In this document: positions 1 to 64,000 of the stretch, one piece after another | Layout: each line of letters starts with the position of its first letter | Numbering within the stretch: the stretch's first letter is position 1 | IMG/VR virus record: IMGVR_UViG_3300011113_000644 | Span: 7,813 to 71,812 of that record | Source of the DNA: a virus | Reading direction: 5' to 3' (one strand) | DNA: 64,000 nt | The notes under the pieces: generated by a model | What the model saw: only the letters and a program-made list of their open reading frames with translations | Told to the model about the DNA's origin: nothing | Databases searched by the model: none | Made by a program: the position numbers and the translations under genes

Positions 1-3000
1 TAAATTAGTGTAAAAGATATTTTCTTCTGTTTTTTCTTGTAGAAATTTTGTTACGTACCCGTCAAGTATTGTTGTTACCGCATCCCTTGTGATTTGAGCA
101 GTATCTGAAGTTAAATTCTCACATAAACTTTCTTTTAATTTTTGTCTTTTATTTGAGTCGAGTATATTATCTGAAAATAAAGTATACATTAAATTGAAAG
201 AATCCGCGGTAACAAGTGTTGTACTATTTAAACTGTCTGTCATTGGTGTAAATATGGTATTAGTTGACCCTGATGTATATATAACTTTATTAGTTAAACA
301 AAAAGTATAAAATTGTGTCAACGAACTGTATATGACATTATAATCATTTCTGAACGCAACTTGTGTATCTTCATTATTTTCACTAATACCTGTCAAATTT
401 AATACCTCAGCATTTCCATCAGGTTTCTTTTTACCATCAATACCATAAGATATAACATCCATTTTTCTAAAAAATTGATTGTAATTAGATTCTGAATTCG
501 CAAACGCTTGAATTTTTGAACTAAGTTGGGTATATCCATTTGCTATCTTTTCTACAACAATATTGTTGAAGTTATAGGTCACTATTTCCAAATCTGAAAT
601 ATCTATGGGGTAATTGAATCTTAACACTGCCTGTATTGGGTCGTCTTGAATATTGATTAACTCTCTGAATTGTGTTCCTACTGCGGTCAAATTAGTTTGC
701 CAAGTTGAGGGCTTACCAAATATATTTAACGGTTTAGTGTTTGGTGCTTGTAATTGATTTAAGTATCCTGTGGAGTAATTTCTATTGAGACAGAGTTGTT
801 TTAGTATTCCCAAATTATAACTTGATACAACATCTTGTGCAAAATTTACAGTATTTACAAAATAATCATGAGTCTGTTCAATGAAAGTATTAAAAAATTC
901 TTGATACTTTGTTTGTCCGCTAGTATTACCGCTTAATAAATCAACTTGGTTTACAAAAGTACCAATTATGGTACCACCTAAATTACTTTGTGATGTATTA
1001 TTATTTGAAAATGGTTGTGAAACAATTGATTGTAAGAATGCATTATCAATTGCGGTTGTATCTTCAGTTGCCACCGCTCTATCATCATACATTTCAGTAT
1101 TTGCATAATAATTAAATGATAGAGCATTTTGAATTTTTTCAATCGGTTCTTTCAAACCACTACCACCTATAAAATCAAATGACATTTGAACCTTAGCAAT
1201 CATAGGTTGGACTCCAATTCCTTGTGGATTAATATCTAAACCTTCATAACTAAATTGTATCGAACTTGGGACAATTTTGGTGTTGTAGAAATCGCCGACT
1301 CTTAATACAAGTATTGGTGGTTTTCCAAAGCTTGTATTAACCACATTAGTATTTGTAACATTACCTTCATTAGTTTTGATTGGAATTGTGTTACCTGGTC
1401 TTGTACATTGATTCAAAAATACTAGTCTTGAGTTTAATCCCTCAGGGGTTATTGCGTGAAAAGCGGGATTAAAATATTTAATTTTTTCTTTAATTGACTG
1501 ATAAACGAATGGGTCAGAATCTTTAATAACATCAAAATAATTACATTCGGATAATAATTTTCTAATTAAGAATTTTGAAACTGAGCTTGGTTTGTTCGCA
1601 ACATCAGTATCTTGTTGTGGTTTTAATCCATTTTGTTGTGATTCTTGAACGGGTTGAGCGTCATTTGAAAGTGTTGGCGTGACGGTTGCACTTCTAACTC
1701 TTAAAGCCCTACAAGCCATAGCATTTGGTGAATAAACATCGTTTGGTGGTGTTAGAATATTAACACAATTAAATTCAACACCATTTGATAATGTTACAGT
1801 ATTTACCGCATCGGGTAATAATTCTATCACTATTGTACCATCATCGAAAGGAGTTTGTTTTATATTTATTGTATTTTTGAAAAAATTAATGACACTATCT
1901 AACCTTGTATTATTAATTTCGGATGAGTTGTTTGAATCTGAAAATTTTGAACCTTCCAATTGTATTTTTAATTTCCCCTTTTTTTCTTCTATTATTTTTT
2001 TCACTTCAATTGCAAACGTAGTAAGTGTATCAAAGTTTTCAGATATTATATCAAACATAGTTTGGGTTTCAGCAGAAATTGTTGGGTTTGATGAATAATA
2101 TGTATTTTTATTGTTTTGATTTAAATAATCACTGTTTTGATTATAATAATCAACTGAGGTTTGACTACCTCCGTCAAAATAAAACCCTTTATTTTTATAA
2201 TCTGTTGTAAATGTAACAGTTTCATTATTTGTGGGATTGTTGTTTGTTGTGGGAGCGATTCCATTTGCCGCACTTTGTTTCTCTTCATCTGAAGTTGTGG
2301 TACTCCCCATAACCTCTTGGTATAGAGCTGTTAAATCAGTAAAAGATAAAGTATTGAATTTAGCCGCAAGTTCGTATAAATCGTATTTTTTACATCCGGC
2401 AAAAAATGAATTAACCACACCATTAACAGTTGCAGAATCTGTTTTAGACAATTCTTTATCAACAATTAAATTTAATACAGATGGATGGTCAACAATAATT
2501 GACCAATTTAATGTACCTCCTCTTTTTGTGGTATTATAAGTATATACAGGTTCAGGTCTACCTAAAAAATTTGTACTTTCAAATTGTGGCGTTGTAGTGT
2601 CTGTAAAAGTCAAATCGTATGGTGGAAACCACATTATTCTACCACCATTAGGACCTTTCTCACAAGCCGGTAAATCATTCCAATCAGCAGTTCCTTTCCA
2701 TGCCAAATTTTCAATTGAGAACATGTATTTTTTAACGGAACCTTCTCTTGTAATGTTTGTTGAGCCATTACCTCTTAAAGGAGCAATGTTTAAATTAAAA
2801 GTTGAGTCTAATACTGAATATGAAGATTTTCTTATATTACCATTAATTATTGACCCACTATCATTTGAAACTGTTTGTTGTAAGTTATTGTAAGCGTAGT
2901 ACGGATTATCTTTTGCAAAAATTCTTCCGTATTCTTTACCAACCTCAACCCCTTTTTCGTTCACATATTTCTTAACTCTTGAACCTTTTGTAATTTCTCT

Positions 3001-4593
3001 ATACCCATCATTAAAAACTTTGGATACTTGGTTTATTGCATTTCCAGCGTGTTGTAATCTTTTAGCTCCTTTTGGTGTTGAGTCAATTAATCTTTGTGTC
3101 TCATCTAAAATTGAGCCGGGTGTAAAAACTTTTTTGTCGGTAGAAGATGCGTTAAGATAATATGAACTTATTCCATTCCCAACAAAATTTGTATAATCAC
3201 CAAAAGCAGTTTCACCCCCCGCCCCCACTTTCATACCAGCAGCACCAATTGTATCAGAAGACGCCCAAACTAAACCTCCATCGTTACTTGGTCGTTGGTC
3301 GTATGGTTTTTCCGCGAGTCCAAACTGATAATTTTTATAAACTTCACCTTCATAAACTTTTGACATTTTATCAGGACCATACACTACTGAACTTGTTTGA
3401 TTACCTAAATAATCTACAGGTGAATCTTGCGATGGAGAATTCACTTTAGATGGGTCAGTTACATCACTTCCAACATAATAATTTGTAAGTGGTGTTTCTT
3501 CACTATTGAATATTCTATTGAAAAATGAACCAATTTGTGTTTTAGTTGTGTCGTAGTTTGGTTTGAAGGTATTGTAATTTAAACTTGCAAATAATACCGA
3601 TTTTTGTCCTGAACCAGTATTATTTAAGAATTTCTTTGACGGGTTGTTATTTGGGTCGGCCGGTTTATAAAAACCGGGTAAAACTCTATCTAATAATTGT
3701 CTTACAGTCCCTCTTTTGTTGTCAGGTTCATTAAAATAACTACCTTCTATTGGTGACGATGGTAGAAGGGTTCCTCCCATTTTTTGAATAAGGTACTTCG
3801 CTTGGTCAAAAACTCCATCAGGTACTGTTATTGTCCAATTTTTTTGAACTAAGGTTTCTTGTCCTGTGGCAAGTTCAGCTATCGAAAAAGGATTAGTTAA
3901 AGCTTGGAAATTGGCTCTACCAGCCGTGTTTCTATAAATTTCTCGGTCAATGTTTGCCTGAATTTGAAATTCTAAATAATTCGCAGATAATTGTGATAAA
4001 TATGAATCTTGACTTAGATTACTATTTCCCTTTAATACGTCGTCAACAGTGAAAACAGAATTTATAAAATTTGGATAAACACCCTTTGATTTACCGTTTA
4101 ATATTAAAGGATTATCACTAACAAAGAATAAACTATTATACCCTTCTTCTGACACATATTTGTTTAATATGGATATAGTATCAATACTCAGTTCATTCAC
4201 TATGTCCATATTGGTTTCCGTTAATGGCCAATACGGTTGGTTATTTGAAATTGAAAACGAAGTTCCGTCATTAAGAGTTATACCTCCGTCCGATTGGTTT
4301 TGATTAGGTAAGGATATCACATCCGCAATATCAATTCTGTAGTCAGGTCCACCAGGACCATAGGAGTTATATCTTGTGGCCTCCTCAACAGTTTTGTTTT
4401 TTCCATCAACAGTCTCACTTATATTTTGAGAATCATTAACGTAACTATTTTGGAAATTTATTGTTACAACTTCTTCTATGTTTGGATTGTTTTGGGAGAA
4501 GTACCCTGTCAAATTATAAGGTGACAAATTTCTACCTAACAAAACATTTCTGAATTGCTCTGAGCCTTGGAACGATAGTAGATTTTCTCCCAT
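1..4593 (-). CDS. Large baseplate hub / tail-tube-initiator-like protein with inserted OmpA-like domain (runs off the left edge, >1531 aa)
   Basis: Not in ORF track because it has no stop in the window. ATG at 4593 (MGENLLSFQGSEQFRNVLLGRNL); the segments I translated and the left edge (...TEENIFYTNL) are open in this frame. Motifs RIMWFPPYDL, FLGRPEPVYTYNTTKR, LNSRLVFLNQCTRP, PPILVLRVGDFYNTKI; lies directly downstream of the tape measure gene. Confidence 0.75.
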   Translation of the reverse strand, partial: MGENLLSFQGSEQFRNVLLGRNLSPYNLTGYFSQNNPNIEEVVTINFQNSYVNDSQNISETVDGKNKTVEEATRYNSYGPGGPDYRIDIADVISLPNQNQSDGGITLNDGTSFSISNNQPYWPLTETNMDIVNELSIDTISILNKYVSEEGYNSLFFVSDNPLILNGKSKGVYPNFINSVFTVDDVLKGNSNLSQDSYLSQLSANYLEFQIQANIDREIYRNTAGRANFQALTNPFSIAELATGQETLVQKNWTITVPDGVFDQAKYLIQKMGGTLLPSSPIEGSYFNEPDNKRGTVRQLLDRVLPGFYKPADPNNNPSKKFLNNTGSGQKSVLFASLNYNTFKPNYDTTKTQIGSFFNRIFNSEETPLTNYYVGSDVTDPSKVNSPSQDSPVDYLGNQTSSVVYGPDKMSKVYEGEVYKNYQFGLAEKPYDQRPSNDGGLVWASSDTIGAAGMKVGAGGETAFGDYTNFVGNGISSYYLNASSTDKKVFTPGSILDETQRLIDSTPKGAKRLQHAGNAINQVSKVFNDGYREITKGSRVKKYVNEKGVEVGKEYGRIFAKDNPYYAYNNLQQTVSNDSGSIINGNIRKSSYSVLDSTFNLNIAPLRGNGSTNITREGSVKKYMFSIENLAWKGTADWNDLPACEKGPNGGRIMWFPPYDLTFTDTTTPQFESTNFLGRPEPVYTYNTTKRGGTLNWSIIVDHPSVLNLIVDKELSKTDSATVNGVVNSFFAGCKKYDLYELAAKFNTLSFTDLTALYQEVMGSTTTSDEEKQSAANGIAPTTNNNPTNNETVTFTTDYKNKGFYFDGGSQTSVDYYNQNSDYLNQNNKNTYYSSNPTISAETQTMFDIISENFDTLTTFAIEVKKIIEEKKGKLKIQLEGSKFSDSNNSSEINNTRLDSVINFFKNTINIKQTPFDDGTIVIELLPDAVNTVTLSNGVEFNCVNILTPPNDVYSPNAMACRALRVRSATVTPTLSNDAQPVQESQQNGLKPQQDTDVANKPSSVSKFLIRKLLSECNYFDVIKDSDPFVYQSIKEKIKYFNPAFHAITPEGLNSRLVFLNQCTRPGNTIPIKTNEGNVTNTNVVNTSFGKPPILVLRVGDFYNTKIVPSSIQFSYEGLDINPQGIGVQPMIAKVQMSFDFIGGSGLKEPIEKIQNALSFNYYANTEMYDDRAVATEDTTAIDNAFLQSIVSQPFSNNNTSQSNLGGTIIGTFVNQVDLLSGNTSGQTKYQEFFNTFIEQTHDYFVNTVNFAQDVVSSYNLGILKQLCLNRNYSTGYLNQLQAPNTKPLNIFGKPSTWQTNLTAVGTQFRELINIQDDPIQAVLRFNYPIDISDLEIVTYNFNNIVVEKIANGYTQLSSKIQAFANSESNYNQFFRKMDVISYGIDGKKKPDGNAEVLNLTGISENNEDTQVAFRNDYNVIYSSLTQFYTFCLTNKVIYTSGSTNTIFTPMTDSLNSTTLVTADSFNLMYTLFSDNILDSNKRQKLKESLCENLTSDTAQITRDAVTTILDGYVTKFLQEKTEENIFYTNL

Positions 4594-4630
4594 TTATATC
4601 TTTATTTATAAATAGAAACAATTGGATTTT

Positions 4631-7249
4631 TTAAGCGATTGAAATTTGCTCAACGTAGTTTTGATATGGGTTGTCTGAGTCCACTTGATAATTACTTTTT
4701 TTAATTTCTAAACTTTGAATGATTTTTGACTTAAATCTATCGTCGTTTTGAAATTTATCAGCAATTTGTTGTAAAGCTTGGTTATTACCTTCAGCCTTGA
4801 AAGTGATTGTGATTTGATGGTTTATTTTGGTTTCTCTTGGTGTTGTGGTGGTTTCTACTTCTTTAGGTTTATTTAAAACCTCATTTACAGGTAATGTTTG
4901 TTTGACAGGTTCAACAACTTTTGGTATTGTAATTGAATTTATAATTCTTCCAATTTCTTCAATTGGCATATCAAATCCTTTATCTAAAGTTTGTGATAAT
5001 TGTGTAATTTCATTATTTAGATTTTGATTTACAACTGTTTCATTTATATTTTTTGTATTTACTACATTTTGAGTATTTTTGGTATTAAATAAATTTTCAG
5101 TACTCTGAATTATTTCAGGTAGTTCGTTACTAAATGATTTTGTAAAATTTTCAACAAAACTTGTTAATTGTGTATTTGTATTTTGAATTAAGTTATTTTG
5201 ATTTGTTATATTTGTTTCATTGGTGTTTTGTTCTCCGAGTATCTTAAATTCATTTCTTAACATTTCCATTAACTCTCTTTGTTGATTAATTACTTCAACT
5301 TTAGGGTTAACATTTATTGCCAATTTTTCAATTGAGTCACTCAAATCTAATATTTCATTAGAAATTGTTTGAATTGTTTTTTCTTGGTTGGTAGTATTAT
5401 AATTAATATTAGTTGGTTGAGTTGTTTTAGACATTAATTGACTATATATTCTGACTATAGATTCTTCATTAATTAAATTTGTTTGTGGTAATTCTTGTCC
5501 AAGTTTTAAAGTATTAATTGCTGAAATTATACTTTGACTAAAATCAGGTATTTCTATCTTTGGTATTAAAATTTCTTGAGTCTGAGGTGTTTCTGTATTA
5601 ATATTTTCTTTTTGAGCAAAGACTACTAAATCATTTTTGTCTTTATTAATAACCTGATTTTGTTCGGGGAAATACACCGCATCTTTTACCACTTTTTTAT
5701 TGGGCGTTGTTCCGTGAGTGTCAAATATATTTTTACCAATTTCAGCAAGATTTCCACCAAATTTTAACAATTCTTTCGCAGCATCTGATGCAGCATCCCC
5801 TAAAGCAACAAAGTTTATCTCATCATTTTTTATATATTGTCTTTGTTGAGCTAACACACCAGCGTTATATTGATTTTCTTGTCCTTTATACCCACCCTTA
5901 ACTTCAGGTTGATATAAACTTTGTTGTGCTTCTGCATAAATATTCACACCAGTTGCCGCCTTTTCCAAAACTTTTTGTCCATCTTTAGTTGAAGCGATTT
6001 GTAATCCCAAAGATTTTGTCATCGCCTCTAAATTGGCGGCCATAAGACCAGTAACTCCAAGTTGTTCTTTTGCCAAATCCATCATTTTTTCCTCAGTTGT
6101 TTTACCAGCTTCTTCTTCTAAACCTGAAATATATTTTTGTAAACCTCCAATATCACCTGAATAACTTTCTAATAATTTTTGAACCGATACTAAATCACCA
6201 TTTTTTGTAGTTATTGTATACTCACCAGTATCTTTATCTAATGTTGCAAGATTTGCAATTGCGCTTTTTGTATCTTCACTTATATCATTAAAACCACTAA
6301 AATCAATGTCCGCCAATTTTTTATCTAAACTTGCAGTCCCCAATGCCATTTTTTCAATTTCAGATTGTGGTATTTGTAATTCCTTTGCAAGTTCCCTTAT
6401 TTTCCCTTTAGCGTCAGGAAAAAATTCAAAAGCTTGTGTTTCCTCGTTAAAGAAAGTATATTGTTTAAATAAACCACTCAATTGATTTTGTAACTCAGGC
6501 ACATTGTTTTGAGCCAAATCCATCAGTTTTAATGGGTCAATTAAATCGGATGATACATTCCCCAATCTTTGGAGTGCGGCAGACATGTTAATCGCATCCT
6601 CAGGATTTAACATTTTTTCAGCAAAATCCAAAGTTTGTTTCATGTCAATCCTTAACATTGCAGCCTTTGCTGCCATTTTTGCTAAACCATCAACACCATT
6701 TACAAAGTTAAATCTGTTAAGTTGTTCCAAGTTGTTAACCACATTTTTACTAACAACTTGTGATGAAACACCCATGTCTCTTGCAATTTTTGCAGTGTTG
6801 TACATTTGTTCAGTAATATGAGTGATTGACATACCGGCTTTATCAAAACCGTCTAATAATTCTCCCGCAGCAACTCCTGCAACTTTTGTTGTTGCGTAAA
6901 GTTTAGCATACATATCCTCACTTAAAACAATATTTTTGTTAAACTGATTTACAACTTCATTCTGTAATGCGGTAGCGGATTTGATGTCTCCTCCTAATTT
7001 TAAAACCGCATAAGCTCCTTTAGATAAGTTATCCTTAATCGCAGCAGAGTAACCTACACCAACACCCATGTTTTGCATGATTGAATTGAATTGTTTGTCA
7101 ATATCAACCATTGTATCAGGTATTGATGTAAAAATTTCCGCAGTGTCTTTAGCGATTTGTGCAGCTAACTTTACAGGTCTTAAAAGGTTTGTTAACCTTT
7201 CAGTTTCATCAACGTTATTTGTCGTAGCTTGAAAATGGAATAACATCAT
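4631..7249 (-). CDS. Tape measure protein (putative)
   Basis: 872 aa, Ala/Leu/Gln-rich helical N-terminal two-thirds, N/Q/T-rich C-terminus; canonical position after tube and chaperone genes. Confidence 0.7.
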   Translation of the reverse strand: MMLFHFQATTNNVDETERLTNLLRPVKLAAQIAKDTAEIFTSIPDTMVDIDKQFNSIMQNMGVGVGYSAAIKDNLSKGAYAVLKLGGDIKSATALQNEVVNQFNKNIVLSEDMYAKLYATTKVAGVAAGELLDGFDKAGMSITHITEQMYNTAKIARDMGVSSQVVSKNVVNNLEQLNRFNFVNGVDGLAKMAAKAAMLRIDMKQTLDFAEKMLNPEDAINMSAALQRLGNVSSDLIDPLKLMDLAQNNVPELQNQLSGLFKQYTFFNEETQAFEFFPDAKGKIRELAKELQIPQSEIEKMALGTASLDKKLADIDFSGFNDISEDTKSAIANLATLDKDTGEYTITTKNGDLVSVQKLLESYSGDIGGLQKYISGLEEEAGKTTEEKMMDLAKEQLGVTGLMAANLEAMTKSLGLQIASTKDGQKVLEKAATGVNIYAEAQQSLYQPEVKGGYKGQENQYNAGVLAQQRQYIKNDEINFVALGDAASDAAKELLKFGGNLAEIGKNIFDTHGTTPNKKVVKDAVYFPEQNQVINKDKNDLVVFAQKENINTETPQTQEILIPKIEIPDFSQSIISAINTLKLGQELPQTNLINEESIVRIYSQLMSKTTQPTNINYNTTNQEKTIQTISNEILDLSDSIEKLAINVNPKVEVINQQRELMEMLRNEFKILGEQNTNETNITNQNNLIQNTNTQLTSFVENFTKSFSNELPEIIQSTENLFNTKNTQNVVNTKNINETVVNQNLNNEITQLSQTLDKGFDMPIEEIGRIINSITIPKVVEPVKQTLPVNEVLNKPKEVETTTTPRETKINHQITITFKAEGNNQALQQIADKFQNDDRFKSKIIQSLEIKKSNYQVDSDNPYQNYVEQISIA

Positions 7250-7410
7250 TATGTTTTAGGTGTATTAATTTCTATGACTTTATCCACAAGATATCGTCTT
7301 TGATAAATAGGCATAGACAAAAAATCTGAATAGGATGTATTCAAATATTTTGATAGTAAGATGTATTGGTCTAATAAATAAACTACGTAATCAGAAGAAA
7401 GGGCGAAAAA
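7249..7410 (-). CDS. Unannotated ~53-codon reading frame, probable frameshift extension of the tail chaperone (gpT / gp51-like)
   Basis: +1 frame relative to 7391..8143 reads FFALSSDYVVYLLDQYILLSKYLNTSYSDFLSMPIYQRRYLVDKVIEINTPKT*; its TAA overlaps the tape measure ATG (TAATG, 7251-7247). Confidence 0.65.
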   Translation of the reverse strand, partial: FFALSSDYVVYLLDQYILLSKYLNTSYSDFLSMPIYQRRYLVDKVIEINTPKT

Positions 7411-8143
7411 ACTCCGCCCCAAAGGTAATACGGGTGAGTACCTTTTTTCCAGACGGGGCTATAATTTCTCTTGTTAAGTCTACTCTTGGTTCATTCCTAT
7501 CAATAAAGTTTTTAATAAACTTTGAGTCCATGATAGGCATTTGCTCTAAAAATTTAGCAATAGTACCCAATTCTCTATTACCATTTAACTCAATAATTTG
7601 TTTTTGAAGTCTCCAAGTAACTGTTGGTGGAACTAATCCTTTTGGGTAATTTTCTAACTGTCTTGCAAGTTCCAAACTTTCACCAAATGTTAAAGGTTTT
7701 AATTTAACTTGAGCATTTGATTTTGGTAAAACAGTTGTAAAACTACCATCTTCATCTGGTTCAACTTCAGGTTTAATAAAATTTAGTTCAGTAAGTAATA
7801 TTGTCGCTTCAAATTGTTTACCTGTTTCAGGGTCAGTCAAATTAAAAGTATATTCAGGACCAAAAGAAGAATTTCTTAAAAATATCAAAATTACTTCCAA
7901 GTCACCGTCTAATAAATCTTCTGGTTTCAAATCAGGTTCATATAATTTAGTACGGACAAGTTGAGCAATTAAACCTTCCCCTCCATTTTTAGTTGCATTA
8001 ACCAAAATATTTTCATCAGATGCGGTTAAATAACCGACTTTAACTGATTTCTTTTTATTTTTATAATATCTTCCCCCACTTGGTAGAGTTATTACATCGT
8101 GTGGTAGATTAAAACCTTCTTGACTATATTGATTGTTTTCCAT
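7391..8143 (-). CDS. Tail assembly chaperone / T4 gp26-like baseplate hub assembly protein
   Basis: ITLPSGG, LTASDENIL, LLDGDLEVILIFLR..SFGPEY and C-terminal FFRP; located between tube and tape measure genes. Confidence 0.75.
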   Translation of the reverse strand: MENNQYSQEGFNLPHDVITLPSGGRYYKNKKKSVKVGYLTASDENILVNATKNGGEGLIAQLVRTKLYEPDLKPEDLLDGDLEVILIFLRNSSFGPEYTFNLTDPETGKQFEATILLTELNFIKPEVEPDEDGSFTTVLPKSNAQVKLKPLTFGESLELARQLENYPKGLVPPTVTWRLQKQIIELNGNRELGTIAKFLEQMPIMDSKFIKNFIDRNEPRVDLTREIIAPSGKKVLTRITFGAEFFRPFF

Positions 8144-8161
8144 AAATCTTTTTTAAATAAA

Positions 8162-8184
8162 AAATCCACACAATGTGTGGATTT
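8162..8184 (-). terminator. Intrinsic terminator-like hairpin downstream of tail tube gene
   Basis: AAATCCACA-CAATG-TGTGGATTT perfect inverted repeat with a U-rich tail on the minus strand. Confidence 0.65.
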
Positions 8185-8205
8185 GTAAATAGTATTTTGA
8201 TTATA

Positions 8206-8697
8206 TTAGAATAATAAGATACATCTGTCAGGACGAAGAGTTGCTTGAATTTTAGCTAATCCGTCTTGAGCGTAATCTAAACTTTGGAAATCTACGTTTG
8301 TTAAGAAACAACTTTGTAATAACCATTTTTCGATTACAACTCCTGTAGGGTCTAACATTTCCAAATTAATGTCCTTCTTATAACCCGCAGCATATCCCAT
8401 ACGACCTGTTACAGACTCGGCATGTAGACGAACCCATTCCATAAGAGCTTGAGCCGCTGATGGACCTATTGGGTCACGGAAGGTTACATTTATTTCACCC
8501 CACTCAAACATACCAGCAACATAGGTTTTGGTGTTCAAAAATGGAATTTCAGTACTTTTAATAGTAATTTTTGGACGTGATGTAGACTCAACATACCACT
8601 CATTGATACCCAATGTAGTGTCCACCCATCTCATTATAAATCGGTTTTGCCTTTTGGGTTCGTAAGGTACCGGCATTTGCATTAGTAAATCAGCCAT
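8206..8697 (-). CDS. Tail tube protein (T4 gp19-like)
   Basis: 163 aa; EPKRQNRF, EWGEINVTFRDPI, YKKDINLEMLDPTGVVIEKW motifs; downstream of sheath. Confidence 0.9.
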   Translation of the reverse strand: MADLLMQMPVPYEPKRQNRFIMRWVDTTLGINEWYVESTSRPKITIKSTEIPFLNTKTYVAGMFEWGEINVTFRDPIGPSAAQALMEWVRLHAESVTGRMGYAAGYKKDINLEMLDPTGVVIEKWLLQSCFLTNVDFQSLDYAQDGLAKIQATLRPDRCILLF

Positions 8698-8815
8698 GTC
8701 TATTCTTTTTTAATTTTTTCTTTTATTTATTTATAAATATCGTCTTGTATTAATTTTTCTATTTACTTTGAATTTTTTTTAAAACATACTTACTATAAGA
8801 CCAGTAATTATTATT

Positions 8816-9649
8816 TTATTTATTATATGGTTTTTTTTCACCTCCATGTGTAGAATAAAGTTGATAAATATTTTCTGGGTCTTGTTTCAATTCTTTATCT
8901 AACGTTTCTAAATTCCTTAAATCGTCATCTGAAAATCCAATAGTTGGTACAAAATTATTTGATATGTCATTTTTCATATACGGAGACCCTCCTATTTTTT
9001 GTGAAATACTTTTCACATAATCTTGAAACTCTTTAGCGGCTTTTACTTTTAACTCTTCAGGTTTGGCAGCCGAACCCTGCCCAAATGTGACAGGATAATA
9101 TCTACAAAGTTTAAAAACATAAAAATCAACTAATCTGTCGTCAGACACATTCGGGTTTTGTTGAGCAATTTTATTATATTTTCTCAAGTTCCAAACTAAT
9201 TCCTTTTCAGATAAACCGTTGACATTACCTTCTATTAATTTTCTAACTGACAATGCTAATGTTTTTGGGTTATGCCCCCTTGCAGTCACAATTGCAAATA
9301 CAGACCCACCGTTTACACACTCCACAAAATCATTCCATGCCGGACCTGTTTTTGCAACCATTGAGTCAACCAAAAATCTTTTGTCACCCTTCACACCAAA
9401 ATTTCTAAAAGGGTCTTCGGCAAAACCTACAATATTTTTTCCTTTATATTTAAAGGGATTTTTTCCTACGTCAACTCTATACTCAGCAAAATCTTCTGTC
9501 CCCATACCCACTTCATTTCCTTTATCATCTTTTAAAACAATCTTAGTTGGCATATACATTAAATTGTCATCCCAATCAAAGGCATAATACTTCATGTCAG
9601 GGGTTAATTTTTCCTTATCGCCAAAACCCTCTAAAATAATCAAATTCAT
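8816..9649 (-). CDS. HAD-superfamily hydrolase
   Basis: Motif I FDWDDN, motif II IVTARGH, conserved Lys, motif IV GFSDDD. Confidence 0.7.
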   Translation of the reverse strand: MNLIILEGFGDKEKLTPDMKYYAFDWDDNLMYMPTKIVLKDDKGNEVGMGTEDFAEYRVDVGKNPFKYKGKNIVGFAEDPFRNFGVKGDKRFLVDSMVAKTGPAWNDFVECVNGGSVFAIVTARGHNPKTLALSVRKLIEGNVNGLSEKELVWNLRKYNKIAQQNPNVSDDRLVDFYVFKLCRYYPVTFGQGSAAKPEELKVKAAKEFQDYVKSISQKIGGSPYMKNDISNNFVPTIGFSDDDLRNLETLDKELKQDPENIYQLYSTHGGEKKPYNK

Positions 9650-9672
9650 AATGATAAATATTTGTAAAAATA

Positions 9673-9700
9673 AAAAACCCCCACAAGTGTGAGGGTTTTT
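9673..9700 (-). terminator. Intrinsic terminator after tail sheath gene
   Basis: Minus strand ACCCTCAC-ACTT-GTGGGGGT followed by a U-tract. Confidence 0.75.
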
Positions 9701-9716
9701 AATAAATCTATGTATT

Positions 9717-12700
9717 TTAGATATTTTCGAATGACGCTCCTGTAGGAGTAATCAAGAATTCTATATCTATAAATTCTAAAGCTTTAGTTGGTTTGATGTA
9801 AATCTTACCTACCAATTGGTTGGCGTCTAAATCTTCAGGAGTGTTTTGGACAGTCACACGGAAATCATATAAACCTCTGTCTCTACGGATAGCATCTAAG
9901 ATTGGGTTTACTGAATCCAAGAATTGTTGTCTTACTAAACTATCATTTTGTTCGAACAACAATCTGACCGCTACAGCTGAAATTAATTTACGAGCTTGTA
10001 ATAACAATCTTCTTACATTAATTCTGTCTAACGCAGATTCTCTAACTTGAAGAGTTTTGTTACCCCAAATCACAGTTCCTACATCATTGAAGGTTGCAAT
10101 TGGGTTAATTCTACCCTTGTATAGAATGTCTCTATCTTCTTGAGTTAACCTCTTACGTGCTCTTACAGCATTTACAATACCACGTGTGTAACCAGCCGTT
10201 GCAAACCATGGGAACGCAATGTTGTCAGTTAATGCTAAGTTTCGTGTAACTTCAGCAGTAGGTGGAATGTAAATTTGAGTGTTATTTACAGTGTCTCTTG
10301 TCAATACCCATGGGTAGTAAGTTGCAGTATAGTTAGAATCAATTCCTGCGTCTTCCAAATTAACAACCGCATCTTCAGGATAAATTAAATTATCTGATAT
10401 AGTAGTTGATGGTTGGAATAAATCAAAGTCAGGTGTTGTAGTAATATAAATTGAATCGGCTCTATCGTACTCAATCATATTAATAGTTTGATTCACCAAC
10501 TCGTAGTTATTTTTATAATCTATACCAGGTGTGACTAAAACATTAATGTTTGTTACTTCAGGGTTAGAGAAAGTTTGAATACCTAATAAGTAAGCGTAAT
10601 AGTCGGTGTTAGCATAATCTGTTGAATTTTGGTCAACTGTAATTCTTCTAAACGCTCCCCAACCATTAGCCGAAGTGTAAGGAGCACAAGGTGCCGAACC
10701 AGCTAAAAATCCTGTACCACCTAAAGTGAATCTATCTGTATTAGTCCTTGATTCAGTATAGATATCCCATCCGTCAAATCCACCATAAAAAGACATAGTG
10801 AATTTTCTAGAATATAGATAGAAATAAGTGTCCGATTTTAACAAAGGTTCAGCTCTAAACGAACTAACACCAACCTCAAAAGCAGTTTCACCACTTGATA
10901 GGTAGTTACTTGAAATTTGAATCACTGTTGCTCCCGAATCCATATGGAAACCTTTAGTCAAATAATTCCATGAAGAAAAATCTGCCTCATCTAAACCACA
11001 TGTATCAAAACCTGATGTTAAATTCTTCTTACCTTTATATAATAAGAAGTCATTATCTGTACCTATTTTGGTTGAAAATCCTAAGTAAGTCCTACGAACA
11101 TTATCACCCAAAGAAAACTCTTTGTTATCAACACCTATACTTGTACCAAATGGTGGATTCCAAATTTCCTCACCAGGATAAGAGTAACTTGTTTTATAAA
11201 TTGGGAAAGGAGGTTGTACTGATGTTGTAGAATAAGGTCCATAGTTTCTTGTCACATATCCATTAAAACCGCAAGGTAAAGAATCTTCAGGTGCCTCATA
11301 GTTCATTTCTACCATAACATAACGAGAATTAATTGAAAATTCACCATCAGAAGTACCAATTTTTTTAGCAACATAGCTATTTAAATTGGGGTTCATTGAA
11401 CAATTTGAGAATTTTTCCAAAACAACAGGATTTGCATCCGTGTCGTTGAAATCTCGTATAACAACATCAAAAGTTAAGTTATTAAACGAAATATTTTGAA
11501 TTGAAATTTTTATCTCAGTGTTTGCGGCAGTTCCGTCAGATATGGAAATAAATCTGAATAAATCATATACTTTAGTACCTCTAAGTTCAGAAACAACATA
11601 AGGTGTGGTCGGTGTTTGATATTTCTCTAAGAAATTACCCAAAGAGTATTGATTTTCACTTACTGCTGAGTTTAAGGAAGTTAAAGTTGTGTTAAGACCT
11701 CTAATATAACCTTTGTTATAACCCCAATTAAGTAAAGTGTCATATGACTCTTCTACAAATAACGGAACAACAGTCCTGTCTTTTTCAAAGTTGTCCTGAC
11801 CAAAAACTTTATTGACATAATTTGAATCTGCTGATTCGAAAGAAGTTTCAAAACTAAAATTCTTAGCGTCGTATGTTGTACCTGAAATCAAGAAGGTTGA
11901 ATAGGGATTAGTTGTTGCTGCGCTGTACGAACCTGAAACTGTTAAAGTTACATCAGAAGTTCCTGTAACTTGATATTGAGGTCCGTGTTGTGTTGTTGTG
12001 TAGTTAGTAATACCTCTTGACCTTAATGTTGCCAATACTAAATTGTGATATTCAGTATGTGTAATACCTGTAAAAACTTGAAACCCAACTGTACAAGCGG
12101 CTCCATTCCAATAAACGTTTCCACCAGTTGGAGCATAAACACCATTACCAAAATTGATATTGTTTAGTTGTAAAGAAAAAGAAAAACCTGAATAATTGTT
12201 AGTTCCTCCAACCGGAGTAAAAGAAGAGTAAAACCAAGAGTCGTTAAGACCATCACAATATTCAATAGTTTCAGCATTTAAACTACCTAAACCAAAATTG
12301 TTAGTGATTCCGGTATAAGATGATATTGAAGAATATTGTGAATTTGGTATTGCACCCCATACCGACACATTTTGGTTATATGGTACTGAAACAGTCCCAT
12401 TAGTCATATTTTTGAAAAAAGTATTCCATAAAAAGTTTTTAGCATCTTGCCTGAATGTCGATGTTGTCCCATCGTACTTAACATAACTTTCATCAAGTTT
12501 TGCATATAAATAAGGTAAAGTACTTACAAGGTTAGATGAACCATTAGATTCAACATCAAATTGTACATCATTAACCGTTCCACCACCACTTGCCAATTTA
12601 AATGCTACACCAACACTGGCTGCCGTTGACCAAGCCACACTACTGTCAATTCCTACAGTTGAGCAATCTACGTTAGCCACAGATGTTACAGTCCAAGACG

Positions 12701-13016
12701 GTCCAGCATCGTAACCTGAAAGTCCAAGAATCCTTGTAACAAAAAGTTGATTAGATTGTTGTAAGTAAGATTTAGCTATATAAGCAGCTTCATACTTAGG
12801 TATTTGTGTGTTTACAAACTTCTCAGGGTTTGTTCCACCAAAATACGATGTAAATTCATCATAACTCGTCACAAATATAGGTTCAAAGGCTGGACCTTTA
12901 ATAGTCTCACCAACAAGACCTAGTGTGGTAACACCAACACTTTGTGAAACGAATGATAGGTCACGCTCTGAAGTGTATACTCCAGGTGAGACGAATACTT
13001 TGTTTGCACTTGCCAT
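9717..13016 (-). CDS. Contractile tail sheath protein (gp18-like) with large insertions
   Basis: N-terminal SPGVYTSERD...GPAFEP; C-terminal YYPW, PWFATAGYTRG, LYKGRINPI, WGNKTLQ, RINVRRLL, PTKALEFI. Confidence 0.95.
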   Translation of the reverse strand: MASANKVFVSPGVYTSERDLSFVSQSVGVTTLGLVGETIKGPAFEPIFVTSYDEFTSYFGGTNPEKFVNTQIPKYEAAYIAKSYLQQSNQLFVTRILGLSGYDAGPSWTVTSVANVDCSTVGIDSSVAWSTAASVGVAFKLASGGGTVNDVQFDVESNGSSNLVSTLPYLYAKLDESYVKYDGTTSTFRQDAKNFLWNTFFKNMTNGTVSVPYNQNVSVWGAIPNSQYSSISSYTGITNNFGLGSLNAETIEYCDGLNDSWFYSSFTPVGGTNNYSGFSFSLQLNNINFGNGVYAPTGGNVYWNGAACTVGFQVFTGITHTEYHNLVLATLRSRGITNYTTTQHGPQYQVTGTSDVTLTVSGSYSAATTNPYSTFLISGTTYDAKNFSFETSFESADSNYVNKVFGQDNFEKDRTVVPLFVEESYDTLLNWGYNKGYIRGLNTTLTSLNSAVSENQYSLGNFLEKYQTPTTPYVVSELRGTKVYDLFRFISISDGTAANTEIKISIQNISFNNLTFDVVIRDFNDTDANPVVLEKFSNCSMNPNLNSYVAKKIGTSDGEFSINSRYVMVEMNYEAPEDSLPCGFNGYVTRNYGPYSTTSVQPPFPIYKTSYSYPGEEIWNPPFGTSIGVDNKEFSLGDNVRRTYLGFSTKIGTDNDFLLYKGKKNLTSGFDTCGLDEADFSSWNYLTKGFHMDSGATVIQISSNYLSSGETAFEVGVSSFRAEPLLKSDTYFYLYSRKFTMSFYGGFDGWDIYTESRTNTDRFTLGGTGFLAGSAPCAPYTSANGWGAFRRITVDQNSTDYANTDYYAYLLGIQTFSNPEVTNINVLVTPGIDYKNNYELVNQTINMIEYDRADSIYITTTPDFDLFQPSTTISDNLIYPEDAVVNLEDAGIDSNYTATYYPWVLTRDTVNNTQIYIPPTAEVTRNLALTDNIAFPWFATAGYTRGIVNAVRARKRLTQEDRDILYKGRINPIATFNDVGTVIWGNKTLQVRESALDRINVRRLLLQARKLISAVAVRLLFEQNDSLVRQQFLDSVNPILDAIRRDRGLYDFRVTVQNTPEDLDANQLVGKIYIKPTKALEFIDIEFLITPTGASFENI

Positions 13017-13107
13017 TTTTTTAATAATTTTTTTTAATCTTTTATTTTATTCATAAATACTATAAAAAACATGAAAAACTTTACTTAGAAAAAACTATTT
13101 ATATTGT

Positions 13108-13127
13108 AGTATGATAAATTTCATACT
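13108..13127. promoter_or_regulatory. Inverted repeat, candidate operator
   Basis: AGTATGA-N6-TCATACT, 12 nt upstream of a small RHH-like gene in the divergent sheath/RHH intergenic region. Confidence 0.5.
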
Positions 13128-13139
13128 TTTTTCTACCAC

Positions 13140-13289
13140 ATGAAAATTAAAAATTTAAAGATATCTGAGGAAGTCCATTCAACTCTAAAAAAATATTGTG
13201 ATAAGGAAGGGTTGAAACTAAATAAATTTGTAGAAAAGTTGATAGAAGAAAACTGTAAAACTAAGAAAGATATTTACGGTGAGAATTAA
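13140..13289 (+). CDS. Small ribbon-helix-helix-like DNA-binding protein (49 aa, below ORF-track cutoff)
   Basis: MKIKNLKISEEVHSTLKKYCDKEGLKLNKFVEKLIEENCKTKKDIYGEN: alternating beta strand, helix, Gly turn, helix. Confidence 0.7.
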   Translation: MKIKNLKISEEVHSTLKKYCDKEGLKLNKFVEKLIEENCKTKKDIYGEN

Positions 13290-14344
13290 ACTAAAACTGT
13301 ATTCAACCTTATTGAAGAAACTTCTTGTTCAATTGTTTTAGAAATAACAAATCTAATTGAGTCACCTGTATTAATTTGTAAAACAGAATTAGGCGATGAA
13401 AACAAATCAGTTCCAAAAAACAAATTATTAACATAAATATCATATGAGTTTACATTAACACTACCGTCTAAATACAAATTACACGTAAAATCAAAAACTT
13501 TTGTTACCTCTAATTGAGTTTCTTGAAAATTTATATTAGTAATAACTAATTCAGTATTTTCATCAGATAACTTTTTTTTGGGTTTTTTAAATTTTTGAGT
13601 TTCTGTAGATAAAAAAACAAATGACCTACTTATTGCTGGTTTCACTTCGAATTCATTTTCGTCCATTAAAAATCCTTGGAGAGTAAAATTGTACGTTTGT
13701 ATATAATATTTTCTTTTCTCCATTTCCATTACAGACTCGTCTGCAATATCATCTAAAATTAAAGGAATGTAATGACCTTTGATTTGTGTATAAGCTTGTC
13801 TTGAAGCGAAGGTTTCAATTACATTTTTGTTGAACACGTTTAGTTCCCTCATTCTGTTACAAATTATTTTAACACTATACTTTATATCAACAGGCACTGG
13901 TTGGGGTATAGTATAAACATCATAACCTTTTCTACCGTCGTTAAAATTAGGAACGGCTGCGTAGAAAAATTGTTTCCTATTTGGAATGTTATACCTTAGT
14001 GAGGGTAATGACCCGTATTTTACTTCAGGATTTCTTATTGTTGTTATTAATGGGGGCTCAACATTTTTATCGAGGTTTGAAAAATTCCATGTTTGTGTAA
14101 ACTGAGCCCAATTTTGAGTTGTAAGTAAAATATCAACAACAGGTATAGTTTTTCCATCTGTTGTTGTTTTCAAATTATTTTTTACAAAGTCTAAAAATCC
14201 CCTATCTAAGTCTTCATGTAATAAAGATTTGGGTAAAAAAGTTCCGTCTTTTCTTATTTTATCAAGCAACTCAACTCTTCTACCATATCCTGTTTCGACT
14301 GGCTCTAAATCTAATGTTTTTTTAATTTTTTTTGGTAACGCCAT
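13286..14344 (-). CDS. Tail completion / sheath terminator protein (gp15-like)
   Basis: PQPVPVDIKYSVKII and YIQTYNFTLQGFL patterns; between neck gene and sheath. Confidence 0.6.
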   Translation of the reverse strand: MALPKKIKKTLDLEPVETGYGRRVELLDKIRKDGTFLPKSLLHEDLDRGFLDFVKNNLKTTTDGKTIPVVDILLTTQNWAQFTQTWNFSNLDKNVEPPLITTIRNPEVKYGSLPSLRYNIPNRKQFFYAAVPNFNDGRKGYDVYTIPQPVPVDIKYSVKIICNRMRELNVFNKNVIETFASRQAYTQIKGHYIPLILDDIADESVMEMEKRKYYIQTYNFTLQGFLMDENEFEVKPAISRSFVFLSTETQKFKKPKKKLSDENTELVITNINFQETQLEVTKVFDFTCNLYLDGSVNVNSYDIYVNNLFFGTDLFSSPNSVLQINTGDSIRFVISKTIEQEVSSIRLNTVLV

Positions 14345-14859
14345 TATAATCCTCTAAATTCATTATCTGTAACTATAGATGCAATAATTGTCCTATAGAA
14401 TGGTTTATACCCCGCATATGTGTGTTTATTATCACTCACAACACGACCATCATTTACAACTGTATAATATCTAACCCTTGTTTCTGTTTCGTAATACGCA
14501 ATATAATCACCAAACTCAATTTCGATTCCAAGTTCGTCTAATTGAGACTGATAAACTGAAACCGTTAAGTTACCTGGTTCCATTTGGTCTAATTTTGATG
14601 TTCCCAAATTTTTATTCTCGGGAGCAACAATTTTAACCAAACCTTTAAACTCAACAGGGGGAAGAAATTTAATTCCGTCTTTAACGGCTTCACCATAAAC
14701 ATCATCAGTGTTGGTTTTAGTTTTATCAACTTTGTATAACACTAAAGTAAAATTCATATCTCCTTCTAGCCACTCGCGCCCAATGGATACATCAAGAGCA
14801 AAATCCTCACCCCCAAAAAATTTACCTAATCTTGTTATTGGAACATTTCTCTGTGACAT
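14344..14859 (-). CDS. Neck / head-closure protein (gp14-like)
   Basis: TNTDDVYGEA...FLPPVEF and IEFGDYI patterns; stop overlaps the next start. Confidence 0.6.
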   Translation of the reverse strand: MSQRNVPITRLGKFFGGEDFALDVSIGREWLEGDMNFTLVLYKVDKTKTNTDDVYGEAVKDGIKFLPPVEFKGLVKIVAPENKNLGTSKLDQMEPGNLTVSVYQSQLDELGIEIEFGDYIAYYETETRVRYYTVVNDGRVVSDNKHTYAGYKPFYRTIIASIVTDNEFRGL

Positions 14860-14860
14860 A

Positions 14861-14889
14861 TTGATAAATATCCAAAATTGTTTTATTAT
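14861..14889 (+). promoter_or_regulatory. Sigma70-like promoter for helicase
   Basis: TTGATA-N17-TATTAT, 23 nt upstream of ATG 14913; overlaps a minus-strand TATTTAT motif. Confidence 0.45.
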
Positions 14890-14912
14890 TATTTGTTAGT
14901 GTAATTATATCA

Positions 14913-16655
14913 ATGTTAAGTATTGAACAACAAGCGATTCAAATATTAGAGGAATATAGTGGGTCAAATAACTACATTCTGAAAATACAAAAACAGTGTG
15001 AGACAAATAAAAAACATGTCCCCACAAGAGCTCAATGCGAATATGTTATTAATTATAGTAATACCTCTCCTAAAGTTGCCAAAAAATGGGTCGATATTGA
15101 CTCGTATTTTTCTCAAAAATTGGTAGAAGATAATCCATTTATTAAGGAACCCGATAAGATTTATGTTGAAAAACTTTTAGTTGAGAAAGATAAGTCGTAC
15201 CATATTTGGGGTAAAGTTTTTAGTGGGGACACATTACATGATTTTTGGGTTCCTAAAGCTGCAATTATAAAAGACTATAAAGAAAACATTGTTAATGTTG
15301 ACTACTCAAAATACGGACATAGACCTCCGTTAGGTCATCAGAAAGAGGCCATTGAGAAGTTGTTAAAAAATGATAAGTTCATTTTAGCCGATGACATGGG
15401 TCTTGGAAAAACAACATCAACAATTATTGCGTCGTTGGAAAGTGGGGCAAAAAAAGTTTTAATTATTTGTCCAGCTTCATTAAAGATTAATTGGGAAAGA
15501 GAAATAAAAAATTACACAGAAAAAAGTATATACATTTGTGAAGGTAAGAAATACGAGGAAGCTGACTATGTTATTACTAACTACGACATTCTCAAAAATT
15601 TTCACGACCCAAAGGAAAAAGACAATTCGTTAATTTTAAAAACTAATTTTGATTTAGTCATTATTGATGAAGCTCATTACGTTTCAAATGCTCAGGCTCA
15701 ACGTACAAAAATTATAATGGATTTGACCAAAAACATTAAAAAACTTTGGTTATTGACAGGTACTCCAATGACCTCTCGCCCAATGAATTATTATAATATT
15801 TTAAAACTTATTGATAGTCCTGTTAGTCAGAATTGGATGGCTTATGCAATTCGTTATTGTGCGGGGTATCAATTTAGAGTTGGAAATAAAAAGGTGTGGA
15901 ATGTTACAGGAGCGTCTAATTTAGAGGAATTGAGAGAAAGGACTTCACGTCAAATACTAAGAAGACTTAAAACAGATGTTTTAGATTTACCTGAAAAAAT
16001 AATCACACCTGTTTATCTTAGATTAAAATCAAGGTTATATGAAGGATTAATGGGAGAGTATTATGATTGGTATAATAACCGACAAGATGAATCAAAGTCT
16101 TTATCAATTCAATTTACAAAACTGACAAAAGTTAGACAAGTAATTGCTGAAGAAAAAATCCCAACAACAATTGAACTTGCTGAGAATATTATTGAACAGG
16201 GTAAAAAGGTTATTATCTTCAGTAATTTTACAGACCCGATTAAAAAGATTTATGAACATTTTGGTAAGTCGGCAGTTTATTTGGATGGGTCAACGTCAAA
16301 GGTTGGGAGGCAGGAAGCTGTGGATAAGTTTCAAACCAACGATAAAATTAAAGTTTTTTGTGGTAATCTTAAAGCGGCTGGAGTTGGTTTAACTTTAACT
16401 GAAGGTGAAGCCGTAATTATGAATGATTTATCATTTGTACCAGCTGAACACGCTCAAGCCGAAGACAGAGCTTACAGATATGGTCAAAAAAACAACGTAT
16501 CAATATTTTATCCTTTATTTGAAAACACAATTGAGGGAGTTATTTATGACATATTAATTAAGAAAAAACAAATAATTGGTACCGTAATGGGTGATTCAGA
16601 TGAGTCTTCTGCTGATATTGTTGAGCAAATCCTGAACGAAATCAATAATAAGTAA
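14913..16655 (+). CDS. SNF2-family (HARP/SMARCAL1-like) helicase/ATPase
   Basis: LADDMGLGKT, ICPASLKINW, DEAH, LTGTP, GVGLTL, QAEDRAYRYGQ motifs. Confidence 0.92.
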   Translation: MLSIEQQAIQILEEYSGSNNYILKIQKQCETNKKHVPTRAQCEYVINYSNTSPKVAKKWVDIDSYFSQKLVEDNPFIKEPDKIYVEKLLVEKDKSYHIWGKVFSGDTLHDFWVPKAAIIKDYKENIVNVDYSKYGHRPPLGHQKEAIEKLLKNDKFILADDMGLGKTTSTIIASLESGAKKVLIICPASLKINWEREIKNYTEKSIYICEGKKYEEADYVITNYDILKNFHDPKEKDNSLILKTNFDLVIIDEAHYVSNAQAQRTKIIMDLTKNIKKLWLLTGTPMTSRPMNYYNILKLIDSPVSQNWMAYAIRYCAGYQFRVGNKKVWNVTGASNLEELRERTSRQILRRLKTDVLDLPEKIITPVYLRLKSRLYEGLMGEYYDWYNNRQDESKSLSIQFTKLTKVRQVIAEEKIPTTIELAENIIEQGKKVIIFSNFTDPIKKIYEHFGKSAVYLDGSTSKVGRQEAVDKFQTNDKIKVFCGNLKAAGVGLTLTEGEAVIMNDLSFVPAEHAQAEDRAYRYGQKNNVSIFYPLFENTIEGVIYDILIKKKQIIGTVMGDSDESSADIVEQILNEINNK

Positions 16656-16668
16656 GTATTTATTATTG

Positions 16669-17376
16669 ATGAAATCACTTAATTTAATAACTGAGGAACT
16701 AATACAAAAACTTTATAAAAAAGAATCAGAGGAAACTGAAGTATTTTTTATAAACGAAATGAAAACAATAGGTATTGAAAAATTACCATATTCATACGCC
16801 TCTTTAAGAAGATTTATTGACCCTGAAACTATGAAGTTTCACTACCAAAAACACTACAAGGGTTATGTAAAAAAATTAAACTCGGCGTTAAGAAAGAAAA
16901 ACTATGGCGATATTGAATTGGAGAATATTGTTAAACAAATATCCAAATACAATACAACTATAAGAAACAATGCGGGTGGAGCCTTTAATCACGCTCTATT
17001 TTGGAAGATGTTATCTCCAACACCACAAAAACCAACAGGTGAAATTTTAGAAAAAATTGTAAAAGATTTTGGTGGATATAAAAAATTTAGAATGAAATTT
17101 GAATCTGAGGCAAAAAAAAGATTTGGGTCGGGATGGATTTGGTTAATTTTAACGGATAAAGGAAATTTGAAGATTATGTCCACCTCAAACCAAGATAATC
17201 CAATTATGAATATTTTTGAATTTGGTGGATACCCATTATTGGGATTGGATTTGTGGGAACATGCGTATTATTTGAAATATCAAAACAAAAGAGACGAGTA
17301 TATTCAAAATTTTTGGGATGCGGTTAATTGGAAATTTGTGAACGACTTATACAAATCCAAAACTGAAAAGAAATAA
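16669..17376 (+). CDS. sodA: Fe/Mn superoxide dismutase (Mn-type signature) with N-terminal extension
   Basis: LPYSYASL, HYQKH..YV, NNAGGAFNH..FW, FGSGW, NQDNP, DLWEHAYY; ATG at 16669. Confidence 0.9.
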   Translation: MKSLNLITEELIQKLYKKESEETEVFFINEMKTIGIEKLPYSYASLRRFIDPETMKFHYQKHYKGYVKKLNSALRKKNYGDIELENIVKQISKYNTTIRNNAGGAFNHALFWKMLSPTPQKPTGEILEKIVKDFGGYKKFRMKFESEAKKRFGSGWIWLILTDKGNLKIMSTSNQDNPIMNIFEFGGYPLLGLDLWEHAYYLKYQNKRDEYIQNFWDAVNWKFVNDLYKSKTEKK

Positions 17377-17401
17377 ATGATATTTATTGCTAAAGACTAA
17401 A

Positions 17402-18529
17402 ATGGCAGTAATATCCGAACCTGAAAGAAGTAAACTATATACAAAAGTTCGTCATGTACTTGGAGCACCTTTACGTTCCGTGGAGTTAGAAGACGAACAG
17501 ATGGACACCTTGTTGGAATTTTCAATAGGGGATTACTCACAATATGTACAAGATTGGTTGATTGACACTCAATGGACATCATTGTATAATTTAAATTTAG
17601 ATACTCAATCACTATCAAGAGCTTTTATAACTAAAAGTTTAGATTACGAAAATAGATATGCTCAAGCATACTCCAAAATAGTTGGTTTACAGTCAAACCC
17701 GTTGGGTGAATGGGAGTTAAAAAAAGACTATATAACTCTTGAGCCAAATAAACAAATTTACGAAATTCCTGCTGGTAGAGAAATTAATGAGTTGTTATGG
17801 TTCACCCCCAACGCTCTAAATAATATTTTATTTGACCCCTGGTCTTTTGGTGCTTTAGGTGGTTATGGTATGGGTGGACCTGCAGGATATTCTCAAATGG
17901 GTTATACAGGTTCATATTTTATGATGCCGGCATTCGATATGATGTTAAGACTACAAGAAATTAACATACAAAGAAGAATTATTGCCGGTGATTTGACTTA
18001 CAGAATTACCGCATTACCCGATGGGAAAAAAGCAATCCATTTGATGCAAACACCTGGTGGTAAGTTTGACTTTGGTAATTCGTCATTAAGAAATTCTAAA
18101 GTTTGGTATTGGTATTATGATGTTGGTCCTGACGACAGGGACGCATGTTTGGCGGCAAATCCTGACATTATTAGAATGCCATCTGATGTTCCTATGGACT
18201 CTATGTCTTGGGCTGATTTAAATAATCCGGCACAACAATGGGTTAGAAGATGGTTTGTTGCTTCTTGTAAAGAAACATTATCAAAAGTCAGAGGAAAGTA
18301 TTCAGGTAATTTAAAAACACCTGACTCTGAATTAACTATGGATTATCAATCACTAGCAACTGAAGCCAAAGATGAAAAGTCTAAACTATGGGATGATTTA
18401 TTTGGGGCTGAAGGTAGATTAACAAGACTTAGACCTGAAAAAATCATGGAGAGAGAAGCTCAAATCGCAGAAAATTTAAACAAACAAATGAAGTTTAGGG
18501 CATTCCCAAGAAATATGTATGTAATTTAA
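17402..18529 (+). CDS. Neck / head-tail adaptor protein (gp13-like)
   Basis: LGAP..SVEL..EQM at N-terminus; WVRRW...KETLSKVRGKYSG...G/D-x-LTMD at C-terminus. ATG 17402 preferred over TTG 17387. Confidence 0.7.
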   Translation: MAVISEPERSKLYTKVRHVLGAPLRSVELEDEQMDTLLEFSIGDYSQYVQDWLIDTQWTSLYNLNLDTQSLSRAFITKSLDYENRYAQAYSKIVGLQSNPLGEWELKKDYITLEPNKQIYEIPAGREINELLWFTPNALNNILFDPWSFGALGGYGMGGPAGYSQMGYTGSYFMMPAFDMMLRLQEINIQRRIIAGDLTYRITALPDGKKAIHLMQTPGGKFDFGNSSLRNSKVWYWYYDVGPDDRDACLAANPDIIRMPSDVPMDSMSWADLNNPAQQWVRRWFVASCKETLSKVRGKYSGNLKTPDSELTMDYQSLATEAKDEKSKLWDDLFGAEGRLTRLRPEKIMEREAQIAENLNKQMKFRAFPRNMYVI

Positions 18530-18532
18530 TTT

Positions 18533-18868
18533 ATGGCTGTACAACGTTCAATACAAATGCAAAGAGTAATTGCCGGTCAAGTTGTTGAGACCTCAGAAGT
18601 ATGTTTTGTAACGGATGAAAACTACACTACTGAAGGTGAATACGTTTTAATAACAAAAAATACTCGTAATATTACAATTAATTTAGACCATAGTAAAAAT
18701 GACCATTTAATTATTAAATCCTTAACCAATACCAAAATAATTCCTTTACAAGGTAAGATTGATGAAGAATATTCAGAAATTAATTTGAATAGGGGCTCAA
18801 GTATTGAGTTGTTTTTTTCTTTTGGTAATTGGTATATTCTTTCTTCAGATGGAATTAAGGAACAGTAA
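18533..18868 (+). CDS. Small beta-rich protein, probably virion structural
   Basis: 111 aa, co-oriented with neck gene, ends GNWYIL like small fibre/baseplate modules. Confidence 0.45.
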   Translation: MAVQRSIQMQRVIAGQVVETSEVCFVTDENYTTEGEYVLITKNTRNITINLDHSKNDHLIIKSLTNTKIIPLQGKIDEEYSEINLNRGSSIELFFSFGNWYILSSDGIKEQ

Positions 18869-19433
18869 TTATTTTTCCTCCCTTACTTAGATTATCGTAA
18901 GCCCAAAGTGGTTGTAAATTACTATAATGACATAATTTATTTATTTCTTCAGAACAGTTCGCTGACGATAGGGGAACTATGTGGTCAATATGCCAACTAC
19001 CGTAGTTGTCCCAAGACATACCATCTTTAAATTGTCTTTCTAAATGTTCTCTTAAAAATTCGGTGGAACATCCCACCAAATCCAAAGTTTTGTTGTCTTT
19101 GTGAATTTTTTTACTTTTCATGAATTGGACAATTCTACTTCTCAAATTAGAAATCATTCTCAATGTTACGTCTTCTTTTTTTTTAATCCTAAGTTTATTA
19201 ATTATATCTTCTTTATTTTTTCTATAATATTGTTTAATTCTTATTTGTTCTTTTTCAGTATTCTCGCAATATCTATCCACTCTTCTTTTTTTCAATTTTT
19301 CGGAATTAATTAAATAATATTTTTTTTGACATTCTTTACACTCACCCCTTAAACCATTTTTATTTCTAGATGAATATGAAAACTCACAAATTAATTTATT
19401 TTCACCACATTTTGAACAAATTTTAGTTACCAT
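18855..19433 (-). CDS. HNH homing-type endonuclease
   Basis: N-terminal CSKC...CKEC zinc knuckle; GCS..FL..HLE.QF..GMSWDNYGSWHIDHIVP...HYSNLQPLW..DN..K. Confidence 0.85.
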   Translation of the reverse strand: MVTKICSKCGENKLICEFSYSSRNKNGLRGECKECQKKYYLINSEKLKKRRVDRYCENTEKEQIRIKQYYRKNKEDIINKLRIKKKEDVTLRMISNLRSRIVQFMKSKKIHKDNKTLDLVGCSTEFLREHLERQFKDGMSWDNYGSWHIDHIVPLSSANCSEEINKLCHYSNLQPLWAYDNLSKGGKIITVP

Positions 19434-19569
19434 AATATTCTCTTAGTAATTTTTCAATTATACGGGAAGGTTTTAAATTATCTGACTTTATTTTATCATA
19501 CAATTCTCTATTTAAACTTATACTAACTTTTATTTTTTTATCATTAGTCTCTTTTTTTGGTCTCCCCAT
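19423..19569 (-). CDS. Small RHH/CopG-like regulator
   Basis: From ATG 19569: MGRPKKETNDKKIKVSISLNRELYDKIKSDNLKPSRIIEKLLREYYGN; preceded by TATTTAT; overlaps HNH start. Confidence 0.65.
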   Translation of the reverse strand: MGRPKKETNDKKIKVSISLNRELYDKIKSDNLKPSRIIEKLLREYYGN

Positions 19570-19606
19570 AACTATAAATATTAGGTAATTAGTAAAAGTA
19601 GTATTT

Positions 19607-22405
19607 TTATTTAATAAATTTTTCCCATCCTTCTTCCGCAAAATCGTAAATGTGATTTGGATTCCCATTTATTGATTCCCAAAATTTCATTTCTTGGTCA
19701 GTGATTGTTAGTAAGTCCTCAATACTATCTTGGTCTTCAGGTTCAAATGGAACACCATTGATTAGTTTACATTGTTCTTTAGTAAAGATACCTCTTTTAT
19801 TTGGGTCATCAACAATTAGGTTATTTCTAACTTCTTCACCAAACACAATCAACAAAGGTTCAATACGTTTGTTAAATGTTACTACGGCTCTTGGGACATT
19901 GTATTCTCCCAACATATTTGGGTTATTTTCAACTTCAGTTGGGTCTAAACGATAACAATTAAGTTGTATAAATGACTCCATACTGTTGTCTAATACTTTA
20001 CCGTAGTTATTAAAGTACGTGTCTATGTGGTCTTGTTTCCATCCCGCTTTTGGTCTATTTACTTTTTGAACATCCCCGTGAGATGCTTTAACACCATTAT
20101 TTACATACATAATTACATCCCCAAGATTTACAGCAATACCATCACGAATTGCAAGTTCAATGTGAGCCATACGTGACATTTCATTCCCCGCCTTTGTCTT
20201 TTCTTTTGAACGTTTACGGTAATCATCCATAGACAATTTAACCTTTGCTCTTTGGGCTATCTTCATAAGCGGAATTTGTTTATTATAAATCTTTTCCACG
20301 TATTCATAGTACCACTCAACAAATGATTGACCATCACCTTCTAACAACATCTTAATTCCTTTATCCAAGAAATCCTCAATATATAAAGGTAGTTTCTTAC
20401 TCTTGATGGAATTACCTGTAAGTTTAATCTTTCCGTTGTGTTCCATTGTTGCGTAGTTCTTACGAGCAATGTTCATACAGGATTTCCAAGTTCCATCACA
20501 ATCAAGACCCATAGCACCTTTCATAAACATATCGTTAAACTCAGCAACATCAGCATCATAACCTTTATATTCCTTACCTTCTTTAACCAACCAATTATTA
20601 CCCTTACCGATATATACTCTATCATCTACACCACTTTCAGGTAAAGAGAAGTTCATACCATCCGTATCACATACAAGCGGTGTATAACCTTTCTCCATAA
20701 AAAAATTCAACATCAACCTCAAATACTGACGACCAGTACAAGTAATCATTTGACCCTTATCCATATCACCCCAATGGAAAACCTGAGGTGCAGACAAAGC
20801 CCCAAAAAGTGAGTTAATGAAAATCTTAATCGGTAATTGTTTACGGTCATAAGATGTTGCTTGTTTTTTGTCAATATCCTGATATTCCTTGGCTAAGTTT
20901 TTATACTTGATACGAGTGTTACGGAAGTAATTTAACATTCCTTTCATTGCACCTGTAATATCGCAGGTTGGGAATACATCGTGAACTAATTGAATAGAAG
21001 GGTATAGTGACGAGAAGTCAAGTTTCAATACGTCGGTTGAGAATCCAACCTTTAGTAGTCGTGACAAACCTCCAACAAACTCTGTCTTTTCATTCTTAGC
21101 AGGTATTGCTAACTTATGTTTATAGGACCACGCTCTCATTTGGATTTCCCACAATGTTGCAGTTCCCATAGTGGAAACTCTTTCATATGTTGTTGGAACC
21201 AAAGATGCAAGTAGAAATGAGCCCTGATTGAATTCTTCATCCACTGTTAGAGTTTCCTCCAAGTCATCGTCAAGATACCTCTCAACCAAATCATCACCTG
21301 TTGTTTTAATATATACGTTTGAGTGTTTTGAACACGCTTCGTCAATTGTGGGGTCAATCCCCACTTTCTTATACTTACCATTCTGAATATTTAACCAATA
21401 TTCTTCTTTCTTCGCATAAAACGGACCAATGTCTGTATGGTCAATATATACACGGTCAGGAGCCTCAGCTTTGATATATTGTGTTATATACTTCAAACCC
21501 GCAGATTTAATAGATGAGTTAATTGCCTGAGCTCGTCTAACAGCATGTAATGTGTCTACAACATTGTAACCCCACATTGAGGTTTGGTTAAACCTTTCAA
21601 CCTCGTTTGCCAACTTCAACATACTTTCAGATTGTTTGATTGGATTAGCAGGATTTAAGGTTTTTGCAATCTTTTTAATATCTAACTTTAATGCTTTGGC
21701 TCTTTCAAATATCCAAAACCAGTCAAAGTTAAACCCGTTGTAAGATGCAATAATACTTGGTTTTAGTTCATCTATTGTGTTGAAAAATTTGATGATACCC
21801 TCTCTTTCTTGTTCTTCAGTTGAACACTCAATTACTTGACTAAAACCTTTATTAGTTTTCATTCCTATCATAAAGATACGACCATCCTTTGGTTCTAATG
21901 CGGTCGTCTCTAAGTCAAATACAAACCTCGTGATACTATTATAATCATCAAATCCTTTGAACAATCGTTTTTCTTTAGTAACCAAAAATTGTTCAACAGG
22001 AGGTAAGATTAGGATTAATCCTTTTGTTTTTTCACCCCAAGGGTCAACACCACCATCTCTAAAAAATTGTATTAATGAACGATACCCATTTAAGGATTTA
22101 ACCATATAAGTCAATCCTTTCTCTAATCTTTCATTACCATCAGTACGTAATTTTTCAATGACAATTTTATGTTTTGTCATTGCTTCTTTTTGTAATGCTT
22201 TTGAGGATTGGTAAAAATTTAATCCACGTAAATCACCAACCCACGCAAATGGGACAAAGGTGTCTTTTTTAATTTGTTTTCCGTGAATTGGGTGTTCGAT
22301 TATTTTCCAAACACAATCTTTGACATAATCGTATTCAACACCGATTATATATTTTTCATCATCATTTCCCTGTAGGAAATTTTCAATTTCTTCATTAGAT
22401 ATCAT
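19607..22405 (-). CDS. Family B DNA polymerase
   Basis: Exonuclease FDLET and YNGFNFD; polymerase motifs DFSSLYPS, KIFINSLFG, DTDG. Confidence 0.95.
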   Translation of the reverse strand: MISNEEIENFLQGNDDEKYIIGVEYDYVKDCVWKIIEHPIHGKQIKKDTFVPFAWVGDLRGLNFYQSSKALQKEAMTKHKIVIEKLRTDGNERLEKGLTYMVKSLNGYRSLIQFFRDGGVDPWGEKTKGLILILPPVEQFLVTKEKRLFKGFDDYNSITRFVFDLETTALEPKDGRIFMIGMKTNKGFSQVIECSTEEQEREGIIKFFNTIDELKPSIIASYNGFNFDWFWIFERAKALKLDIKKIAKTLNPANPIKQSESMLKLANEVERFNQTSMWGYNVVDTLHAVRRAQAINSSIKSAGLKYITQYIKAEAPDRVYIDHTDIGPFYAKKEEYWLNIQNGKYKKVGIDPTIDEACSKHSNVYIKTTGDDLVERYLDDDLEETLTVDEEFNQGSFLLASLVPTTYERVSTMGTATLWEIQMRAWSYKHKLAIPAKNEKTEFVGGLSRLLKVGFSTDVLKLDFSSLYPSIQLVHDVFPTCDITGAMKGMLNYFRNTRIKYKNLAKEYQDIDKKQATSYDRKQLPIKIFINSLFGALSAPQVFHWGDMDKGQMITCTGRQYLRLMLNFFMEKGYTPLVCDTDGMNFSLPESGVDDRVYIGKGNNWLVKEGKEYKGYDADVAEFNDMFMKGAMGLDCDGTWKSCMNIARKNYATMEHNGKIKLTGNSIKSKKLPLYIEDFLDKGIKMLLEGDGQSFVEWYYEYVEKIYNKQIPLMKIAQRAKVKLSMDDYRKRSKEKTKAGNEMSRMAHIELAIRDGIAVNLGDVIMYVNNGVKASHGDVQKVNRPKAGWKQDHIDTYFNNYGKVLDNSMESFIQLNCYRLDPTEVENNPNMLGEYNVPRAVVTFNKRIEPLLIVFGEEVRNNLIVDDPNKRGIFTKEQCKLINGVPFEPEDQDSIEDLLTITDQEMKFWESINGNPNHIYDFAEEGWEKFIK

Positions 22406-22418
22406 AAATTAAACTTTT

Positions 22419-22456
22419 GGTGTATTAGCTTCCGCAGTTATAGGTCGGAGTTTACC
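22419..22456 (-). promoter_or_regulatory. GC-richer structured 5' leader of DNA polymerase
   Basis: GGT-AAAC-TCCG-ACCTATAACTG-CGGA-AGCTAATAC-ACC: nested pairings between the promoter and the ATG. Confidence 0.4.
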
Positions 22457-22468
22457 TTATATAAGTTA

Positions 22469-22497
22469 AGTTTAATTTAATAAAATATAAAAGTCAA
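22469..22497 (-). promoter_or_regulatory. Sigma70-like promoter for DNA polymerase
   Basis: TTGACT-N17-TAAACT on the minus strand. Confidence 0.55.
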
Positions 22498-22498
22498 A

Positions 22499-25400
22499 TT
22501 AAGCATTAACTAAGGTATATTGAGTACCCTGTGATGTTATATCTTGGTTTAAAATATATCCTTGACTTCCATTGAATACTATTGAGGTCTCAGTGGATAA
22601 TGTGACTTGTCCATTATTAGTTAACTGATTATTTGTTTTGAATATTACAGGATATGTTTGTGTCAAATCAAAGATGAAAATACCAAAACCGTTACCAACA
22701 GAAGCATTTCCGACGTAGTTAATCCTTACCCACATTTCATCTCCAGCTTGACCGTTAGTGTTTAAATCCTGTCCAAGAATTGTAAAACTTGTTACACCAT
22801 AAAGAGTGGGGTTAGTAATTAAGGTAAGGTTTGCAATACCTGTAACGGCATTTACCTGATAAACTACTAATTGTGTTGCTATCCCTGAAATAGTAAAATA
22901 AAGATATTCGACTCCATTAATAACCCTCAAAATTGGGACATGATTAAGCAATGTTTTGAAAAGATTACTACCTGGTCTATTAACATACCCGCCATTCGCT
23001 GTTGTAGGCCTTTGAGCCGCGCTTGTATAATCCCAACTACACGCATTAAAATAACCATATCCACCGATAGTAGAAGGGATACAATATATTCTATCAGAAA
23101 TTAAACTTCTTAAAGTAATAGCCGAGCCAATCATAGTCCAAGAATATAGAGTATTTGTATTAACATTTCTGGCATAAAAAGTAGTATTTTGTATGTTACC
23201 GTAAAAAATGTATGTTGCCGTTGGGCAGTTGTAAATTACTGCACTTATTGGATTTGGATTATTGGACCCTGAAGACCATGTCCAATTAAGTCCTAACGAT
23301 AGGGAAGTTATATTTGATGGAAAAGAAGTCATATCTACAGTATAACCAAAACCTTGTATGTTATTAACTAATGTCATAACATTATTTTGAATGCTTATAC
23401 CTCCATTGTAGAATGACCCATAACTGGCGAATGTAAATGGTGATTTATTGGGTATTGGCAAATCATAAACTACCTGATTAGTTAATAAGCTTACAAACCT
23501 CAAGACATAAGATTGTGTACCTGTTGAATTATTACTTACTGAAACCATCGAAATTAAAAATCCTTGGTATTGTATCTGAGCAATTGGACTATTTGTTGCA
23601 ATAATTGAGTATGTTGACGGGTTCGCAACACCAATTCTTGATGTTTGACCTTCAAAATAACCATATGGAATTGTCGGTGAAGGTGTTATCGTCGGTGTTA
23701 TAGTTTTTGTTGGTGTAATTGAAGGTGTTTGAGTTATTGTAGGTGTTGCGGTTCTTGAAGGAACTGGAGGGAAACAAAATGAGTATGATTCTCCTTGAGT
23801 GATTACAAAGTTTCCAAATACTGAGGTAACCTCTACATCTAATCTTGCCATGTATTGTTCAGGAGCATTAACATTAACATTTGTAACTACAACTGAAATA
23901 AACCCATCCCTTCCTGCGGATGCTTCCATTATTGTGATAGTTGTACCCACTGGGATACGTTGGAATGAATCAGTGACTCCAAAACCAAGTACAATACTGC
24001 CTGATTCACCAACAGTTGGTGGTGGGAATGAACCGGCGTCAAACCCTGTACTATCTTTTGTAAAATTAAAGTCAGGTGATAAGTTTACACCACTACACAA
24101 ACCAGTAATTGTTGGAGTTGGTGTGGTTGTTAGGGTTGGAGTAACAGTTGGTGTTACGGTTGAAGTTGGTGTAATTGTTGGAGTTACAGTTGAAGTTGGA
24201 GTTACAGTTGAAGTCACGGTCGAAGTTGGAGAAACAGTTGGTGTTATTGTACTTGTTGGTGATTGAGTTTGTGTTGGTGTTACCGTATTTGTTGGTGATT
24301 GAGTTTGTGTCGGAGTAACTGTACTTGTCGGAGTAACTGTACTTGTTGGTGTAACTGTTGATGTAGGTGTCTGTGTGGCCGTTGGGGTGATTGTGGAGGT
24401 TGGTGTAACTGTTGAAGTTACAGTTGAAGTTGGAGAAACAGTTGGAGAAACAGTTGAAGTTGGAGAAACAGTTGGTGTTACTGTACTTGTTGATGTTTGA
24501 GTTTGTGTTGGACTAACAGTTGGAGTAACGGTCGAAGTTGGGGTTTGAGTTGGGGTTTGAGTTGGGGTTTGAGTTGGTGTGTCAGTCACTGTTGCGGTAG
24601 GAGTTTGACTGACAGTTATTAATGAACATATTGCAAAAAATTCTCCACCTATACTTCCTCCTTCAGGACTTATTGAACCCTCACCCTGAAATGAATATAT
24701 TGTTAACCCATCAAGATTTATGATTTGTTTATCCGTAACAAAAAATGATGCTGTTGTAACAAAGTCTGCGAATTGTAAAGTAATTGTAGAGTATCCTATA
24801 ACGACTGAATCATAAAATGATTGGTCACCTCCATTATTAATGTCAAACCTTTCATATGGAGGACCACCATTAAAAAACCCATAATTTACTTGTGTTGGTT
24901 CACCATATGTCAATCTAAAAGTACTACAAAGTGGTGTTAAAGTGGCGGTTGGTGTTACTGTCGATGTTACCGTGGCAGTTGGTGTAACTGTGGATGTTGG
25001 CGTTTCAGTTGATGTAACCGTACTTGTAGGGGTAACAGTTGAAGTTACAGTTGATGTTGGGGTTTCAGTTGGGGTGACTGTCATTGTTGGGGTTTCACTT
25101 GAATTTGGTGTTTGTGTTGTCGTAGGGGTGTTTGTCGGGCTTTCTGTAATACTTGGTGTTACTGTTGGAGTTGGAGTACTTGTCGGTGTCTCGGTAGAGG
25201 TTGGGGTAATCGTACTTGTTGGAGTTACAGTACTTGTTGGAGTTACAGTACTAGTAGGAGTAACTGTCGATGTTGGAGTTTCTGTCTGAGTAGCAGTTGG
25301 TGTGACTGTAGAGGTTGGAGTAGGTGTGGCAGTTGATGTAATCGTGGGGGTCGGAGTTAACGATTCGTCAGGAGTTTCAGGTGGCGTCTCAGTCACTGTT

Positions 25401-27433
25401 GGAGTCAATGTTGATGTCGGAGTTTCTGTCGGTGTTAATGTTGATGTCGGAGTTAAAGTAATTGATGGACTAACCGATTGAGTTGGAGTAACCGTTTGTG
25501 AATTTGTCGGAGAAACTGTAAGAGAGGGTGTTTGTGTCGGTGTTTCAGTTGGGGTTGGAGTAACTGTATTAGTTGGGGTAGATGAAGCCTCTGGACTTTC
25601 ATCAGGAGTTCGAGTAATAGTTGGGGTAATTGAAGTAGTCGGTGTGTTAGTCGGAGTTGGAGTGGTAGTTGGGGTTTCAGTTTGACTTGGAGTTTGACTC
25701 GGAGTCTGAGTTTGAGTGGGCGTTTGGGTTGGAGTTTCAGTAGGTGTGGGCGTTTGGGTTAATGAAGCGGTGACGGAGGCTTCTGGAGTTTCAGACACTT
25801 GAGGTGTATTCGTTATTGATGAAGTAATTGTAGGTGTGGTGGTCGTGGTAGGAGTTTGAGTACTTGTTGGGGTAATTGTTGGTGTTTCAGTTTGACTTGG
25901 AGTATTTGTAGGCGTTTCAGTTGGTGTGGGTGTTTGGGTATTAGTTGCAGTAGAAGAAGGGTTTGGAGTTTCTGATTGGGTAACTGTATGTGATGGCGTA
26001 TTAGTTATTGTTGGGGTATTAGTGGGTGATGGAGTATTTGTGGGAGTTTCAGTTTGAGTAGGTGTATTTGTGGGAGTTTCAGTTTGAGTAGGTGTATTAG
26101 TCGGAGTTTCAGTAGGTGTTGGAGTTTGTGTTAATGATGCCGTTATAGATGGTTCAGGTGTTTCGGACGCCTGAGGTGTATTTGTTATTGATGAAGTGAC
26201 AGTTGATGTAACACTTTGTGTAGGTGTTACGGTTGCCGTTGGTGTGGCAGTTGGTGTTTCAGTTTGAGTAGGTGTATTAGTCGGAGTTTCTGTTGGTGTC
26301 GGAGTCTGTGTGTTTGTTGCGGTTACAGAGGGGTCTGGAGTTTCTGATTGAGTAACTGTATGTGATGGTGTATTAGTTATTGTTGGCGTTATAGTTGGGG
26401 TTGGTGTGCTTGTGGGTGTTTCAGTTTGACTTGGAGTATTTGTAGGCGTTTCAGTTGGTGTTGGGGTATTTGTAGGTGTCTGTGTTGATGTAGGTGTCTG
26501 TGTGTTTGTTGCGGTGAAGGATGGCTCTGGTGTTTCAGAAGCTTCAGGTGTTTTAGTTACCGATAAACTAATTGTTGGAGTCTTAGTTATTGTTGGTGTA
26601 TTAGTTTGAGTCGGTGTTTGAGTCGGTGTCTCGGTTTGACTGGGTGTATTTGTTGGAGTTTCTGTTGGGGTCGGAGTCTGTGTATTTGTTGCAGTTACAG
26701 AAGGGTCCGGAGTTTCTGATGGGTTAGGGGTTAACGTTGACGTTTTTGTTATAGTTGGAGTATTTGTTTGAGTTGGTGTTTGAGTTGGTGTTTGGGAATT
26801 TGTTGGACTATGAGTGGGTGTATATGTTACGGACGGAGTAGGCGATTTTGTGGCGGTAGGGGTTCGAGTTGTAGTTTTTGTTGGAGTATTAGTTGGGGTT
26901 TCTGATGGAGTTAGTGATATTGTTGGGGTGTTTGTTGGACTTAAACTTATAGTTGGGGTGTTTGTTGGGGTAACAGTCGGGGTTGGGGTTTGACTTCTTG
27001 GAGGGACCGAAACCTCATCGACACAACAAGGCTGTTCTGTGGTCGAACCTGTCGTGGGTCCATACCCATCTAAAGAGAAAGATTCGGTAAAAGTAACCAA
27101 ATTTTTATCGTTCAAATCTAATTTTACATTACCTTGACTTGATGTTATTTCAAATACTAATTCATAAGACCCAATTACAGAAGTTTGATTTTTAGAAAAT
27201 TGATATTCAATTATATAGATTAATTCTGATGAGTTAAGGGGGTTGGTCTGAGAAACAATACTACAAGTTAGATTTGAAAGGTAAATCAAACCATTGTCGA
27301 CATTAATTAAACTCAGTTTTACAACATCAGTTGTTGACAAATTCTGTAATAAGTTGTAGCTACTGCGGCCGTCTTTAACTACCTCTATTTGTATTTTAGA
27401 TAATGTTGAATTTTGACTTATTATAAACTCCAT
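22499..27433 (-). CDS. Mucin-like Thr/Pro-rich virion fibre protein (1644 aa) with BppU-like N-terminal domain
   Basis: N-terminus paralogous to the upstream small gene; three T/P/S tracts separated by ~110-aa globular domains; beta-rich ~390-aa C-terminal domain. Confidence 0.75.
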   Translation of the reverse strand: MEFIISQNSTLSKIQIEVVKDGRSSYNLLQNLSTTDVVKLSLINVDNGLIYLSNLTCSIVSQTNPLNSSELIYIIEYQFSKNQTSVIGSYELVFEITSSQGNVKLDLNDKNLVTFTESFSLDGYGPTTGSTTEQPCCVDEVSVPPRSQTPTPTVTPTNTPTISLSPTNTPTISLTPSETPTNTPTKTTTRTPTATKSPTPSVTYTPTHSPTNSQTPTQTPTQTNTPTITKTSTLTPNPSETPDPSVTATNTQTPTPTETPTNTPSQTETPTQTPTQTNTPTITKTPTISLSVTKTPEASETPEPSFTATNTQTPTSTQTPTNTPTPTETPTNTPSQTETPTSTPTPTITPTITNTPSHTVTQSETPDPSVTATNTQTPTPTETPTNTPTQTETPTATPTATVTPTQSVTSTVTSSITNTPQASETPEPSITASLTQTPTPTETPTNTPTQTETPTNTPTQTETPTNTPSPTNTPTITNTPSHTVTQSETPNPSSTATNTQTPTPTETPTNTPSQTETPTITPTSTQTPTTTTTPTITSSITNTPQVSETPEASVTASLTQTPTPTETPTQTPTQTQTPSQTPSQTETPTTTPTPTNTPTTSITPTITRTPDESPEASSTPTNTVTPTPTETPTQTPSLTVSPTNSQTVTPTQSVSPSITLTPTSTLTPTETPTSTLTPTVTETPPETPDESLTPTPTITSTATPTPTSTVTPTATQTETPTSTVTPTSTVTPTSTVTPTSTITPTSTETPTSTPTPTVTPSITESPTNTPTTTQTPNSSETPTMTVTPTETPTSTVTSTVTPTSTVTSTETPTSTVTPTATVTSTVTPTATLTPLCSTFRLTYGEPTQVNYGFFNGGPPYERFDINNGGDQSFYDSVVIGYSTITLQFADFVTTASFFVTDKQIINLDGLTIYSFQGEGSISPEGGSIGGEFFAICSLITVSQTPTATVTDTPTQTPTQTPTQTPTSTVTPTVSPTQTQTSTSTVTPTVSPTSTVSPTVSPTSTVTSTVTPTSTITPTATQTPTSTVTPTSTVTPTSTVTPTQTQSPTNTVTPTQTQSPTSTITPTVSPTSTVTSTVTPTSTVTPTITPTSTVTPTVTPTLTTTPTPTITGLCSGVNLSPDFNFTKDSTGFDAGSFPPPTVGESGSIVLGFGVTDSFQRIPVGTTITIMEASAGRDGFISVVVTNVNVNAPEQYMARLDVEVTSVFGNFVITQGESYSFCFPPVPSRTATPTITQTPSITPTKTITPTITPSPTIPYGYFEGQTSRIGVANPSTYSIIATNSPIAQIQYQGFLISMVSVSNNSTGTQSYVLRFVSLLTNQVVYDLPIPNKSPFTFASYGSFYNGGISIQNNVMTLVNNIQGFGYTVDMTSFPSNITSLSLGLNWTWSSGSNNPNPISAVIYNCPTATYIFYGNIQNTTFYARNVNTNTLYSWTMIGSAITLRSLISDRIYCIPSTIGGYGYFNACSWDYTSAAQRPTTANGGYVNRPGSNLFKTLLNHVPILRVINGVEYLYFTISGIATQLVVYQVNAVTGIANLTLITNPTLYGVTSFTILGQDLNTNGQAGDEMWVRINYVGNASVGNGFGIFIFDLTQTYPVIFKTNNQLTNNGQVTLSTETSIVFNGSQGYILNQDITSQGTQYTLVNA
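24108..24612 (-). repeat. Coding low-complexity repeat (STVTPT/TQTP)
   Basis: Includes exact 12-nt tandem GTTGGGGTTTGA x3 at 24537-24572; boundaries approximate. Confidence 0.8.
24935..26995 (-). repeat. Coding Thr/Pro repeat tract with higher-order units
   Basis: TETP/TNTP/PTVT units; 30-nt tandem duplication near 26034-26098; blocks recurring at a 372-nt offset; boundaries approximate. Confidence 0.85.
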
Positions 27434-27786
27434 CAGTTAGTTACGTTAATATATAATTTTTCCCTATGTGGTAAAATATAATCACCATCGTCAGTAATTA
27501 AAGTAAATTCCGCTTCAAATTTTCCTATTTGACGAGTGTCAAATGGAGAAAACTTATAATATATGTAATACTCCAATTTAGAATTTGGCTCAACAAACAC
27601 TTTTTCCACAAATCCTCCCTTTTTATTAAGTATCACTTGCCTACCATCCAAAGTATCTTTCATAGAAAAATAAATCAATGAATTCTCAATAATTTCAGAA
27701 AAGTTATCTAACGAAGACTCACCGTCTTTAACAATCTGCATTTTCAAAAGTGGAAGCGTAGCGTTTTTTTTAATAAAAAATTCCAT
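27433..27786 (-). CDS. BppU-like small structural/adaptor protein
   Basis: From ATG 27786: MEFFIKKNATLPLLKMQIVKDG...IYYKF...DT...GKFEAEF; TATTTAT motif 5 nt upstream. Confidence 0.55.
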   Translation of the reverse strand: MEFFIKKNATLPLLKMQIVKDGESSLDNFSEIIENSLIYFSMKDTLDGRQVILNKKGGFVEKVFVEPNSKLEYYIYYKFSPFDTRQIGKFEAEFTLITDDGDYILPHREKLYINVTN

Positions 27787-27813
27787 ATTAAATAAATACG
27801 CCAAAAAGTATTA

Positions 27814-30210
27814 TCAACTTTCTTTTCTTAGACTTCTATCATAATGCTCATATCTATTGTGTTCAGTTGGTGTGAGTAAAAGTATTCCGGGGTTTAAGTT
27901 ACCTTTTTTGGTTTCTTGGAACATGTGACTCATCCAAGTTTGTTCATATGGATGTGTCCACTTAGTTTCTAAAAACATTTTTTTATTTCCATTCCTTGAA
28001 ACTATTTGAGGCCAATTACAATAAAAAATTTCTCCGTTTGCGTATGGTACTCCTTGGTAGGATTTAATACTGTTAAATTTTGTTTTTGGGGCGTTTGGGT
28101 CTAATCCGTGTTCAGGTAATAATTCTTTACCTACAAAATATTCCTCTCTTACCGCCTGTGGTACATTATACCACGACCACTGTACTGAGTTATCGCCAAA
28201 AAACTCTGAAAAATTTAATTTCAGAAAATCAAAATTTTCTATTTCAGCAATTTTAATACTTTTTTCATAAAGATTTTCTACATATCTATTAAATCCATTT
28301 CTACAAACCTCACCTTTATTTGGATAAAAAAACATATCATCCTCAAAGAAAAAATAAGCGTCCAATTTTGTCTTTTCAAAATGCTCAGCAACGAATTGTC
28401 TACCACCACAAATTCCCAAATTTTCTTTAGGCCATATTAATTCGAAATCATGTAAATTACATATTCTTTTATATTCTTCATCAGTAGACCTATCGGTAGA
28501 ATTATTTAATAAATATTTTTTTGGTTTGTTTAAAAAATCAACATCATAGTCAATAAAGGATTTAATGAGAGTATTAAATTGACTTGGACTATTAAATCCT
28601 ATAACATATAATCCCACATTTGACAAATTTTGAAAAGAAATCTTAGGGGTTATTTTTTTCTGCGTCTCAGTTCCGTTTTTCAAATCTTCAAAAAATTTAC
28701 CAATTAATCCGTTTTCATCTATTTCATAATAAGATATTAAATTCGGATACTTGTAAGTCATAATTGAAAATAGGGACTCCTCGGTTCCCATGTAACCTCT
28801 GTCCAAAGTCTCATTCAAAAGACCATAATAAATTGAATTTAATTCTTTTATGTTTTGTTTTTTCCCTCCAAAAAACCCCCCTCTTGCAACCAATTTAATA
28901 TCATTGTCATCTGCCCATTCGTTTATTTTTGGATATGAAAAACCGTGAATTTCTTTATCCGCATTATATGGAAAACAAATAAAAATAAAATCAGAAACTT
29001 TTTCACTTAATTTTGTTAAAACTTTGTCGTGAGTAAAATATCCTTGGTGAACGGTATTTGTTATTCCAGCGTCAATCCAAAATAAATGTTCAGAGTTAAA
29101 TTTATCTAAGATACAAGCGTCATTAAGTAAAAACATTTTAGACATAACCAAAGGGTTATACATTTCCAATTTGGCTTGCGTTGAGTCTTTTAACCAAGAT
29201 GATTGATTATACCAATCTTGATTTGACCTTATTTTTTGAATTTTATCAAAATATTGATTTTCCTTAAACCATGACAGTTCCCGATATATAAATTGTGTAT
29301 TTTCTTCATTTCTTATAGAAAAAACAATATTTTTCAATTCGTCATCACCAAAGATTATGAGGTTACAATCAATATGGAGTAATTGATTTAGTTTTTCAAT
29401 ATAATGGTCAAAACTTCTTGACCACCCCTCTGATAAATTGTTTCTACCAATATTCCAAAGTCCTGTCACAATTGTTGGTTTAACAGAATACTTTTCTGTA
29501 GTTTGGTAACTACTATGTGTTTTGATTTTTAAAGAAGTTGTTTCAGATAATTCCTCATAAAATTCCTGTGGTAATCCAACAATATCCTGTCCACTTATTT
29601 CATATTTATAATTTAGTTGATTGAATTTATTCAATATTAGGTCTTGTTCCTCAGTAGTTAAATTTATCCATTCTAACCTAACAACTTTTGGTCTAAATTC
29701 TTCAAAATCAATCTGTTTAAATATTATGTAGTCGTGTCCTTCAGCATCAATTTTAATTATGTCTATATTTTCAATTCTATGAGTCCTTATTAACTTATCA
29801 AAAGTGATACATTTAACTGTGACTTTTTTACCATATTTTTCCACAGTTGGTCTATCAAATTCACTCCCTAACCCGTTTTTGGGAGGGTATACTGCACTCA
29901 TACCGTAAAAACAACTGTGTACCAAACCATTGTCAATAACATCACGGTCAATAGTAACCATTTCAATTTCACCATTATAATCTGAAATCGCACTATTTTC
30001 AAAAACATTACCATTACTTGTAATATTTTTTTTTAGTTTTTCAAAAAGATATGGGATTGGCTCTACATATATACCTTTAAAATTGTATGTATTGGTGTAT
30101 CCAATTAACTCATCGAACATCACCCCATCCATCGCCCCTATATTCATTATATAAGTTTTGGGGTTTGTCCTACCTAAATAGTGAACCGCTTTATCAAAAA
30201 AATTATCCAT
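27814..30210 (-). CDS. Three-domain fusion: FkbM methyltransferase + HtrL/YibB-like glycosyltransferase + GT-A-like domain
   Basis: IGAMDG/VEP/IKIDAEGHD; TIVTGLWNIGR, WIDAG, GGFFGG, MGTEE; NLGICGGRQF and FFEDD. Confidence 0.75.
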   Translation of the reverse strand: MDNFFDKAVHYLGRTNPKTYIMNIGAMDGVMFDELIGYTNTYNFKGIYVEPIPYLFEKLKKNITSNGNVFENSAISDYNGEIEMVTIDRDVIDNGLVHSCFYGMSAVYPPKNGLGSEFDRPTVEKYGKKVTVKCITFDKLIRTHRIENIDIIKIDAEGHDYIIFKQIDFEEFRPKVVRLEWINLTTEEQDLILNKFNQLNYKYEISGQDIVGLPQEFYEELSETTSLKIKTHSSYQTTEKYSVKPTIVTGLWNIGRNNLSEGWSRSFDHYIEKLNQLLHIDCNLIIFGDDELKNIVFSIRNEENTQFIYRELSWFKENQYFDKIQKIRSNQDWYNQSSWLKDSTQAKLEMYNPLVMSKMFLLNDACILDKFNSEHLFWIDAGITNTVHQGYFTHDKVLTKLSEKVSDFIFICFPYNADKEIHGFSYPKINEWADDNDIKLVARGGFFGGKKQNIKELNSIYYGLLNETLDRGYMGTEESLFSIMTYKYPNLISYYEIDENGLIGKFFEDLKNGTETQKKITPKISFQNLSNVGLYVIGFNSPSQFNTLIKSFIDYDVDFLNKPKKYLLNNSTDRSTDEEYKRICNLHDFELIWPKENLGICGGRQFVAEHFEKTKLDAYFFFEDDMFFYPNKGEVCRNGFNRYVENLYEKSIKIAEIENFDFLKLNFSEFFGDNSVQWSWYNVPQAVREEYFVGKELLPEHGLDPNAPKTKFNSIKSYQGVPYANGEIFYCNWPQIVSRNGNKKMFLETKWTHPYEQTWMSHMFQETKKGNLNPGILLLTPTEHNRYEHYDRSLRKES

Positions 30211-30213
30211 AAT

Positions 30214-31164
30214 TTATTTAAAGATTTCAAAATCATCTAAAAACGATGATATTATTTTTATTTGGTTTTCAGGTCGGCAGTTCCTATCATACCATCCTTT
30301 AGCCTCATTAATTATATAATCATATTGACCAGAAGTAACTATTTCGTTAATTGATGACTCCAATTTTTGGATAATGTAGTTTGATTGGCTTGAATCATAT
30401 ATTTTGGATTTTATGTCGTTATCCAATAAATCAACGTAATGTTTGTTAACTTCTATAGGTTCATAAGTCATAACGTCCAAATACTCTCTAATCAATAAGA
30501 GACCGAGTCCAAAAGATTCTAAGTCTCTGTAGCAAATTTTAGCAACCCCATCTAAGTTCATTCCAAATTTATGTTTTGACATTTCTTCATAGTAACTTTC
30601 TTTTGTCATCCAATCTCCCTTGTCTTTTTTCTTAACATTAAATTTTTCACTAACTTTTAATACATCGACAAACTTTTCTCTTAATCCGTGACAAAGAGCA
30701 TTAAAGTAAACTTTATCAAAAATTTTTTCGTTTGTTTTATTTTTTTCAATTAAGTTGTAGTCACTCATGTTTTCTAACATGTATACTGATGGTTGTATTT
30801 TAGCGGAACCCTTATAATTATCAATTATTGATTGGTCTAACCTTGAGACACAAGAAAATTTGACCACATCAAAATTTTCGATTCCACTACCTTCAGATAG
30901 TATAGCTGGAGCATAATCATGCCAACTATGGATAAAAGTTTTTCCGTTTGATTCATTAAATAATAGAAAATTAAAAGGGCTAAAAATTGACGGAAGACCG
31001 TTATTGTAATCATTTTTTATATTGTATTTATTTGATAAATCATTCAAATGTTTTATTTCAATAGTAATCCCTGTATTTTCTTGTAAAGACTCAACAAAAT
31101 TTTTATAAAATTCTCCAGCATACCAATCAGTATACAGAAGGTTATAAGCGGCAATTAAATTCAT
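30214..31164 (-). CDS. Putative GT-B-type glycosyltransferase
   Basis: C-terminal YYEEMSKHKFGMNLDG...CYRDLESFGLG resembles a nucleotide-sugar-binding GT-B segment; glycan cluster context. Confidence 0.5.
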   Translation of the reverse strand: MNLIAAYNLLYTDWYAGEFYKNFVESLQENTGITIEIKHLNDLSNKYNIKNDYNNGLPSIFSPFNFLLFNESNGKTFIHSWHDYAPAILSEGSGIENFDVVKFSCVSRLDQSIIDNYKGSAKIQPSVYMLENMSDYNLIEKNKTNEKIFDKVYFNALCHGLREKFVDVLKVSEKFNVKKKDKGDWMTKESYYEEMSKHKFGMNLDGVAKICYRDLESFGLGLLLIREYLDVMTYEPIEVNKHYVDLLDNDIKSKIYDSSQSNYIIQKLESSINEIVTSGQYDYIINEAKGWYDRNCRPENQIKIISSFLDDFEIFK

Positions 31165-32063
31165 TTAATTATTTCTAAATTGTTATTTATATTTATTAGT
31201 TTTTGACTTGGGTTGTTAGATTTTGAATAGTATAAGAAAGTTGTAGTCCATGAAATTGAAGAAAAATAAAAATATATAGTTCCAAAATTTGATAAAATGA
31301 CCATTTCCGCTAAATTATCATAAAGACGCTCTAATAAAACTTCTCTACTAAAATTTTTATTATAAAAATAATAACAATGGTCATTTGGTAATTCATTCAA
31401 ATTTTTGTATTTGTAAATTACCACATTTTCTAATTCTGAAAGTTTATCGACCGCATATTGGTTGTGTGATGTTATATAGAATTTTTTATTTACGGTTTTT
31501 AATTTTTCATATAAATTATCACAATAAATTTTAAATTCTTCAGCCGGATTCAAAGCATAATCATTATATCTTATTTGAATCGCTTCAGATATGTAAGAAT
31601 TATTTTCTAAAAAATTTTTTACTTTATTATATATTTTAGGATTCAGTTTAGGTAATGTGATTGGTAAGTTTTCATTCCTTAATAAAGTTTCCATGTTAAA
31701 CACATATTTGGGATAAACTTCAGAGGGTATTTCGTCAAAAAAAACATCCCACCAATGAGCTCCGGGTTTATCAGGACCGTACTGTGTTGAGTGGTATATA
31801 TATCCTTCATAATTTTTATCACCAATTGAATGTTGCATATTAGTAATCTTATCAAAAACACTAAACGATTCCTCATCAAAAATTTCTTGAAGCTCAACAT
31901 AATCAATGTATTTGTTACTACCTTGATTTCCGTTTGATGCAAAAATTAATTCACATTCGTATCCCAAATTTTTGTAATGATTTGTAAAATTCAAAACCTC
32001 GACCGCTCCGCAATATAAATTACCTAGCCCATTATTGAAAGTAAGTTGTATTAATAATTTCAT
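31161..32063 (-). CDS. Fucosyltransferase-fold glycosyltransferase (GT11/NodZ-like)
   Basis: NGLGN at N-terminus, AIQIRYND (HxRxxD-like), FYITS, EMVILS. Confidence 0.55.
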   Translation of the reverse strand: MKLLIQLTFNNGLGNLYCGAVEVLNFTNHYKNLGYECELIFASNGNQGSNKYIDYVELQEIFDEESFSVFDKITNMQHSIGDKNYEGYIYHSTQYGPDKPGAHWWDVFFDEIPSEVYPKYVFNMETLLRNENLPITLPKLNPKIYNKVKNFLENNSYISEAIQIRYNDYALNPAEEFKIYCDNLYEKLKTVNKKFYITSHNQYAVDKLSELENVVIYKYKNLNELPNDHCYYFYNKNFSREVLLERLYDNLAEMVILSNFGTIYFYFSSISWTTTFLYYSKSNNPSQKLININNNLEIIK

Positions 32064-32065
32064 AT

Positions 32066-32713
32066 TTAATAAAATATATGGTTAAATGGTTTAAAATAAT
32101 TGTCTTCGGGGAAAACCATACCTACAAAAAAATTAAATTTATTTTCAGTTTCTATTATTGGAAAAGTTCCAAAATGTTTTGAACAATGCACAATATATGA
32201 ATCTGCAAATTTTGGCTCAATGACTTGTCTGACAAAATTTTGGTCGGACCCATATCCATCACCTCCTTCCCATTTTTTTATCAAATTTTTTATTTTTATT
32301 CTGTTATTTTTTTTAATTCCCCACATTCCTCCCATAATTTTATCATGATTTACCTCATCCCTGATAGAGTGTAATAATTTGTCAGATTCTAAAAAAATAT
32401 CGACACATTTTTTTTCTCTCCATGATAATCTAGAATCGGCATCCCTTGAAATCATAACCTCAACATCCGGTTCGTCTATTGGTAAAAACCTCCACATCAT
32501 AGAAGATTTGTTTGGTTTTTCTATTTTTCTGAATAACTCTACATTTTCATGTTTTTTCAATTCGTCAATAAAATATTTATCAACACTGTCACCATAATAT
32601 ACCCTACAAATCCATCCAGGATATATTATTTTAGCAAGTTCAACATTACACAACATACCGACAGTGTATTTTCTGTCCCATCCATACAGTGAAAAACTTA
32701 TAATTTTTTTCAT
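32066..32713 (-). CDS. Conserved putative glycosyltransferase (SFSLxG / WRF / RDxDSR family)
   Basis: IISFSLYG, MMWRF, SRDADSR, IMGGMWG, DQNF; paralog of 45824..46483. Confidence 0.55.
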   Translation of the reverse strand: MKKIISFSLYGWDRKYTVGMLCNVELAKIIYPGWICRVYYGDSVDKYFIDELKKHENVELFRKIEKPNKSSMMWRFLPIDEPDVEVMISRDADSRLSWREKKCVDIFLESDKLLHSIRDEVNHDKIMGGMWGIKKNNRIKIKNLIKKWEGGDGYGSDQNFVRQVIEPKFADSYIVHCSKHFGTFPIIETENKFNFFVGMVFPEDNYFKPFNHIFY

Positions 32714-33381
32714 TTTTTTATTTTACAACACCAAACTACTTTATTAAAATCTTCTGACATAAAATCAAATAAATTATTTTTTTCACAACTTTCTGAAATG
32801 TCAGAGTTTTGAATTTCATGCCAATACCAAATTTTATTATGGATATTTTCTTTATAATCCTTTTCATCAAAAGCATAATCATGAGCCATAATTATGTCGC
32901 CAGTTTTAAGATATCCACTCAAAGTTTTGAATTCTTCCTTTTTATTTCCCCCGTCACATAAAACGATTGTTCTTCCCTTTTGTTGTATCATGGTTTTTAC
33001 CGCCTCCTCATCTATCAGGGTATAATCGTCCTTAAAAATGTTCTCATGTCTGAAAATGATATTCAAATTTTTTTCTTTAATTTTACTTACTAAATGACCA
33101 GGTTCATAAATGTCGTAGGTTATTAAATCAGTAGATTGGGAACCGTTATAATCTAATAAATCCCTAATCATTAAGGTCAATCCTCCAGCGGCGGTACCAA
33201 TTTCAATTATTTGAGCCGGTCTCGTATCCTTGATTAATTTGTCAAAAGCAAATACTACTTTGTTATTTTGTTGTATTGATATTCCATCATACACAACCAT
33301 AGGAATGTTATGGTCTTTGAAAAATTCCTCATTGTCACAAGTACCATTGTTACACGTTAATTTTGATAAAATCTGTTCCAT
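32710..33381 (-). CDS. CmcI-like class I SAM-dependent O-methyltransferase
   Basis: IIEIGTAAGG, TYDI, LCDGG, GDIIMAHDY. Confidence 0.7.
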   Translation of the reverse strand: MEQILSKLTCNNGTCDNEEFFKDHNIPMVVYDGISIQQNNKVVFAFDKLIKDTRPAQIIEIGTAAGGLTLMIRDLLDYNGSQSTDLITYDIYEPGHLVSKIKEKNLNIIFRHENIFKDDYTLIDEEAVKTMIQQKGRTIVLCDGGNKKEEFKTLSGYLKTGDIIMAHDYAFDEKDYKENIHNKIWYWHEIQNSDISESCEKNNLFDFMSEDFNKVVWCCKIKK

Positions 33382-33393
33382 TTATTTATTTAT

Positions 33394-34638
33394 TTATAAT
33401 GTTCCTGTTAATCTTTCACCCCATCCTTTTGATGCTGAATGTGGCCAAACTACCCAATACTTTGGTTTTTTTGTTGTTTGGAATTCTCTCCACACTTTAC
33501 AATAACCGTCAGGGTCATTTTTCATTCTTTGTATTTCACTTGGGTCGGCATCTTTTCTGTAAATTGTTTCGTCGTTTTCGTCGTGGAACGCTACCGCCCA
33601 AAAATCATAATCATTTTCAGGTACTTGTGTATATCCTACGTCAATACAATGTTTGAATATTGATGCAAATGAATCCATCCATTCCTCTTCAGATGAATAA
33701 TTATATGTGTTCGGTGGGTATTTTTTATCTATTGTTTCTTGTTGAACAGCTCTTTTAGAAAAAAGTAAACCTGAATATCGTTCATAGTCCCTCAAAGTCC
33801 GTTCAGTTCCAAATCCATAAATCCCATGTTCCATTGGAGGTTCGTTGTCCATACCAAATAGGGCTCTATTTTTTTTATGACAAAATGAATTCCTTTCTCC
33901 CCATTTTTTGTCGTCATCCCATTGTTTAGTTCGACCTTTTCTTGTGTATTCATGCCAAATTAAAACTTTATGGGGGTGAAATAAATCATACCCATGAGTA
34001 TATGCTCTAGCGGCAATTGAAATTTCTTCTCCGTGAAAATAATAGTCAGGGTCGTGTTGTACCTCCTTAGCAAATTCACCCAAAGTGAAACAAAAATGAG
34101 CTGAGTAAAATCTAGAAGGTACTGGCTCTGTCAAATCTTTCCAACCAGGTATTGTTTCAGGAAGAAAGAAAACCGCACCTTCAGGAATAAATCTATCAAA
34201 TGTCATTCTCCATGGGTCTTGAACTCTACCCTGTGGGTCATTCTCAGGATTAAAAGATGAAACATAACCTGTAAGAAGGGGTTTTTTGTGTCCCTTTTTT
34301 TGGAGTTGTCTAACCATCTTTATCATTTCTTCATCCCAATTTTCAGCAAACCTCATGTGGGAATCAATTTGTAATGTATATTTTTCTTTTTTGTAAAGTT
34401 GTTGGATTTGATTCCTTGCCCAACAAGCTCCTTTTGATTCTAAATATGGAATATCTAAAACTCTAAATCTTTCATCACCATTATATTCTGACAAATCATC
34501 AAATTTGTCATCTGGGTGAAATTGTCTAGCTATTGCAAAAACTAAATTTTGAGGTTTTTTTGCATTTTCTATTGCCGATTTAATTGTTTTAATTAATTCA
34601 GGGTCTCGATATGAGGCAATTTGAATAAAAATTTTCAT
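33394..34638 (-). CDS. GT60-type (Gnt1/Gnt2-like) GlcNAc transferase
   Basis: IFIQIASYRDPEL, SKGACWAR, LQIDSHMRF...WD, SAHFCF, DP..YFHGEE...ARAYTHGYDLFHP: hallmark motifs of the Pfam GlcNAc / CAZy GT60 family. Confidence 0.85.
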   Translation of the reverse strand: MKIFIQIASYRDPELIKTIKSAIENAKKPQNLVFAIARQFHPDDKFDDLSEYNGDERFRVLDIPYLESKGACWARNQIQQLYKKEKYTLQIDSHMRFAENWDEEMIKMVRQLQKKGHKKPLLTGYVSSFNPENDPQGRVQDPWRMTFDRFIPEGAVFFLPETIPGWKDLTEPVPSRFYSAHFCFTLGEFAKEVQHDPDYYFHGEEISIAARAYTHGYDLFHPHKVLIWHEYTRKGRTKQWDDDKKWGERNSFCHKKNRALFGMDNEPPMEHGIYGFGTERTLRDYERYSGLLFSKRAVQQETIDKKYPPNTYNYSSEEEWMDSFASIFKHCIDVGYTQVPENDYDFWAVAFHDENDETIYRKDADPSEIQRMKNDPDGYCKVWREFQTTKKPKYWVVWPHSASKGWGERLTGTL

Positions 34639-34689
34639 ATTTTTTTATTCAAAAAGTATGGATAATGAATTAGAAATTAAATAGTAAAA

Positions 34690-37314
34690 TTAATTATTTA
34701 TACAAGATTCATTACTTGCAAATGGTCCTGATATCACAGTTATTTGACCAATCATTGTTGATACGTTAGATTCTACTACTCTTGCACATCCATTGAATGC
34801 GTTAGATGATGAAAGCCCATATACTTCGGGACTAACAAAATCTGCCGAGTATGTAGTCGTTACCTTAAATGTTGAAACGCTCTGAATACCACTTTGATAA
34901 ACAGTGGATGGGGTATTTGAAAACGTTGCTTCCAAATATAACCAATAATTATCCGCATCATCTGTAAATGCAAATGCGACGTAATCGTCACCATTAATAA
35001 CCTCAGAAGACATGTTACCAAAAAGATATTCAAAATAATTAAGTGGGTCATTATTTTTAACATACGTTCTAATGTAATTTCTCATTTGAGAAACAGTTGT
35101 TCCTGCATTTATTGTAATTGTTAATGATATTGGTGTTGCTGGAGTATTTCTATATCCCGAAATTGTTAGTGAACAATTTTGAGTGAAGGTGTCTCCCATA
35201 AAAAAGCTTCTATTAACTTCAAAATTATTGAACCTTGCAACATTTGAAGGTATTATGGGTTGGAATCTTGGATTTTTAATTGTATTCTGACTTGAAGTAG
35301 GTGTGGGAGTTCTCGTTGGGTCGGGTGTATCACTAGGGGTTGTACTTCTTGTGGGGGTTACTTGATTTGAGGATGTTACAGTACTTGTTGGTGTACTTGT
35401 TGGTGTTTTTGTTAAAGTTGGTGTTGGTGTGTTTGACGGCTCAAGAGTATTACTAGGAGTTACACTTCTTGTTGGAGTTGCCGGATTTGTCGATGTTACG
35501 GTATTACTAAGGCTAACAGTTGGGGTTTTAGTCATAGTTGGCGTCGTAGTGTTACTTGGGTTTGGGGTTTGTGTGGGTGTCCTTGTTGGGGTTTTGGTCG
35601 GAGTTTCACTTGAAGTGGTGGTAATTGTAGGAGTATTACTAGGTGTTTCTGTACTTGTTATTGTTGGGGTATTTGAAGGTTCAATTTCTTGATTTGTTGG
35701 GGTATTGCTTGGTGTTGGTGTTATTGTTGGGGTATTGGTAGGTGTAACAGTTGATGTTGGAGTTTCTGTTGATGTTGCACTTTGGGTTGGTGTTGGAGTA
35801 TTTGAAGGGTCAGGTGTTCCACTATTGTTAGGGGTTGTAGTAATTGTTGGTGTAATAGTAGATGTTGGTGTTTCTGTAATAGTGGATGTTGGTGTTTGTG
35901 TTGGTGTTGCGGTATTAGATAGAGTTATGGAAACCGATGGAGTGTTCGAAGGTGTTACGGTTACAGACGGTGTTGGAGTGTTTGAAGGGTTTGGGGTTTG
36001 GGTTTGACTTGAGCTCAAAGTTATTGTATTAGTATTTGTTGGGCTCACACTTATTGAATTTGTAATTGTTTGAGTCGGGCTTATTGTTGGTGTAGGTGTT
36101 AATGTTGGAGTATTTGTAGGTGTTTCAGTAGGGGTTGGTGTTTGAGTTTGTGTTGCGGTATTTGATTGTTCTGGAGTATTTGTTGTTGTTTTAGTCGGAG
36201 TGTGTGAAGAGGTAATTGATGGGGTGACAGTATTTGATACCGTAATGGTTTGAGTATTTGTAATTGAAGGTGTGTTTGATAGACTTGTAGTATTACTCGG
36301 TGTTTGAGTATTCGTTGTAGTCACAGTTGGTGTCTGTGTATTTGACAACGCTGGAGTTTCAGTTGTTGTTTGTGTTGGTGTATTTGTTGGAGTTTCTGTC
36401 GGGGTTACAGAATTTGACAGAGTGTTTGTGACTGTTGAGGTGTTTGTATTAGTTGGTGTAGATGTCGGATTAATAGAAGGTGTTTGTGTGTTTGTAGATG
36501 TTATAGTTGGTGTTGGGGTATTTGAAACCTCGGCAGTTTCACTCAAAGTTGGGGTATTTGTAATTGAACTAGTTACAGTTGGGGTATTTGTAATTGTATT
36601 AGTTACAGTTGGTGTAGTTGTATTTGTTGGGGTTGGGGTTATTGTAGATAAGTTTGATACTGATAAAGTTGGTGTTGGTGTATTAGTTGGTGTTGGTGTA
36701 TTTGAAGGGTCGTTGGTTTCACTTGGTGTTTGTGTAGTTGTAGGTGTTTTTGTAACTGTGGATGTAACTGTTGGGGTTACTGTTGGTGTTGTAGTAATAG
36801 TTGGCGTTGTAGTGATAGTTGGCGTTAAACTAACCGTTGGAGTTGCAGTTGATGTTTGTGTATTAGTTGGTGTTTGTGTATTAGTTGGAGTGTTTGATGG
36901 TTCAGGTGTTTCTGAAATTGATGGTGTTAAAGTGTTTGATGGTGAAATAGTTATGGTTTGAGTGGTAGTTGGTGTCTGTGTTTTGGTTGGAGTAATAGTT
37001 GGTGTGGGTGTAGTCGTAGATGTTGGAGTCAAAGAATTTGAAATTGTGATTGTTGGAGTTAAGCTTAGTGTTGGTGTGGGTGTATTAGTTGGGGTTGGGG
37101 TTGGTGATTCACAAGAAAAGCTAACAATAAAAGTTTGGTCAAATGCCGAAAAATAAAACGAAAATATACCACTATTACATTCATTATATGTATATGTGTA
37201 AGGAAAATTTAAACCGCTTCCTATCTGCGTATTTACTGAAGTTGAATTATTTAAAAAGAATAAATCAAAGTAATAAGATTGAAAATTTTCAGAATTAAAT
37301 ATTATATTAGGCAT
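34690..37314 (-). CDS. Second mucin-like Thr/Pro/Ser-rich protein (874 aa)
   Basis: ~70-aa N-domain, ~600-aa T/P/S tract, ~200-aa C-domain; start overlaps the LamG-like gene stop. Confidence 0.75.
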   Translation of the reverse strand: MPNIIFNSENFQSYYFDLFFLNNSTSVNTQIGSGLNFPYTYTYNECNSGIFSFYFSAFDQTFIVSFSCESPTPTPTNTPTPTLSLTPTITISNSLTPTSTTTPTPTITPTKTQTPTTTQTITISPSNTLTPSISETPEPSNTPTNTQTPTNTQTSTATPTVSLTPTITTTPTITTTPTVTPTVTSTVTKTPTTTQTPSETNDPSNTPTPTNTPTPTLSVSNLSTITPTPTNTTTPTVTNTITNTPTVTSSITNTPTLSETAEVSNTPTPTITSTNTQTPSINPTSTPTNTNTSTVTNTLSNSVTPTETPTNTPTQTTTETPALSNTQTPTVTTTNTQTPSNTTSLSNTPSITNTQTITVSNTVTPSITSSHTPTKTTTNTPEQSNTATQTQTPTPTETPTNTPTLTPTPTISPTQTITNSISVSPTNTNTITLSSSQTQTPNPSNTPTPSVTVTPSNTPSVSITLSNTATPTQTPTSTITETPTSTITPTITTTPNNSGTPDPSNTPTPTQSATSTETPTSTVTPTNTPTITPTPSNTPTNQEIEPSNTPTITSTETPSNTPTITTTSSETPTKTPTRTPTQTPNPSNTTTPTMTKTPTVSLSNTVTSTNPATPTRSVTPSNTLEPSNTPTPTLTKTPTSTPTSTVTSSNQVTPTRSTTPSDTPDPTRTPTPTSSQNTIKNPRFQPIIPSNVARFNNFEVNRSFFMGDTFTQNCSLTISGYRNTPATPISLTITINAGTTVSQMRNYIRTYVKNNDPLNYFEYLFGNMSSEVINGDDYVAFAFTDDADNYWLYLEATFSNTPSTVYQSGIQSVSTFKVTTTYSADFVSPEVYGLSSSNAFNGCARVVESNVSTMIGQITVISGPFASNESCINN
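35287..37108 (-). repeat. Coding Thr/Pro/Ser repeat tract
   Basis: TPT/TNT/TIT units punctuated by (D/E/N)PSNT; boundaries approximate. Confidence 0.8.
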
Positions 37315-39217
37315 AAGTTATATCATTAATTAATCCTGAACAATCAGGGCACCTTGTGTCAAAAAGTGAAAATTTATTTTTCAATATGTTAAAATTATGT
37401 ACTATTTCTGCATAAGTTAATGGTTCAGTATACATTCTAAACTGTGATATTGCACCGTCAAATGTACCGGCAAATGTTGGTTCAAGTAGTACGTTTGTAG
37501 TCAGAGCTGATAATGAAGTACCTGATAAAACTTGATTTGGCATACATTCAGGGTCTTGTTGATATGTTAGTCCTGATAACGATGTAGGACAACCTGATAA
37601 CGTTAAACTTTCCCTGAGCCCCTGAGTTCCCCCACCCCAACTTATATTAAATGGTACCCCTAATTGTTTTTCTTTTTCAGTATTTAACCCTCTTGGTATA
37701 ATTTCCTCAAATCCATTTATTACAAAAAATAATCTACCATTAATATAAATTTTTAATGTTCCTAACCTATGATTAGTTTGAGACAACCATTTTTCATTCA
37801 ATTCAATTACTTCAATTTGTTCGGCAACTGTACCTCCTTCATGTGTAAATGGAGGTTCAATTAAAGACACGGTATCATTTGATAATGAATTTACGTAATA
37901 ATCTTTTGAAATTAACCCTAATCCTCCTCTATAATATAAATCACACTCATCAAAATATGTGTTTCTTTCCCAAACACAATCAATTAAAAACCAATGTTCA
38001 TCACTCAAATAAGCAGGATTTACAGTTTGACAATAACTATTGATTGTATTTGTTGAGCAATATTCAGTAATTGTATACCCTGTCGTGTATGTTATACCTG
38101 TTGTAGGACAAGAGCCGGTTGTCTGACAACCTCCAGTAAATTTTAAAACTTTAACACAAACTTTGGGGTTTGATGGACTACCAGATAACCTAAGTGACAT
38201 TGAATTTGATATGGTGTCTAATAATGGATTTTTATCGTTATTTGGTACGTTTGTTGTTTCGGCACAACCACAGTCGCAGGACGTATCGTGTTGCTCTGTA
38301 TAAACTAATGGTTCATATACTTCCACGCATCTTGAGTTTGTAACCCCTGTATTTGAACAAGCACATGTTTTAAAACAATTTGTTAATCCTGAAGTAACTC
38401 TTGTGTAACCTGAATCAGTTAATGGATTACCGTCGGCATGATGGTAAAATTTATTTTCAGCTCTTGAGCCAAAATAAAAAAATGTATTTTTATTTTGTGG
38501 GTATATTTCGTTTAATGTTGTTTGATTTGGTAAAGGATAAAATTCATCTTCTAATCTTGGCTTAAGTATCATTTCACAAGTCCATCCTTTATTTGTCCTA
38601 TTTGGAAAAACCTCATAGTCGTACCCAAACAATTTAAAAAACCCTTGATGAAATCCACCGTATAGTTGATTGTAAACACCTACTGTTGAACCGGTTTTGG
38701 TCACAATATTGTATAATGATTGTTTTGTGTTACCTGAAAACCTGTTTGTTGGATTTGTGTTACCAGTTATTGGAATCAATTTTAATCTTCTGTCATAATA
38801 AAAACGGTTCCATTTAGACGTTCCTGTAAATAGTCCCATTGTAAAAAACAAGGTTTCTCCAGATATTCGGGTAGTTAATCCGTTATCAATACCTGTTAAC
38901 CCTATGTCACATAATGTAGTCGATGTATAACAAGACAAATCATCATTATTTGGATTATAATAATTTAAAGAAACTAAAGTATTTCCAGTATTATAATCAC
39001 CATAATTTAATGTGAATAGTTGGGAACTACCTGAATTATTTAAATCAAAGTGAATTGGTAACCTATTACCATCATTAATACCAATAATTTGATTAGAAAA
39101 AACAACTTCTTCGTTATAATCTTTTTCATCCGATGCTAAGGAAATATCAAAAATGGGTTTATGTTGGGTAATAAACCATCTTTTATAGTTATATTGATTA
39201 ATATTCTGTTGAGACAT
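37307..39217 (-). CDS. Cys-rich virion protein with LamG/concanavalin-A-like fold elements
   Basis: GWTCEM, GTLKIYINGRL, FDGAISQFRMYTEPL...I..NF. Confidence 0.6.
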   Translation of the reverse strand: MSQQNINQYNYKRWFITQHKPIFDISLASDEKDYNEEVVFSNQIIGINDGNRLPIHFDLNNSGSSQLFTLNYGDYNTGNTLVSLNYYNPNNDDLSCYTSTTLCDIGLTGIDNGLTTRISGETLFFTMGLFTGTSKWNRFYYDRRLKLIPITGNTNPTNRFSGNTKQSLYNIVTKTGSTVGVYNQLYGGFHQGFFKLFGYDYEVFPNRTNKGWTCEMILKPRLEDEFYPLPNQTTLNEIYPQNKNTFFYFGSRAENKFYHHADGNPLTDSGYTRVTSGLTNCFKTCACSNTGVTNSRCVEVYEPLVYTEQHDTSCDCGCAETTNVPNNDKNPLLDTISNSMSLRLSGSPSNPKVCVKVLKFTGGCQTTGSCPTTGITYTTGYTITEYCSTNTINSYCQTVNPAYLSDEHWFLIDCVWERNTYFDECDLYYRGGLGLISKDYYVNSLSNDTVSLIEPPFTHEGGTVAEQIEVIELNEKWLSQTNHRLGTLKIYINGRLFFVINGFEEIIPRGLNTEKEKQLGVPFNISWGGGTQGLRESLTLSGCPTSLSGLTYQQDPECMPNQVLSGTSLSALTTNVLLEPTFAGTFDGAISQFRMYTEPLTYAEIVHNFNILKNKFSLFDTRCPDCSGLINDITYA

Positions 39218-39223
39218 TTATTG

Positions 39224-39250
39224 ATAAATATAACTTTTCAAAGTATTTAT
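39224..39250. promoter_or_regulatory. Back-to-back divergent TATTTAT motifs (putative late promoters)
   Basis: ATAAATA at 39224-39230 (minus-strand TATTTAT) and TATTTAT at 39244-39250, each just upstream of an ATG. Confidence 0.55.
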
Positions 39251-39263
39251 AAAATAAAACTCA

Positions 39264-40118
39264 ATGGAATTTAGAAAAGAATATTTTTTTAAACCTTATT
39301 ACTTTTATCTTACTGAAAGTAATGAGGAAATTTCTTTGTATTTTTCATATTCAGATACATTAACTGAGTCACGCAAAAAAGATGAAATGTTAAAATTTAA
39401 TAAAAAAAATAAATCTGAGGTTGAAAAAGAAATAAAAAAAATTGTAAAAAACAAAAAAGAAAAATCGACAAAAGAAATTAAAGATACTTTACAAAAAAAG
39501 AAAAGTGAGTTAGATGAATTAGTCGACTCTAACGGAAGCTTTAAAGATTCAAGTATTCCTATACTCAATCCAAAACTATCACCAAAAGGTACTACCGACC
39601 AAGAAGTAGTTCAAAATATGCAGCCAGGTAATCCGCTATGGAGAGGATACAGAGTTTATTGGGGTGAGGGTGAAGAAAAAGATGGTGAGGTTGTTTCCGA
39701 AATAGATTTGTCGGGTTCATTTGGTCGTGAAGAAACTGAAGACTTAAATGGTCCTGAGACTTTTGATACATATGTTAAAGATTTAGGTATGTCTGTGGAC
39801 GACGCTAAAGAAAGGACAAGACAGCAAGGAAAAATTCCTGATAAAAAGGAACACAAAAAAAAATTAAGCAGAGTTCCTAAAGAAATTAAAGATGACCCGA
39901 ACTATGTGGATACAATTACTTTGGTTGAAAAAAGAAAAACTAAAGCTCTACAGATGGTTGAGGATATTTTATTAAAGGATAAAGAAACCGAAAAGGGGAT
40001 TGGGAAGAAAAACCATACGGTAAATTCCTTGATAATAAAAAATTTAGAGTCTTTAAAGAAATTGGCAAAAAAAGAAGGAATATCAATAAACGATTTGATT
40101 AAGATACTAAAGAAATGA
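39264..40118 (+). CDS. Hypothetical charged protein
   Basis: 284-aa ORF, TATTTAT upstream, coupled to next gene. Confidence 0.6.
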   Translation: MEFRKEYFFKPYYFYLTESNEEISLYFSYSDTLTESRKKDEMLKFNKKNKSEVEKEIKKIVKNKKEKSTKEIKDTLQKKKSELDELVDSNGSFKDSSIPILNPKLSPKGTTDQEVVQNMQPGNPLWRGYRVYWGEGEEKDGEVVSEIDLSGSFGREETEDLNGPETFDTYVKDLGMSVDDAKERTRQQGKIPDKKEHKKKLSRVPKEIKDDPNYVDTITLVEKRKTKALQMVEDILLKDKETEKGIGKKNHTVNSLIIKNLESLKKLAKKEGISINDLIKILKK

Positions 40119-40564
40119 ACCAAGAATTATACGGTCAAATTTATGAAATACCTGATAATATCTTATCAAATCTTGAAAAATATTCTGGAAATGAAAGAAT
40201 AAAAAATTTGATAAACTCAAAACAAATTTCATATTCAAATTTGAAAAAATTCAAACACGATATGGAAAATGGTGAAAAAGAATCTTTAGGTGGAGAGTTT
40301 TTTGAAAATTGGATTAAAAATACTTTATCAACAAAAAGAGACAACTCCGAGACATCAAAAAGGGTTAAACAAAAATCTGGTCAGTCAAATGCTTTTATTT
40401 CATCACATGAAAAAAGAGAAAAAAATAGTATTCGACCTTCCGAAAGACATAGAAAGGCTTCCGAAAGACATTCAACATCTTTAGATAATAATTTTTTGAA
40501 ATTAGAATCTAAGGTGATTGAAGAATTAAAAATAATAAACGAAATAATGAAAAAATTAATTTAA
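40115..40564 (+). CDS. Hypothetical protein
   Basis: 149-aa ORF with ATGA overlap. Confidence 0.6.
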   Translation: MNQELYGQIYEIPDNILSNLEKYSGNERIKNLINSKQISYSNLKKFKHDMENGEKESLGGEFFENWIKNTLSTKRDNSETSKRVKQKSGQSNAFISSHEKREKNSIRPSERHRKASERHSTSLDNNFLKLESKVIEELKIINEIMKKLI

Positions 40565-40568
40565 ACTT

Positions 40569-40859
40569 ATGGCAACGTATATTCCATTAGAAATCAGTCA
40601 GCCTCAAAACGCAATGACACAAATTGCTGAGCAAAAACGTAAAGAATTAATCACTAAAAATGATTATGCTCTTAGTAAAAATGAATACACCCAAACTAAC
40701 GAAGACGCTTTGTCCGATGGTGATGAGATGGGTCGCGGTACGGGTAACTATTTGGATACTCTTAATGGTGGAACATCTATCGATATTCTAAACAGAGTAG
40801 ATGAAATTACAAGAAACAAATACGGTCCACAAAAACCATATAACACAAATCCACAATAA
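40569..40859 (+). CDS. Hypothetical protein
   Basis: 96-aa ORF in operon; DALSDGDEMGRGTG motif. Confidence 0.6.
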   Translation: MATYIPLEISQPQNAMTQIAEQKRKELITKNDYALSKNEYTQTNEDALSDGDEMGRGTGNYLDTLNGGTSIDILNRVDEITRNKYGPQKPYNTNPQ

Positions 40860-40865
40860 TTTAAA

Positions 40866-41267
40866 ATGAAACTTTACAACATTCTAAAAAAAGTTATTAT
40901 AGAAGCAAGCTTAGACCAAGTCACAAATTCTATTAAGAATAAGAATGTTGTTACTTTATATTATTATGGTAACGAAGATGGGGGGCAAGGTTTAAGAGTT
41001 GTTGAGCCGTATTGTGTTGGAACTTCAAAAAAAGGAAATAAAGTTTTAAGAGCATACGACCTAGAAGGAGCTTCACATACGGCCAAAACAGGTGAGCAAC
41101 CATTGCCCGGTTGGAGATTGTTCAGATTGGATAGGATTGGTAACTACTCTCCTGACCCAAGACAAACATTCACAAGGCCAAGGGAATTATATAACCCTAA
41201 CGATAAGGGTATGGTAGGAATGAAAACCTGTGCAGAGTTTGAGTTAGAAAACACACAAGAAATATGA
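40866..41267 (+). CDS. Stand-alone WYL-domain protein
   Basis: VTLYY...RVVEPYCVG...LRAYD...WRLFRLDRI. Confidence 0.75.
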   Translation: MKLYNILKKVIIEASLDQVTNSIKNKNVVTLYYYGNEDGGQGLRVVEPYCVGTSKKGNKVLRAYDLEGASHTAKTGEQPLPGWRLFRLDRIGNYSPDPRQTFTRPRELYNPNDKGMVGMKTCAEFELENTQEI

Positions 41268-41854
41268 CAGAAGATTTTATACAAAAGTTAATGATTTCTA
41301 AAAAAATTATGGAGAAATCAGATGGTATTCCAAGAAATACTAATAGTACGGGTATGTTAAATATCAATGAATCATCCTTACCGTCTACACCTGATTTGTA
41401 CACAGCAAATCCTATTAACGGGACTTACAACATTCCTCAAGAGTATATGGAATCACCTCAAGTAAAACCTATCAAACCAATGCAACTAACTGAGGATAGA
41501 ATTCAAAATTCAAAACTTCCTGATGCCATAAAAAAGTTAATGATTGAGCACCCAATCAAACAACCCGAGTCTTACAGTCCAACTATTTCCGATGATATAT
41601 TGGAAAAGGCTGCAAGATTAATGAGAGAGGAAAAACAAACTGTTCAAACATCAAAACAAACAAATACAAATTATCAAAATTCAAAACCTATTAATTCTGA
41701 CATGAAAGGTCTAATCAGAGAGACTATGGAAGAAATTTTAAAAGATTATGGTATTATTTCCGAGTCCGAGTCAAAAACAAAAGACCAATTTCAGTTTAAG
41801 GTTGGTAAACACATTTTTGAGGGTACAATTAATAAAGTAAAAAAAATTAGATAA
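41264..41854 (+). CDS. Hypothetical protein
   Basis: 196-aa ORF with ATGA overlap; SKLPDAIKKLMIEHP. Confidence 0.6.
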   Translation: MTEDFIQKLMISKKIMEKSDGIPRNTNSTGMLNINESSLPSTPDLYTANPINGTYNIPQEYMESPQVKPIKPMQLTEDRIQNSKLPDAIKKLMIEHPIKQPESYSPTISDDILEKAARLMREEKQTVQTSKQTNTNYQNSKPINSDMKGLIRETMEEILKDYGIISESESKTKDQFQFKVGKHIFEGTINKVKKIR

Positions 41855-41866
41855 TTCAAATAAGAA

Positions 41867-41895
41867 TTGAATTAGTACTTATTTTCTATTATAAT
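41867..41895 (+). promoter_or_regulatory. Sigma70-like promoter heading the glycan operon
   Basis: TTGAAT-N17-TATAAT, 18 nt upstream of ATG 41914. Confidence 0.6.
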
Positions 41896-41913
41896 TGTTG
41901 AATAACGACAATT

Positions 41914-43128
41914 ATGAAAGAAAAAATTAAAGTTTTAGTGGTTCCATCAGACCGTACAGGTGTTGGAAAATTTAGGTCTGTCGACCCTCATATCTTTTTA
42001 CAGAATTTATATCCTGATGATTTCCATATAGACATTGTTTACGATATTGATTTTGAAGACAAAAACTTTTGGAAGCAATACCCAATAGTTCATTTTCACA
42101 GAAGTATTGGTCAAGATATGGACAATTCCATAAATGTTATCAATTATTTAAATTCACAGGGTGTAATAACAATTTGTGATATCGATGATTATTGGTTACC
42201 CGGAAAAGAGCATCCCCTACACCAGATTATTGTTACAAATAAAATTCATGAAAAAATTGTTGCCAACATTAAAGCTGCAAAATATGTAACAACGACCACT
42301 ACTTTGTTTGCGGATGAAATAAAAAAGCATAATCCAAATGTGTTTATTTTCCCTAATGCAATTGACCCAAACGAATCACAGTTCAAAGAGGTGACACCTG
42401 AATCAGATAAATTAAGAATTGGTTGGCTTGGGGGTTCGTCTCATTTACATGACTTGATGTTGTTAGACGGAATGGTGGCTAAGTTAAATGATAAAAAAGA
42501 TAAATTACAGTTTGTACTTTGTGGGTTTGATACAAGAGGGACAATTACTGAAATTAATCAACAGACAGGGGAACAAAAACAAAGACCAATCAAACCTCAT
42601 GAAAGTGTTTGGTATGAGTATGAGAAAATATTTACAAATAACTACTCAATTGTAGATGAGGATTATAAATTATTTTTAAATAAATTTGAAAATGTTCCTT
42701 ATGAAAATGAAATGGATAAAAATTATTTAAGGGTATGGACAAAACCTGTTACATCATACGCAAAAAACTATTCAAAATTTGACGTTTCTATTGCCCCAAT
42801 TAAACATCATACTTTTAATAAAGTAAAATCTCAATTAAAGGTGATTGAAGCTGGATTTTATAAAAAAGCATTAATTGCGTCAAATTACGGTCCCTACACA
42901 ATTGATTTGACTCATTGTTTAAAAAATGGTAATTTTGTTGATGGGAACGCATTACTTGTAGATGAACAAAGAAATCACTCAGATTGGGCAAAATACATTA
43001 AAAAATTAATAGATAACCCAAATATGGTTAAAGATATGGGAGAAAGATTATACGAGCATGTATCAAAAAAATACGATTTGGCAATTGTTACAAAAGATAG
43101 AGCGGAATTTTATAAATCAATTATATGA
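41914..43128 (+). CDS. GT4-like (GT-B) glycosyltransferase
   Basis: DIDDYW, PNAID, IGWLGGSSH..D, DVSIAP...FNKVKSQLKVIEAG. Confidence 0.8.
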   Translation: MKEKIKVLVVPSDRTGVGKFRSVDPHIFLQNLYPDDFHIDIVYDIDFEDKNFWKQYPIVHFHRSIGQDMDNSINVINYLNSQGVITICDIDDYWLPGKEHPLHQIIVTNKIHEKIVANIKAAKYVTTTTTLFADEIKKHNPNVFIFPNAIDPNESQFKEVTPESDKLRIGWLGGSSHLHDLMLLDGMVAKLNDKKDKLQFVLCGFDTRGTITEINQQTGEQKQRPIKPHESVWYEYEKIFTNNYSIVDEDYKLFLNKFENVPYENEMDKNYLRVWTKPVTSYAKNYSKFDVSIAPIKHHTFNKVKSQLKVIEAGFYKKALIASNYGPYTIDLTHCLKNGNFVDGNALLVDEQRNHSDWAKYIKKLIDNPNMVKDMGERLYEHVSKKYDLAIVTKDRAEFYKSII

Positions 43129-43829
43129 TAAACACACCTTTACAAAAAATACTTTTTATTGACATCGAGACTGTTGGAATTTCAAGTACGTTTGAGATTT
43201 TTCAGAGAGACTACCCTGAATTATGTTTTCAATTTGAGAATTATTTGGATTGGTTTCAAAAAAAGTTTCCTGAGGAACTTGGTAATTCAAAGGAGGACAT
43301 TTTTGTAAACAGAGCCGCTTTAGTTCCAGAGTTTTGCAAAATTGTATGTGTATCAGTTGGTTTTGTTGACCCAAAAGGAGAAAAAAAAACACAAAGTTTT
43401 TTTAATTCAGATGAAAGACAACTTTTAAGTGATGTTAAAGATTTATTAAAACGTGTTGATAAACTTGGGTTTGTACTTTGTGGACACAATATTAAAAATT
43501 TTGATATACCTGTATTAGCTAAAAGAATGTTGGTTCATGGTATTTTACCTCCATTAATTTTACCAAGTTATGACACAAAGCCTTGGGAAGTTAAAGCCAT
43601 TGACACAAAAGAAATTTGGCAGTATGGTCAATTTGGGGCAATTGGTTCACTTGAATTAATGTGTATATCACTTGGAATTGAAAGTTCAAAAAATATGGAG
43701 GTTACCGGTAATAAAGTACACGATTCTTATTGGTTTGATAACAAATACCAAGAAATTCAAGACTATTGTGAAAAAGATGTAGAAGTATTAATAAATGTTA
43801 TAAGTAAAATTAAAAACTATGAAAGATGA
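43125..43829 (+). CDS. Stand-alone DnaQ-like 3'-5' exonuclease (PolB-exo-like)
   Basis: FIDIET, GHNIKNFDIP, YCEKDV. Confidence 0.85.
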   Translation: MINTPLQKILFIDIETVGISSTFEIFQRDYPELCFQFENYLDWFQKKFPEELGNSKEDIFVNRAALVPEFCKIVCVSVGFVDPKGEKKTQSFFNSDERQLLSDVKDLLKRVDKLGFVLCGHNIKNFDIPVLAKRMLVHGILPPLILPSYDTKPWEVKAIDTKEIWQYGQFGAIGSLELMCISLGIESSKNMEVTGNKVHDSYWFDNKYQEIQDYCEKDVEVLINVISKIKNYER

Positions 43830-44403
43830 TTTTTTTAAAGCAATAAATAAAGTAATTCCAGATATGTCGGATGACCCTAATTATGGTGACGCATACAAAA
43901 GAATTACAGAAAAATTGGGTTTAGATTTAGACGAATTAGAAAGGGATTTAGAAAATATGTCTAGTGATAAAATTAAACTTAAATACACATCGTCAAATGG
44001 TAAAAACTTATCATATAATTATGATTCTGATAGTGGATTTGATTTATATTCATCTGAAGATATTATCATAGAAAAATTCGGGAGAGCTTTAGTCCCAACA
44101 GGTATTAGTTTTGAAATCCCCAAAGATTTTGAAATACAAATAAGACCTAAAAGTGGTTTAGCTTTGAATCATGGATTAACCGTGTTAAATACTCCTGGCA
44201 CTGTGGATGAGGGTTATAGAGGTGAAGTTAAAGTAATAGTTTTTAATACTAACCCCGAACAATATAAGATTACAAAAGGAATGAAAATTGCTCAAGCGGT
44301 TGTTGCTCGTTGTGTTACAGGAAGGTGGGTTATTTTAGAAAAGGTTGAAAAATTAAAAGGAGCTGATAGGGGTGATAACGGATTTGGTAGTACTGGAATA
44401 TGA
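43819..44403 (+). CDS. dut: Trimeric dUTPase
   Basis: SGFDL, RPKSGLA, GTVDEGYRGE, KIAQ, RGDNGFGSTG. Confidence 0.95.
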   Translation: MKDDFFKAINKVIPDMSDDPNYGDAYKRITEKLGLDLDELERDLENMSSDKIKLKYTSSNGKNLSYNYDSDSGFDLYSSEDIIIEKFGRALVPTGISFEIPKDFEIQIRPKSGLALNHGLTVLNTPGTVDEGYRGEVKVIVFNTNPEQYKITKGMKIAQAVVARCVTGRWVILEKVEKLKGADRGDNGFGSTGI

Positions 44404-45827
44404 TTACAATAGGATATAGTACAAGGGAAAGTAAACCTCAATTTCAAGAGTACATAAAAAAAACTTGTGGGATTAAAAATGTTCAATTGATTGAAGTAGT
44501 TAATAATGGTATTAAATCATTACCTGAAGTTTATAATCAAATAATTGGACAAAGTAATTTTGATATTATTGTACTTTGTCATGATGATATTGAATTTGAT
44601 ACCCATAATTGGGGACAAAAATTAATCAAACACTTTCAAAGAAATCCTGAATATGGTATATTAGGAATGGCTGGTTCAAAGTATTTACCATCATCAGGTA
44701 AATGGTGGGAAGTCCCACATACTATGTATGGAATTGTTAATCATAAACATGAGGGTAAAAAATGGACAAGTACCTATTCAAAACATTTAAATAACAAAGT
44801 GGAAGAGGTAGTTTTAATTGATGGTTTATTTATTTCTTTTGATAAAAATAAAATTAAACATAAATTTAATATAGATTTTGATGGATTTCATTTTTATGAC
44901 TTATCATTCTGTATACCAAACTATACAGATGGTGTTAAAATTGGAGTCATTTCCGATATAAGATTAACTCATTTATCAATTGGTATGACTAATGATAAAT
45001 GGGAACAAAATCGAATTAAATTTTCTGAAGTTTATAAAGAAAATTTACCGATAGACATTACAAATAAAAACAACGCATATTCAACATTTATTTTTTGTCA
45101 CGACCAAGATATAATTCTAAATTATATCAAAAATGGTAAATTTGGTTCATTGTCTAATTTAAAATATATGTTTTTGGGTAATAGACCTGCCGATAAACTT
45201 GAGGGTCGTGAAGATATTATTATTGCTCGTAATTTGGAATATAATATGGAGGAATATCCAACAATAAATGCATTTACAGGTTGGTATGCGTTATGGAAAA
45301 ACAATTTAATAACCACCAAATATGTTAATTTATTTGAGTATGACTTAATTACTCATGAAAGCTTAGGTCAAATCATTTCCAAATTTGTATATGAAAATTT
45401 TCCTATGGTTGGGTATATTCCATTCCCTTGTTCCAATTTTCACTTTATAGATAATAAAGATTGGGTAGGTGAATTCTTTGATGCTGTTAAACAAGTTTAT
45501 AATTTAGACTTGGAGAAAACTATCCGTCTCTATATTAAGAGTAACCCAAATATGATGTGGTCGTCAACAAGTAATTCGACAATGTCTTATAAGCACTTTG
45601 ATTCATACATGCGGTGGTTTACCCCAATTAGTGAATTAATTAAATCCTCCAAAACTGCAGGACATGCTCACGAAAGGTCGATTAGTTTTTACTATATTGT
45701 TAATAAGATTAATGTAATGTTAACTCAAGGATTAATTAAACATTATCAAATGGACTCTCACGGAACTCAAGGTCATTATGTAGATTACGATAAAAATATA
45801 AAAGAGTTAACTGAAAATAAAATATGA
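44400..45827 (+). CDS. GT2-like glycosyltransferase fused to a second putative GT domain
   Basis: LCHDDI, GMAGS, IDGLF, FHFYDLSFC, HLSIG; C-terminal domain with FEYD and HAHER. Confidence 0.7.
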   Translation: MITIGYSTRESKPQFQEYIKKTCGIKNVQLIEVVNNGIKSLPEVYNQIIGQSNFDIIVLCHDDIEFDTHNWGQKLIKHFQRNPEYGILGMAGSKYLPSSGKWWEVPHTMYGIVNHKHEGKKWTSTYSKHLNNKVEEVVLIDGLFISFDKNKIKHKFNIDFDGFHFYDLSFCIPNYTDGVKIGVISDIRLTHLSIGMTNDKWEQNRIKFSEVYKENLPIDITNKNNAYSTFIFCHDQDIILNYIKNGKFGSLSNLKYMFLGNRPADKLEGREDIIIARNLEYNMEEYPTINAFTGWYALWKNNLITTKYVNLFEYDLITHESLGQIISKFVYENFPMVGYIPFPCSNFHFIDNKDWVGEFFDAVKQVYNLDLEKTIRLYIKSNPNMMWSSTSNSTMSYKHFDSYMRWFTPISELIKSSKTAGHAHERSISFYYIVNKINVMLTQGLIKHYQMDSHGTQGHYVDYDKNIKELTENKI

Positions 45828-46483
45828 ATTATTTAAGTTTTAGTTTGTGGGGGAATAAACCGATTTATAACGTTGGGGTAATAAAAAATGCATTATTATG
45901 GAAAGAAATTTATCATGATTGGCAAATGGTGGTATATTATGACAATACCGTACCTGAAGAAACCATCGATAAATTAAATGAATTGGGCGTATTAACAATT
46001 GATTTTACTAACAAAAATATGTATGGTATGTTTTGGAGATTTTTTGCGGTGGACTTACCAAATTCGGAGTATTGTGTCTTCAGAGACTCAGATTCTCGTA
46101 TAACAGTACGAGAAAAAATGGCGGTAGATGAATGGATTAATTCAGGTAAATCTATACATGTAATGAGGGACCATCCGGCACATAGAATCCCATATGGGAA
46201 CGACGGTTTAGGAATACTCGGAGGAATGTGGGGAATAAAATCAAACGTAATTCCTTTATCAGATATGATTCTAAAATTTACAAAAGATAAAAATTTAAGT
46301 TATGGTTCAGACCAAACTTTTTTAAAAACCATTTACTCCATTTTTGTTGATGATAGATTTACCCATGATGAGTTTTTTGAAAATAAACCTTTCCCTATCA
46401 AAAGAGAATTTGGAAGATTTGTTGGTGACAGATTGGACGAAAACGATAATTTTGTTGGGGATGATTATAAATCTGTAAATTAA
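45824..46483 (+). CDS. Conserved putative glycosyltransferase (paralog of 32066..32713)
   Basis: SFSLWG, MFWRF, RDSDSR, MRDHPAH, ILGGMWG, DQTFL. Confidence 0.55.
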   Translation: MNYLSFSLWGNKPIYNVGVIKNALLWKEIYHDWQMVVYYDNTVPEETIDKLNELGVLTIDFTNKNMYGMFWRFFAVDLPNSEYCVFRDSDSRITVREKMAVDEWINSGKSIHVMRDHPAHRIPYGNDGLGILGGMWGIKSNVIPLSDMILKFTKDKNLSYGSDQTFLKTIYSIFVDDRFTHDEFFENKPFPIKREFGRFVGDRLDENDNFVGDDYKSVN

Positions 46484-46484
46484 T

Positions 46485-46982
46485 ATGCCAGGAAGTTACC
46501 CACAAGGAAAAGATGAAATTGTCGAATATATTATAAATAATACTGAAAGTTCCACGTTAATTTTGGATGTTGGTCCAGGATATGGTACATATGGTGGTCG
46601 ACTCAATCAAATTTATAAAATAGACTGTGTTGAAATTTTTGAAAGATATATTTCTGATTATTCCCTTTCTAATATATATAACCAAGTTCATATTGGAGAC
46701 ATTTGTGAATTTGATTATTCCAAATATGATTTGATTATTATGGGAGATGTTTTGGAACACATAGAAACCGATAAAGCAATTGAATTAATAAAAAATATGT
46801 CTGAGTTTGGTAAAAAACTTGTTGTTGCAGTTCCATATGAATACCATCAAGGAGAATGGGGAGGTAACATACATGAGACTCATCTACAACCAGATTTAAC
46901 TCCAGCAATAATGAACCAAAGATATCCGAATTTAGAATTAAAATTTAATTTTGGAGTGTACGGGTACTATACTAATTTTTAA
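46485..46982 (+). CDS. Class I SAM-dependent methyltransferase
   Basis: ILDVGPGYG, VEIF, YDLIIMGDVLEH. Confidence 0.8.
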   Translation: MPGSYPQGKDEIVEYIINNTESSTLILDVGPGYGTYGGRLNQIYKIDCVEIFERYISDYSLSNIYNQVHIGDICEFDYSKYDLIIMGDVLEHIETDKAIELIKNMSEFGKKLVVAVPYEYHQGEWGGNIHETHLQPDLTPAIMNQRYPNLELKFNFGVYGYYTNF

Positions 46983-46998
46983 AAAAACGAAAAAAAAA

Positions 46999-47634
46999 AT
47001 GACATTTGGAATTGCAATACCAACCTACTCAGGACACATAGAATATTTGAAGAATCTTTTATCGCAAATTTCTAATTCGACAGTACTACCAAATCAAGTA
47101 AGTGTAAGTATATCATCATTTGATGAAGAAATATTTTTTGATGAGTATCCATTTGAATTGATTATTACAAAAACACAAGAATTTAAAAACCCAAGTCAAA
47201 ACAGGAATATTGCGGCGTCAAAACTCAACACTGACATTATATCATTTATAGATGGGGATGATTTACCTCATAAAACAAGAAATGAATATCTTATAAAATC
47301 ATTCGATATGGGTGCAAAAATAGTTGTCCATAATTATGAAATGAATAGTAATCACGTTATGACATACGATTCAGAAATGAATAATTTAGAATTATTAATT
47401 GACTATATTGACACATTCATATCAGACAGACATTTTCCTGAAAGTTCAAAAGGTCATTTATCATATGCAAATGGTCACATTTCCCTTCTGAAGTCAATAT
47501 TTGATAAAATCAAGTACGATGAAAGTAATGATTTATTTAAATGTTGTGAAGATTCTGAATATAGTAGTAGATTAGTAAAAAACGGTTATAAAATTTCACA
47601 CATAACAAATAAATTATCTTTTTATTTTCACTAA
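46999..47634 (+). CDS. GT2-family glycosyltransferase
   Basis: IAIPTY, SQNRNIA, SFIDGDD, EDSEY; ATG 46999 preferred. Confidence 0.75.
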   Translation: MTFGIAIPTYSGHIEYLKNLLSQISNSTVLPNQVSVSISSFDEEIFFDEYPFELIITKTQEFKNPSQNRNIAASKLNTDIISFIDGDDLPHKTRNEYLIKSFDMGAKIVVHNYEMNSNHVMTYDSEMNNLELLIDYIDTFISDRHFPESSKGHLSYANGHISLLKSIFDKIKYDESNDLFKCCEDSEYSSRLVKNGYKISHITNKLSFYFH

Positions 47635-47638
47635 TAAT

Positions 47639-48340
47639 ATGAAATATATCTACACTCATTTAGGATTAGGTGACCACATTATTTGTAATGGATTAGTTAG
47701 GTCACTAATGAAACCTAACGAGAATTATACACTTTTTGTAAAATCACACAATCTAAACACAGTACAATTTATGTATAGGGATTTAGATAATTTGTTTTTT
47801 GTTGTTGGTGACGACAGTGATGTTTCAAATTATATTAAAAATAATAATATTTCAGATAATGACTTAATAGTTGCAGGTTTTATGAGTCACCCTAATGCAA
47901 AAAGTTTTGATGAATCATTTTACTTACAAAATAATTTACCAATTTCTGTAAGATGGGATAACTTTTATTTACAAAGGGATTTGGAAAGTGAGAAAAGAGT
48001 TTTCAATCACTTTGGTGTAAAAGAGGATGAATACGTTTTTATACACGATGACGCCTCTCGTGGTTATATAATTGATGAAGATTTAATCGTTAATAAAAAA
48101 TTGAAAATTGTCAGACCAGAAATTGGACTTACTAATAATGTTTTTGATTATTGTTATCTTATGGAAAAAAGTAAAGAATCCCATTTCATAGATAGTTCAT
48201 TCAGATTGATATTTGATTCTTTGAAATTAAGGAATGAAAATATTTTTTACCATATCAAGATGAAAAATGGTATCCGTAGAAATAGTTATGACTATTATGA
48301 CGCCAGATGTAATTTTTTAAATTTTAAAATTTATGAATAA
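47639..48340 (+). CDS. Putative glycosyltransferase (HLGLGD family)
   Basis: HLGLGDHIICNG, FIHDD, HFIDSSF; operon context. Confidence 0.45.
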   Translation: MKYIYTHLGLGDHIICNGLVRSLMKPNENYTLFVKSHNLNTVQFMYRDLDNLFFVVGDDSDVSNYIKNNNISDNDLIVAGFMSHPNAKSFDESFYLQNNLPISVRWDNFYLQRDLESEKRVFNHFGVKEDEYVFIHDDASRGYIIDEDLIVNKKLKIVRPEIGLTNNVFDYCYLMEKSKESHFIDSSFRLIFDSLKLRNENIFYHIKMKNGIRRNSYDYYDARCNFLNFKIYE

Positions 48341-48992
48341 AAATAAAATAGTCATCGCACACTATAATGAGGATTTATCTTGGACTCAAAATTTAAAATT
48401 TGATGGAGAAATAGTTATTTATTCAAAAACAATTCAATCAAATCCCCATAGATACATACCAATTAATAAAGGACAAGAGGTACCAATGTATTTGAAATAC
48501 ATAATTGATTATTACGATAATTTACCCGACAAAACTTTATTTTTACATGGACATTCCACGTCTCCTCATCAAGACTTTGACTCAAGATACATTATTGAGA
48601 ATTTAAATTGGGATTGTGATAATTTCTTTTCTGTTAATAAAAGAGAATGGTATCAAGAAGTTAGTAAAAATTGTCAATTATCAAAAGGTTCATTTGACAT
48701 TTGGTTAAAGACATATTGGTATAAATTTTTAGAAATACTACCTTTTCCAGACAATGGATTATTTTTCTACTCAGGAGCCCAATTTGTTGTAAATAAAGAA
48801 CTTATAACACAACACCCAAAGTCATACTATGAAGATTTGTACAATTGGGTATTAACTGAAGAAATCAAAATGGAAAGGGGAACTTCTGATGAGATTATGA
48901 GTCGTATTTTTGAGTATACATGGCATTACATTTTCACAAAAAACTCAGTTGAGGTGGCCAGGGGTCACGATGAAATTTTTAAACGGTTATAA
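48333..48992 (+). CDS. DUF3431-like putative glycosyltransferase
   Basis: IAHYNEDLSW, NKGQE..YLKYIIDYYDNLP..TLFLHG, GAQFVV, FEYTWH.IF. Confidence 0.7.
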   Translation: MNKNKIVIAHYNEDLSWTQNLKFDGEIVIYSKTIQSNPHRYIPINKGQEVPMYLKYIIDYYDNLPDKTLFLHGHSTSPHQDFDSRYIIENLNWDCDNFFSVNKREWYQEVSKNCQLSKGSFDIWLKTYWYKFLEILPFPDNGLFFYSGAQFVVNKELITQHPKSYYEDLYNWVLTEEIKMERGTSDEIMSRIFEYTWHYIFTKNSVEVARGHDEIFKRL

Positions 48993-49004
48993 AAATTTAA
49001 AGTT

Positions 49005-49664
49005 ATGAAAAAAGTTAAAATAATAATTTTAGTCTTATCTTATGATGATAATGGAGGTGTTTATGATACGTTTCAAAAAGCTCAGTCTGAAACTTGGGAT
49101 AAAGAACTTTATCCCGATATCGAAACTTTCTTTTTTTATGGAGACTCAAATGAAAATAAAATAATTGGTAAAAAAATTTATGTCACAGTTGATTCAGGAT
49201 TGTGGAGTTGTGGTTTGAAAACTATAGAATCACTAAAATTAATTAATAGTAATTTTGATTATGATTTTTTATTTCGAACTAACAGTAGTAGTTATGTTGA
49301 TAAACAACTTTTAAGTGATTTTTTATATGATAAACCTAAAAAAAATTATTATGCGGGGCATTCGGCACATGACCAAGGAGTAAATTATGTATCAGGGTCA
49401 GGCATTATATTATCAAAAGATTTAGTTGATATTATAATTGAGAATCAAAACCAAGTTGATAGCGGATTAATGGATGATGCATCTTTTGCAAAGATATTAA
49501 ATTCTCGTGGTACATATCCCACACAAGTAGATAGGTGTAATTACTCAGACGGAATTGTAAATAATTTAGATTGTAAATCTTTTTTATACAGGTTAAAATC
49601 TAATAATAGGGAATTTGATATACGGAATATGTATCAAATTTACAATTTAAAAAATAAAAATTAA
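49005..49664 (+). CDS. GT31/Fringe-like glycosyltransferase
   Basis: ETW, KT..SL, YDFLFRTNSSSYV, YVSGSGIILSKDLV, DD. Confidence 0.65.
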   Translation: MKKVKIIILVLSYDDNGGVYDTFQKAQSETWDKELYPDIETFFFYGDSNENKIIGKKIYVTVDSGLWSCGLKTIESLKLINSNFDYDFLFRTNSSSYVDKQLLSDFLYDKPKKNYYAGHSAHDQGVNYVSGSGIILSKDLVDIIIENQNQVDSGLMDDASFAKILNSRGTYPTQVDRCNYSDGIVNNLDCKSFLYRLKSNNREFDIRNMYQIYNLKNKN

Positions 49665-49679
49665 CATTATTATTTAATT

Positions 49680-50486
49680 ATGAAAATATTTGATTGTTTT
49701 GCATTTTTCAATGAATTAACCCTTTTAGAAATAAGATTAAATGAGTTAAATGACGTTGTAGACTATTTTGTAATTGTTGAGTCCGAAAAAACTCATCAAA
49801 ATGAGGATAAAGAGTTATTGTATTTTAAAAATAAAGATGATGAAAGATTTAAAAAATTTTCTGATAAAATTATTCATGTGGTTGTAAAATCTGACGAATT
49901 TAATAATGACACTTGGCATAACGAAAGAAAACAATTTGATTCAATTATAAAAGGTTTGGGGATTGCTTCTGACGATGATTTAATAATTTTAGGAGCGGCG
50001 GATGAAATACCAAGAAAAGAAACAATAGAAAATTTAAAAAATTTAGATTTAGATAAAATTTGGTATATACAGCAGACTTGGTTTTATTTTTATTTGGATA
50101 CTCGTTATTACAATGAACACGGTAATAACTCACTTTGGGTGGGAAATTGTATATCAAAAAAGAAAAATTTGATTAACAATTTATACCCTATATTTATGGA
50201 AAGGTATCATACCCATAACATAATCCCAAATTCAGGATGGCATTTTTCATTCATGGGAAATTCCGAGCATGTATTAAAAAAAATAAATAGTTATGCTCAC
50301 AATGAATACAAACATTTAACTTTAGAAAACATAGAAAATTTTTTAGGGACTCTTTCTGACCCATTGGGTCGTAGTAATATGAAATTTTTAGGGTATGAAA
50401 AAATAGATAATTTACCAAATTTTGTAAAATCTAATATTGTAAAATTTAAAAAGTATCTCAAACAAAATACTGATGACTATGTATGA
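49680..50486 (+). CDS. GT17 (MGAT3-like) beta-GlcNAc transferase
   Basis: IFDCF.FFNEL..LEIRLNEL..VVDYFVIVES..TH, ADEIP, GWHFSF, KINSYAH.E. Confidence 0.85.
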   Translation: MKIFDCFAFFNELTLLEIRLNELNDVVDYFVIVESEKTHQNEDKELLYFKNKDDERFKKFSDKIIHVVVKSDEFNNDTWHNERKQFDSIIKGLGIASDDDLIILGAADEIPRKETIENLKNLDLDKIWYIQQTWFYFYLDTRYYNEHGNNSLWVGNCISKKKNLINNLYPIFMERYHTHNIIPNSGWHFSFMGNSEHVLKKINSYAHNEYKHLTLENIENFLGTLSDPLGRSNMKFLGYEKIDNLPNFVKSNIVKFKKYLKQNTDDYV

Positions 50487-51255
50487 TACAATACAAATAA
50501 ATAAATTTTCAAATCTACATGACGGAAAAAAAATAATTTTTTGTAAAACAGATTATTTAGATATTGAATTTAAAAATATTGAACAAATAGAGAATGATAT
50601 TATTTTAATTTCAGGTAACTCAGATTATGTAATTGATGAAAGTTATAAATCAAAAATCCCAAAAAATGTAAAAAAATGGTTTGCGCAGAATGCGCTTTTC
50701 ACAGATGAAATTGTTGAACCAATTCCTTTGGGTATTGAAAATAAGTTGCCCTCTATAAGGGAGGGTCATGGTATAGGTTATCATGGTAGGATTGAGGAAA
50801 AAGAAAAAATAATATCTGAACAAAAAAAAATTGAGCCTTCTAAATTAATCTACTCTAATTTTAATTTGAATACAAATTTTTATCACAGGTCTTTGATTAA
50901 ACAAATTTGTTTAGAAACCAGTTTTATTGATTGGGAAGAACCTAATTTACCTATTAAAACTTTTTTTGAAAGAATTTTGAATTACGAATCTGTTGTTTGT
51001 GCACAGGGTAACGGCCCTGGTGATAATCACAGAATTTATGAAACTCTTTACATGGGAAGGATACCAATTACCTTTAATAAAACAATGTTTGATGTTTTAC
51101 ACCATCTATTTCCAATAGTATTAATTCAAAATCCTGATGATTTGAAAAATATAAGTTTGATGAAATCAAAAATAGAAAAAGTTAAAAACAAAATTTGGGA
51201 TAAAAACTTATTGGACATGGAATATTGGGTAAATAAAATTAAAAGTAATTTATAA
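50473..51255 (+). CDS. Exostosin/GT47-like glycosyltransferase
   Basis: PIPLG, LIYSNF...TN..R, CAQGNGPGDNHRIYETLYMGRIPI. Confidence 0.65.
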   Translation: MTMYDTIQINKFSNLHDGKKIIFCKTDYLDIEFKNIEQIENDIILISGNSDYVIDESYKSKIPKNVKKWFAQNALFTDEIVEPIPLGIENKLPSIREGHGIGYHGRIEEKEKIISEQKKIEPSKLIYSNFNLNTNFYHRSLIKQICLETSFIDWEEPNLPIKTFFERILNYESVVCAQGNGPGDNHRIYETLYMGRIPITFNKTMFDVLHHLFPIVLIQNPDDLKNISLMKSKIEKVKNKIWDKNLLDMEYWVNKIKSNL

Positions 51256-51257
51256 AA

Positions 51258-52031
51258 ATGGTAACAATCGACTATCAAGGGAGAATAAGTAACAATTTCA
51301 TCCAACATATAGTTGCTAATTTTTTGGCAAGAAAATATAATTTAAAATTTGATTACGACTCACCCATTAATGAAAAATTTTTACCAACTAATTATGGTAA
51401 TGTTGGTGAAAATTTTATACATGTTAATGACAGCAATTGGCTTGATTTAGTTTTTGGTGACTGTAAAATTGAGTCCCCACATTTTCATTTGTCTGGTTTT
51501 TTCAATGAAAAAAAATTTTTTGAATTTTTTGAAAGTGACATAAAACAAAATATGATTATAAATTACGACGATTCAATTAGTCAAAACGATTTAATGGTTG
51601 ATTACAGAATTGGTGAATTGTCGGGAGACAGAAGGATGTTACCCATAGAGTATTATTATGAGGCAATTGAGTCTACAGATTTTGAAAACGGGTTTATAAC
51701 TTCGGATTCTTTAGACCATGAATTTTGTATTAAACTAATTGAGAAGTACGGTTTAAAACCTGTTCATCTTAATCCGGCAGATACTATATCTTATTGTAAA
51801 AATTTTAATAAATTAATTTTATCGGAAGGCGGATATTCTTGGACAATAGGTTTTTTAAGTAGAGCTAAGGAAGTTATTTGTAGTAGTAGACACGGATTGT
51901 GGCACGGGGACATTTATTTTGAAAGATGGAAAAAATTAAATTGGGACTATGACCCAACTACGTTCGTTGGTAGGAATGGACTTAATGGTTATAAACCAAT
52001 TAGATATGATAATCCGATAGGTTCAGTATAA
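51258..52031 (+). CDS. GT11-like alpha-1,2-fucosyltransferase fold protein
   Basis: QGRISN, LSGFF, DYRIGE, EYYYEAI, ITSD, ILSEGGYSW. Confidence 0.65.
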   Translation: MVTIDYQGRISNNFIQHIVANFLARKYNLKFDYDSPINEKFLPTNYGNVGENFIHVNDSNWLDLVFGDCKIESPHFHLSGFFNEKKFFEFFESDIKQNMIINYDDSISQNDLMVDYRIGELSGDRRMLPIEYYYEAIESTDFENGFITSDSLDHEFCIKLIEKYGLKPVHLNPADTISYCKNFNKLILSEGGYSWTIGFLSRAKEVICSSRHGLWHGDIYFERWKKLNWDYDPTTFVGRNGLNGYKPIRYDNPIGSV

Positions 52032-52033
52032 TT

Positions 52034-52453
52034 ATGAAAGACGTAATATTAGGTAAAAATTCTATAGTTTCACATTACACAAACCTATATGGGTGTATAT
52101 TAGGTCAAGATGTTTTTGTTGGTCCGTTTGTTGAAATACAAAAAAATTGTATTATTGGTGATAAAACTAGAGTTAGTAGTCACTCATTTATATGTGAGGG
52201 TGTAAATATTGGTGAAAATTGTTTTATTGGTCATGGTGTGATGTTCACTAATGATAAATTTACAGAAAAAAAAGATGAATGGATATTGAGAAAAACACAT
52301 ATAGGTAATAATGTAAGGATTGGTAGTAATTCTACAATATTACCTGTTAATATTGGGGATAATTGTGTAATAGGTGCAGGTTCAGTTGTTACAAAAGATG
52401 TACCTAGCGGTAGTGTTGTCTATGGTAATCCTGCAAAAATAAAAAAAAAATAA
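52034..52453 (+). CDS. Hexapeptide-repeat NDP-sugar N-acetyltransferase (WlbB/WbpD-like)
   Basis: Left-handed beta-helix repeats, FTND, IGAGSVVTKDVP, GNPA. Confidence 0.85.
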   Translation: MKDVILGKNSIVSHYTNLYGCILGQDVFVGPFVEIQKNCIIGDKTRVSSHSFICEGVNIGENCFIGHGVMFTNDKFTEKKDEWILRKTHIGNNVRIGSNSTILPVNIGDNCVIGAGSVVTKDVPSGSVVYGNPAKIKKK

Positions 52454-52460
52454 TATTATA

Positions 52461-53291
52461 ATGAAAATTTGTTTAATTGGGTACGGATATTGGGGTAAAA
52501 TTTTATATAAAAATTTAATTAATATGGGCATCGATGATATAACCATCATTGATGAATCATTAAATAATACTAATTTACTCACCGAGGAATTTAGTCATTA
52601 TATAATTGCAACCCCTTTTTCAACTCATAAGTATTTTTTAGAAAAAATTGGTAATTTTGAAAACAAAAAAATTTGGTGTGAAAAACCTTTAGTTGAGACT
52701 TATGATGATTCTATAAGAATTTACAACTTGATGGAAACCAATAATAATAAATTATTTGTTGATTGGGTTTATACTCATAACCCATGTGTAGTAAGACTAA
52801 AAGAAATTTTAGATGGAAAAAAATTAAAACAGATAATATTGAATAGGACAAATCTTGGGCCAATTAGAACTGATTGTTCATCAATTCATGACTTGTCCTC
52901 ACATGATTTATCTATACTTTATTTTTTATTTGAAAATGATGAATTTAACTTCAATTTTAACGAATTTAGCATAGAAAATGGTAAAAATATCGGGTCAAAC
53001 ATTAGTTGGTCATATGACGGTCATATACAAATAATCATAAATTCGTCATGGGAACACCATACAAAAAATAGGGTTAGTTTTTTTGTCACAAATGATGACA
53101 AAATAATTGTTTTTGATGACTTGAATAAAGTTTTGATTAATAATGGGGATGTAGAAAACTTTTCAAACGATTTATCCCCAATAGAAAAATCTATAAACAA
53201 ATTTATTAGCTCAGATGATTTTGAAAAAAATAAAATAATAACTTTAAAAATAGTAAAAAATATAGAAAACATTTATGAACATAAAATTTAA
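52461..53291 (+). CDS. Gfo/Idh/MocA oxidoreductase (NDP-sugar 3-dehydrogenase-like)
   Basis: IGYGYWG, IATP, CEKP, DLSSHD. Confidence 0.8.
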   Translation: MKICLIGYGYWGKILYKNLINMGIDDITIIDESLNNTNLLTEEFSHYIIATPFSTHKYFLEKIGNFENKKIWCEKPLVETYDDSIRIYNLMETNNNKLFVDWVYTHNPCVVRLKEILDGKKLKQIILNRTNLGPIRTDCSSIHDLSSHDLSILYFLFENDEFNFNFNEFSIENGKNIGSNISWSYDGHIQIIINSSWEHHTKNRVSFFVTNDDKIIVFDDLNKVLINNGDVENFSNDLSPIEKSINKFISSDDFEKNKIITLKIVKNIENIYEHKI

Positions 53292-54396
53292 TGATTTATC
53301 AGCTCAGTGGGAAAAAATTTCAGAAGAAGTTTTACCTGAAATATTAAATGTACTTGAAACAGGGAATTTTATTTTAGGGAATCAAGTTTCCATTTTTGAA
53401 AATAATTTTAAAAATTGGAACGGAAATAAATTTGCGGTAGGGGTCGCTAACGGTACAGATGCACTTATGATATCTGTGTCCGCATTATCTTTAATCGGTA
53501 CTACAATTTTTTACATCCCGTCAAACACTTACATTGCGACTTTGTTAGGTGTTGTTTTGTCAACAAATAAAGACTTTGTATATAAGTTGATTGACTGTGA
53601 TGAATATTATCAGATTGATACAGTCATTTTAGAAAATGAATTATCCAAAGATTATGGTAATTACGACAATTATGTTGTTATGCCAGTTCATTTATATGGA
53701 GTATCGTGCAACATGAAACATATAATTGAACTTAGAAATAAATATGGATTCAAAATCATTGAAGACTGCTCTCAGGCTCATGGTACAATAACAGAAGAAA
53801 ACAAAAAAGTTGGAACCTATGGGGATGTTGCAGCGTTTTCATTGTACCCTGGGAAAAATTTGGGTGCAGCTGGTGATGCGGGTATTATTGTTACAGATAA
53901 TGAAGACATTTATAAAAATTGTTTGAAATTAAGAAATCTTGGGTCAATAAAAAAATATGAACATGAAATCATAGGTTGGAACTCAAGATTAGATACCTTA
54001 CAGTCTGTTATTTTAAACGGAAAATTAAAGTATATGGATGAATGGAATAAAAAAAGAAATTATGTTGCCGAAAAATTTATAAAAGGTATTAAAAATAATC
54101 TTATAAAACTTCCAACAACCCCAAGATACTGTGGTTATAACACTTATCATATATTTCCTATTCTTTGTGATGATAGAGAAAAATTAATGAACTATTTATC
54201 GACTAAAAATATACCTTCTATTATCCATTACCCCATTCCGATTGAGTCAACTGAGGCCTTTAAAAATAATAATTTTAAAAGTGAAAATACTATTAAATTT
54301 TCAAAATTATTGGTGAGTTTACCAATTCATCCATTTATGACAGACGAGGAAATAGATTATATTATTATGTCTTTAAATGATTTTAAAAAACTATGA
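53275..54396 (+). CDS. DegT/DnrJ/EryC1/StrS PLP aminotransferase
   Basis: NGTDAL, PVHLYG, IEDCSQAHG, SLYPGKNLGAAGDAG, NSRLD, SLPIHP. Confidence 0.92.
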   Translation: MNIKFNDLSAQWEKISEEVLPEILNVLETGNFILGNQVSIFENNFKNWNGNKFAVGVANGTDALMISVSALSLIGTTIFYIPSNTYIATLLGVVLSTNKDFVYKLIDCDEYYQIDTVILENELSKDYGNYDNYVVMPVHLYGVSCNMKHIIELRNKYGFKIIEDCSQAHGTITEENKKVGTYGDVAAFSLYPGKNLGAAGDAGIIVTDNEDIYKNCLKLRNLGSIKKYEHEIIGWNSRLDTLQSVILNGKLKYMDEWNKKRNYVAEKFIKGIKNNLIKLPTTPRYCGYNTYHIFPILCDDREKLMNYLSTKNIPSIIHYPIPIESTEAFKNNNFKSENTIKFSKLLVSLPIHPFMTDEEIDYIIMSLNDFKKL

Positions 54397-55208
54397 AAAC
54401 TATAAATTTATATAACCATTTTCATTATGGCGATATTTTTATGTCAAGGGGTATAATACAAGTTTTGTCTGAACATTATCATATTAATTATTATCATAAT
54501 CTTAAAAAAGGTATTCTTAAAGATTTAAAAAACGTTGTTGAAATAATCGGTATTCCAAATGACATAAGTCCTAACCAAACAGTGAATGGTAATTTTTATA
54601 ACACTTGGATTGGTTCAATTCCAAACTCTATGGGTATTTTTGAACATTATAAAATAATTCTTGATAATATTTTAATGGAACTTAATTTACCTTCACCTGA
54701 AAATGAAAAAATTATACCTGTGATTAACTTTAGGGAATTACAAACATCTAAAATAGATGAGTTTATAAGAAAAAAAACAAAATTTTATAAAAAGTTTGTA
54801 TTGTTATGTACAGGGGACGTACACTCCCAACAAAGTGAGAATTTTGATTTTACACCAATTATTAATTACCTTTCTGAAAATCACAAAAATATTTTTTTTA
54901 TAACCACAACACCGGTTATAGAAAAAAACAATTTGATAAGTACAGACCAAATAAATGGGTTTATCCCTGATTTATTGGAAATTAGTTACATAAGTAAATT
55001 TTGTGATACAATAGTTGGTAGGTCTTCAGGTCCTTATTCGTATTGCCTCACAAAAGAAAATTTAACAGACCCAAAAAAAACATTTGTTAGTTTCAATCAC
55101 AGGCAAAAAGAGTCAAATTTGTTATTTGATTTGGGTTGTAATACTATATGGTCTAATAATTACCAATACGAAAATATTATTAATACAATAAACAATCTTT
55201 TAAAATAA
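54393..55208 (+). CDS. Hypothetical glycan-related protein (GT-B-like)
   Basis: HYGDIF and CDTIVGRSSGP; operon context. Confidence 0.45.
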   Translation: MKTINLYNHFHYGDIFMSRGIIQVLSEHYHINYYHNLKKGILKDLKNVVEIIGIPNDISPNQTVNGNFYNTWIGSIPNSMGIFEHYKIILDNILMELNLPSPENEKIIPVINFRELQTSKIDEFIRKKTKFYKKFVLLCTGDVHSQQSENFDFTPIINYLSENHKNIFFITTTPVIEKNNLISTDQINGFIPDLLEISYISKFCDTIVGRSSGPYSYCLTKENLTDPKKTFVSFNHRQKESNLLFDLGCNTIWSNNYQYENIINTINNLLK

Positions 55209-55217
55209 AGTTAAAAA

Positions 55218-55841
55218 ATGAGTAACAATTATTACGCGCAATTTGGTACTGACCAAATAATAAAAGAATATTTTCCTAACAAAAATAATGGGAAATGTAT
55301 TGAGGTTGGGGCGGTTGATGGGATTTATTGTTCCAATACCCTACATTTTGAGGAGCTTGGTTGGGACGTATTATGCATAGAACCTATTCCATCGTACTTT
55401 GAGAAATTAAAAAGTAATAGGAAAAATTCTATAAATTTTGCAGTAACATCTGAAAATATAGATGGAATACCTTTTACTGAAGTTACCTTAATTGATAACA
55501 ATAAATCAGCGATTAGTGGATTAAAAGTTGATGACAGATTAATAAAACTACATCAGGATTCTGGTTTGAATCCTACTCAAAAAGTTATTAACGTAAACGG
55601 GCGTAGATTAGACTGGTGTATTGAAAACTTTTTCAATCACGAAACTATAGATTTTATATCGATAGACACCGAAGGCTCTGAGTTAGATGTTTTGAAATCT
55701 TTTGATGTCAATAGGTACGACACAAAATTACTTATTATTGAAAATAATTACAATGACTCTGAAATTGAAATTTATCTAAATGAAAAGGGTTGGGTTAAAC
55801 ATAAAAGAATTGAGGTTAATGACTTCTACATAAAAAAATAA
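55218..55841 (+). CDS. FkbM-family methyltransferase
   Basis: IEVGAVDG..SNT, IEP, IDFISIDTEGSEL, IENN. Confidence 0.85.
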   Translation: MSNNYYAQFGTDQIIKEYFPNKNNGKCIEVGAVDGIYCSNTLHFEELGWDVLCIEPIPSYFEKLKSNRKNSINFAVTSENIDGIPFTEVTLIDNNKSAISGLKVDDRLIKLHQDSGLNPTQKVINVNGRRLDWCIENFFNHETIDFISIDTEGSELDVLKSFDVNRYDTKLLIIENNYNDSEIEIYLNEKGWVKHKRIEVNDFYIKK

Positions 55842-55850
55842 TATACACAT

Positions 55851-57068
55851 ATGGAAGAACTTTTTAGTTTAGGGAAACTTTACGTTTCTGATTTTATAAA
55901 AGATGTTGAATCTCCTCGTGGGGGTCAGGTTGAGCTGAAGTTGGTTTTAGATAACACTACCGGTAACGTAAGGTTAAATGAAACCGCTCCTCTGGATACT
56001 ATGTATGGTAAATATTGGTACCGCTCAGGAATAAACAACACTATGAAGATGGAATTGGAAGATATTGTTAAGTCCATCACTTCAATATTCAAACTTAAAG
56101 AAAATGACGTTTGGACTGACATTGCGTGTAATGACGGTACCCTATTAAGTTTTGTACCTAAAGAAATTATTAAAATCGGTATTGACCCTGTAGATGATAG
56201 TTACAAATCAGAATCTGAAAAACATGCCAATATTATTATTCAGGACTATTTCAGCTCCAAACTTTATAAAGATTCTAAATTTGGTAATTTAAAATCTAAA
56301 ATTGTAACAACTATTGCTATGTTCTACGACTTGGATAAACCTGAGAAATTCATAAATGAAGTTGACGAAATTTTAGATGAAAATGGGATGTGGGTATTAC
56401 AGTTATCATACACTCCTTTGATGATTGAGCAATTAGCGTTTGACAATATTTGTCATGAACACATTTACTACTATTCATTATTTAATATAAAAAAAATGCT
56501 GGAGCAAAACAACTTTCAAGTTATGGATGTTCAGCTGAACAACGTCAACGGAGGGTCTTTTAGAATTTATTGTATGAAAAAGAATTCAAAACATCACCTT
56601 TTTGGTAATCAAACCTACCGAGATGTTTGTAATTTTAGGATTAACTCTTTATTAGAATATGAAAAAAAATTGTCGTTAGAAAAAAAAGAGACTTGGTTAA
56701 ACTTTTATAATAAGATAAACGAACTAAAAAAAAGAACGGTCGAATTTATCAAGGAGGAAAAATCTAAGGGGAAAAAAATATGGGCATATGGTGCGTCTAC
56801 TAAGGGTAACACTTTATTACAGTATTTTGGGTTGAATAATGATTTAATAGATGGTATTGCTGAAAGAAGTATATACAAATTTGGACTTAAAACAGTTGGT
56901 ACAAACATACCTATTTTTTCAGAAGAAGAAATGAGAAAAGTTAAACCAGACTACTTACTAATTTTGCCTTGGCATTTTATTAATGAATTCAAAGAAAGAG
57001 AGTATGACTACTTAAAAAACGGAGGAAAATTTATAGTACCTTGCCCTAAATTTGAAATAATTAACTAA
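55851..57068 (+). CDS. NDP-sugar C-methyltransferase (TylCIII/NovU/TcaB9-like)
   Basis: YWYRSG, DIACNDGTLL, FDNICHEHIYYYS, YGASTKGNTLLQ, PDYLLILPWHF. Confidence 0.85.
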   Translation: MEELFSLGKLYVSDFIKDVESPRGGQVELKLVLDNTTGNVRLNETAPLDTMYGKYWYRSGINNTMKMELEDIVKSITSIFKLKENDVWTDIACNDGTLLSFVPKEIIKIGIDPVDDSYKSESEKHANIIIQDYFSSKLYKDSKFGNLKSKIVTTIAMFYDLDKPEKFINEVDEILDENGMWVLQLSYTPLMIEQLAFDNICHEHIYYYSLFNIKKMLEQNNFQVMDVQLNNVNGGSFRIYCMKKNSKHHLFGNQTYRDVCNFRINSLLEYEKKLSLEKKETWLNFYNKINELKKRTVEFIKEEKSKGKKIWAYGASTKGNTLLQYFGLNNDLIDGIAERSIYKFGLKTVGTNIPIFSEEEMRKVKPDYLLILPWHFINEFKEREYDYLKNGGKFIVPCPKFEIIN

Positions 57069-57072
57069 AAAA

Positions 57073-57275
57073 ATGAAAAGATATATTTTTTTTCAAGACT
57101 ATAATTATAAAGGAATCATGGTTGATGTGGGAGCTGTCCCCAACCATGATTTATAGTATGTCAAGACATTTTAGAAAATTACACTTATAACCCTTTGTAC
57201 GTTGAATATATGGAAAAAAAAGAATATATTTTAAATAAAACAATAGAATATAATTATATTTTTAAAAAGAAGTAA
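57073..57275 (+). pseudogene. Internally deleted, frameshifted FkbM methyltransferase remnant
   Basis: Fragments MKRYIFFQDYNYKGIMVDVGA, YSMSRHFR and YVEYMEKKEYILNKTIEYNYIFKKK* separated by stops/shifts; resemble the N- and C-termini of FkbM proteins. Confidence 0.55.
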
Positions 57276-57276
57276 A

Positions 57277-57528
57277 ATGGAAACAATAGGAAATCTTATC
57301 GACAAATTAACAATAGTTAATCTAAGAATTTGGATGTGTGAAGACATAAAAAGAAATTTGGACTCTACTGATAAAATGATTGCTGATGCTACAAAAACTA
57401 CAAATGTATCTAATTCATTGAGAAATGATTTGATACAGGAAATAGATGAACGATTGAATCTGATGATTAAGACCGGAGAACTACAAAAATTATACAAACA
57501 AGGTTCTACTAAAATGTATGGAAAATAA
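57277..57528 (+). CDS. Small helical protein (DUF4254-like)
   Basis: TIGNLIDKLTIVNLRIW..ED...N..RNDLIQEIDE. Confidence 0.55.
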   Translation: METIGNLIDKLTIVNLRIWMCEDIKRNLDSTDKMIADATKTTNVSNSLRNDLIQEIDERLNLMIKTGELQKLYKQGSTKMYGK

Positions 57529-58468
57529 TTATGTTTTAGTTACTGGCGCTCATGGTCAGGATGGTACTTTGATGTGTAGAAAATTAGTAGAAAAAGGTTT
57601 CAAAGTTTTCGGAGTCATAAAAAAAAATTCAATTCCTAAACTTGAAATTGCGAACGTCGATTATTTAGAATATAATTTTAATGATTATGAAGATGTTCAA
57701 ACTATAATCAAAAAATTAAATCCATCACAATTATACAATTTTTTGGGGTATACTAATGTTACCAACCCATGGGACAATCCAATCGAAGTCTACGAAAAAA
57801 ATTTTATGATTCCTATTAAAATTATGGAATCCATAAGAATACATTCCCCCAAAACCAAATTTTTGCAGTCTAGTTCATCTCTAATATTTGGTAACGGAAT
57901 TTCAAAAATACAAAATGAAGAATCAGAAAGGCACCCAATATATCACTATGGATTTTCTAAAAAATTTACAGATGATATAGTTAATTTATATAGGAATAAA
58001 TTTAATTTATTTTTTTGTTCCGCAATTTTGTTTAATCATGAGTCAGAAATTAGAGGTGACAATTTTTTTTCAAAAAAACTAATAAAAAGCGCAGTTGAAG
58101 TTCATTTGGGTAAACGTGATTATATAGAATTAGGTAACTTAGAATCATTTAGAGATTACGGATATGCAAATGATTACATTGAAGCTTGTATAAAAATTTT
58201 AGAACAGGAAGTCCCCGATGATTATGTTGTATCCAGCGGTTCAAAAATTAAACTATATGATTTTGTAAAAATAGTATTTCACAAATTAAATTTAGACATG
58301 TTAAATCACTTAAAAATTACGTCTCATGATAATAAACCAGATTCTTTGTCTCATCTGTTTGGTGATAATAAAAAAATAATTTCCACAGGTTGGTTACCAA
58401 AAACTTCATTAGAAAATATGATTGATAAAATGATTAATTATGAAAAAAACACTTATAACAGGGATTAA
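57518..58468 (+). CDS. Divergent GDP-mannose dehydratase paralog (extended SDR)
   Basis: VTGAHGQDG, YGFSK, ILFNHES, LGNLESFRDYG; SSSLIFG in place of SSSEMFG. Confidence 0.75.
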   Translation: MENNYVLVTGAHGQDGTLMCRKLVEKGFKVFGVIKKNSIPKLEIANVDYLEYNFNDYEDVQTIIKKLNPSQLYNFLGYTNVTNPWDNPIEVYEKNFMIPIKIMESIRIHSPKTKFLQSSSSLIFGNGISKIQNEESERHPIYHYGFSKKFTDDIVNLYRNKFNLFFCSAILFNHESEIRGDNFFSKKLIKSAVEVHLGKRDYIELGNLESFRDYGYANDYIEACIKILEQEVPDDYVVSSGSKIKLYDFVKIVFHKLNLDMLNHLKITSHDNKPDSLSHLFGDNKKIISTGWLPKTSLENMIDKMINYEKNTYNRD

Positions 58469-59414
58469 CGGACAAGATGGTTCGTATTTGGCCGAATTTT
58501 TATTAAAAAAAGGTTACGAAGTACATGGAATATTAAAACGTAATTCAGTTGCGGAAAACCAAACTGCAAGATTAAATAGTATCTATAAAAATATTACTTT
58601 ACATTATGCCGACCTAACTGATATGTCGTCATTAATTTCAGTGATACATAAAATAATGCCTGACGAAATTTATAACTTGGCGGCTCAGTCACACGTTAGA
58701 ATTTCTTTTGACCAGCCAATATATACCGCAAACGTAACTGGTTTAGGGACTTTGAATTTGTTAGAAGCTGTAAAATTAATAAAACCTGACACTAAAATAT
58801 ATCAAGCGTCATCCTCAGAAATGTTTGGTAATTCAATAGACTCTGATGGGTACCAAAGAGAAACAACCCCGATGAATCCTGTATCACCTTATGGATGTGC
58901 CAAAGTTTTTAGTTATAATATTTGTCGTAACTATAGAAATTCTTATGGAATGTTTGTCTCTAATGGAATATTGTTTAATCATGAATCACCAAGACGAGGA
59001 ACTAATTTTGTAACTAATAAAGTTTGTAAAGAGGCGGTTAAAATTAAATTAGGATTGTCAACAGAACTTAAATTAGGTAATCTTGATGCTACTCGAGATT
59101 GGGGTCACGCTAAAGATTATGTTAAAGCGATGTGGGAAATATTACAATTAGATAAACCCGATGATTTTATTTGCGCAACAGGAGTATCACATTCAGTTAG
59201 AGAACTTTGTGACTATGTATTTTCATCATTAGGATTAGATTATAGAGAATATGTTACACAAGATGAAAAATTCCTAAGACCCGAAGAATTACACGATTTA
59301 AAAGGGGATTCGTCAAAATTGATAGAGTCAACAGGATGGTCACATGACTACACGTTTGAAGGTATGTTAGATGAAATGATTGACTATTGGGAGGATTATT
59401 ATACACTTAAATAA
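58440..59414 (+). CDS. gmd: GDP-mannose 4,6-dehydratase
   Basis: ITGINGQDGSYLAEFLL, YNLAAQSHV, QASSSEMFG, SPYGCAK, FNHESPRRG, RDWGHAKDYV. Confidence 0.95.
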   Translation: MKKTLITGINGQDGSYLAEFLLKKGYEVHGILKRNSVAENQTARLNSIYKNITLHYADLTDMSSLISVIHKIMPDEIYNLAAQSHVRISFDQPIYTANVTGLGTLNLLEAVKLIKPDTKIYQASSSEMFGNSIDSDGYQRETTPMNPVSPYGCAKVFSYNICRNYRNSYGMFVSNGILFNHESPRRGTNFVTNKVCKEAVKIKLGLSTELKLGNLDATRDWGHAKDYVKAMWEILQLDKPDDFICATGVSHSVRELCDYVFSSLGLDYREYVTQDEKFLRPEELHDLKGDSSKLIESTGWSHDYTFEGMLDEMIDYWEDYYTLK

Positions 59415-60145
59415 TGAATAGAAAGAAAACAATCAAGGACCCTGTGGATTTTGGGTCGGAAAGTAAAATTTCGAAAAAAGACCAAATCTGTAGAATAATA
59501 AAAAAGGGAAAAGATAAATTCTTAACCCAAAGTCAAAGGGAGTACTACGACAAACTTAAAAGAAATCAAATTACCATCTGTTCAGGTCCTGCGGGTGTTG
59601 GTAAAAGTTTTATCGCTATGAAAGCGGCCGTTGATTTATTAGCGGAACATGACTCACCTTATGAAAAAATAATTATTGTTCGTCCGGCAGTTGAGGCTGA
59701 AGAAAAATTAGGGTCGTTACCTGGTAATGTTGAAGAAAAATTGGACCCTTATATTTTTCCATCTTATTACTTATTAAATAAGATTATTGGTAAAGAAGCT
59801 AGAGAAAAATTAAAACAATTAGAGGTAGTAGAAGTTTTTGCTTTAGCTTATATGAGAGGAATGAATATTGACAATTCCATTTTAATTTTTGAAGAAGCTC
59901 AAAATGCGACACCGAAACAAATGAAACTTTTATTAACACGTATTGGTACTGATAGTAAATTCTTTATTTCAGGTGACTTAGAGCAAACAGACCGATACAA
60001 AGATAAAAAACACTCAGGACTATGGGATGCCTTAGAAAGATTAAGAAATATGTCTGAAGTTGGTGTTCATGAGTTTAGTGATGAGGACGTTGTTAGAAAC
60101 CCTATAATAACAGAGTTACTTAGAAGATATGAGGATAGGGATTGA
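59414..60145 (+). CDS. phoH: PhoH-family ATPase
   Basis: GPAGVGKS, RPAVE, LGSLPG, AYMRG, EEAQN, LTRIG, GDLEQ.D, DVVR. Confidence 0.92.
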   Translation: MNRKKTIKDPVDFGSESKISKKDQICRIIKKGKDKFLTQSQREYYDKLKRNQITICSGPAGVGKSFIAMKAAVDLLAEHDSPYEKIIIVRPAVEAEEKLGSLPGNVEEKLDPYIFPSYYLLNKIIGKEAREKLKQLEVVEVFALAYMRGMNIDNSILIFEEAQNATPKQMKLLLTRIGTDSKFFISGDLEQTDRYKDKKHSGLWDALERLRNMSEVGVHEFSDEDVVRNPIITELLRRYEDRD

Positions 60146-60743
60146 AATTAATGGGGTACTAAGAGACACAATAGGTAAATTTAGAATGTGTTATGAAAAA
60201 TTCTTAATGCCGAATGAATATAATTTAGAAGAAGTTAAGGATTTTGAATACAAGATAACCGAACCTATAAACACATTAGAGTTAAGTAACCATTTTACAT
60301 TCAAAGATAATGAAGAATTGATTGAATTTATGTATGAAGATTGTCCTATGGAAATTTTTGGACATGCAATGTCATCAGAAATGATGACATTTAATTATTT
60401 AAATGATTTTTATAATGAAAATAAATATGATAATCAAATATATATAATTTCTGATGAGGTTGGTAAGTCAAAACCGGCAACTTTATTTTTCTTATCTAAG
60501 TTTAGTTGTTTGATTGAAAATTATATTTTTTATAACTCAAAAAATAAATCAGATATTATATCTAAATTTGATTTAATAGTTACTTCTGACCCAAATATTA
60601 TTATTGATTATGGTAATGATAAACACATTATAAAATTTATCACCAATTATAATAAAGAAATAAACCACCATTTAGAAATTTCATCGTTGTCTGAACTTTC
60701 TGAAACAATTAAAAAAATAAAAAATGATAAAATTATTCAATGA
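60129..60743 (+). CDS. HAD-fold 5'(3')-nucleotidase-like protein with degenerate motif I
   Basis: RIGIEINGVLRD aligns with the I.IDIDGV..D pattern. Confidence 0.5.
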   Translation: MRIGIEINGVLRDTIGKFRMCYEKFLMPNEYNLEEVKDFEYKITEPINTLELSNHFTFKDNEELIEFMYEDCPMEIFGHAMSSEMMTFNYLNDFYNENKYDNQIYIISDEVGKSKPATLFFLSKFSCLIENYIFYNSKNKSDIISKFDLIVTSDPNIIIDYGNDKHIIKFITNYNKEINHHLEISSLSELSETIKKIKNDKIIQ

Positions 60744-60996
60744 TTTTTACTATATTGATTTAGAAGAAATTGAAAATGTTGTAAACTTAGAAATCATTCA
60801 AACAACGGGTGGAACTACTGAACAACAAATAAAGTTTGTTAAATATGACATTATAAAAATGATGTTAGAAACAGTATTAACTGAGAGAGAAGAGGTTGAC
60901 GATGAATTGGGATTGACTTCCGCAAAAAGTACAACCATACCATTTAAATTATCTTTCAACACATTACTACAAAATAAAATAATTACAAAATATTAA
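60724..60996 (+). CDS. Hypothetical protein
   Basis: 90-aa ORF in operon. Confidence 0.6.
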   Translation: MIKLFNDFYYIDLEEIENVVNLEIIQTTGGTTEQQIKFVKYDIIKMMLETVLTEREEVDDELGLTSAKSTTIPFKLSFNTLLQNKIITKY

Positions 60997-60998
60997 TT

Positions 60999-62060
60999 AT
61001 GACAGAAACAATAAATAAATTAGAGTCCTCTATTGAAAATCTTAAAAATAAATCAGCCAGAATTTATTTTTTTGTAATGGACACAAAGGGAAATGGTAAG
61101 GCGTCAATTAAGTACACTTACGACATGGCATTAACGTTAAAAAAGAATGGATATAATTCAATTATCCTACATGAAAAATCTGATTACGTAGGTGTATCAT
61201 CTTGGCTTGGTGAAGAATATATGAATTCATTACCCCACCAATATGTGGAAGGTCAAAATTTAGCAATATCCCCTGAAGATACAATATTAGTTCCTGAAAT
61301 TTTTGGATATGTTATGTCTCAGATTTCAAATTTACCTTGTGCAAAAATCGTATTATGTCAATCTTATGATTACATATTCGAAACCTTGGAGCCCGGTCAA
61401 ACATGGTCACAATTAGGATTTTCTAAATGTATCACCACAAGTGAAAAAATGAAAACACAAATTTCATCAATCATGAGAAATGTATCAATTGATGTGATTG
61501 AACCATTCATTTCTGAGGAGTTTAAACAATCTAAATTTCCCGCAAAACCAATTGTGACAGTACATACTAGAGAACAAAGAGACACTGTAAATTTTATCAA
61601 ACAATTTTATGTAAAATATCCACAATATAGATGGATTTCTTTCAGAGACATGAGAGGAATGTCATTAAAACAATTATCTGATGGATTAAAAGATGCCATG
61701 GTTTCAGTATGGATGGACAAACAAAGTAGTTTTGGAACTTTCCCATTAGAATCTATGTCATGTGGAGTTCCTGTCGTTGGTCTAGCTCCTTCTGTACAAC
61801 CTGAATGGATGACTGAAGAAAATGGAATTTGGACATTGGAACAAACAAAATTGGTGGATATGGTTGCTGAGTATATCCAAAATTGGTTAGAGGATAACAT
61901 ATCTGAAAAATTATTTGAAAAAACATTGGAGACTTCCCAAAAGTATAATAATTCAGAAAAATTTGAAAAATCTGTAATTAGTGCTTTTGAAAGATATCAA
62001 GATATCAGAAGAAGTAATTTCACCATGGAACTAAATAAAATTAAACAAGAAACAGTATAA
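60999..62060 (+). CDS. GT-B (GT4-like) glycosyltransferase
   Basis: ILVPE, SSFGTFPLESMSCGVPVVG. Confidence 0.7.
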   Translation: MTETINKLESSIENLKNKSARIYFFVMDTKGNGKASIKYTYDMALTLKKNGYNSIILHEKSDYVGVSSWLGEEYMNSLPHQYVEGQNLAISPEDTILVPEIFGYVMSQISNLPCAKIVLCQSYDYIFETLEPGQTWSQLGFSKCITTSEKMKTQISSIMRNVSIDVIEPFISEEFKQSKFPAKPIVTVHTREQRDTVNFIKQFYVKYPQYRWISFRDMRGMSLKQLSDGLKDAMVSVWMDKQSSFGTFPLESMSCGVPVVGLAPSVQPEWMTEENGIWTLEQTKLVDMVAEYIQNWLEDNISEKLFEKTLETSQKYNNSEKFEKSVISAFERYQDIRRSNFTMELNKIKQETV

Positions 62061-62062
62061 TT

Positions 62063-62866
62063 ATGGAAAATATTTTAGACGTATCGGTAATACTACCAAT
62101 CAAAAACAATAAAGAAAAAGATTTCAATGAATTCTTTGGAAAAAGTATTGAGTCATTAAAAGTTCAAGAAGTAAGACCACAAGAATTGATTATTGTTCAT
62201 ACTGGTGACGAAACATTAGTTTCATATTTAGATTCATTTAATTTTGAAAGTTTAAACGTTAAAATTTTTAAGTTTGAAGGTGAACCCAATTTTGCGTCAC
62301 AAGTAAACTTTGGGATTGAAAAATCAACTTCTACATGGGTAAGCATATTGGAATTTGATGATGAATACTCAAAAATTTGGTTCAAACATGTAAAAAAATA
62401 TTCAGAGGTCTATACAGATGTTGATGCATTTTTACCAATTGTTGTTGATGTTGACAATAAATCTGTATTTGCCGGTTTCACAAATGAGGCAACATTTGCA
62501 TCAAATTTTGCTCAAGAAAGTGGAATTCTAACAAATGATACATTACACCAATATCAAAATTTCCAAATTTCAGGAATGGTAATAAAAAAGTCTGTACTTG
62601 ATGAGTTTGGTGGTATAAAACCAACTATAAAACTTACATTTGGTTATGAATTTTTATTAAGACTTACCTACAATTCGGCAAAAATTATGTCTATTCCCAA
62701 ATTAGGTTACAAACATATTAATCTTAGACCTGATTCTATTTTTTGGGAGTATAAAGAAGGGTCTCAGAAATTGTCTGAACCTGAAGTTAAATTTTGGGTT
62801 TCAACAGCAAAAAAAGAGTACTTTTTTAAATCTGATAGAAACATAAAATATAGTGAAAATGTTTAA
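62063..62866 (+). CDS. GT2-family glycosyltransferase
   Basis: VSVILP, NFGIE, ILEFDDEY, FGGIK, EFLLRL. Confidence 0.75.
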   Translation: MENILDVSVILPIKNNKEKDFNEFFGKSIESLKVQEVRPQELIIVHTGDETLVSYLDSFNFESLNVKIFKFEGEPNFASQVNFGIEKSTSTWVSILEFDDEYSKIWFKHVKKYSEVYTDVDAFLPIVVDVDNKSVFAGFTNEATFASNFAQESGILTNDTLHQYQNFQISGMVIKKSVLDEFGGIKPTIKLTFGYEFLLRLTYNSAKIMSIPKLGYKHINLRPDSIFWEYKEGSQKLSEPEVKFWVSTAKKEYFFKSDRNIKYSENV

Positions 62867-63612
62867 TGACATTTACGGCAACATCAACCCAAGAAAATAT
62901 TTTATTACCCAAACGTGCAAAAAAAGGAACGGGTGAAAACTATTTTGATGTAAAAGAAGAGTTTGCGGTTAGAATGTATCTAACCGCTACAACTTTTGAT
63001 GAAAAAAATAAGATTTATAATGATTTTTTAAGAGCTCCATTAGATAAGATGATATCTTCAATTATCCGACGTTATAAATTATATCGTAAGGATATGGATT
63101 TTATAGAAGTACATACTGACACTCACTCTTTTTTAATGACTAAGGTAGATAAGTTTGTACCGAGTAAAGAAAAAAAGGCTTACTCATATTTTGGCACTAT
63201 TTGTAAAAATTATTTAATGGGTCAAATTCTAAAAGACCAAAAAGAAACTAATCGTAAAATTTCTTATGAGGATATTTCAAGTGATTTAGAAAATAATCCC
63301 AAAATGATATATCATTTAGATATTGAGCCCGAAGAAGATACAAACTATATACAAATTTTATTAGAAAGTGTTAGAGAAACTTTAGAAGAACACGATTTAA
63401 GTGATAACGAATATAAGTTAGGGTTGTCATTATGTGAAATATTTGAAAACTATAAAACAATATTTCCAGCAACTGATAATAACAAATTTAACAAAAATGT
63501 GATTTTACTTTCTTTAAGAGAAATGACAAATATGTCAACTAAAGAAATTAGGTCTTCAATGAAAAAGTATAAAAAACTATATCTAAATATTATAAAACCT
63601 GAAGAAAATTAA
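62866..63612 (+). CDS. Putative phage sigma factor (T4 gp55-like region 2)
   Basis: ENYFD, KVDKFVPSKEKKAYSYFGTICKNYL resembles sigma region 2 as in gp55 (F.P.K..N/A.AYF..I). Confidence 0.55.
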   Translation: MTFTATSTQENILLPKRAKKGTGENYFDVKEEFAVRMYLTATTFDEKNKIYNDFLRAPLDKMISSIIRRYKLYRKDMDFIEVHTDTHSFLMTKVDKFVPSKEKKAYSYFGTICKNYLMGQILKDQKETNRKISYEDISSDLENNPKMIYHLDIEPEEDTNYIQILLESVRETLEEHDLSDNEYKLGLSLCEIFENYKTIFPATDNNKFNKNVILLSLREMTNMSTKEIRSSMKKYKKLYLNIIKPEEN

Positions 63613-63630
63613 AAAAAGATATTTATTGAT

Positions 63631-63996
63631 ATGAGTAAACCAAAAAGAAAAGAAATTAATTTTACTAAAGATTCTATTTTAACTTTAATGCAGGAAATTT
63701 ACAATGAGCTTGTAGAGCAAAGGTCTACTGCGATTAGAATCCAAAATAAAATGATTTCGATGATGAAGGAACCTGAAGAAATGACTTTGATTGGTCCTGT
63801 AATTGAAAAACAACAAAAAATTATTAATGATTGTGTCGAGAAAAAGTTACAGTTATCAAAATTACAATCATCAATATGGGAAAAACAAAACTCAAAAGAA
63901 GAAGAATTTGATATTTCTGAAATGGATGATGACTTACTACATGGTTTGATAAGTAAAGATATCAATTCTGATAATCAGAATTTTACTATGAAATAA
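63631..63996 (+). CDS. Hypothetical coiled-coil protein
   Basis: 121-aa ORF preceded by TATTTAT at 63620-63626. Confidence 0.6.
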   Translation: MSKPKRKEINFTKDSILTLMQEIYNELVEQRSTAIRIQNKMISMMKEPEEMTLIGPVIEKQQKIINDCVEKKLQLSKLQSSIWEKQNSKEEEFDISEMDDDLLHGLISKDINSDNQNFTMK

Positions 63997-64000
63997 TATG

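Follow-up and report, generated by a model that had tools for sequence, protein, structure and literature searches.

The window, that is, the whole 64-kb stretch of DNA that was analysed, belongs to an IMG/VR record that measures 71.8 kb, comes from a myophage and was estimated by CheckV to be 24% complete; the genomes of its relatives span 295-321 kb. A tRNA scan of the window returned no tRNA genes. On the minus strand we found one co-oriented block, with all ORFs at the coordinates given in the original prediction, in which a PF11397/GT60 enzyme and a series of tailoring genes lie between two proteins with long Thr/Pro tracts, one of 874 aa (34690..37314) and one of 1644 aa (22499..27433). 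The upstream neighbour of the block is a gene for a conserved 636-aa protein (37307..39217, minus strand), possibly a virion protein, as indicated by a weak match of its residues 555-616 to phrog_8510, "virion structural protein" (E 4.9e-5). No Pfam family was assigned to it. Its homologue was present in 37 of 80 related viral loci, and the one in the complete relative genome G001 itself bears a Thr/Pro tract. Homology of the 636-aa protein to ORF350, the tract protein of phage XacN1, was considered and rejected (E 5.1).

The 414-aa enzyme (33394..34638, minus strand) lies downstream of the 874-aa gene, as had been claimed. It matched PF11397, which we take to be CAZy family GT60, with an E-value of 2.9e-67 and 228 bits against a gathering cut-off of 21, and covered profile positions 2-43 and 97-349 of 352, meaning that it is a full-length member; it also matched phrog_24687 (E 4e-174). 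The DSH triplet (D92-S93-H94) was invariant in alignments of 7 and of 16 sequences, down to 40% identity. In GT27 and GT60 enzymes, the DxH motif binds the metal. Inspection by eye indicated neither a signal peptide nor a membrane segment. Clustered at 90% identity, the proteins that match the enzyme form more than 7,500 clusters, PF11397 was common to all phage and bacterial homologues examined, and the best 120 matches of the homologue search were metagenomic proteins only, with 80-92% identity.

The AlphaFold2 (AF2) model of the enzyme (pLDDT 89.4) has a Rossmann-like core of alternating beta strands and alpha helices, of the GT-A type, followed by a beta-rich C-terminal extension of ~95 aa. 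In the PDB search with this model, ranks 1-35 were all taken by chains of GT27 ppGalNAc-transferases, on whose GT-A domains the model superposes, and the first other family, RmlT, appeared at rank 36. The nearest structures were the animal and Toxoplasma enzymes GalNAc-T1, T2, T4, T7, T12, PGANT9 and TgGalNAc-T3 (E 2.6e-10 to ~1e-8, TMq 0.43-0.50), with alignments of 258-311 columns that were restricted to the catalytic domain (rmsd 4.2-6.8). GT27 enzymes start dense O-glycan arrays on Ser/Thr/Pro-rich tracts; however, they share only 10-16% sequence identity with the phage enzyme, belong to a different CAZy family and differ from it by their lectin domain. In agreement with this, phmmer found no match of the enzyme among PDB chains, and neither GT27 nor ricin families were among its Pfam matches, so that membership of GT27 was not found at the level of sequence. 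The HMM check bore out the membership of PF11397, and the predicted fold is nearest to that of the animal mucin-type polypeptide GalNAc-transferases.

The two tract proteins were confirmed in coordinates and composition. The 874-aa protein contains 30.6% Thr, 13.0% Pro and 12.8% Ser, and the 1644-aa protein 27.5%, 12.2% and 11.0%, respectively. Among the 45 stop-to-stop ORFs of at least 200 aa in the window, only these two had a 100-aa stretch with at least 50% Thr plus Pro, and all the others contained at most 11.2% Thr. The tract of the 874-aa protein spans residues ~58-693; those of the 1644-aa protein span residues ~121-852, 927-1131 and 1209-1270, ~1000 aa in all where ~900 aa had been claimed. 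In both proteins, the pattern is a strictly alternating (Thr-X)n, as indicated by the frequency of a second Thr at position i+2 (71% of Thr in the 1644-aa protein and 69% in the 874-aa protein) and at position i+1 (only 4% and 11%, respectively). The repeat periods of the tracts in DNA are multiples of 6, with a higher-order repeat of 372 nt.

The 874-aa protein consists of an N-terminal domain of ~60 aa, ~630 aa of (Thr-X)n and a C-terminal domain of ~180 aa. Only the two closest relatives had homologues of these end domains, with 37-79% identity; their GT60 is 90-91% identical. The 1644-aa protein begins with a possibly BppU_N-like Ig domain and ends with a variable domain of 375 aa; in between, the three (Thr-X)n tracts are set apart by two small domains that contain Cys. 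Its internal and C-terminal domains had no homologue in the 80 related viral loci. Compared with GT60, the distal domains of the tract proteins diverge much more rapidly. The non-repeat domains of both proteins matched nothing in Pfam (E <= 1), PHROGs (E <= 0.1) or NCBIfam. A likeness of the C-terminal 375 aa to DUF5018-type proteins of Bacteroidota was discarded, the Atlas leads being below threshold (0.84-0.89).

The 1644-aa gene is preceded by a gene for a 123-aa Ig-like domain protein (27433..27804, minus strand), which shares 28-31% identity with the first 140 residues of the 1644-aa protein and is a paralogue of its N-terminus; the tandem pair was present in 62 of the 80 related viral loci. 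The original prediction had called this gene BppU-like. There was no match of the 123-aa protein or the paralogous N-domain in Pfam (E <= 1) or PHROGs (E <= 0.1), but the model of the N-domain (pLDDT 75) is an Ig-like sandwich with BppU look-alikes. Its PDB matches were weak and generic (E ~1e-3), and 115 BFVD entries matched it at E <= 1e-3; tail fibre, minor tail and tailspike proteins were among them, and "BppU domain protein" took ranks 19, 20 and 45; the similarity of the named matches was modest (TMq 0.36-0.52). On the basis of this model, the N-domain looks like the anchor domains of tail appendages.

Five further genes of the block had been described as methyl- or glycosyltransferases, and family searches supported this for two of them. 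The 223-aa protein (32710..33381, minus strand) resembles CmcI and rhamnosyl O-methyltransferases, as judged by a match to PF04989 (E 1.8e-5, 25 bits against a cut-off of 23.2) and a weak one to NCBIfam RhmsylMtase. The 798-aa protein (27814..30210, minus strand) is a fusion of an FkbM methyltransferase (PF05050, E 1e-17, residues 24-203), an HtrL_YibB domain (PF09612, E 7.1e-20, residues 246-494) and a C-terminal GT2-like part, the last third carrying NNSTD and FFFEDD motifs, found by eye. The 215-aa protein (32066..32713, minus strand), which had no match in Pfam, PHROGs or NCBIfam, may be a GT-A sugar transferase according to a language-model lead: its Atlas look-alikes at 0.99, possibly its own cluster, are viral clusters named hexosyltransferase or putative glycosyltransferase, the closest ones to which Pfam assigns a family (GT8 and Nucleotid_trans) score 0.91-0.92, and an RDADSR stretch can be read in its sequence. 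The remaining two, of 300 aa (31161..32063) and 316 aa (30214..31164), both on the minus strand, are orphans without a family in Pfam, PHROGs or NCBIfam. The 798-aa protein had a homologue in 73 of the 80 related viral loci and is thus the conserved partner of GT60; homologues of the 223-, 215-, 316- and 300-aa proteins were found in 18, 19, 10 and 3 loci, respectively.

On the plus strand, beyond the coordinates of the original prediction, the window contains a divergent sugar island of ~22 kb (41914..63612). It comprises GT4-like genes, Glyco_tranf_2_5, two GT2 genes, DUF3431 and GT17, and it also encodes a DegT aminotransferase, FkbM and C-methyltransferases and two SDRs of the 4,6-dehydratase/epimerase type, with PolB-exonuclease, dUTPase and PhoH genes interspersed. 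Examples of the Pfam matches are PF01041 (E 2.8e-75), PF16363 (E 1.1e-118), PF08484 (E 1.8e-45), PF04724 (E 5.7e-28) and PF13712 (E 2e-27).

The original prediction had called for a test of the co-occurrence of GT60 with T/P-rich ORFs in related contigs, and this co-occurrence was observed. A Thr/Pro-tract ORF lay within 10 kb of GT60 in 77 of the 80 related viral loci, almost always on the GT60 strand, and ended at most 600 bp upstream of GT60 in 43 of the 80 (30 of 53 among distinct GT60 sequences). Since the 80 loci represent one clade, with GT60 identity of 70-91%, this synteny is inherited and does not amount to 80 independent observations. In G001, nine of the 14 tract ORFs were clustered around GT60, in a region that makes up 14% of this complete genome (binomial 2e-5, though the tract ORFs are tandem paralogues), and the other five were 65-250 kb away from GT60. 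Relatives keeping their T/P proteins without GT60 had been named as evidence against the proposal; such proteins were found in unrelated phages and not among close relatives. PF11397 was absent from 36 of 40 viral records found by searching for a (Thr-X)9-type DNA pattern, including all seven that were at least 90% complete, and one record (G041, 140 kb, 94% complete) had 27 TPTPTxTP matches and neither PF11397 nor PF00535. Thr/Pro tracts do not need GT60.

Homologues of the enzyme, 46-50% identical, were also found in XacN1 (50%), Xoo-sp13 and the Stenotrophomonas phages CM1 and RAS14. As in the window, GT60 is followed there by a homologue of the HtrL/GT2-like partner; residues 246-798 of the 798-aa protein were matched beside GT60 in XacN1, Xoo-sp13 and RAS14 (38-40%), and in Bacteroidota loci. 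These phages nevertheless represent a different lineage, as the PolB of the window had no tblastn match to theirs, and they carry a carbamoyltransferase in place of the small enzymes of the window. In XacN1, a long TPTxT tract occurs in a 654-aa protein whose gene is 12 kb from GT60, and PT linkers occur in the neighbouring 3313-aa giant baseplate-adjacent protein. Near the GT60 genes that Xoo-sp13 and RAS14 retain, there are only short PT linkers. The XacN1 paper reported two or more glycoproteins in the virion, and its accessible text suggested the two glycosyltransferases of XacN1 as the cause and did not name family, acceptors or tracts. One of these two, ORF334, is the GT60 homologue.

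In bacteria, the close GT60 subfamily adjoins Thr/Pro tracts as well. In Jiulongibacter sediminis, two GT60 genes flank a 262-aa Thr/Pro-tract protein, beside a carbamoyltransferase and, two genes from GT60, a protein 52% identical to the 798-aa protein over its full length; all four TPTPTxTP pattern matches in the 4.5-Mb genome fell in the ORF of that 262-aa protein. A VgrG whose C-terminal tail is rich in Thr/Pro, with (TP)n, (PEPT)n or (STPEP)n repeats, was located 0.9-3.9 kb from GT60 in Ralstonia, Achromobacter (two genomes), Paraherbaspirillum and Cupriavidus. These tails held 54/60, 40/41 and 13/13 of the whole-genome pattern matches in three betaproteobacterial genomes, and the chance of such proximity of GT60 and a TP array was ~0.002-0.003 per genome. 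Four of the 11 informative bacterial GT60 loci had no Thr/Pro neighbour. More distant bacterial GT60s lack such neighbours: in a Burkholderiales sample, a Thr/Pro tract was present in 0 of 4 further PF11397 loci (at least 17 kb each), two of which had Thr-rich T/S/G or (TG)n tracts.

Taken together, an enzyme of a mucin-initiating family is flanked by two threonine- and proline-rich fibre-like proteins, which suggests that the phage probably sugar-coats its own appendages. We consider it fairly probable that the block encodes a cytoplasmic O-glycosylation of the Thr/Pro tracts in these proteins, and the best explanation for the block is a protein-glycosylation module of a freshwater jumbo myophage. 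This reading starts from what was observed of the enzyme (its family, fold and motif) and of the loci (the order and conservation of the genes, and the Thr/Pro tracts located near GT60 in phages as well as in bacteria); from these we infer the acceptor, the sugar, the order of the steps and the location in the virion. The soluble GT60 would bind UDP-HexNAc as the donor, with a metal held by the DxH motif, in the cytoplasm of the infected cell; UDP-GlcNAc would be the likely donor by family precedent. The first sugar would be transferred to Thr hydroxyls of the (Thr-X)n tracts in the 874-aa and 1644-aa proteins and in their paralogues in relatives. The conserved 798-aa partner, with its FkbM methyltransferase, HtrL_YibB and GT2-like parts, could then extend and methylate the glycan, which the variable set of further enzymes would diversify, and the 22-kb sugar island on the other strand may supply unusual nucleotide sugars. 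The expected product would be an extended, protease-resistant bottle-brush stalk, presumably held on the tail by the N-terminal Ig-like anchor domain and carrying the fast-evolving distal domain.

Alternatively, the tracts could be plain flexible linkers of hypervariable fibres, and GT60 and its neighbours could build or modify, during infection, a glycan that is not attached to protein (a polysaccharide of the host envelope, the LPS core or a sugar linked to lipid, for example). We regard this as unlikely, although HtrL_YibB is named after a protein of the LPS-core cluster, glycans are the usual targets of FkbM and CmcI-type methyltransferases, and the large nucleotide-sugar and glycosyltransferase island could serve polysaccharide synthesis. 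The existence of tract-rich phages without GT60 or GT2, and of GT60 loci without a tract neighbour, would also fit such a role. However, the nearest solved folds are those of polypeptide-acting enzymes and the characterised GT60 members act on proteins; in the block, neither a membrane segment nor a gene for a flippase or polymerase was seen; and nearly the sole long TP array of three bacterial genomes was found at most 4 kb from GT60, the sole array in a fourth being adjacent to it.

It is quite unlikely that GT60 glycosylates protein at sites other than the tract Thr, either hydroxyproline, as would a Skp1-type Gnt1 after a prolyl hydroxylase, or sites in other virion proteins such as capsid or sheath. 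The Skp1 hydroxyproline GlcNAc-transferase also falls within PF11397, the tracts contain 12-13% Pro, and the relative G002 encodes two PF13640 2OG-oxygenase domains. These, however, are ~210 kb from GT60 in G002, and PF13640 was found neither in the record of the window nor in the complete, GT60-bearing G001; a prolyl hydroxylase as a partner of GT60 was rejected as not conserved. The mycobacteriophage glycans described in PMC12619734, which are located at the C-termini of capsid and tail-tube subunits, would support a capsid-type target, whereas the recurring neighbour of GT60 across lineages is a Thr/Pro tract and not a capsid or sheath gene. Hypermodification of DNA, with glycosylated hydroxymethyl-pyrimidines that evade restriction as in T4 and its relatives, is highly improbable: DNA glycosylation is the function most commonly cited for phage glycosyltransferases (PMC12619734), the block adjoins a DNA polymerase, dUTPase and exonuclease genes lie in the sugar island and G001 has a thymidylate-synthase-family gene (PF00303), but G002 (98% complete) has GT60 without PF00303, which is also absent from the record of the window, no Tet_JBP (PF12851) match was returned in G000, G001 or G002 by a search whose control was silent everywhere, neither "GT60" nor "PF11397" occurs in the main text of a preprint on viral DNA glycosyltransferases, polypeptide transferases have the most similar fold, and GT60 is also present in bacterial T6SS and glycan clusters.

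The preferred reading, O-glycosylation of the phage's own Thr/Pro tracts, has precedents on two sides. GT60 is defined in PMC8724618 as the family of pp-alpha-GlcNAcTs; its members are UDP-GlcNAc:polypeptide alpha-GlcNAc-transferases acting on Thr of mucin-like proteins, require Mn2+ and are related to GT27 (PMC8724618, PMC3769586). The phage enzyme shares PF11397, the DxH-type motif and the absence of a ricin-type lectin domain with the protist enzymes TcOGNT-2 of T. cruzi and Gnt2 of Dictyostelium, and in both cases Thr-rich, Pro-containing mucin-like acceptors are encoded in the same genome, those of the phage being proposed ones. The protist enzymes are Golgi membrane proteins of the secretory pathway (PMC3769586), whereas the phage enzyme begins directly at the catalytic fold, and would therefore act in the bacterial cytoplasm, and bears the ~95-aa C-terminal extension. 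The chlorovirus PBCV-1 is a eukaryotic virus, the glycans of which are attached to the major capsid protein and not to Thr/Pro stalks. According to the XacN1 paper, it encodes an ER/Golgi-independent toolkit of many glycosyltransferases and sugar-modifying enzymes. In mycobacteriophages, phage-encoded glycosyltransferases decorate the phages' own virion proteins in the cytoplasm (Freeman et al. 2023, cited in PMC12619734), at the C-termini mentioned above in place of the Thr/Pro tracts proposed here. The latter "moraphage" paper also reports four core groups of glycosyltransferases in aquatic jumbo phages. The pathway proposed here is thus probably a variant of two known ones, protist mucin initiation by GT60 and virion glycosylation in mycobacteriophages. 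The original prediction knew of no such pathway in a tailed phage; the literature matches listed contained no phage GT60 pathway, but virion glycosylation by phage-encoded enzymes had already been described.

If this reading is correct, abundant freshwater jumbo phages would produce mucin-like stalks that are densely O-glycosylated by enzymes of their own, and chemistry thought typical of protists and animals would extend to phages and bacteria. Models of fibre mechanics, host adhesion, particle stability and antigenicity would change for such phages, and a soluble enzyme active in the bacterial cytoplasm would become available for making mucin-type glycoproteins in E. coli. GT60 was unexpectedly linked to VgrG (TP)n tails as well, which raises the possibility that T6SS spikes are also glycosylated. 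As a tentative generalisation, which we hold to be possible and no better than that, GT60 and its HtrL/GT2-like partner could form a widespread prokaryotic and viral system for cytoplasmic mucin-type O-glycosylation, with the (Thr-Pro/X)n tracts of external appendages borne by contractile injection machines as targets, namely jumbo-phage fibres and the C-terminal (TP)n tails of T6SS VgrG spikes. The eukaryotic mucin-initiating GT60/GT27 enzymes would in that case have bacterial or phage cousins that catalyse the same reaction on similar sequences, and the self-made glycocalyx of the phages would set the stiffness, protease resistance and adhesion of the fibres.

Literature searches returned nothing on VgrG glycosylation among the matches listed and, on GT60 in phages, nothing beyond a viral-metagenome preprint in which GT60 is listed among viral CAZy genes. 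The search for PF11397 returned a paper on a brown alga.

The 414-aa product of the minus-strand gene at 33394..34638 matched PF11397, which we take to be CAZy family GT60, over nearly the full profile (E 2.9e-67, 228 bits against a cut-off of 21), and also a PHROG of phage glycosyltransferases (E 4e-174). In GT60 alignments extending down to 40% identity, D92-S93-H94 and several His residues were invariant. The enzyme sequence gave no match among PDB chains. Its AlphaFold2 model (alignment of 16 sequences, mean pLDDT 89.4) was then compared with the PDB, and the best 35 ranks were all animal or Toxoplasma polypeptide GalNAc-transferases (E from 2.6e-10, TMq 0.43-0.50), the first different family appearing only at rank 36. 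Polypeptide GalNAc-transferases are the initiators of mucin-type O-glycosylation. The GT60 assignment made in the original prediction is supported by the profile match; by sequence, motif and predicted fold the enzyme belongs to PF11397/GT60, with a putative catalytic activity. As described in passages of two papers (PMC8724618, PMC3769586), GT60 comprises the UDP-GlcNAc:polypeptide alpha-GlcNAc-transferases of Dictyostelium and T. cruzi, relatives of GT27 without its ricin domain that require Mn2+ and use Thr of mucin-like proteins as acceptor.

All ORFs that had been named in the block at 22499-37314 were found there on the minus strand. Two of them are extreme in composition, with 30.6% Thr and 13.0% Pro in the 874-aa protein and 27.5% Thr and 12.2% Pro in the 1644-aa protein; among the 45 stop-to-stop ORFs of at least 200 aa in the window, Thr was at most 11.2% in every remaining one. 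The (Thr-X)n tracts, at residues ~58-693 of the former protein and ~121-852, 927-1131 and 1209-1270 of the latter, are strictly alternating: another Thr follows at +2 for 69-71% of Thr and at +1 for only 4-11%, and the intervening residue is most commonly Pro, then S, V, Q, N, E or I. At the DNA level the tracts repeat imperfectly, with periods in multiples of six nucleotides and a higher-order unit of 372 nt; the V/G-rich ORFs of the other strand are the shadow of this repetition.

Indirect evidence points to the tract proteins as fibres. Residues 1-140 of the 1644-aa protein are paralogous to the neighbouring 123-aa gene, and this tandem pair is conserved in 62 of 80 related viral loci (one clade, with 70-91% GT60 identity). 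The model of the shared N-domain is an Ig-like sandwich (pLDDT 75) with weak and generic matches in the PDB; against predicted viral structures it gave 115 hits at E <= 1e-3, and those that carry a name are tail fibre, minor tail, tailspike and 'BppU domain' proteins. Pfam and PHROG profile searches with the non-repeat parts of the tract proteins gave no match to known structural families. The distal domains appear to behave as host-range determinants would: those at the ends of the 874-aa protein were detected in no relatives but the two closest, with 37-79% identity where GT60 has 90-91%, and the last 375 aa of the 1644-aa protein had no counterpart in any of the 80 loci.

The window is a piece of a jumbo myophage genome of ~300 kb, as indicated by its tail sheath (9717-13016) and T4-type baseplate (7391-8143) genes, by the sizes of two related genomes, G001 (321,403 bases, direct terminal repeats, 100% complete) and G002 (294,914 bases, 98% complete), and by its collinearity with G001. 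Its G+C content is ~30%, and it corresponds to bases 7813-71812 of an IMG/VR source record of 71,812 bases with a CheckV completeness of 24%. The window also encodes a family-B DNA polymerase (19607-22405) and a SNF2 helicase, and a tRNA scan of the window found none. A phage-encoded Fe/Mn superoxide dismutase lies at 16666-17376 on the plus strand (Sod_Fe_C E 3.3e-39; 66% identity in G001).

Co-occurrence of GT60 with Thr/Pro-rich ORFs in related phage contigs, which the original prediction had proposed as a check, was seen at 77 of the 80 loci, all of one lineage, with a tract ORF no more than 10 kb from GT60. At 43 loci, representing 30 of 53 distinct GT60 sequences, such an ORF ends within 600 bp upstream of the enzyme gene. 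Six large tract ORFs occupy the interval between GT60 and the homologue of the upstream 636-aa gene in G001, where 9 of 14 tract ORFs fall within 14% of the genome. Because the loci represent one lineage and the tract ORFs are tandem paralogues, the association within the clade is conserved synteny and not independent evidence. Five more large tract ORFs of G001 (802-1907 aa) are located far from GT60, at 139683-152633 and 311613-321403, and one of them enters the terminal repeat.

Five further methyl- or glycosyltransferase genes had been proposed in the block, and family matches upheld two of them. The 223-aa protein is CmcI/rhamnosyl-O-methyltransferase-like, barely over the cut-off, and the 798-aa protein is an FkbM methyltransferase fused to an HtrL_YibB domain, its last third being GT2-like as far as motifs judged by eye suggest. 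The other three labels were not sustained: the sole lead for the 215-aa protein came from viral hexosyltransferase clusters in the Atlas, and the 300-aa and 316-aa proteins had no family match in Pfam, PHROGs or NCBIfam. Conservation among the 80 loci is uneven (798-aa, 73; 215-aa, 19; 223-aa, 18; 316-aa, 10; 300-aa, 3), so the GT60/798-aa pair forms the core of the block and the other enzymes are swappable. Residues 246-798 of the partner were matched beside GT60 in XacN1, Xoo-sp13 and RAS14 (38-40%) and also in Bacteroidota loci, and a Jiulongibacter protein is 52% identical to it over the full length. Pfam matches further revealed a 22-kb sugar island on the plus strand at 41914-63612, outside the region originally described, with GT4-like genes, Glyco_tranf_2_5, two GT2, GT17 and DUF3431, together with a DegT aminotransferase, an FkbM methyltransferase, C-methyltransferases (including a sugar C-methyltransferase) and two 4,6-dehydratase-type SDRs. 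Genes for dUTPase, PolB-exonuclease and PhoH are scattered through it.

Phage-encoded O-glycosylation of the Thr/Pro tracts in fibre-like proteins is the best explanation of these findings, and one that we hold to be rather probable. The core of what was first observed in the block stands, with three enzyme labels unsupported; the interpretation first offered is supported in part, by GT60 membership in sequence, motif and fold, by the tract neighbours and by the fibre-like matches of the N-domain. Initiation would be of the GT60 type, as in protist mucins, but would take place in the bacterial cytoplasm on phage proteins; the system also resembles mycobacteriophage virion glycosylation (PMC12619734, in a citing passage) and the virion glycosylation suggested for phage XacN1. 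The tailoring enzymes or the sugar island may instead serve a non-protein acceptor. A Skp1-like route through glycosylated hydroxyproline is a further rival, against which no conserved prolyl hydroxylase was seen, PF13640 not being found in the window record or G001 and lying ~210 kb from GT60 in G002. Glycosylation of phage DNA by GT60 is unlikely: of the two relatives, G001 alone gave a match to a thymidylate-synthase-family gene, no Tet_JBP match was obtained in the window record, G001 or G002 (the search control was silent too), GT60/PF11397 is absent from the main text of a preprint on viral DNA glycosyltransferases, and the same enzyme is found in bacterial T6SS and glycan clusters.

Tracts occur without GT60. 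A scan of viral contigs for runs of nine alternating Thr codons gave at least 80 loci, from which 50 were chosen (longer contigs, G001 itself omitted) and 40 searched for PF11397. It was present in 4 of these 40 tract-bearing records and in none of the seven that are at least 90% complete; tracts without PF11397 were thus found in 36. Relatives that keep Thr/Pro proteins without GT60 had been named in the original prediction as evidence against itself; such proteins were seen in unrelated phages and not among close relatives. The viral record G041 (140 kb, 94% complete) has 27 TPTPTxTP matches, at 51-57 kb, 78 kb, 127 kb and 136 kb, and no PF11397 or PF00535 match, and is either a tract-rich phage using other enzymes or one with bare tracts. 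Conversely, GT60 presence does not always imply tracts. Xoo-sp13 and RAS14 have short PT linkers only, and a tract ORF was found at 7 of 14 bacterial GT60 loci, that is, 7 of the 11 with usable flank. Strong PF11397 matches occurred in 8 of 301 sampled Burkholderiales genomes; none of the four new loci of at least 17 kb had a Thr/Pro tract, and two had Thr-rich T/S/G or (TG)n tracts. The association is thus restricted to the subfamily nearest the phage enzyme and does not extend to all PF11397. Our literature searches found no recognition of the phage enzyme as GT60, no pairing of GT60 with an HtrL/GT2-like partner, no recurrent siting beside (Thr-X)n tracts and no GT60-VgrG link.

Outside the clade, the jumbo phage XacN1 has a 50% identical GT60 homologue; 12 kb from it lies a 654-aa protein bearing a long TPTxT tract, and PT linkers occur in a 3313-aa protein adjoining the baseplate wedge. 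Virion glycosylation was proposed there too: according to parts of the XacN1 paper, at least two virion glycoproteins were reported, with the phage's two glycosyltransferases as their proposed source. In Jiulongibacter sediminis, a 262-aa tract protein lies between two GT60 genes, near a UDP-glucose dehydrogenase, an SDR, a carbamoyltransferase and the partner homologue, and all four TPTPTxTP matches in the 4.5-Mb genome fall within this ORF. The cluster (L107:4943-15145) combines features seen in the window phage with others of XacN1-type phages; its second GT60 is short, the hydrophobic N-terminus of the 262-aa protein is preceded by RR, and the partner homologue, an FkbM-HtrL protein, has 780 aa.

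In Ralstonia sp. 25C, GT60 is placed within a T6SS cluster (TssE, TssF, TssA, TagF, TssM; L114:9950-15131), 0.9 kb from a VgrG with a long C-terminal (TP)n tail. VgrG homologues of 50-61% identity, whose tails are built of (TP)n, (PEPT)n or (STPEP)n, are located 2.6-3.9 kb from GT60 in Paraherbaspirillum, Cupriavidus and two Achromobacter genomes (GT60-VgrG loci L109, L113, L114, L115 and L117). The tails account for 54 of 60, 40 of 41 and 13 of 13 whole-genome pattern matches in three genomes, and for none of six in Cupriavidus, where the tail repeat is of another kind; the chance of such GT60-tract proximity is ~0.002-0.003 per genome. The betaproteobacterial cases probably reflect one ancestral event. 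O-glycosylation of T6SS spikes is suggested as a possibility by the position of GT60 in or next to a T6SS cluster and close to a Thr/Pro-tailed VgrG, whose tail is nearly the sole TP array in three genomes. In Paraherbaspirillum soli (L109:8541-11329) the (TP)n-tailed VgrG is adjoined by a tandem pair of GT60 paralogues, with 42% and 44% identity to the phage enzyme. A Ginsengibacter MAG encodes a tandem pair of peptidase-like proteins, each of ~700-780 aa, that finish with repeats of the TTTKKPTPPP type and a hydrophobic tail (L106:478-4952, 7099-9120). They are encoded 3-7 kb upstream of a GT60 that has an additional N-terminal domain of ~260 aa fused to it.
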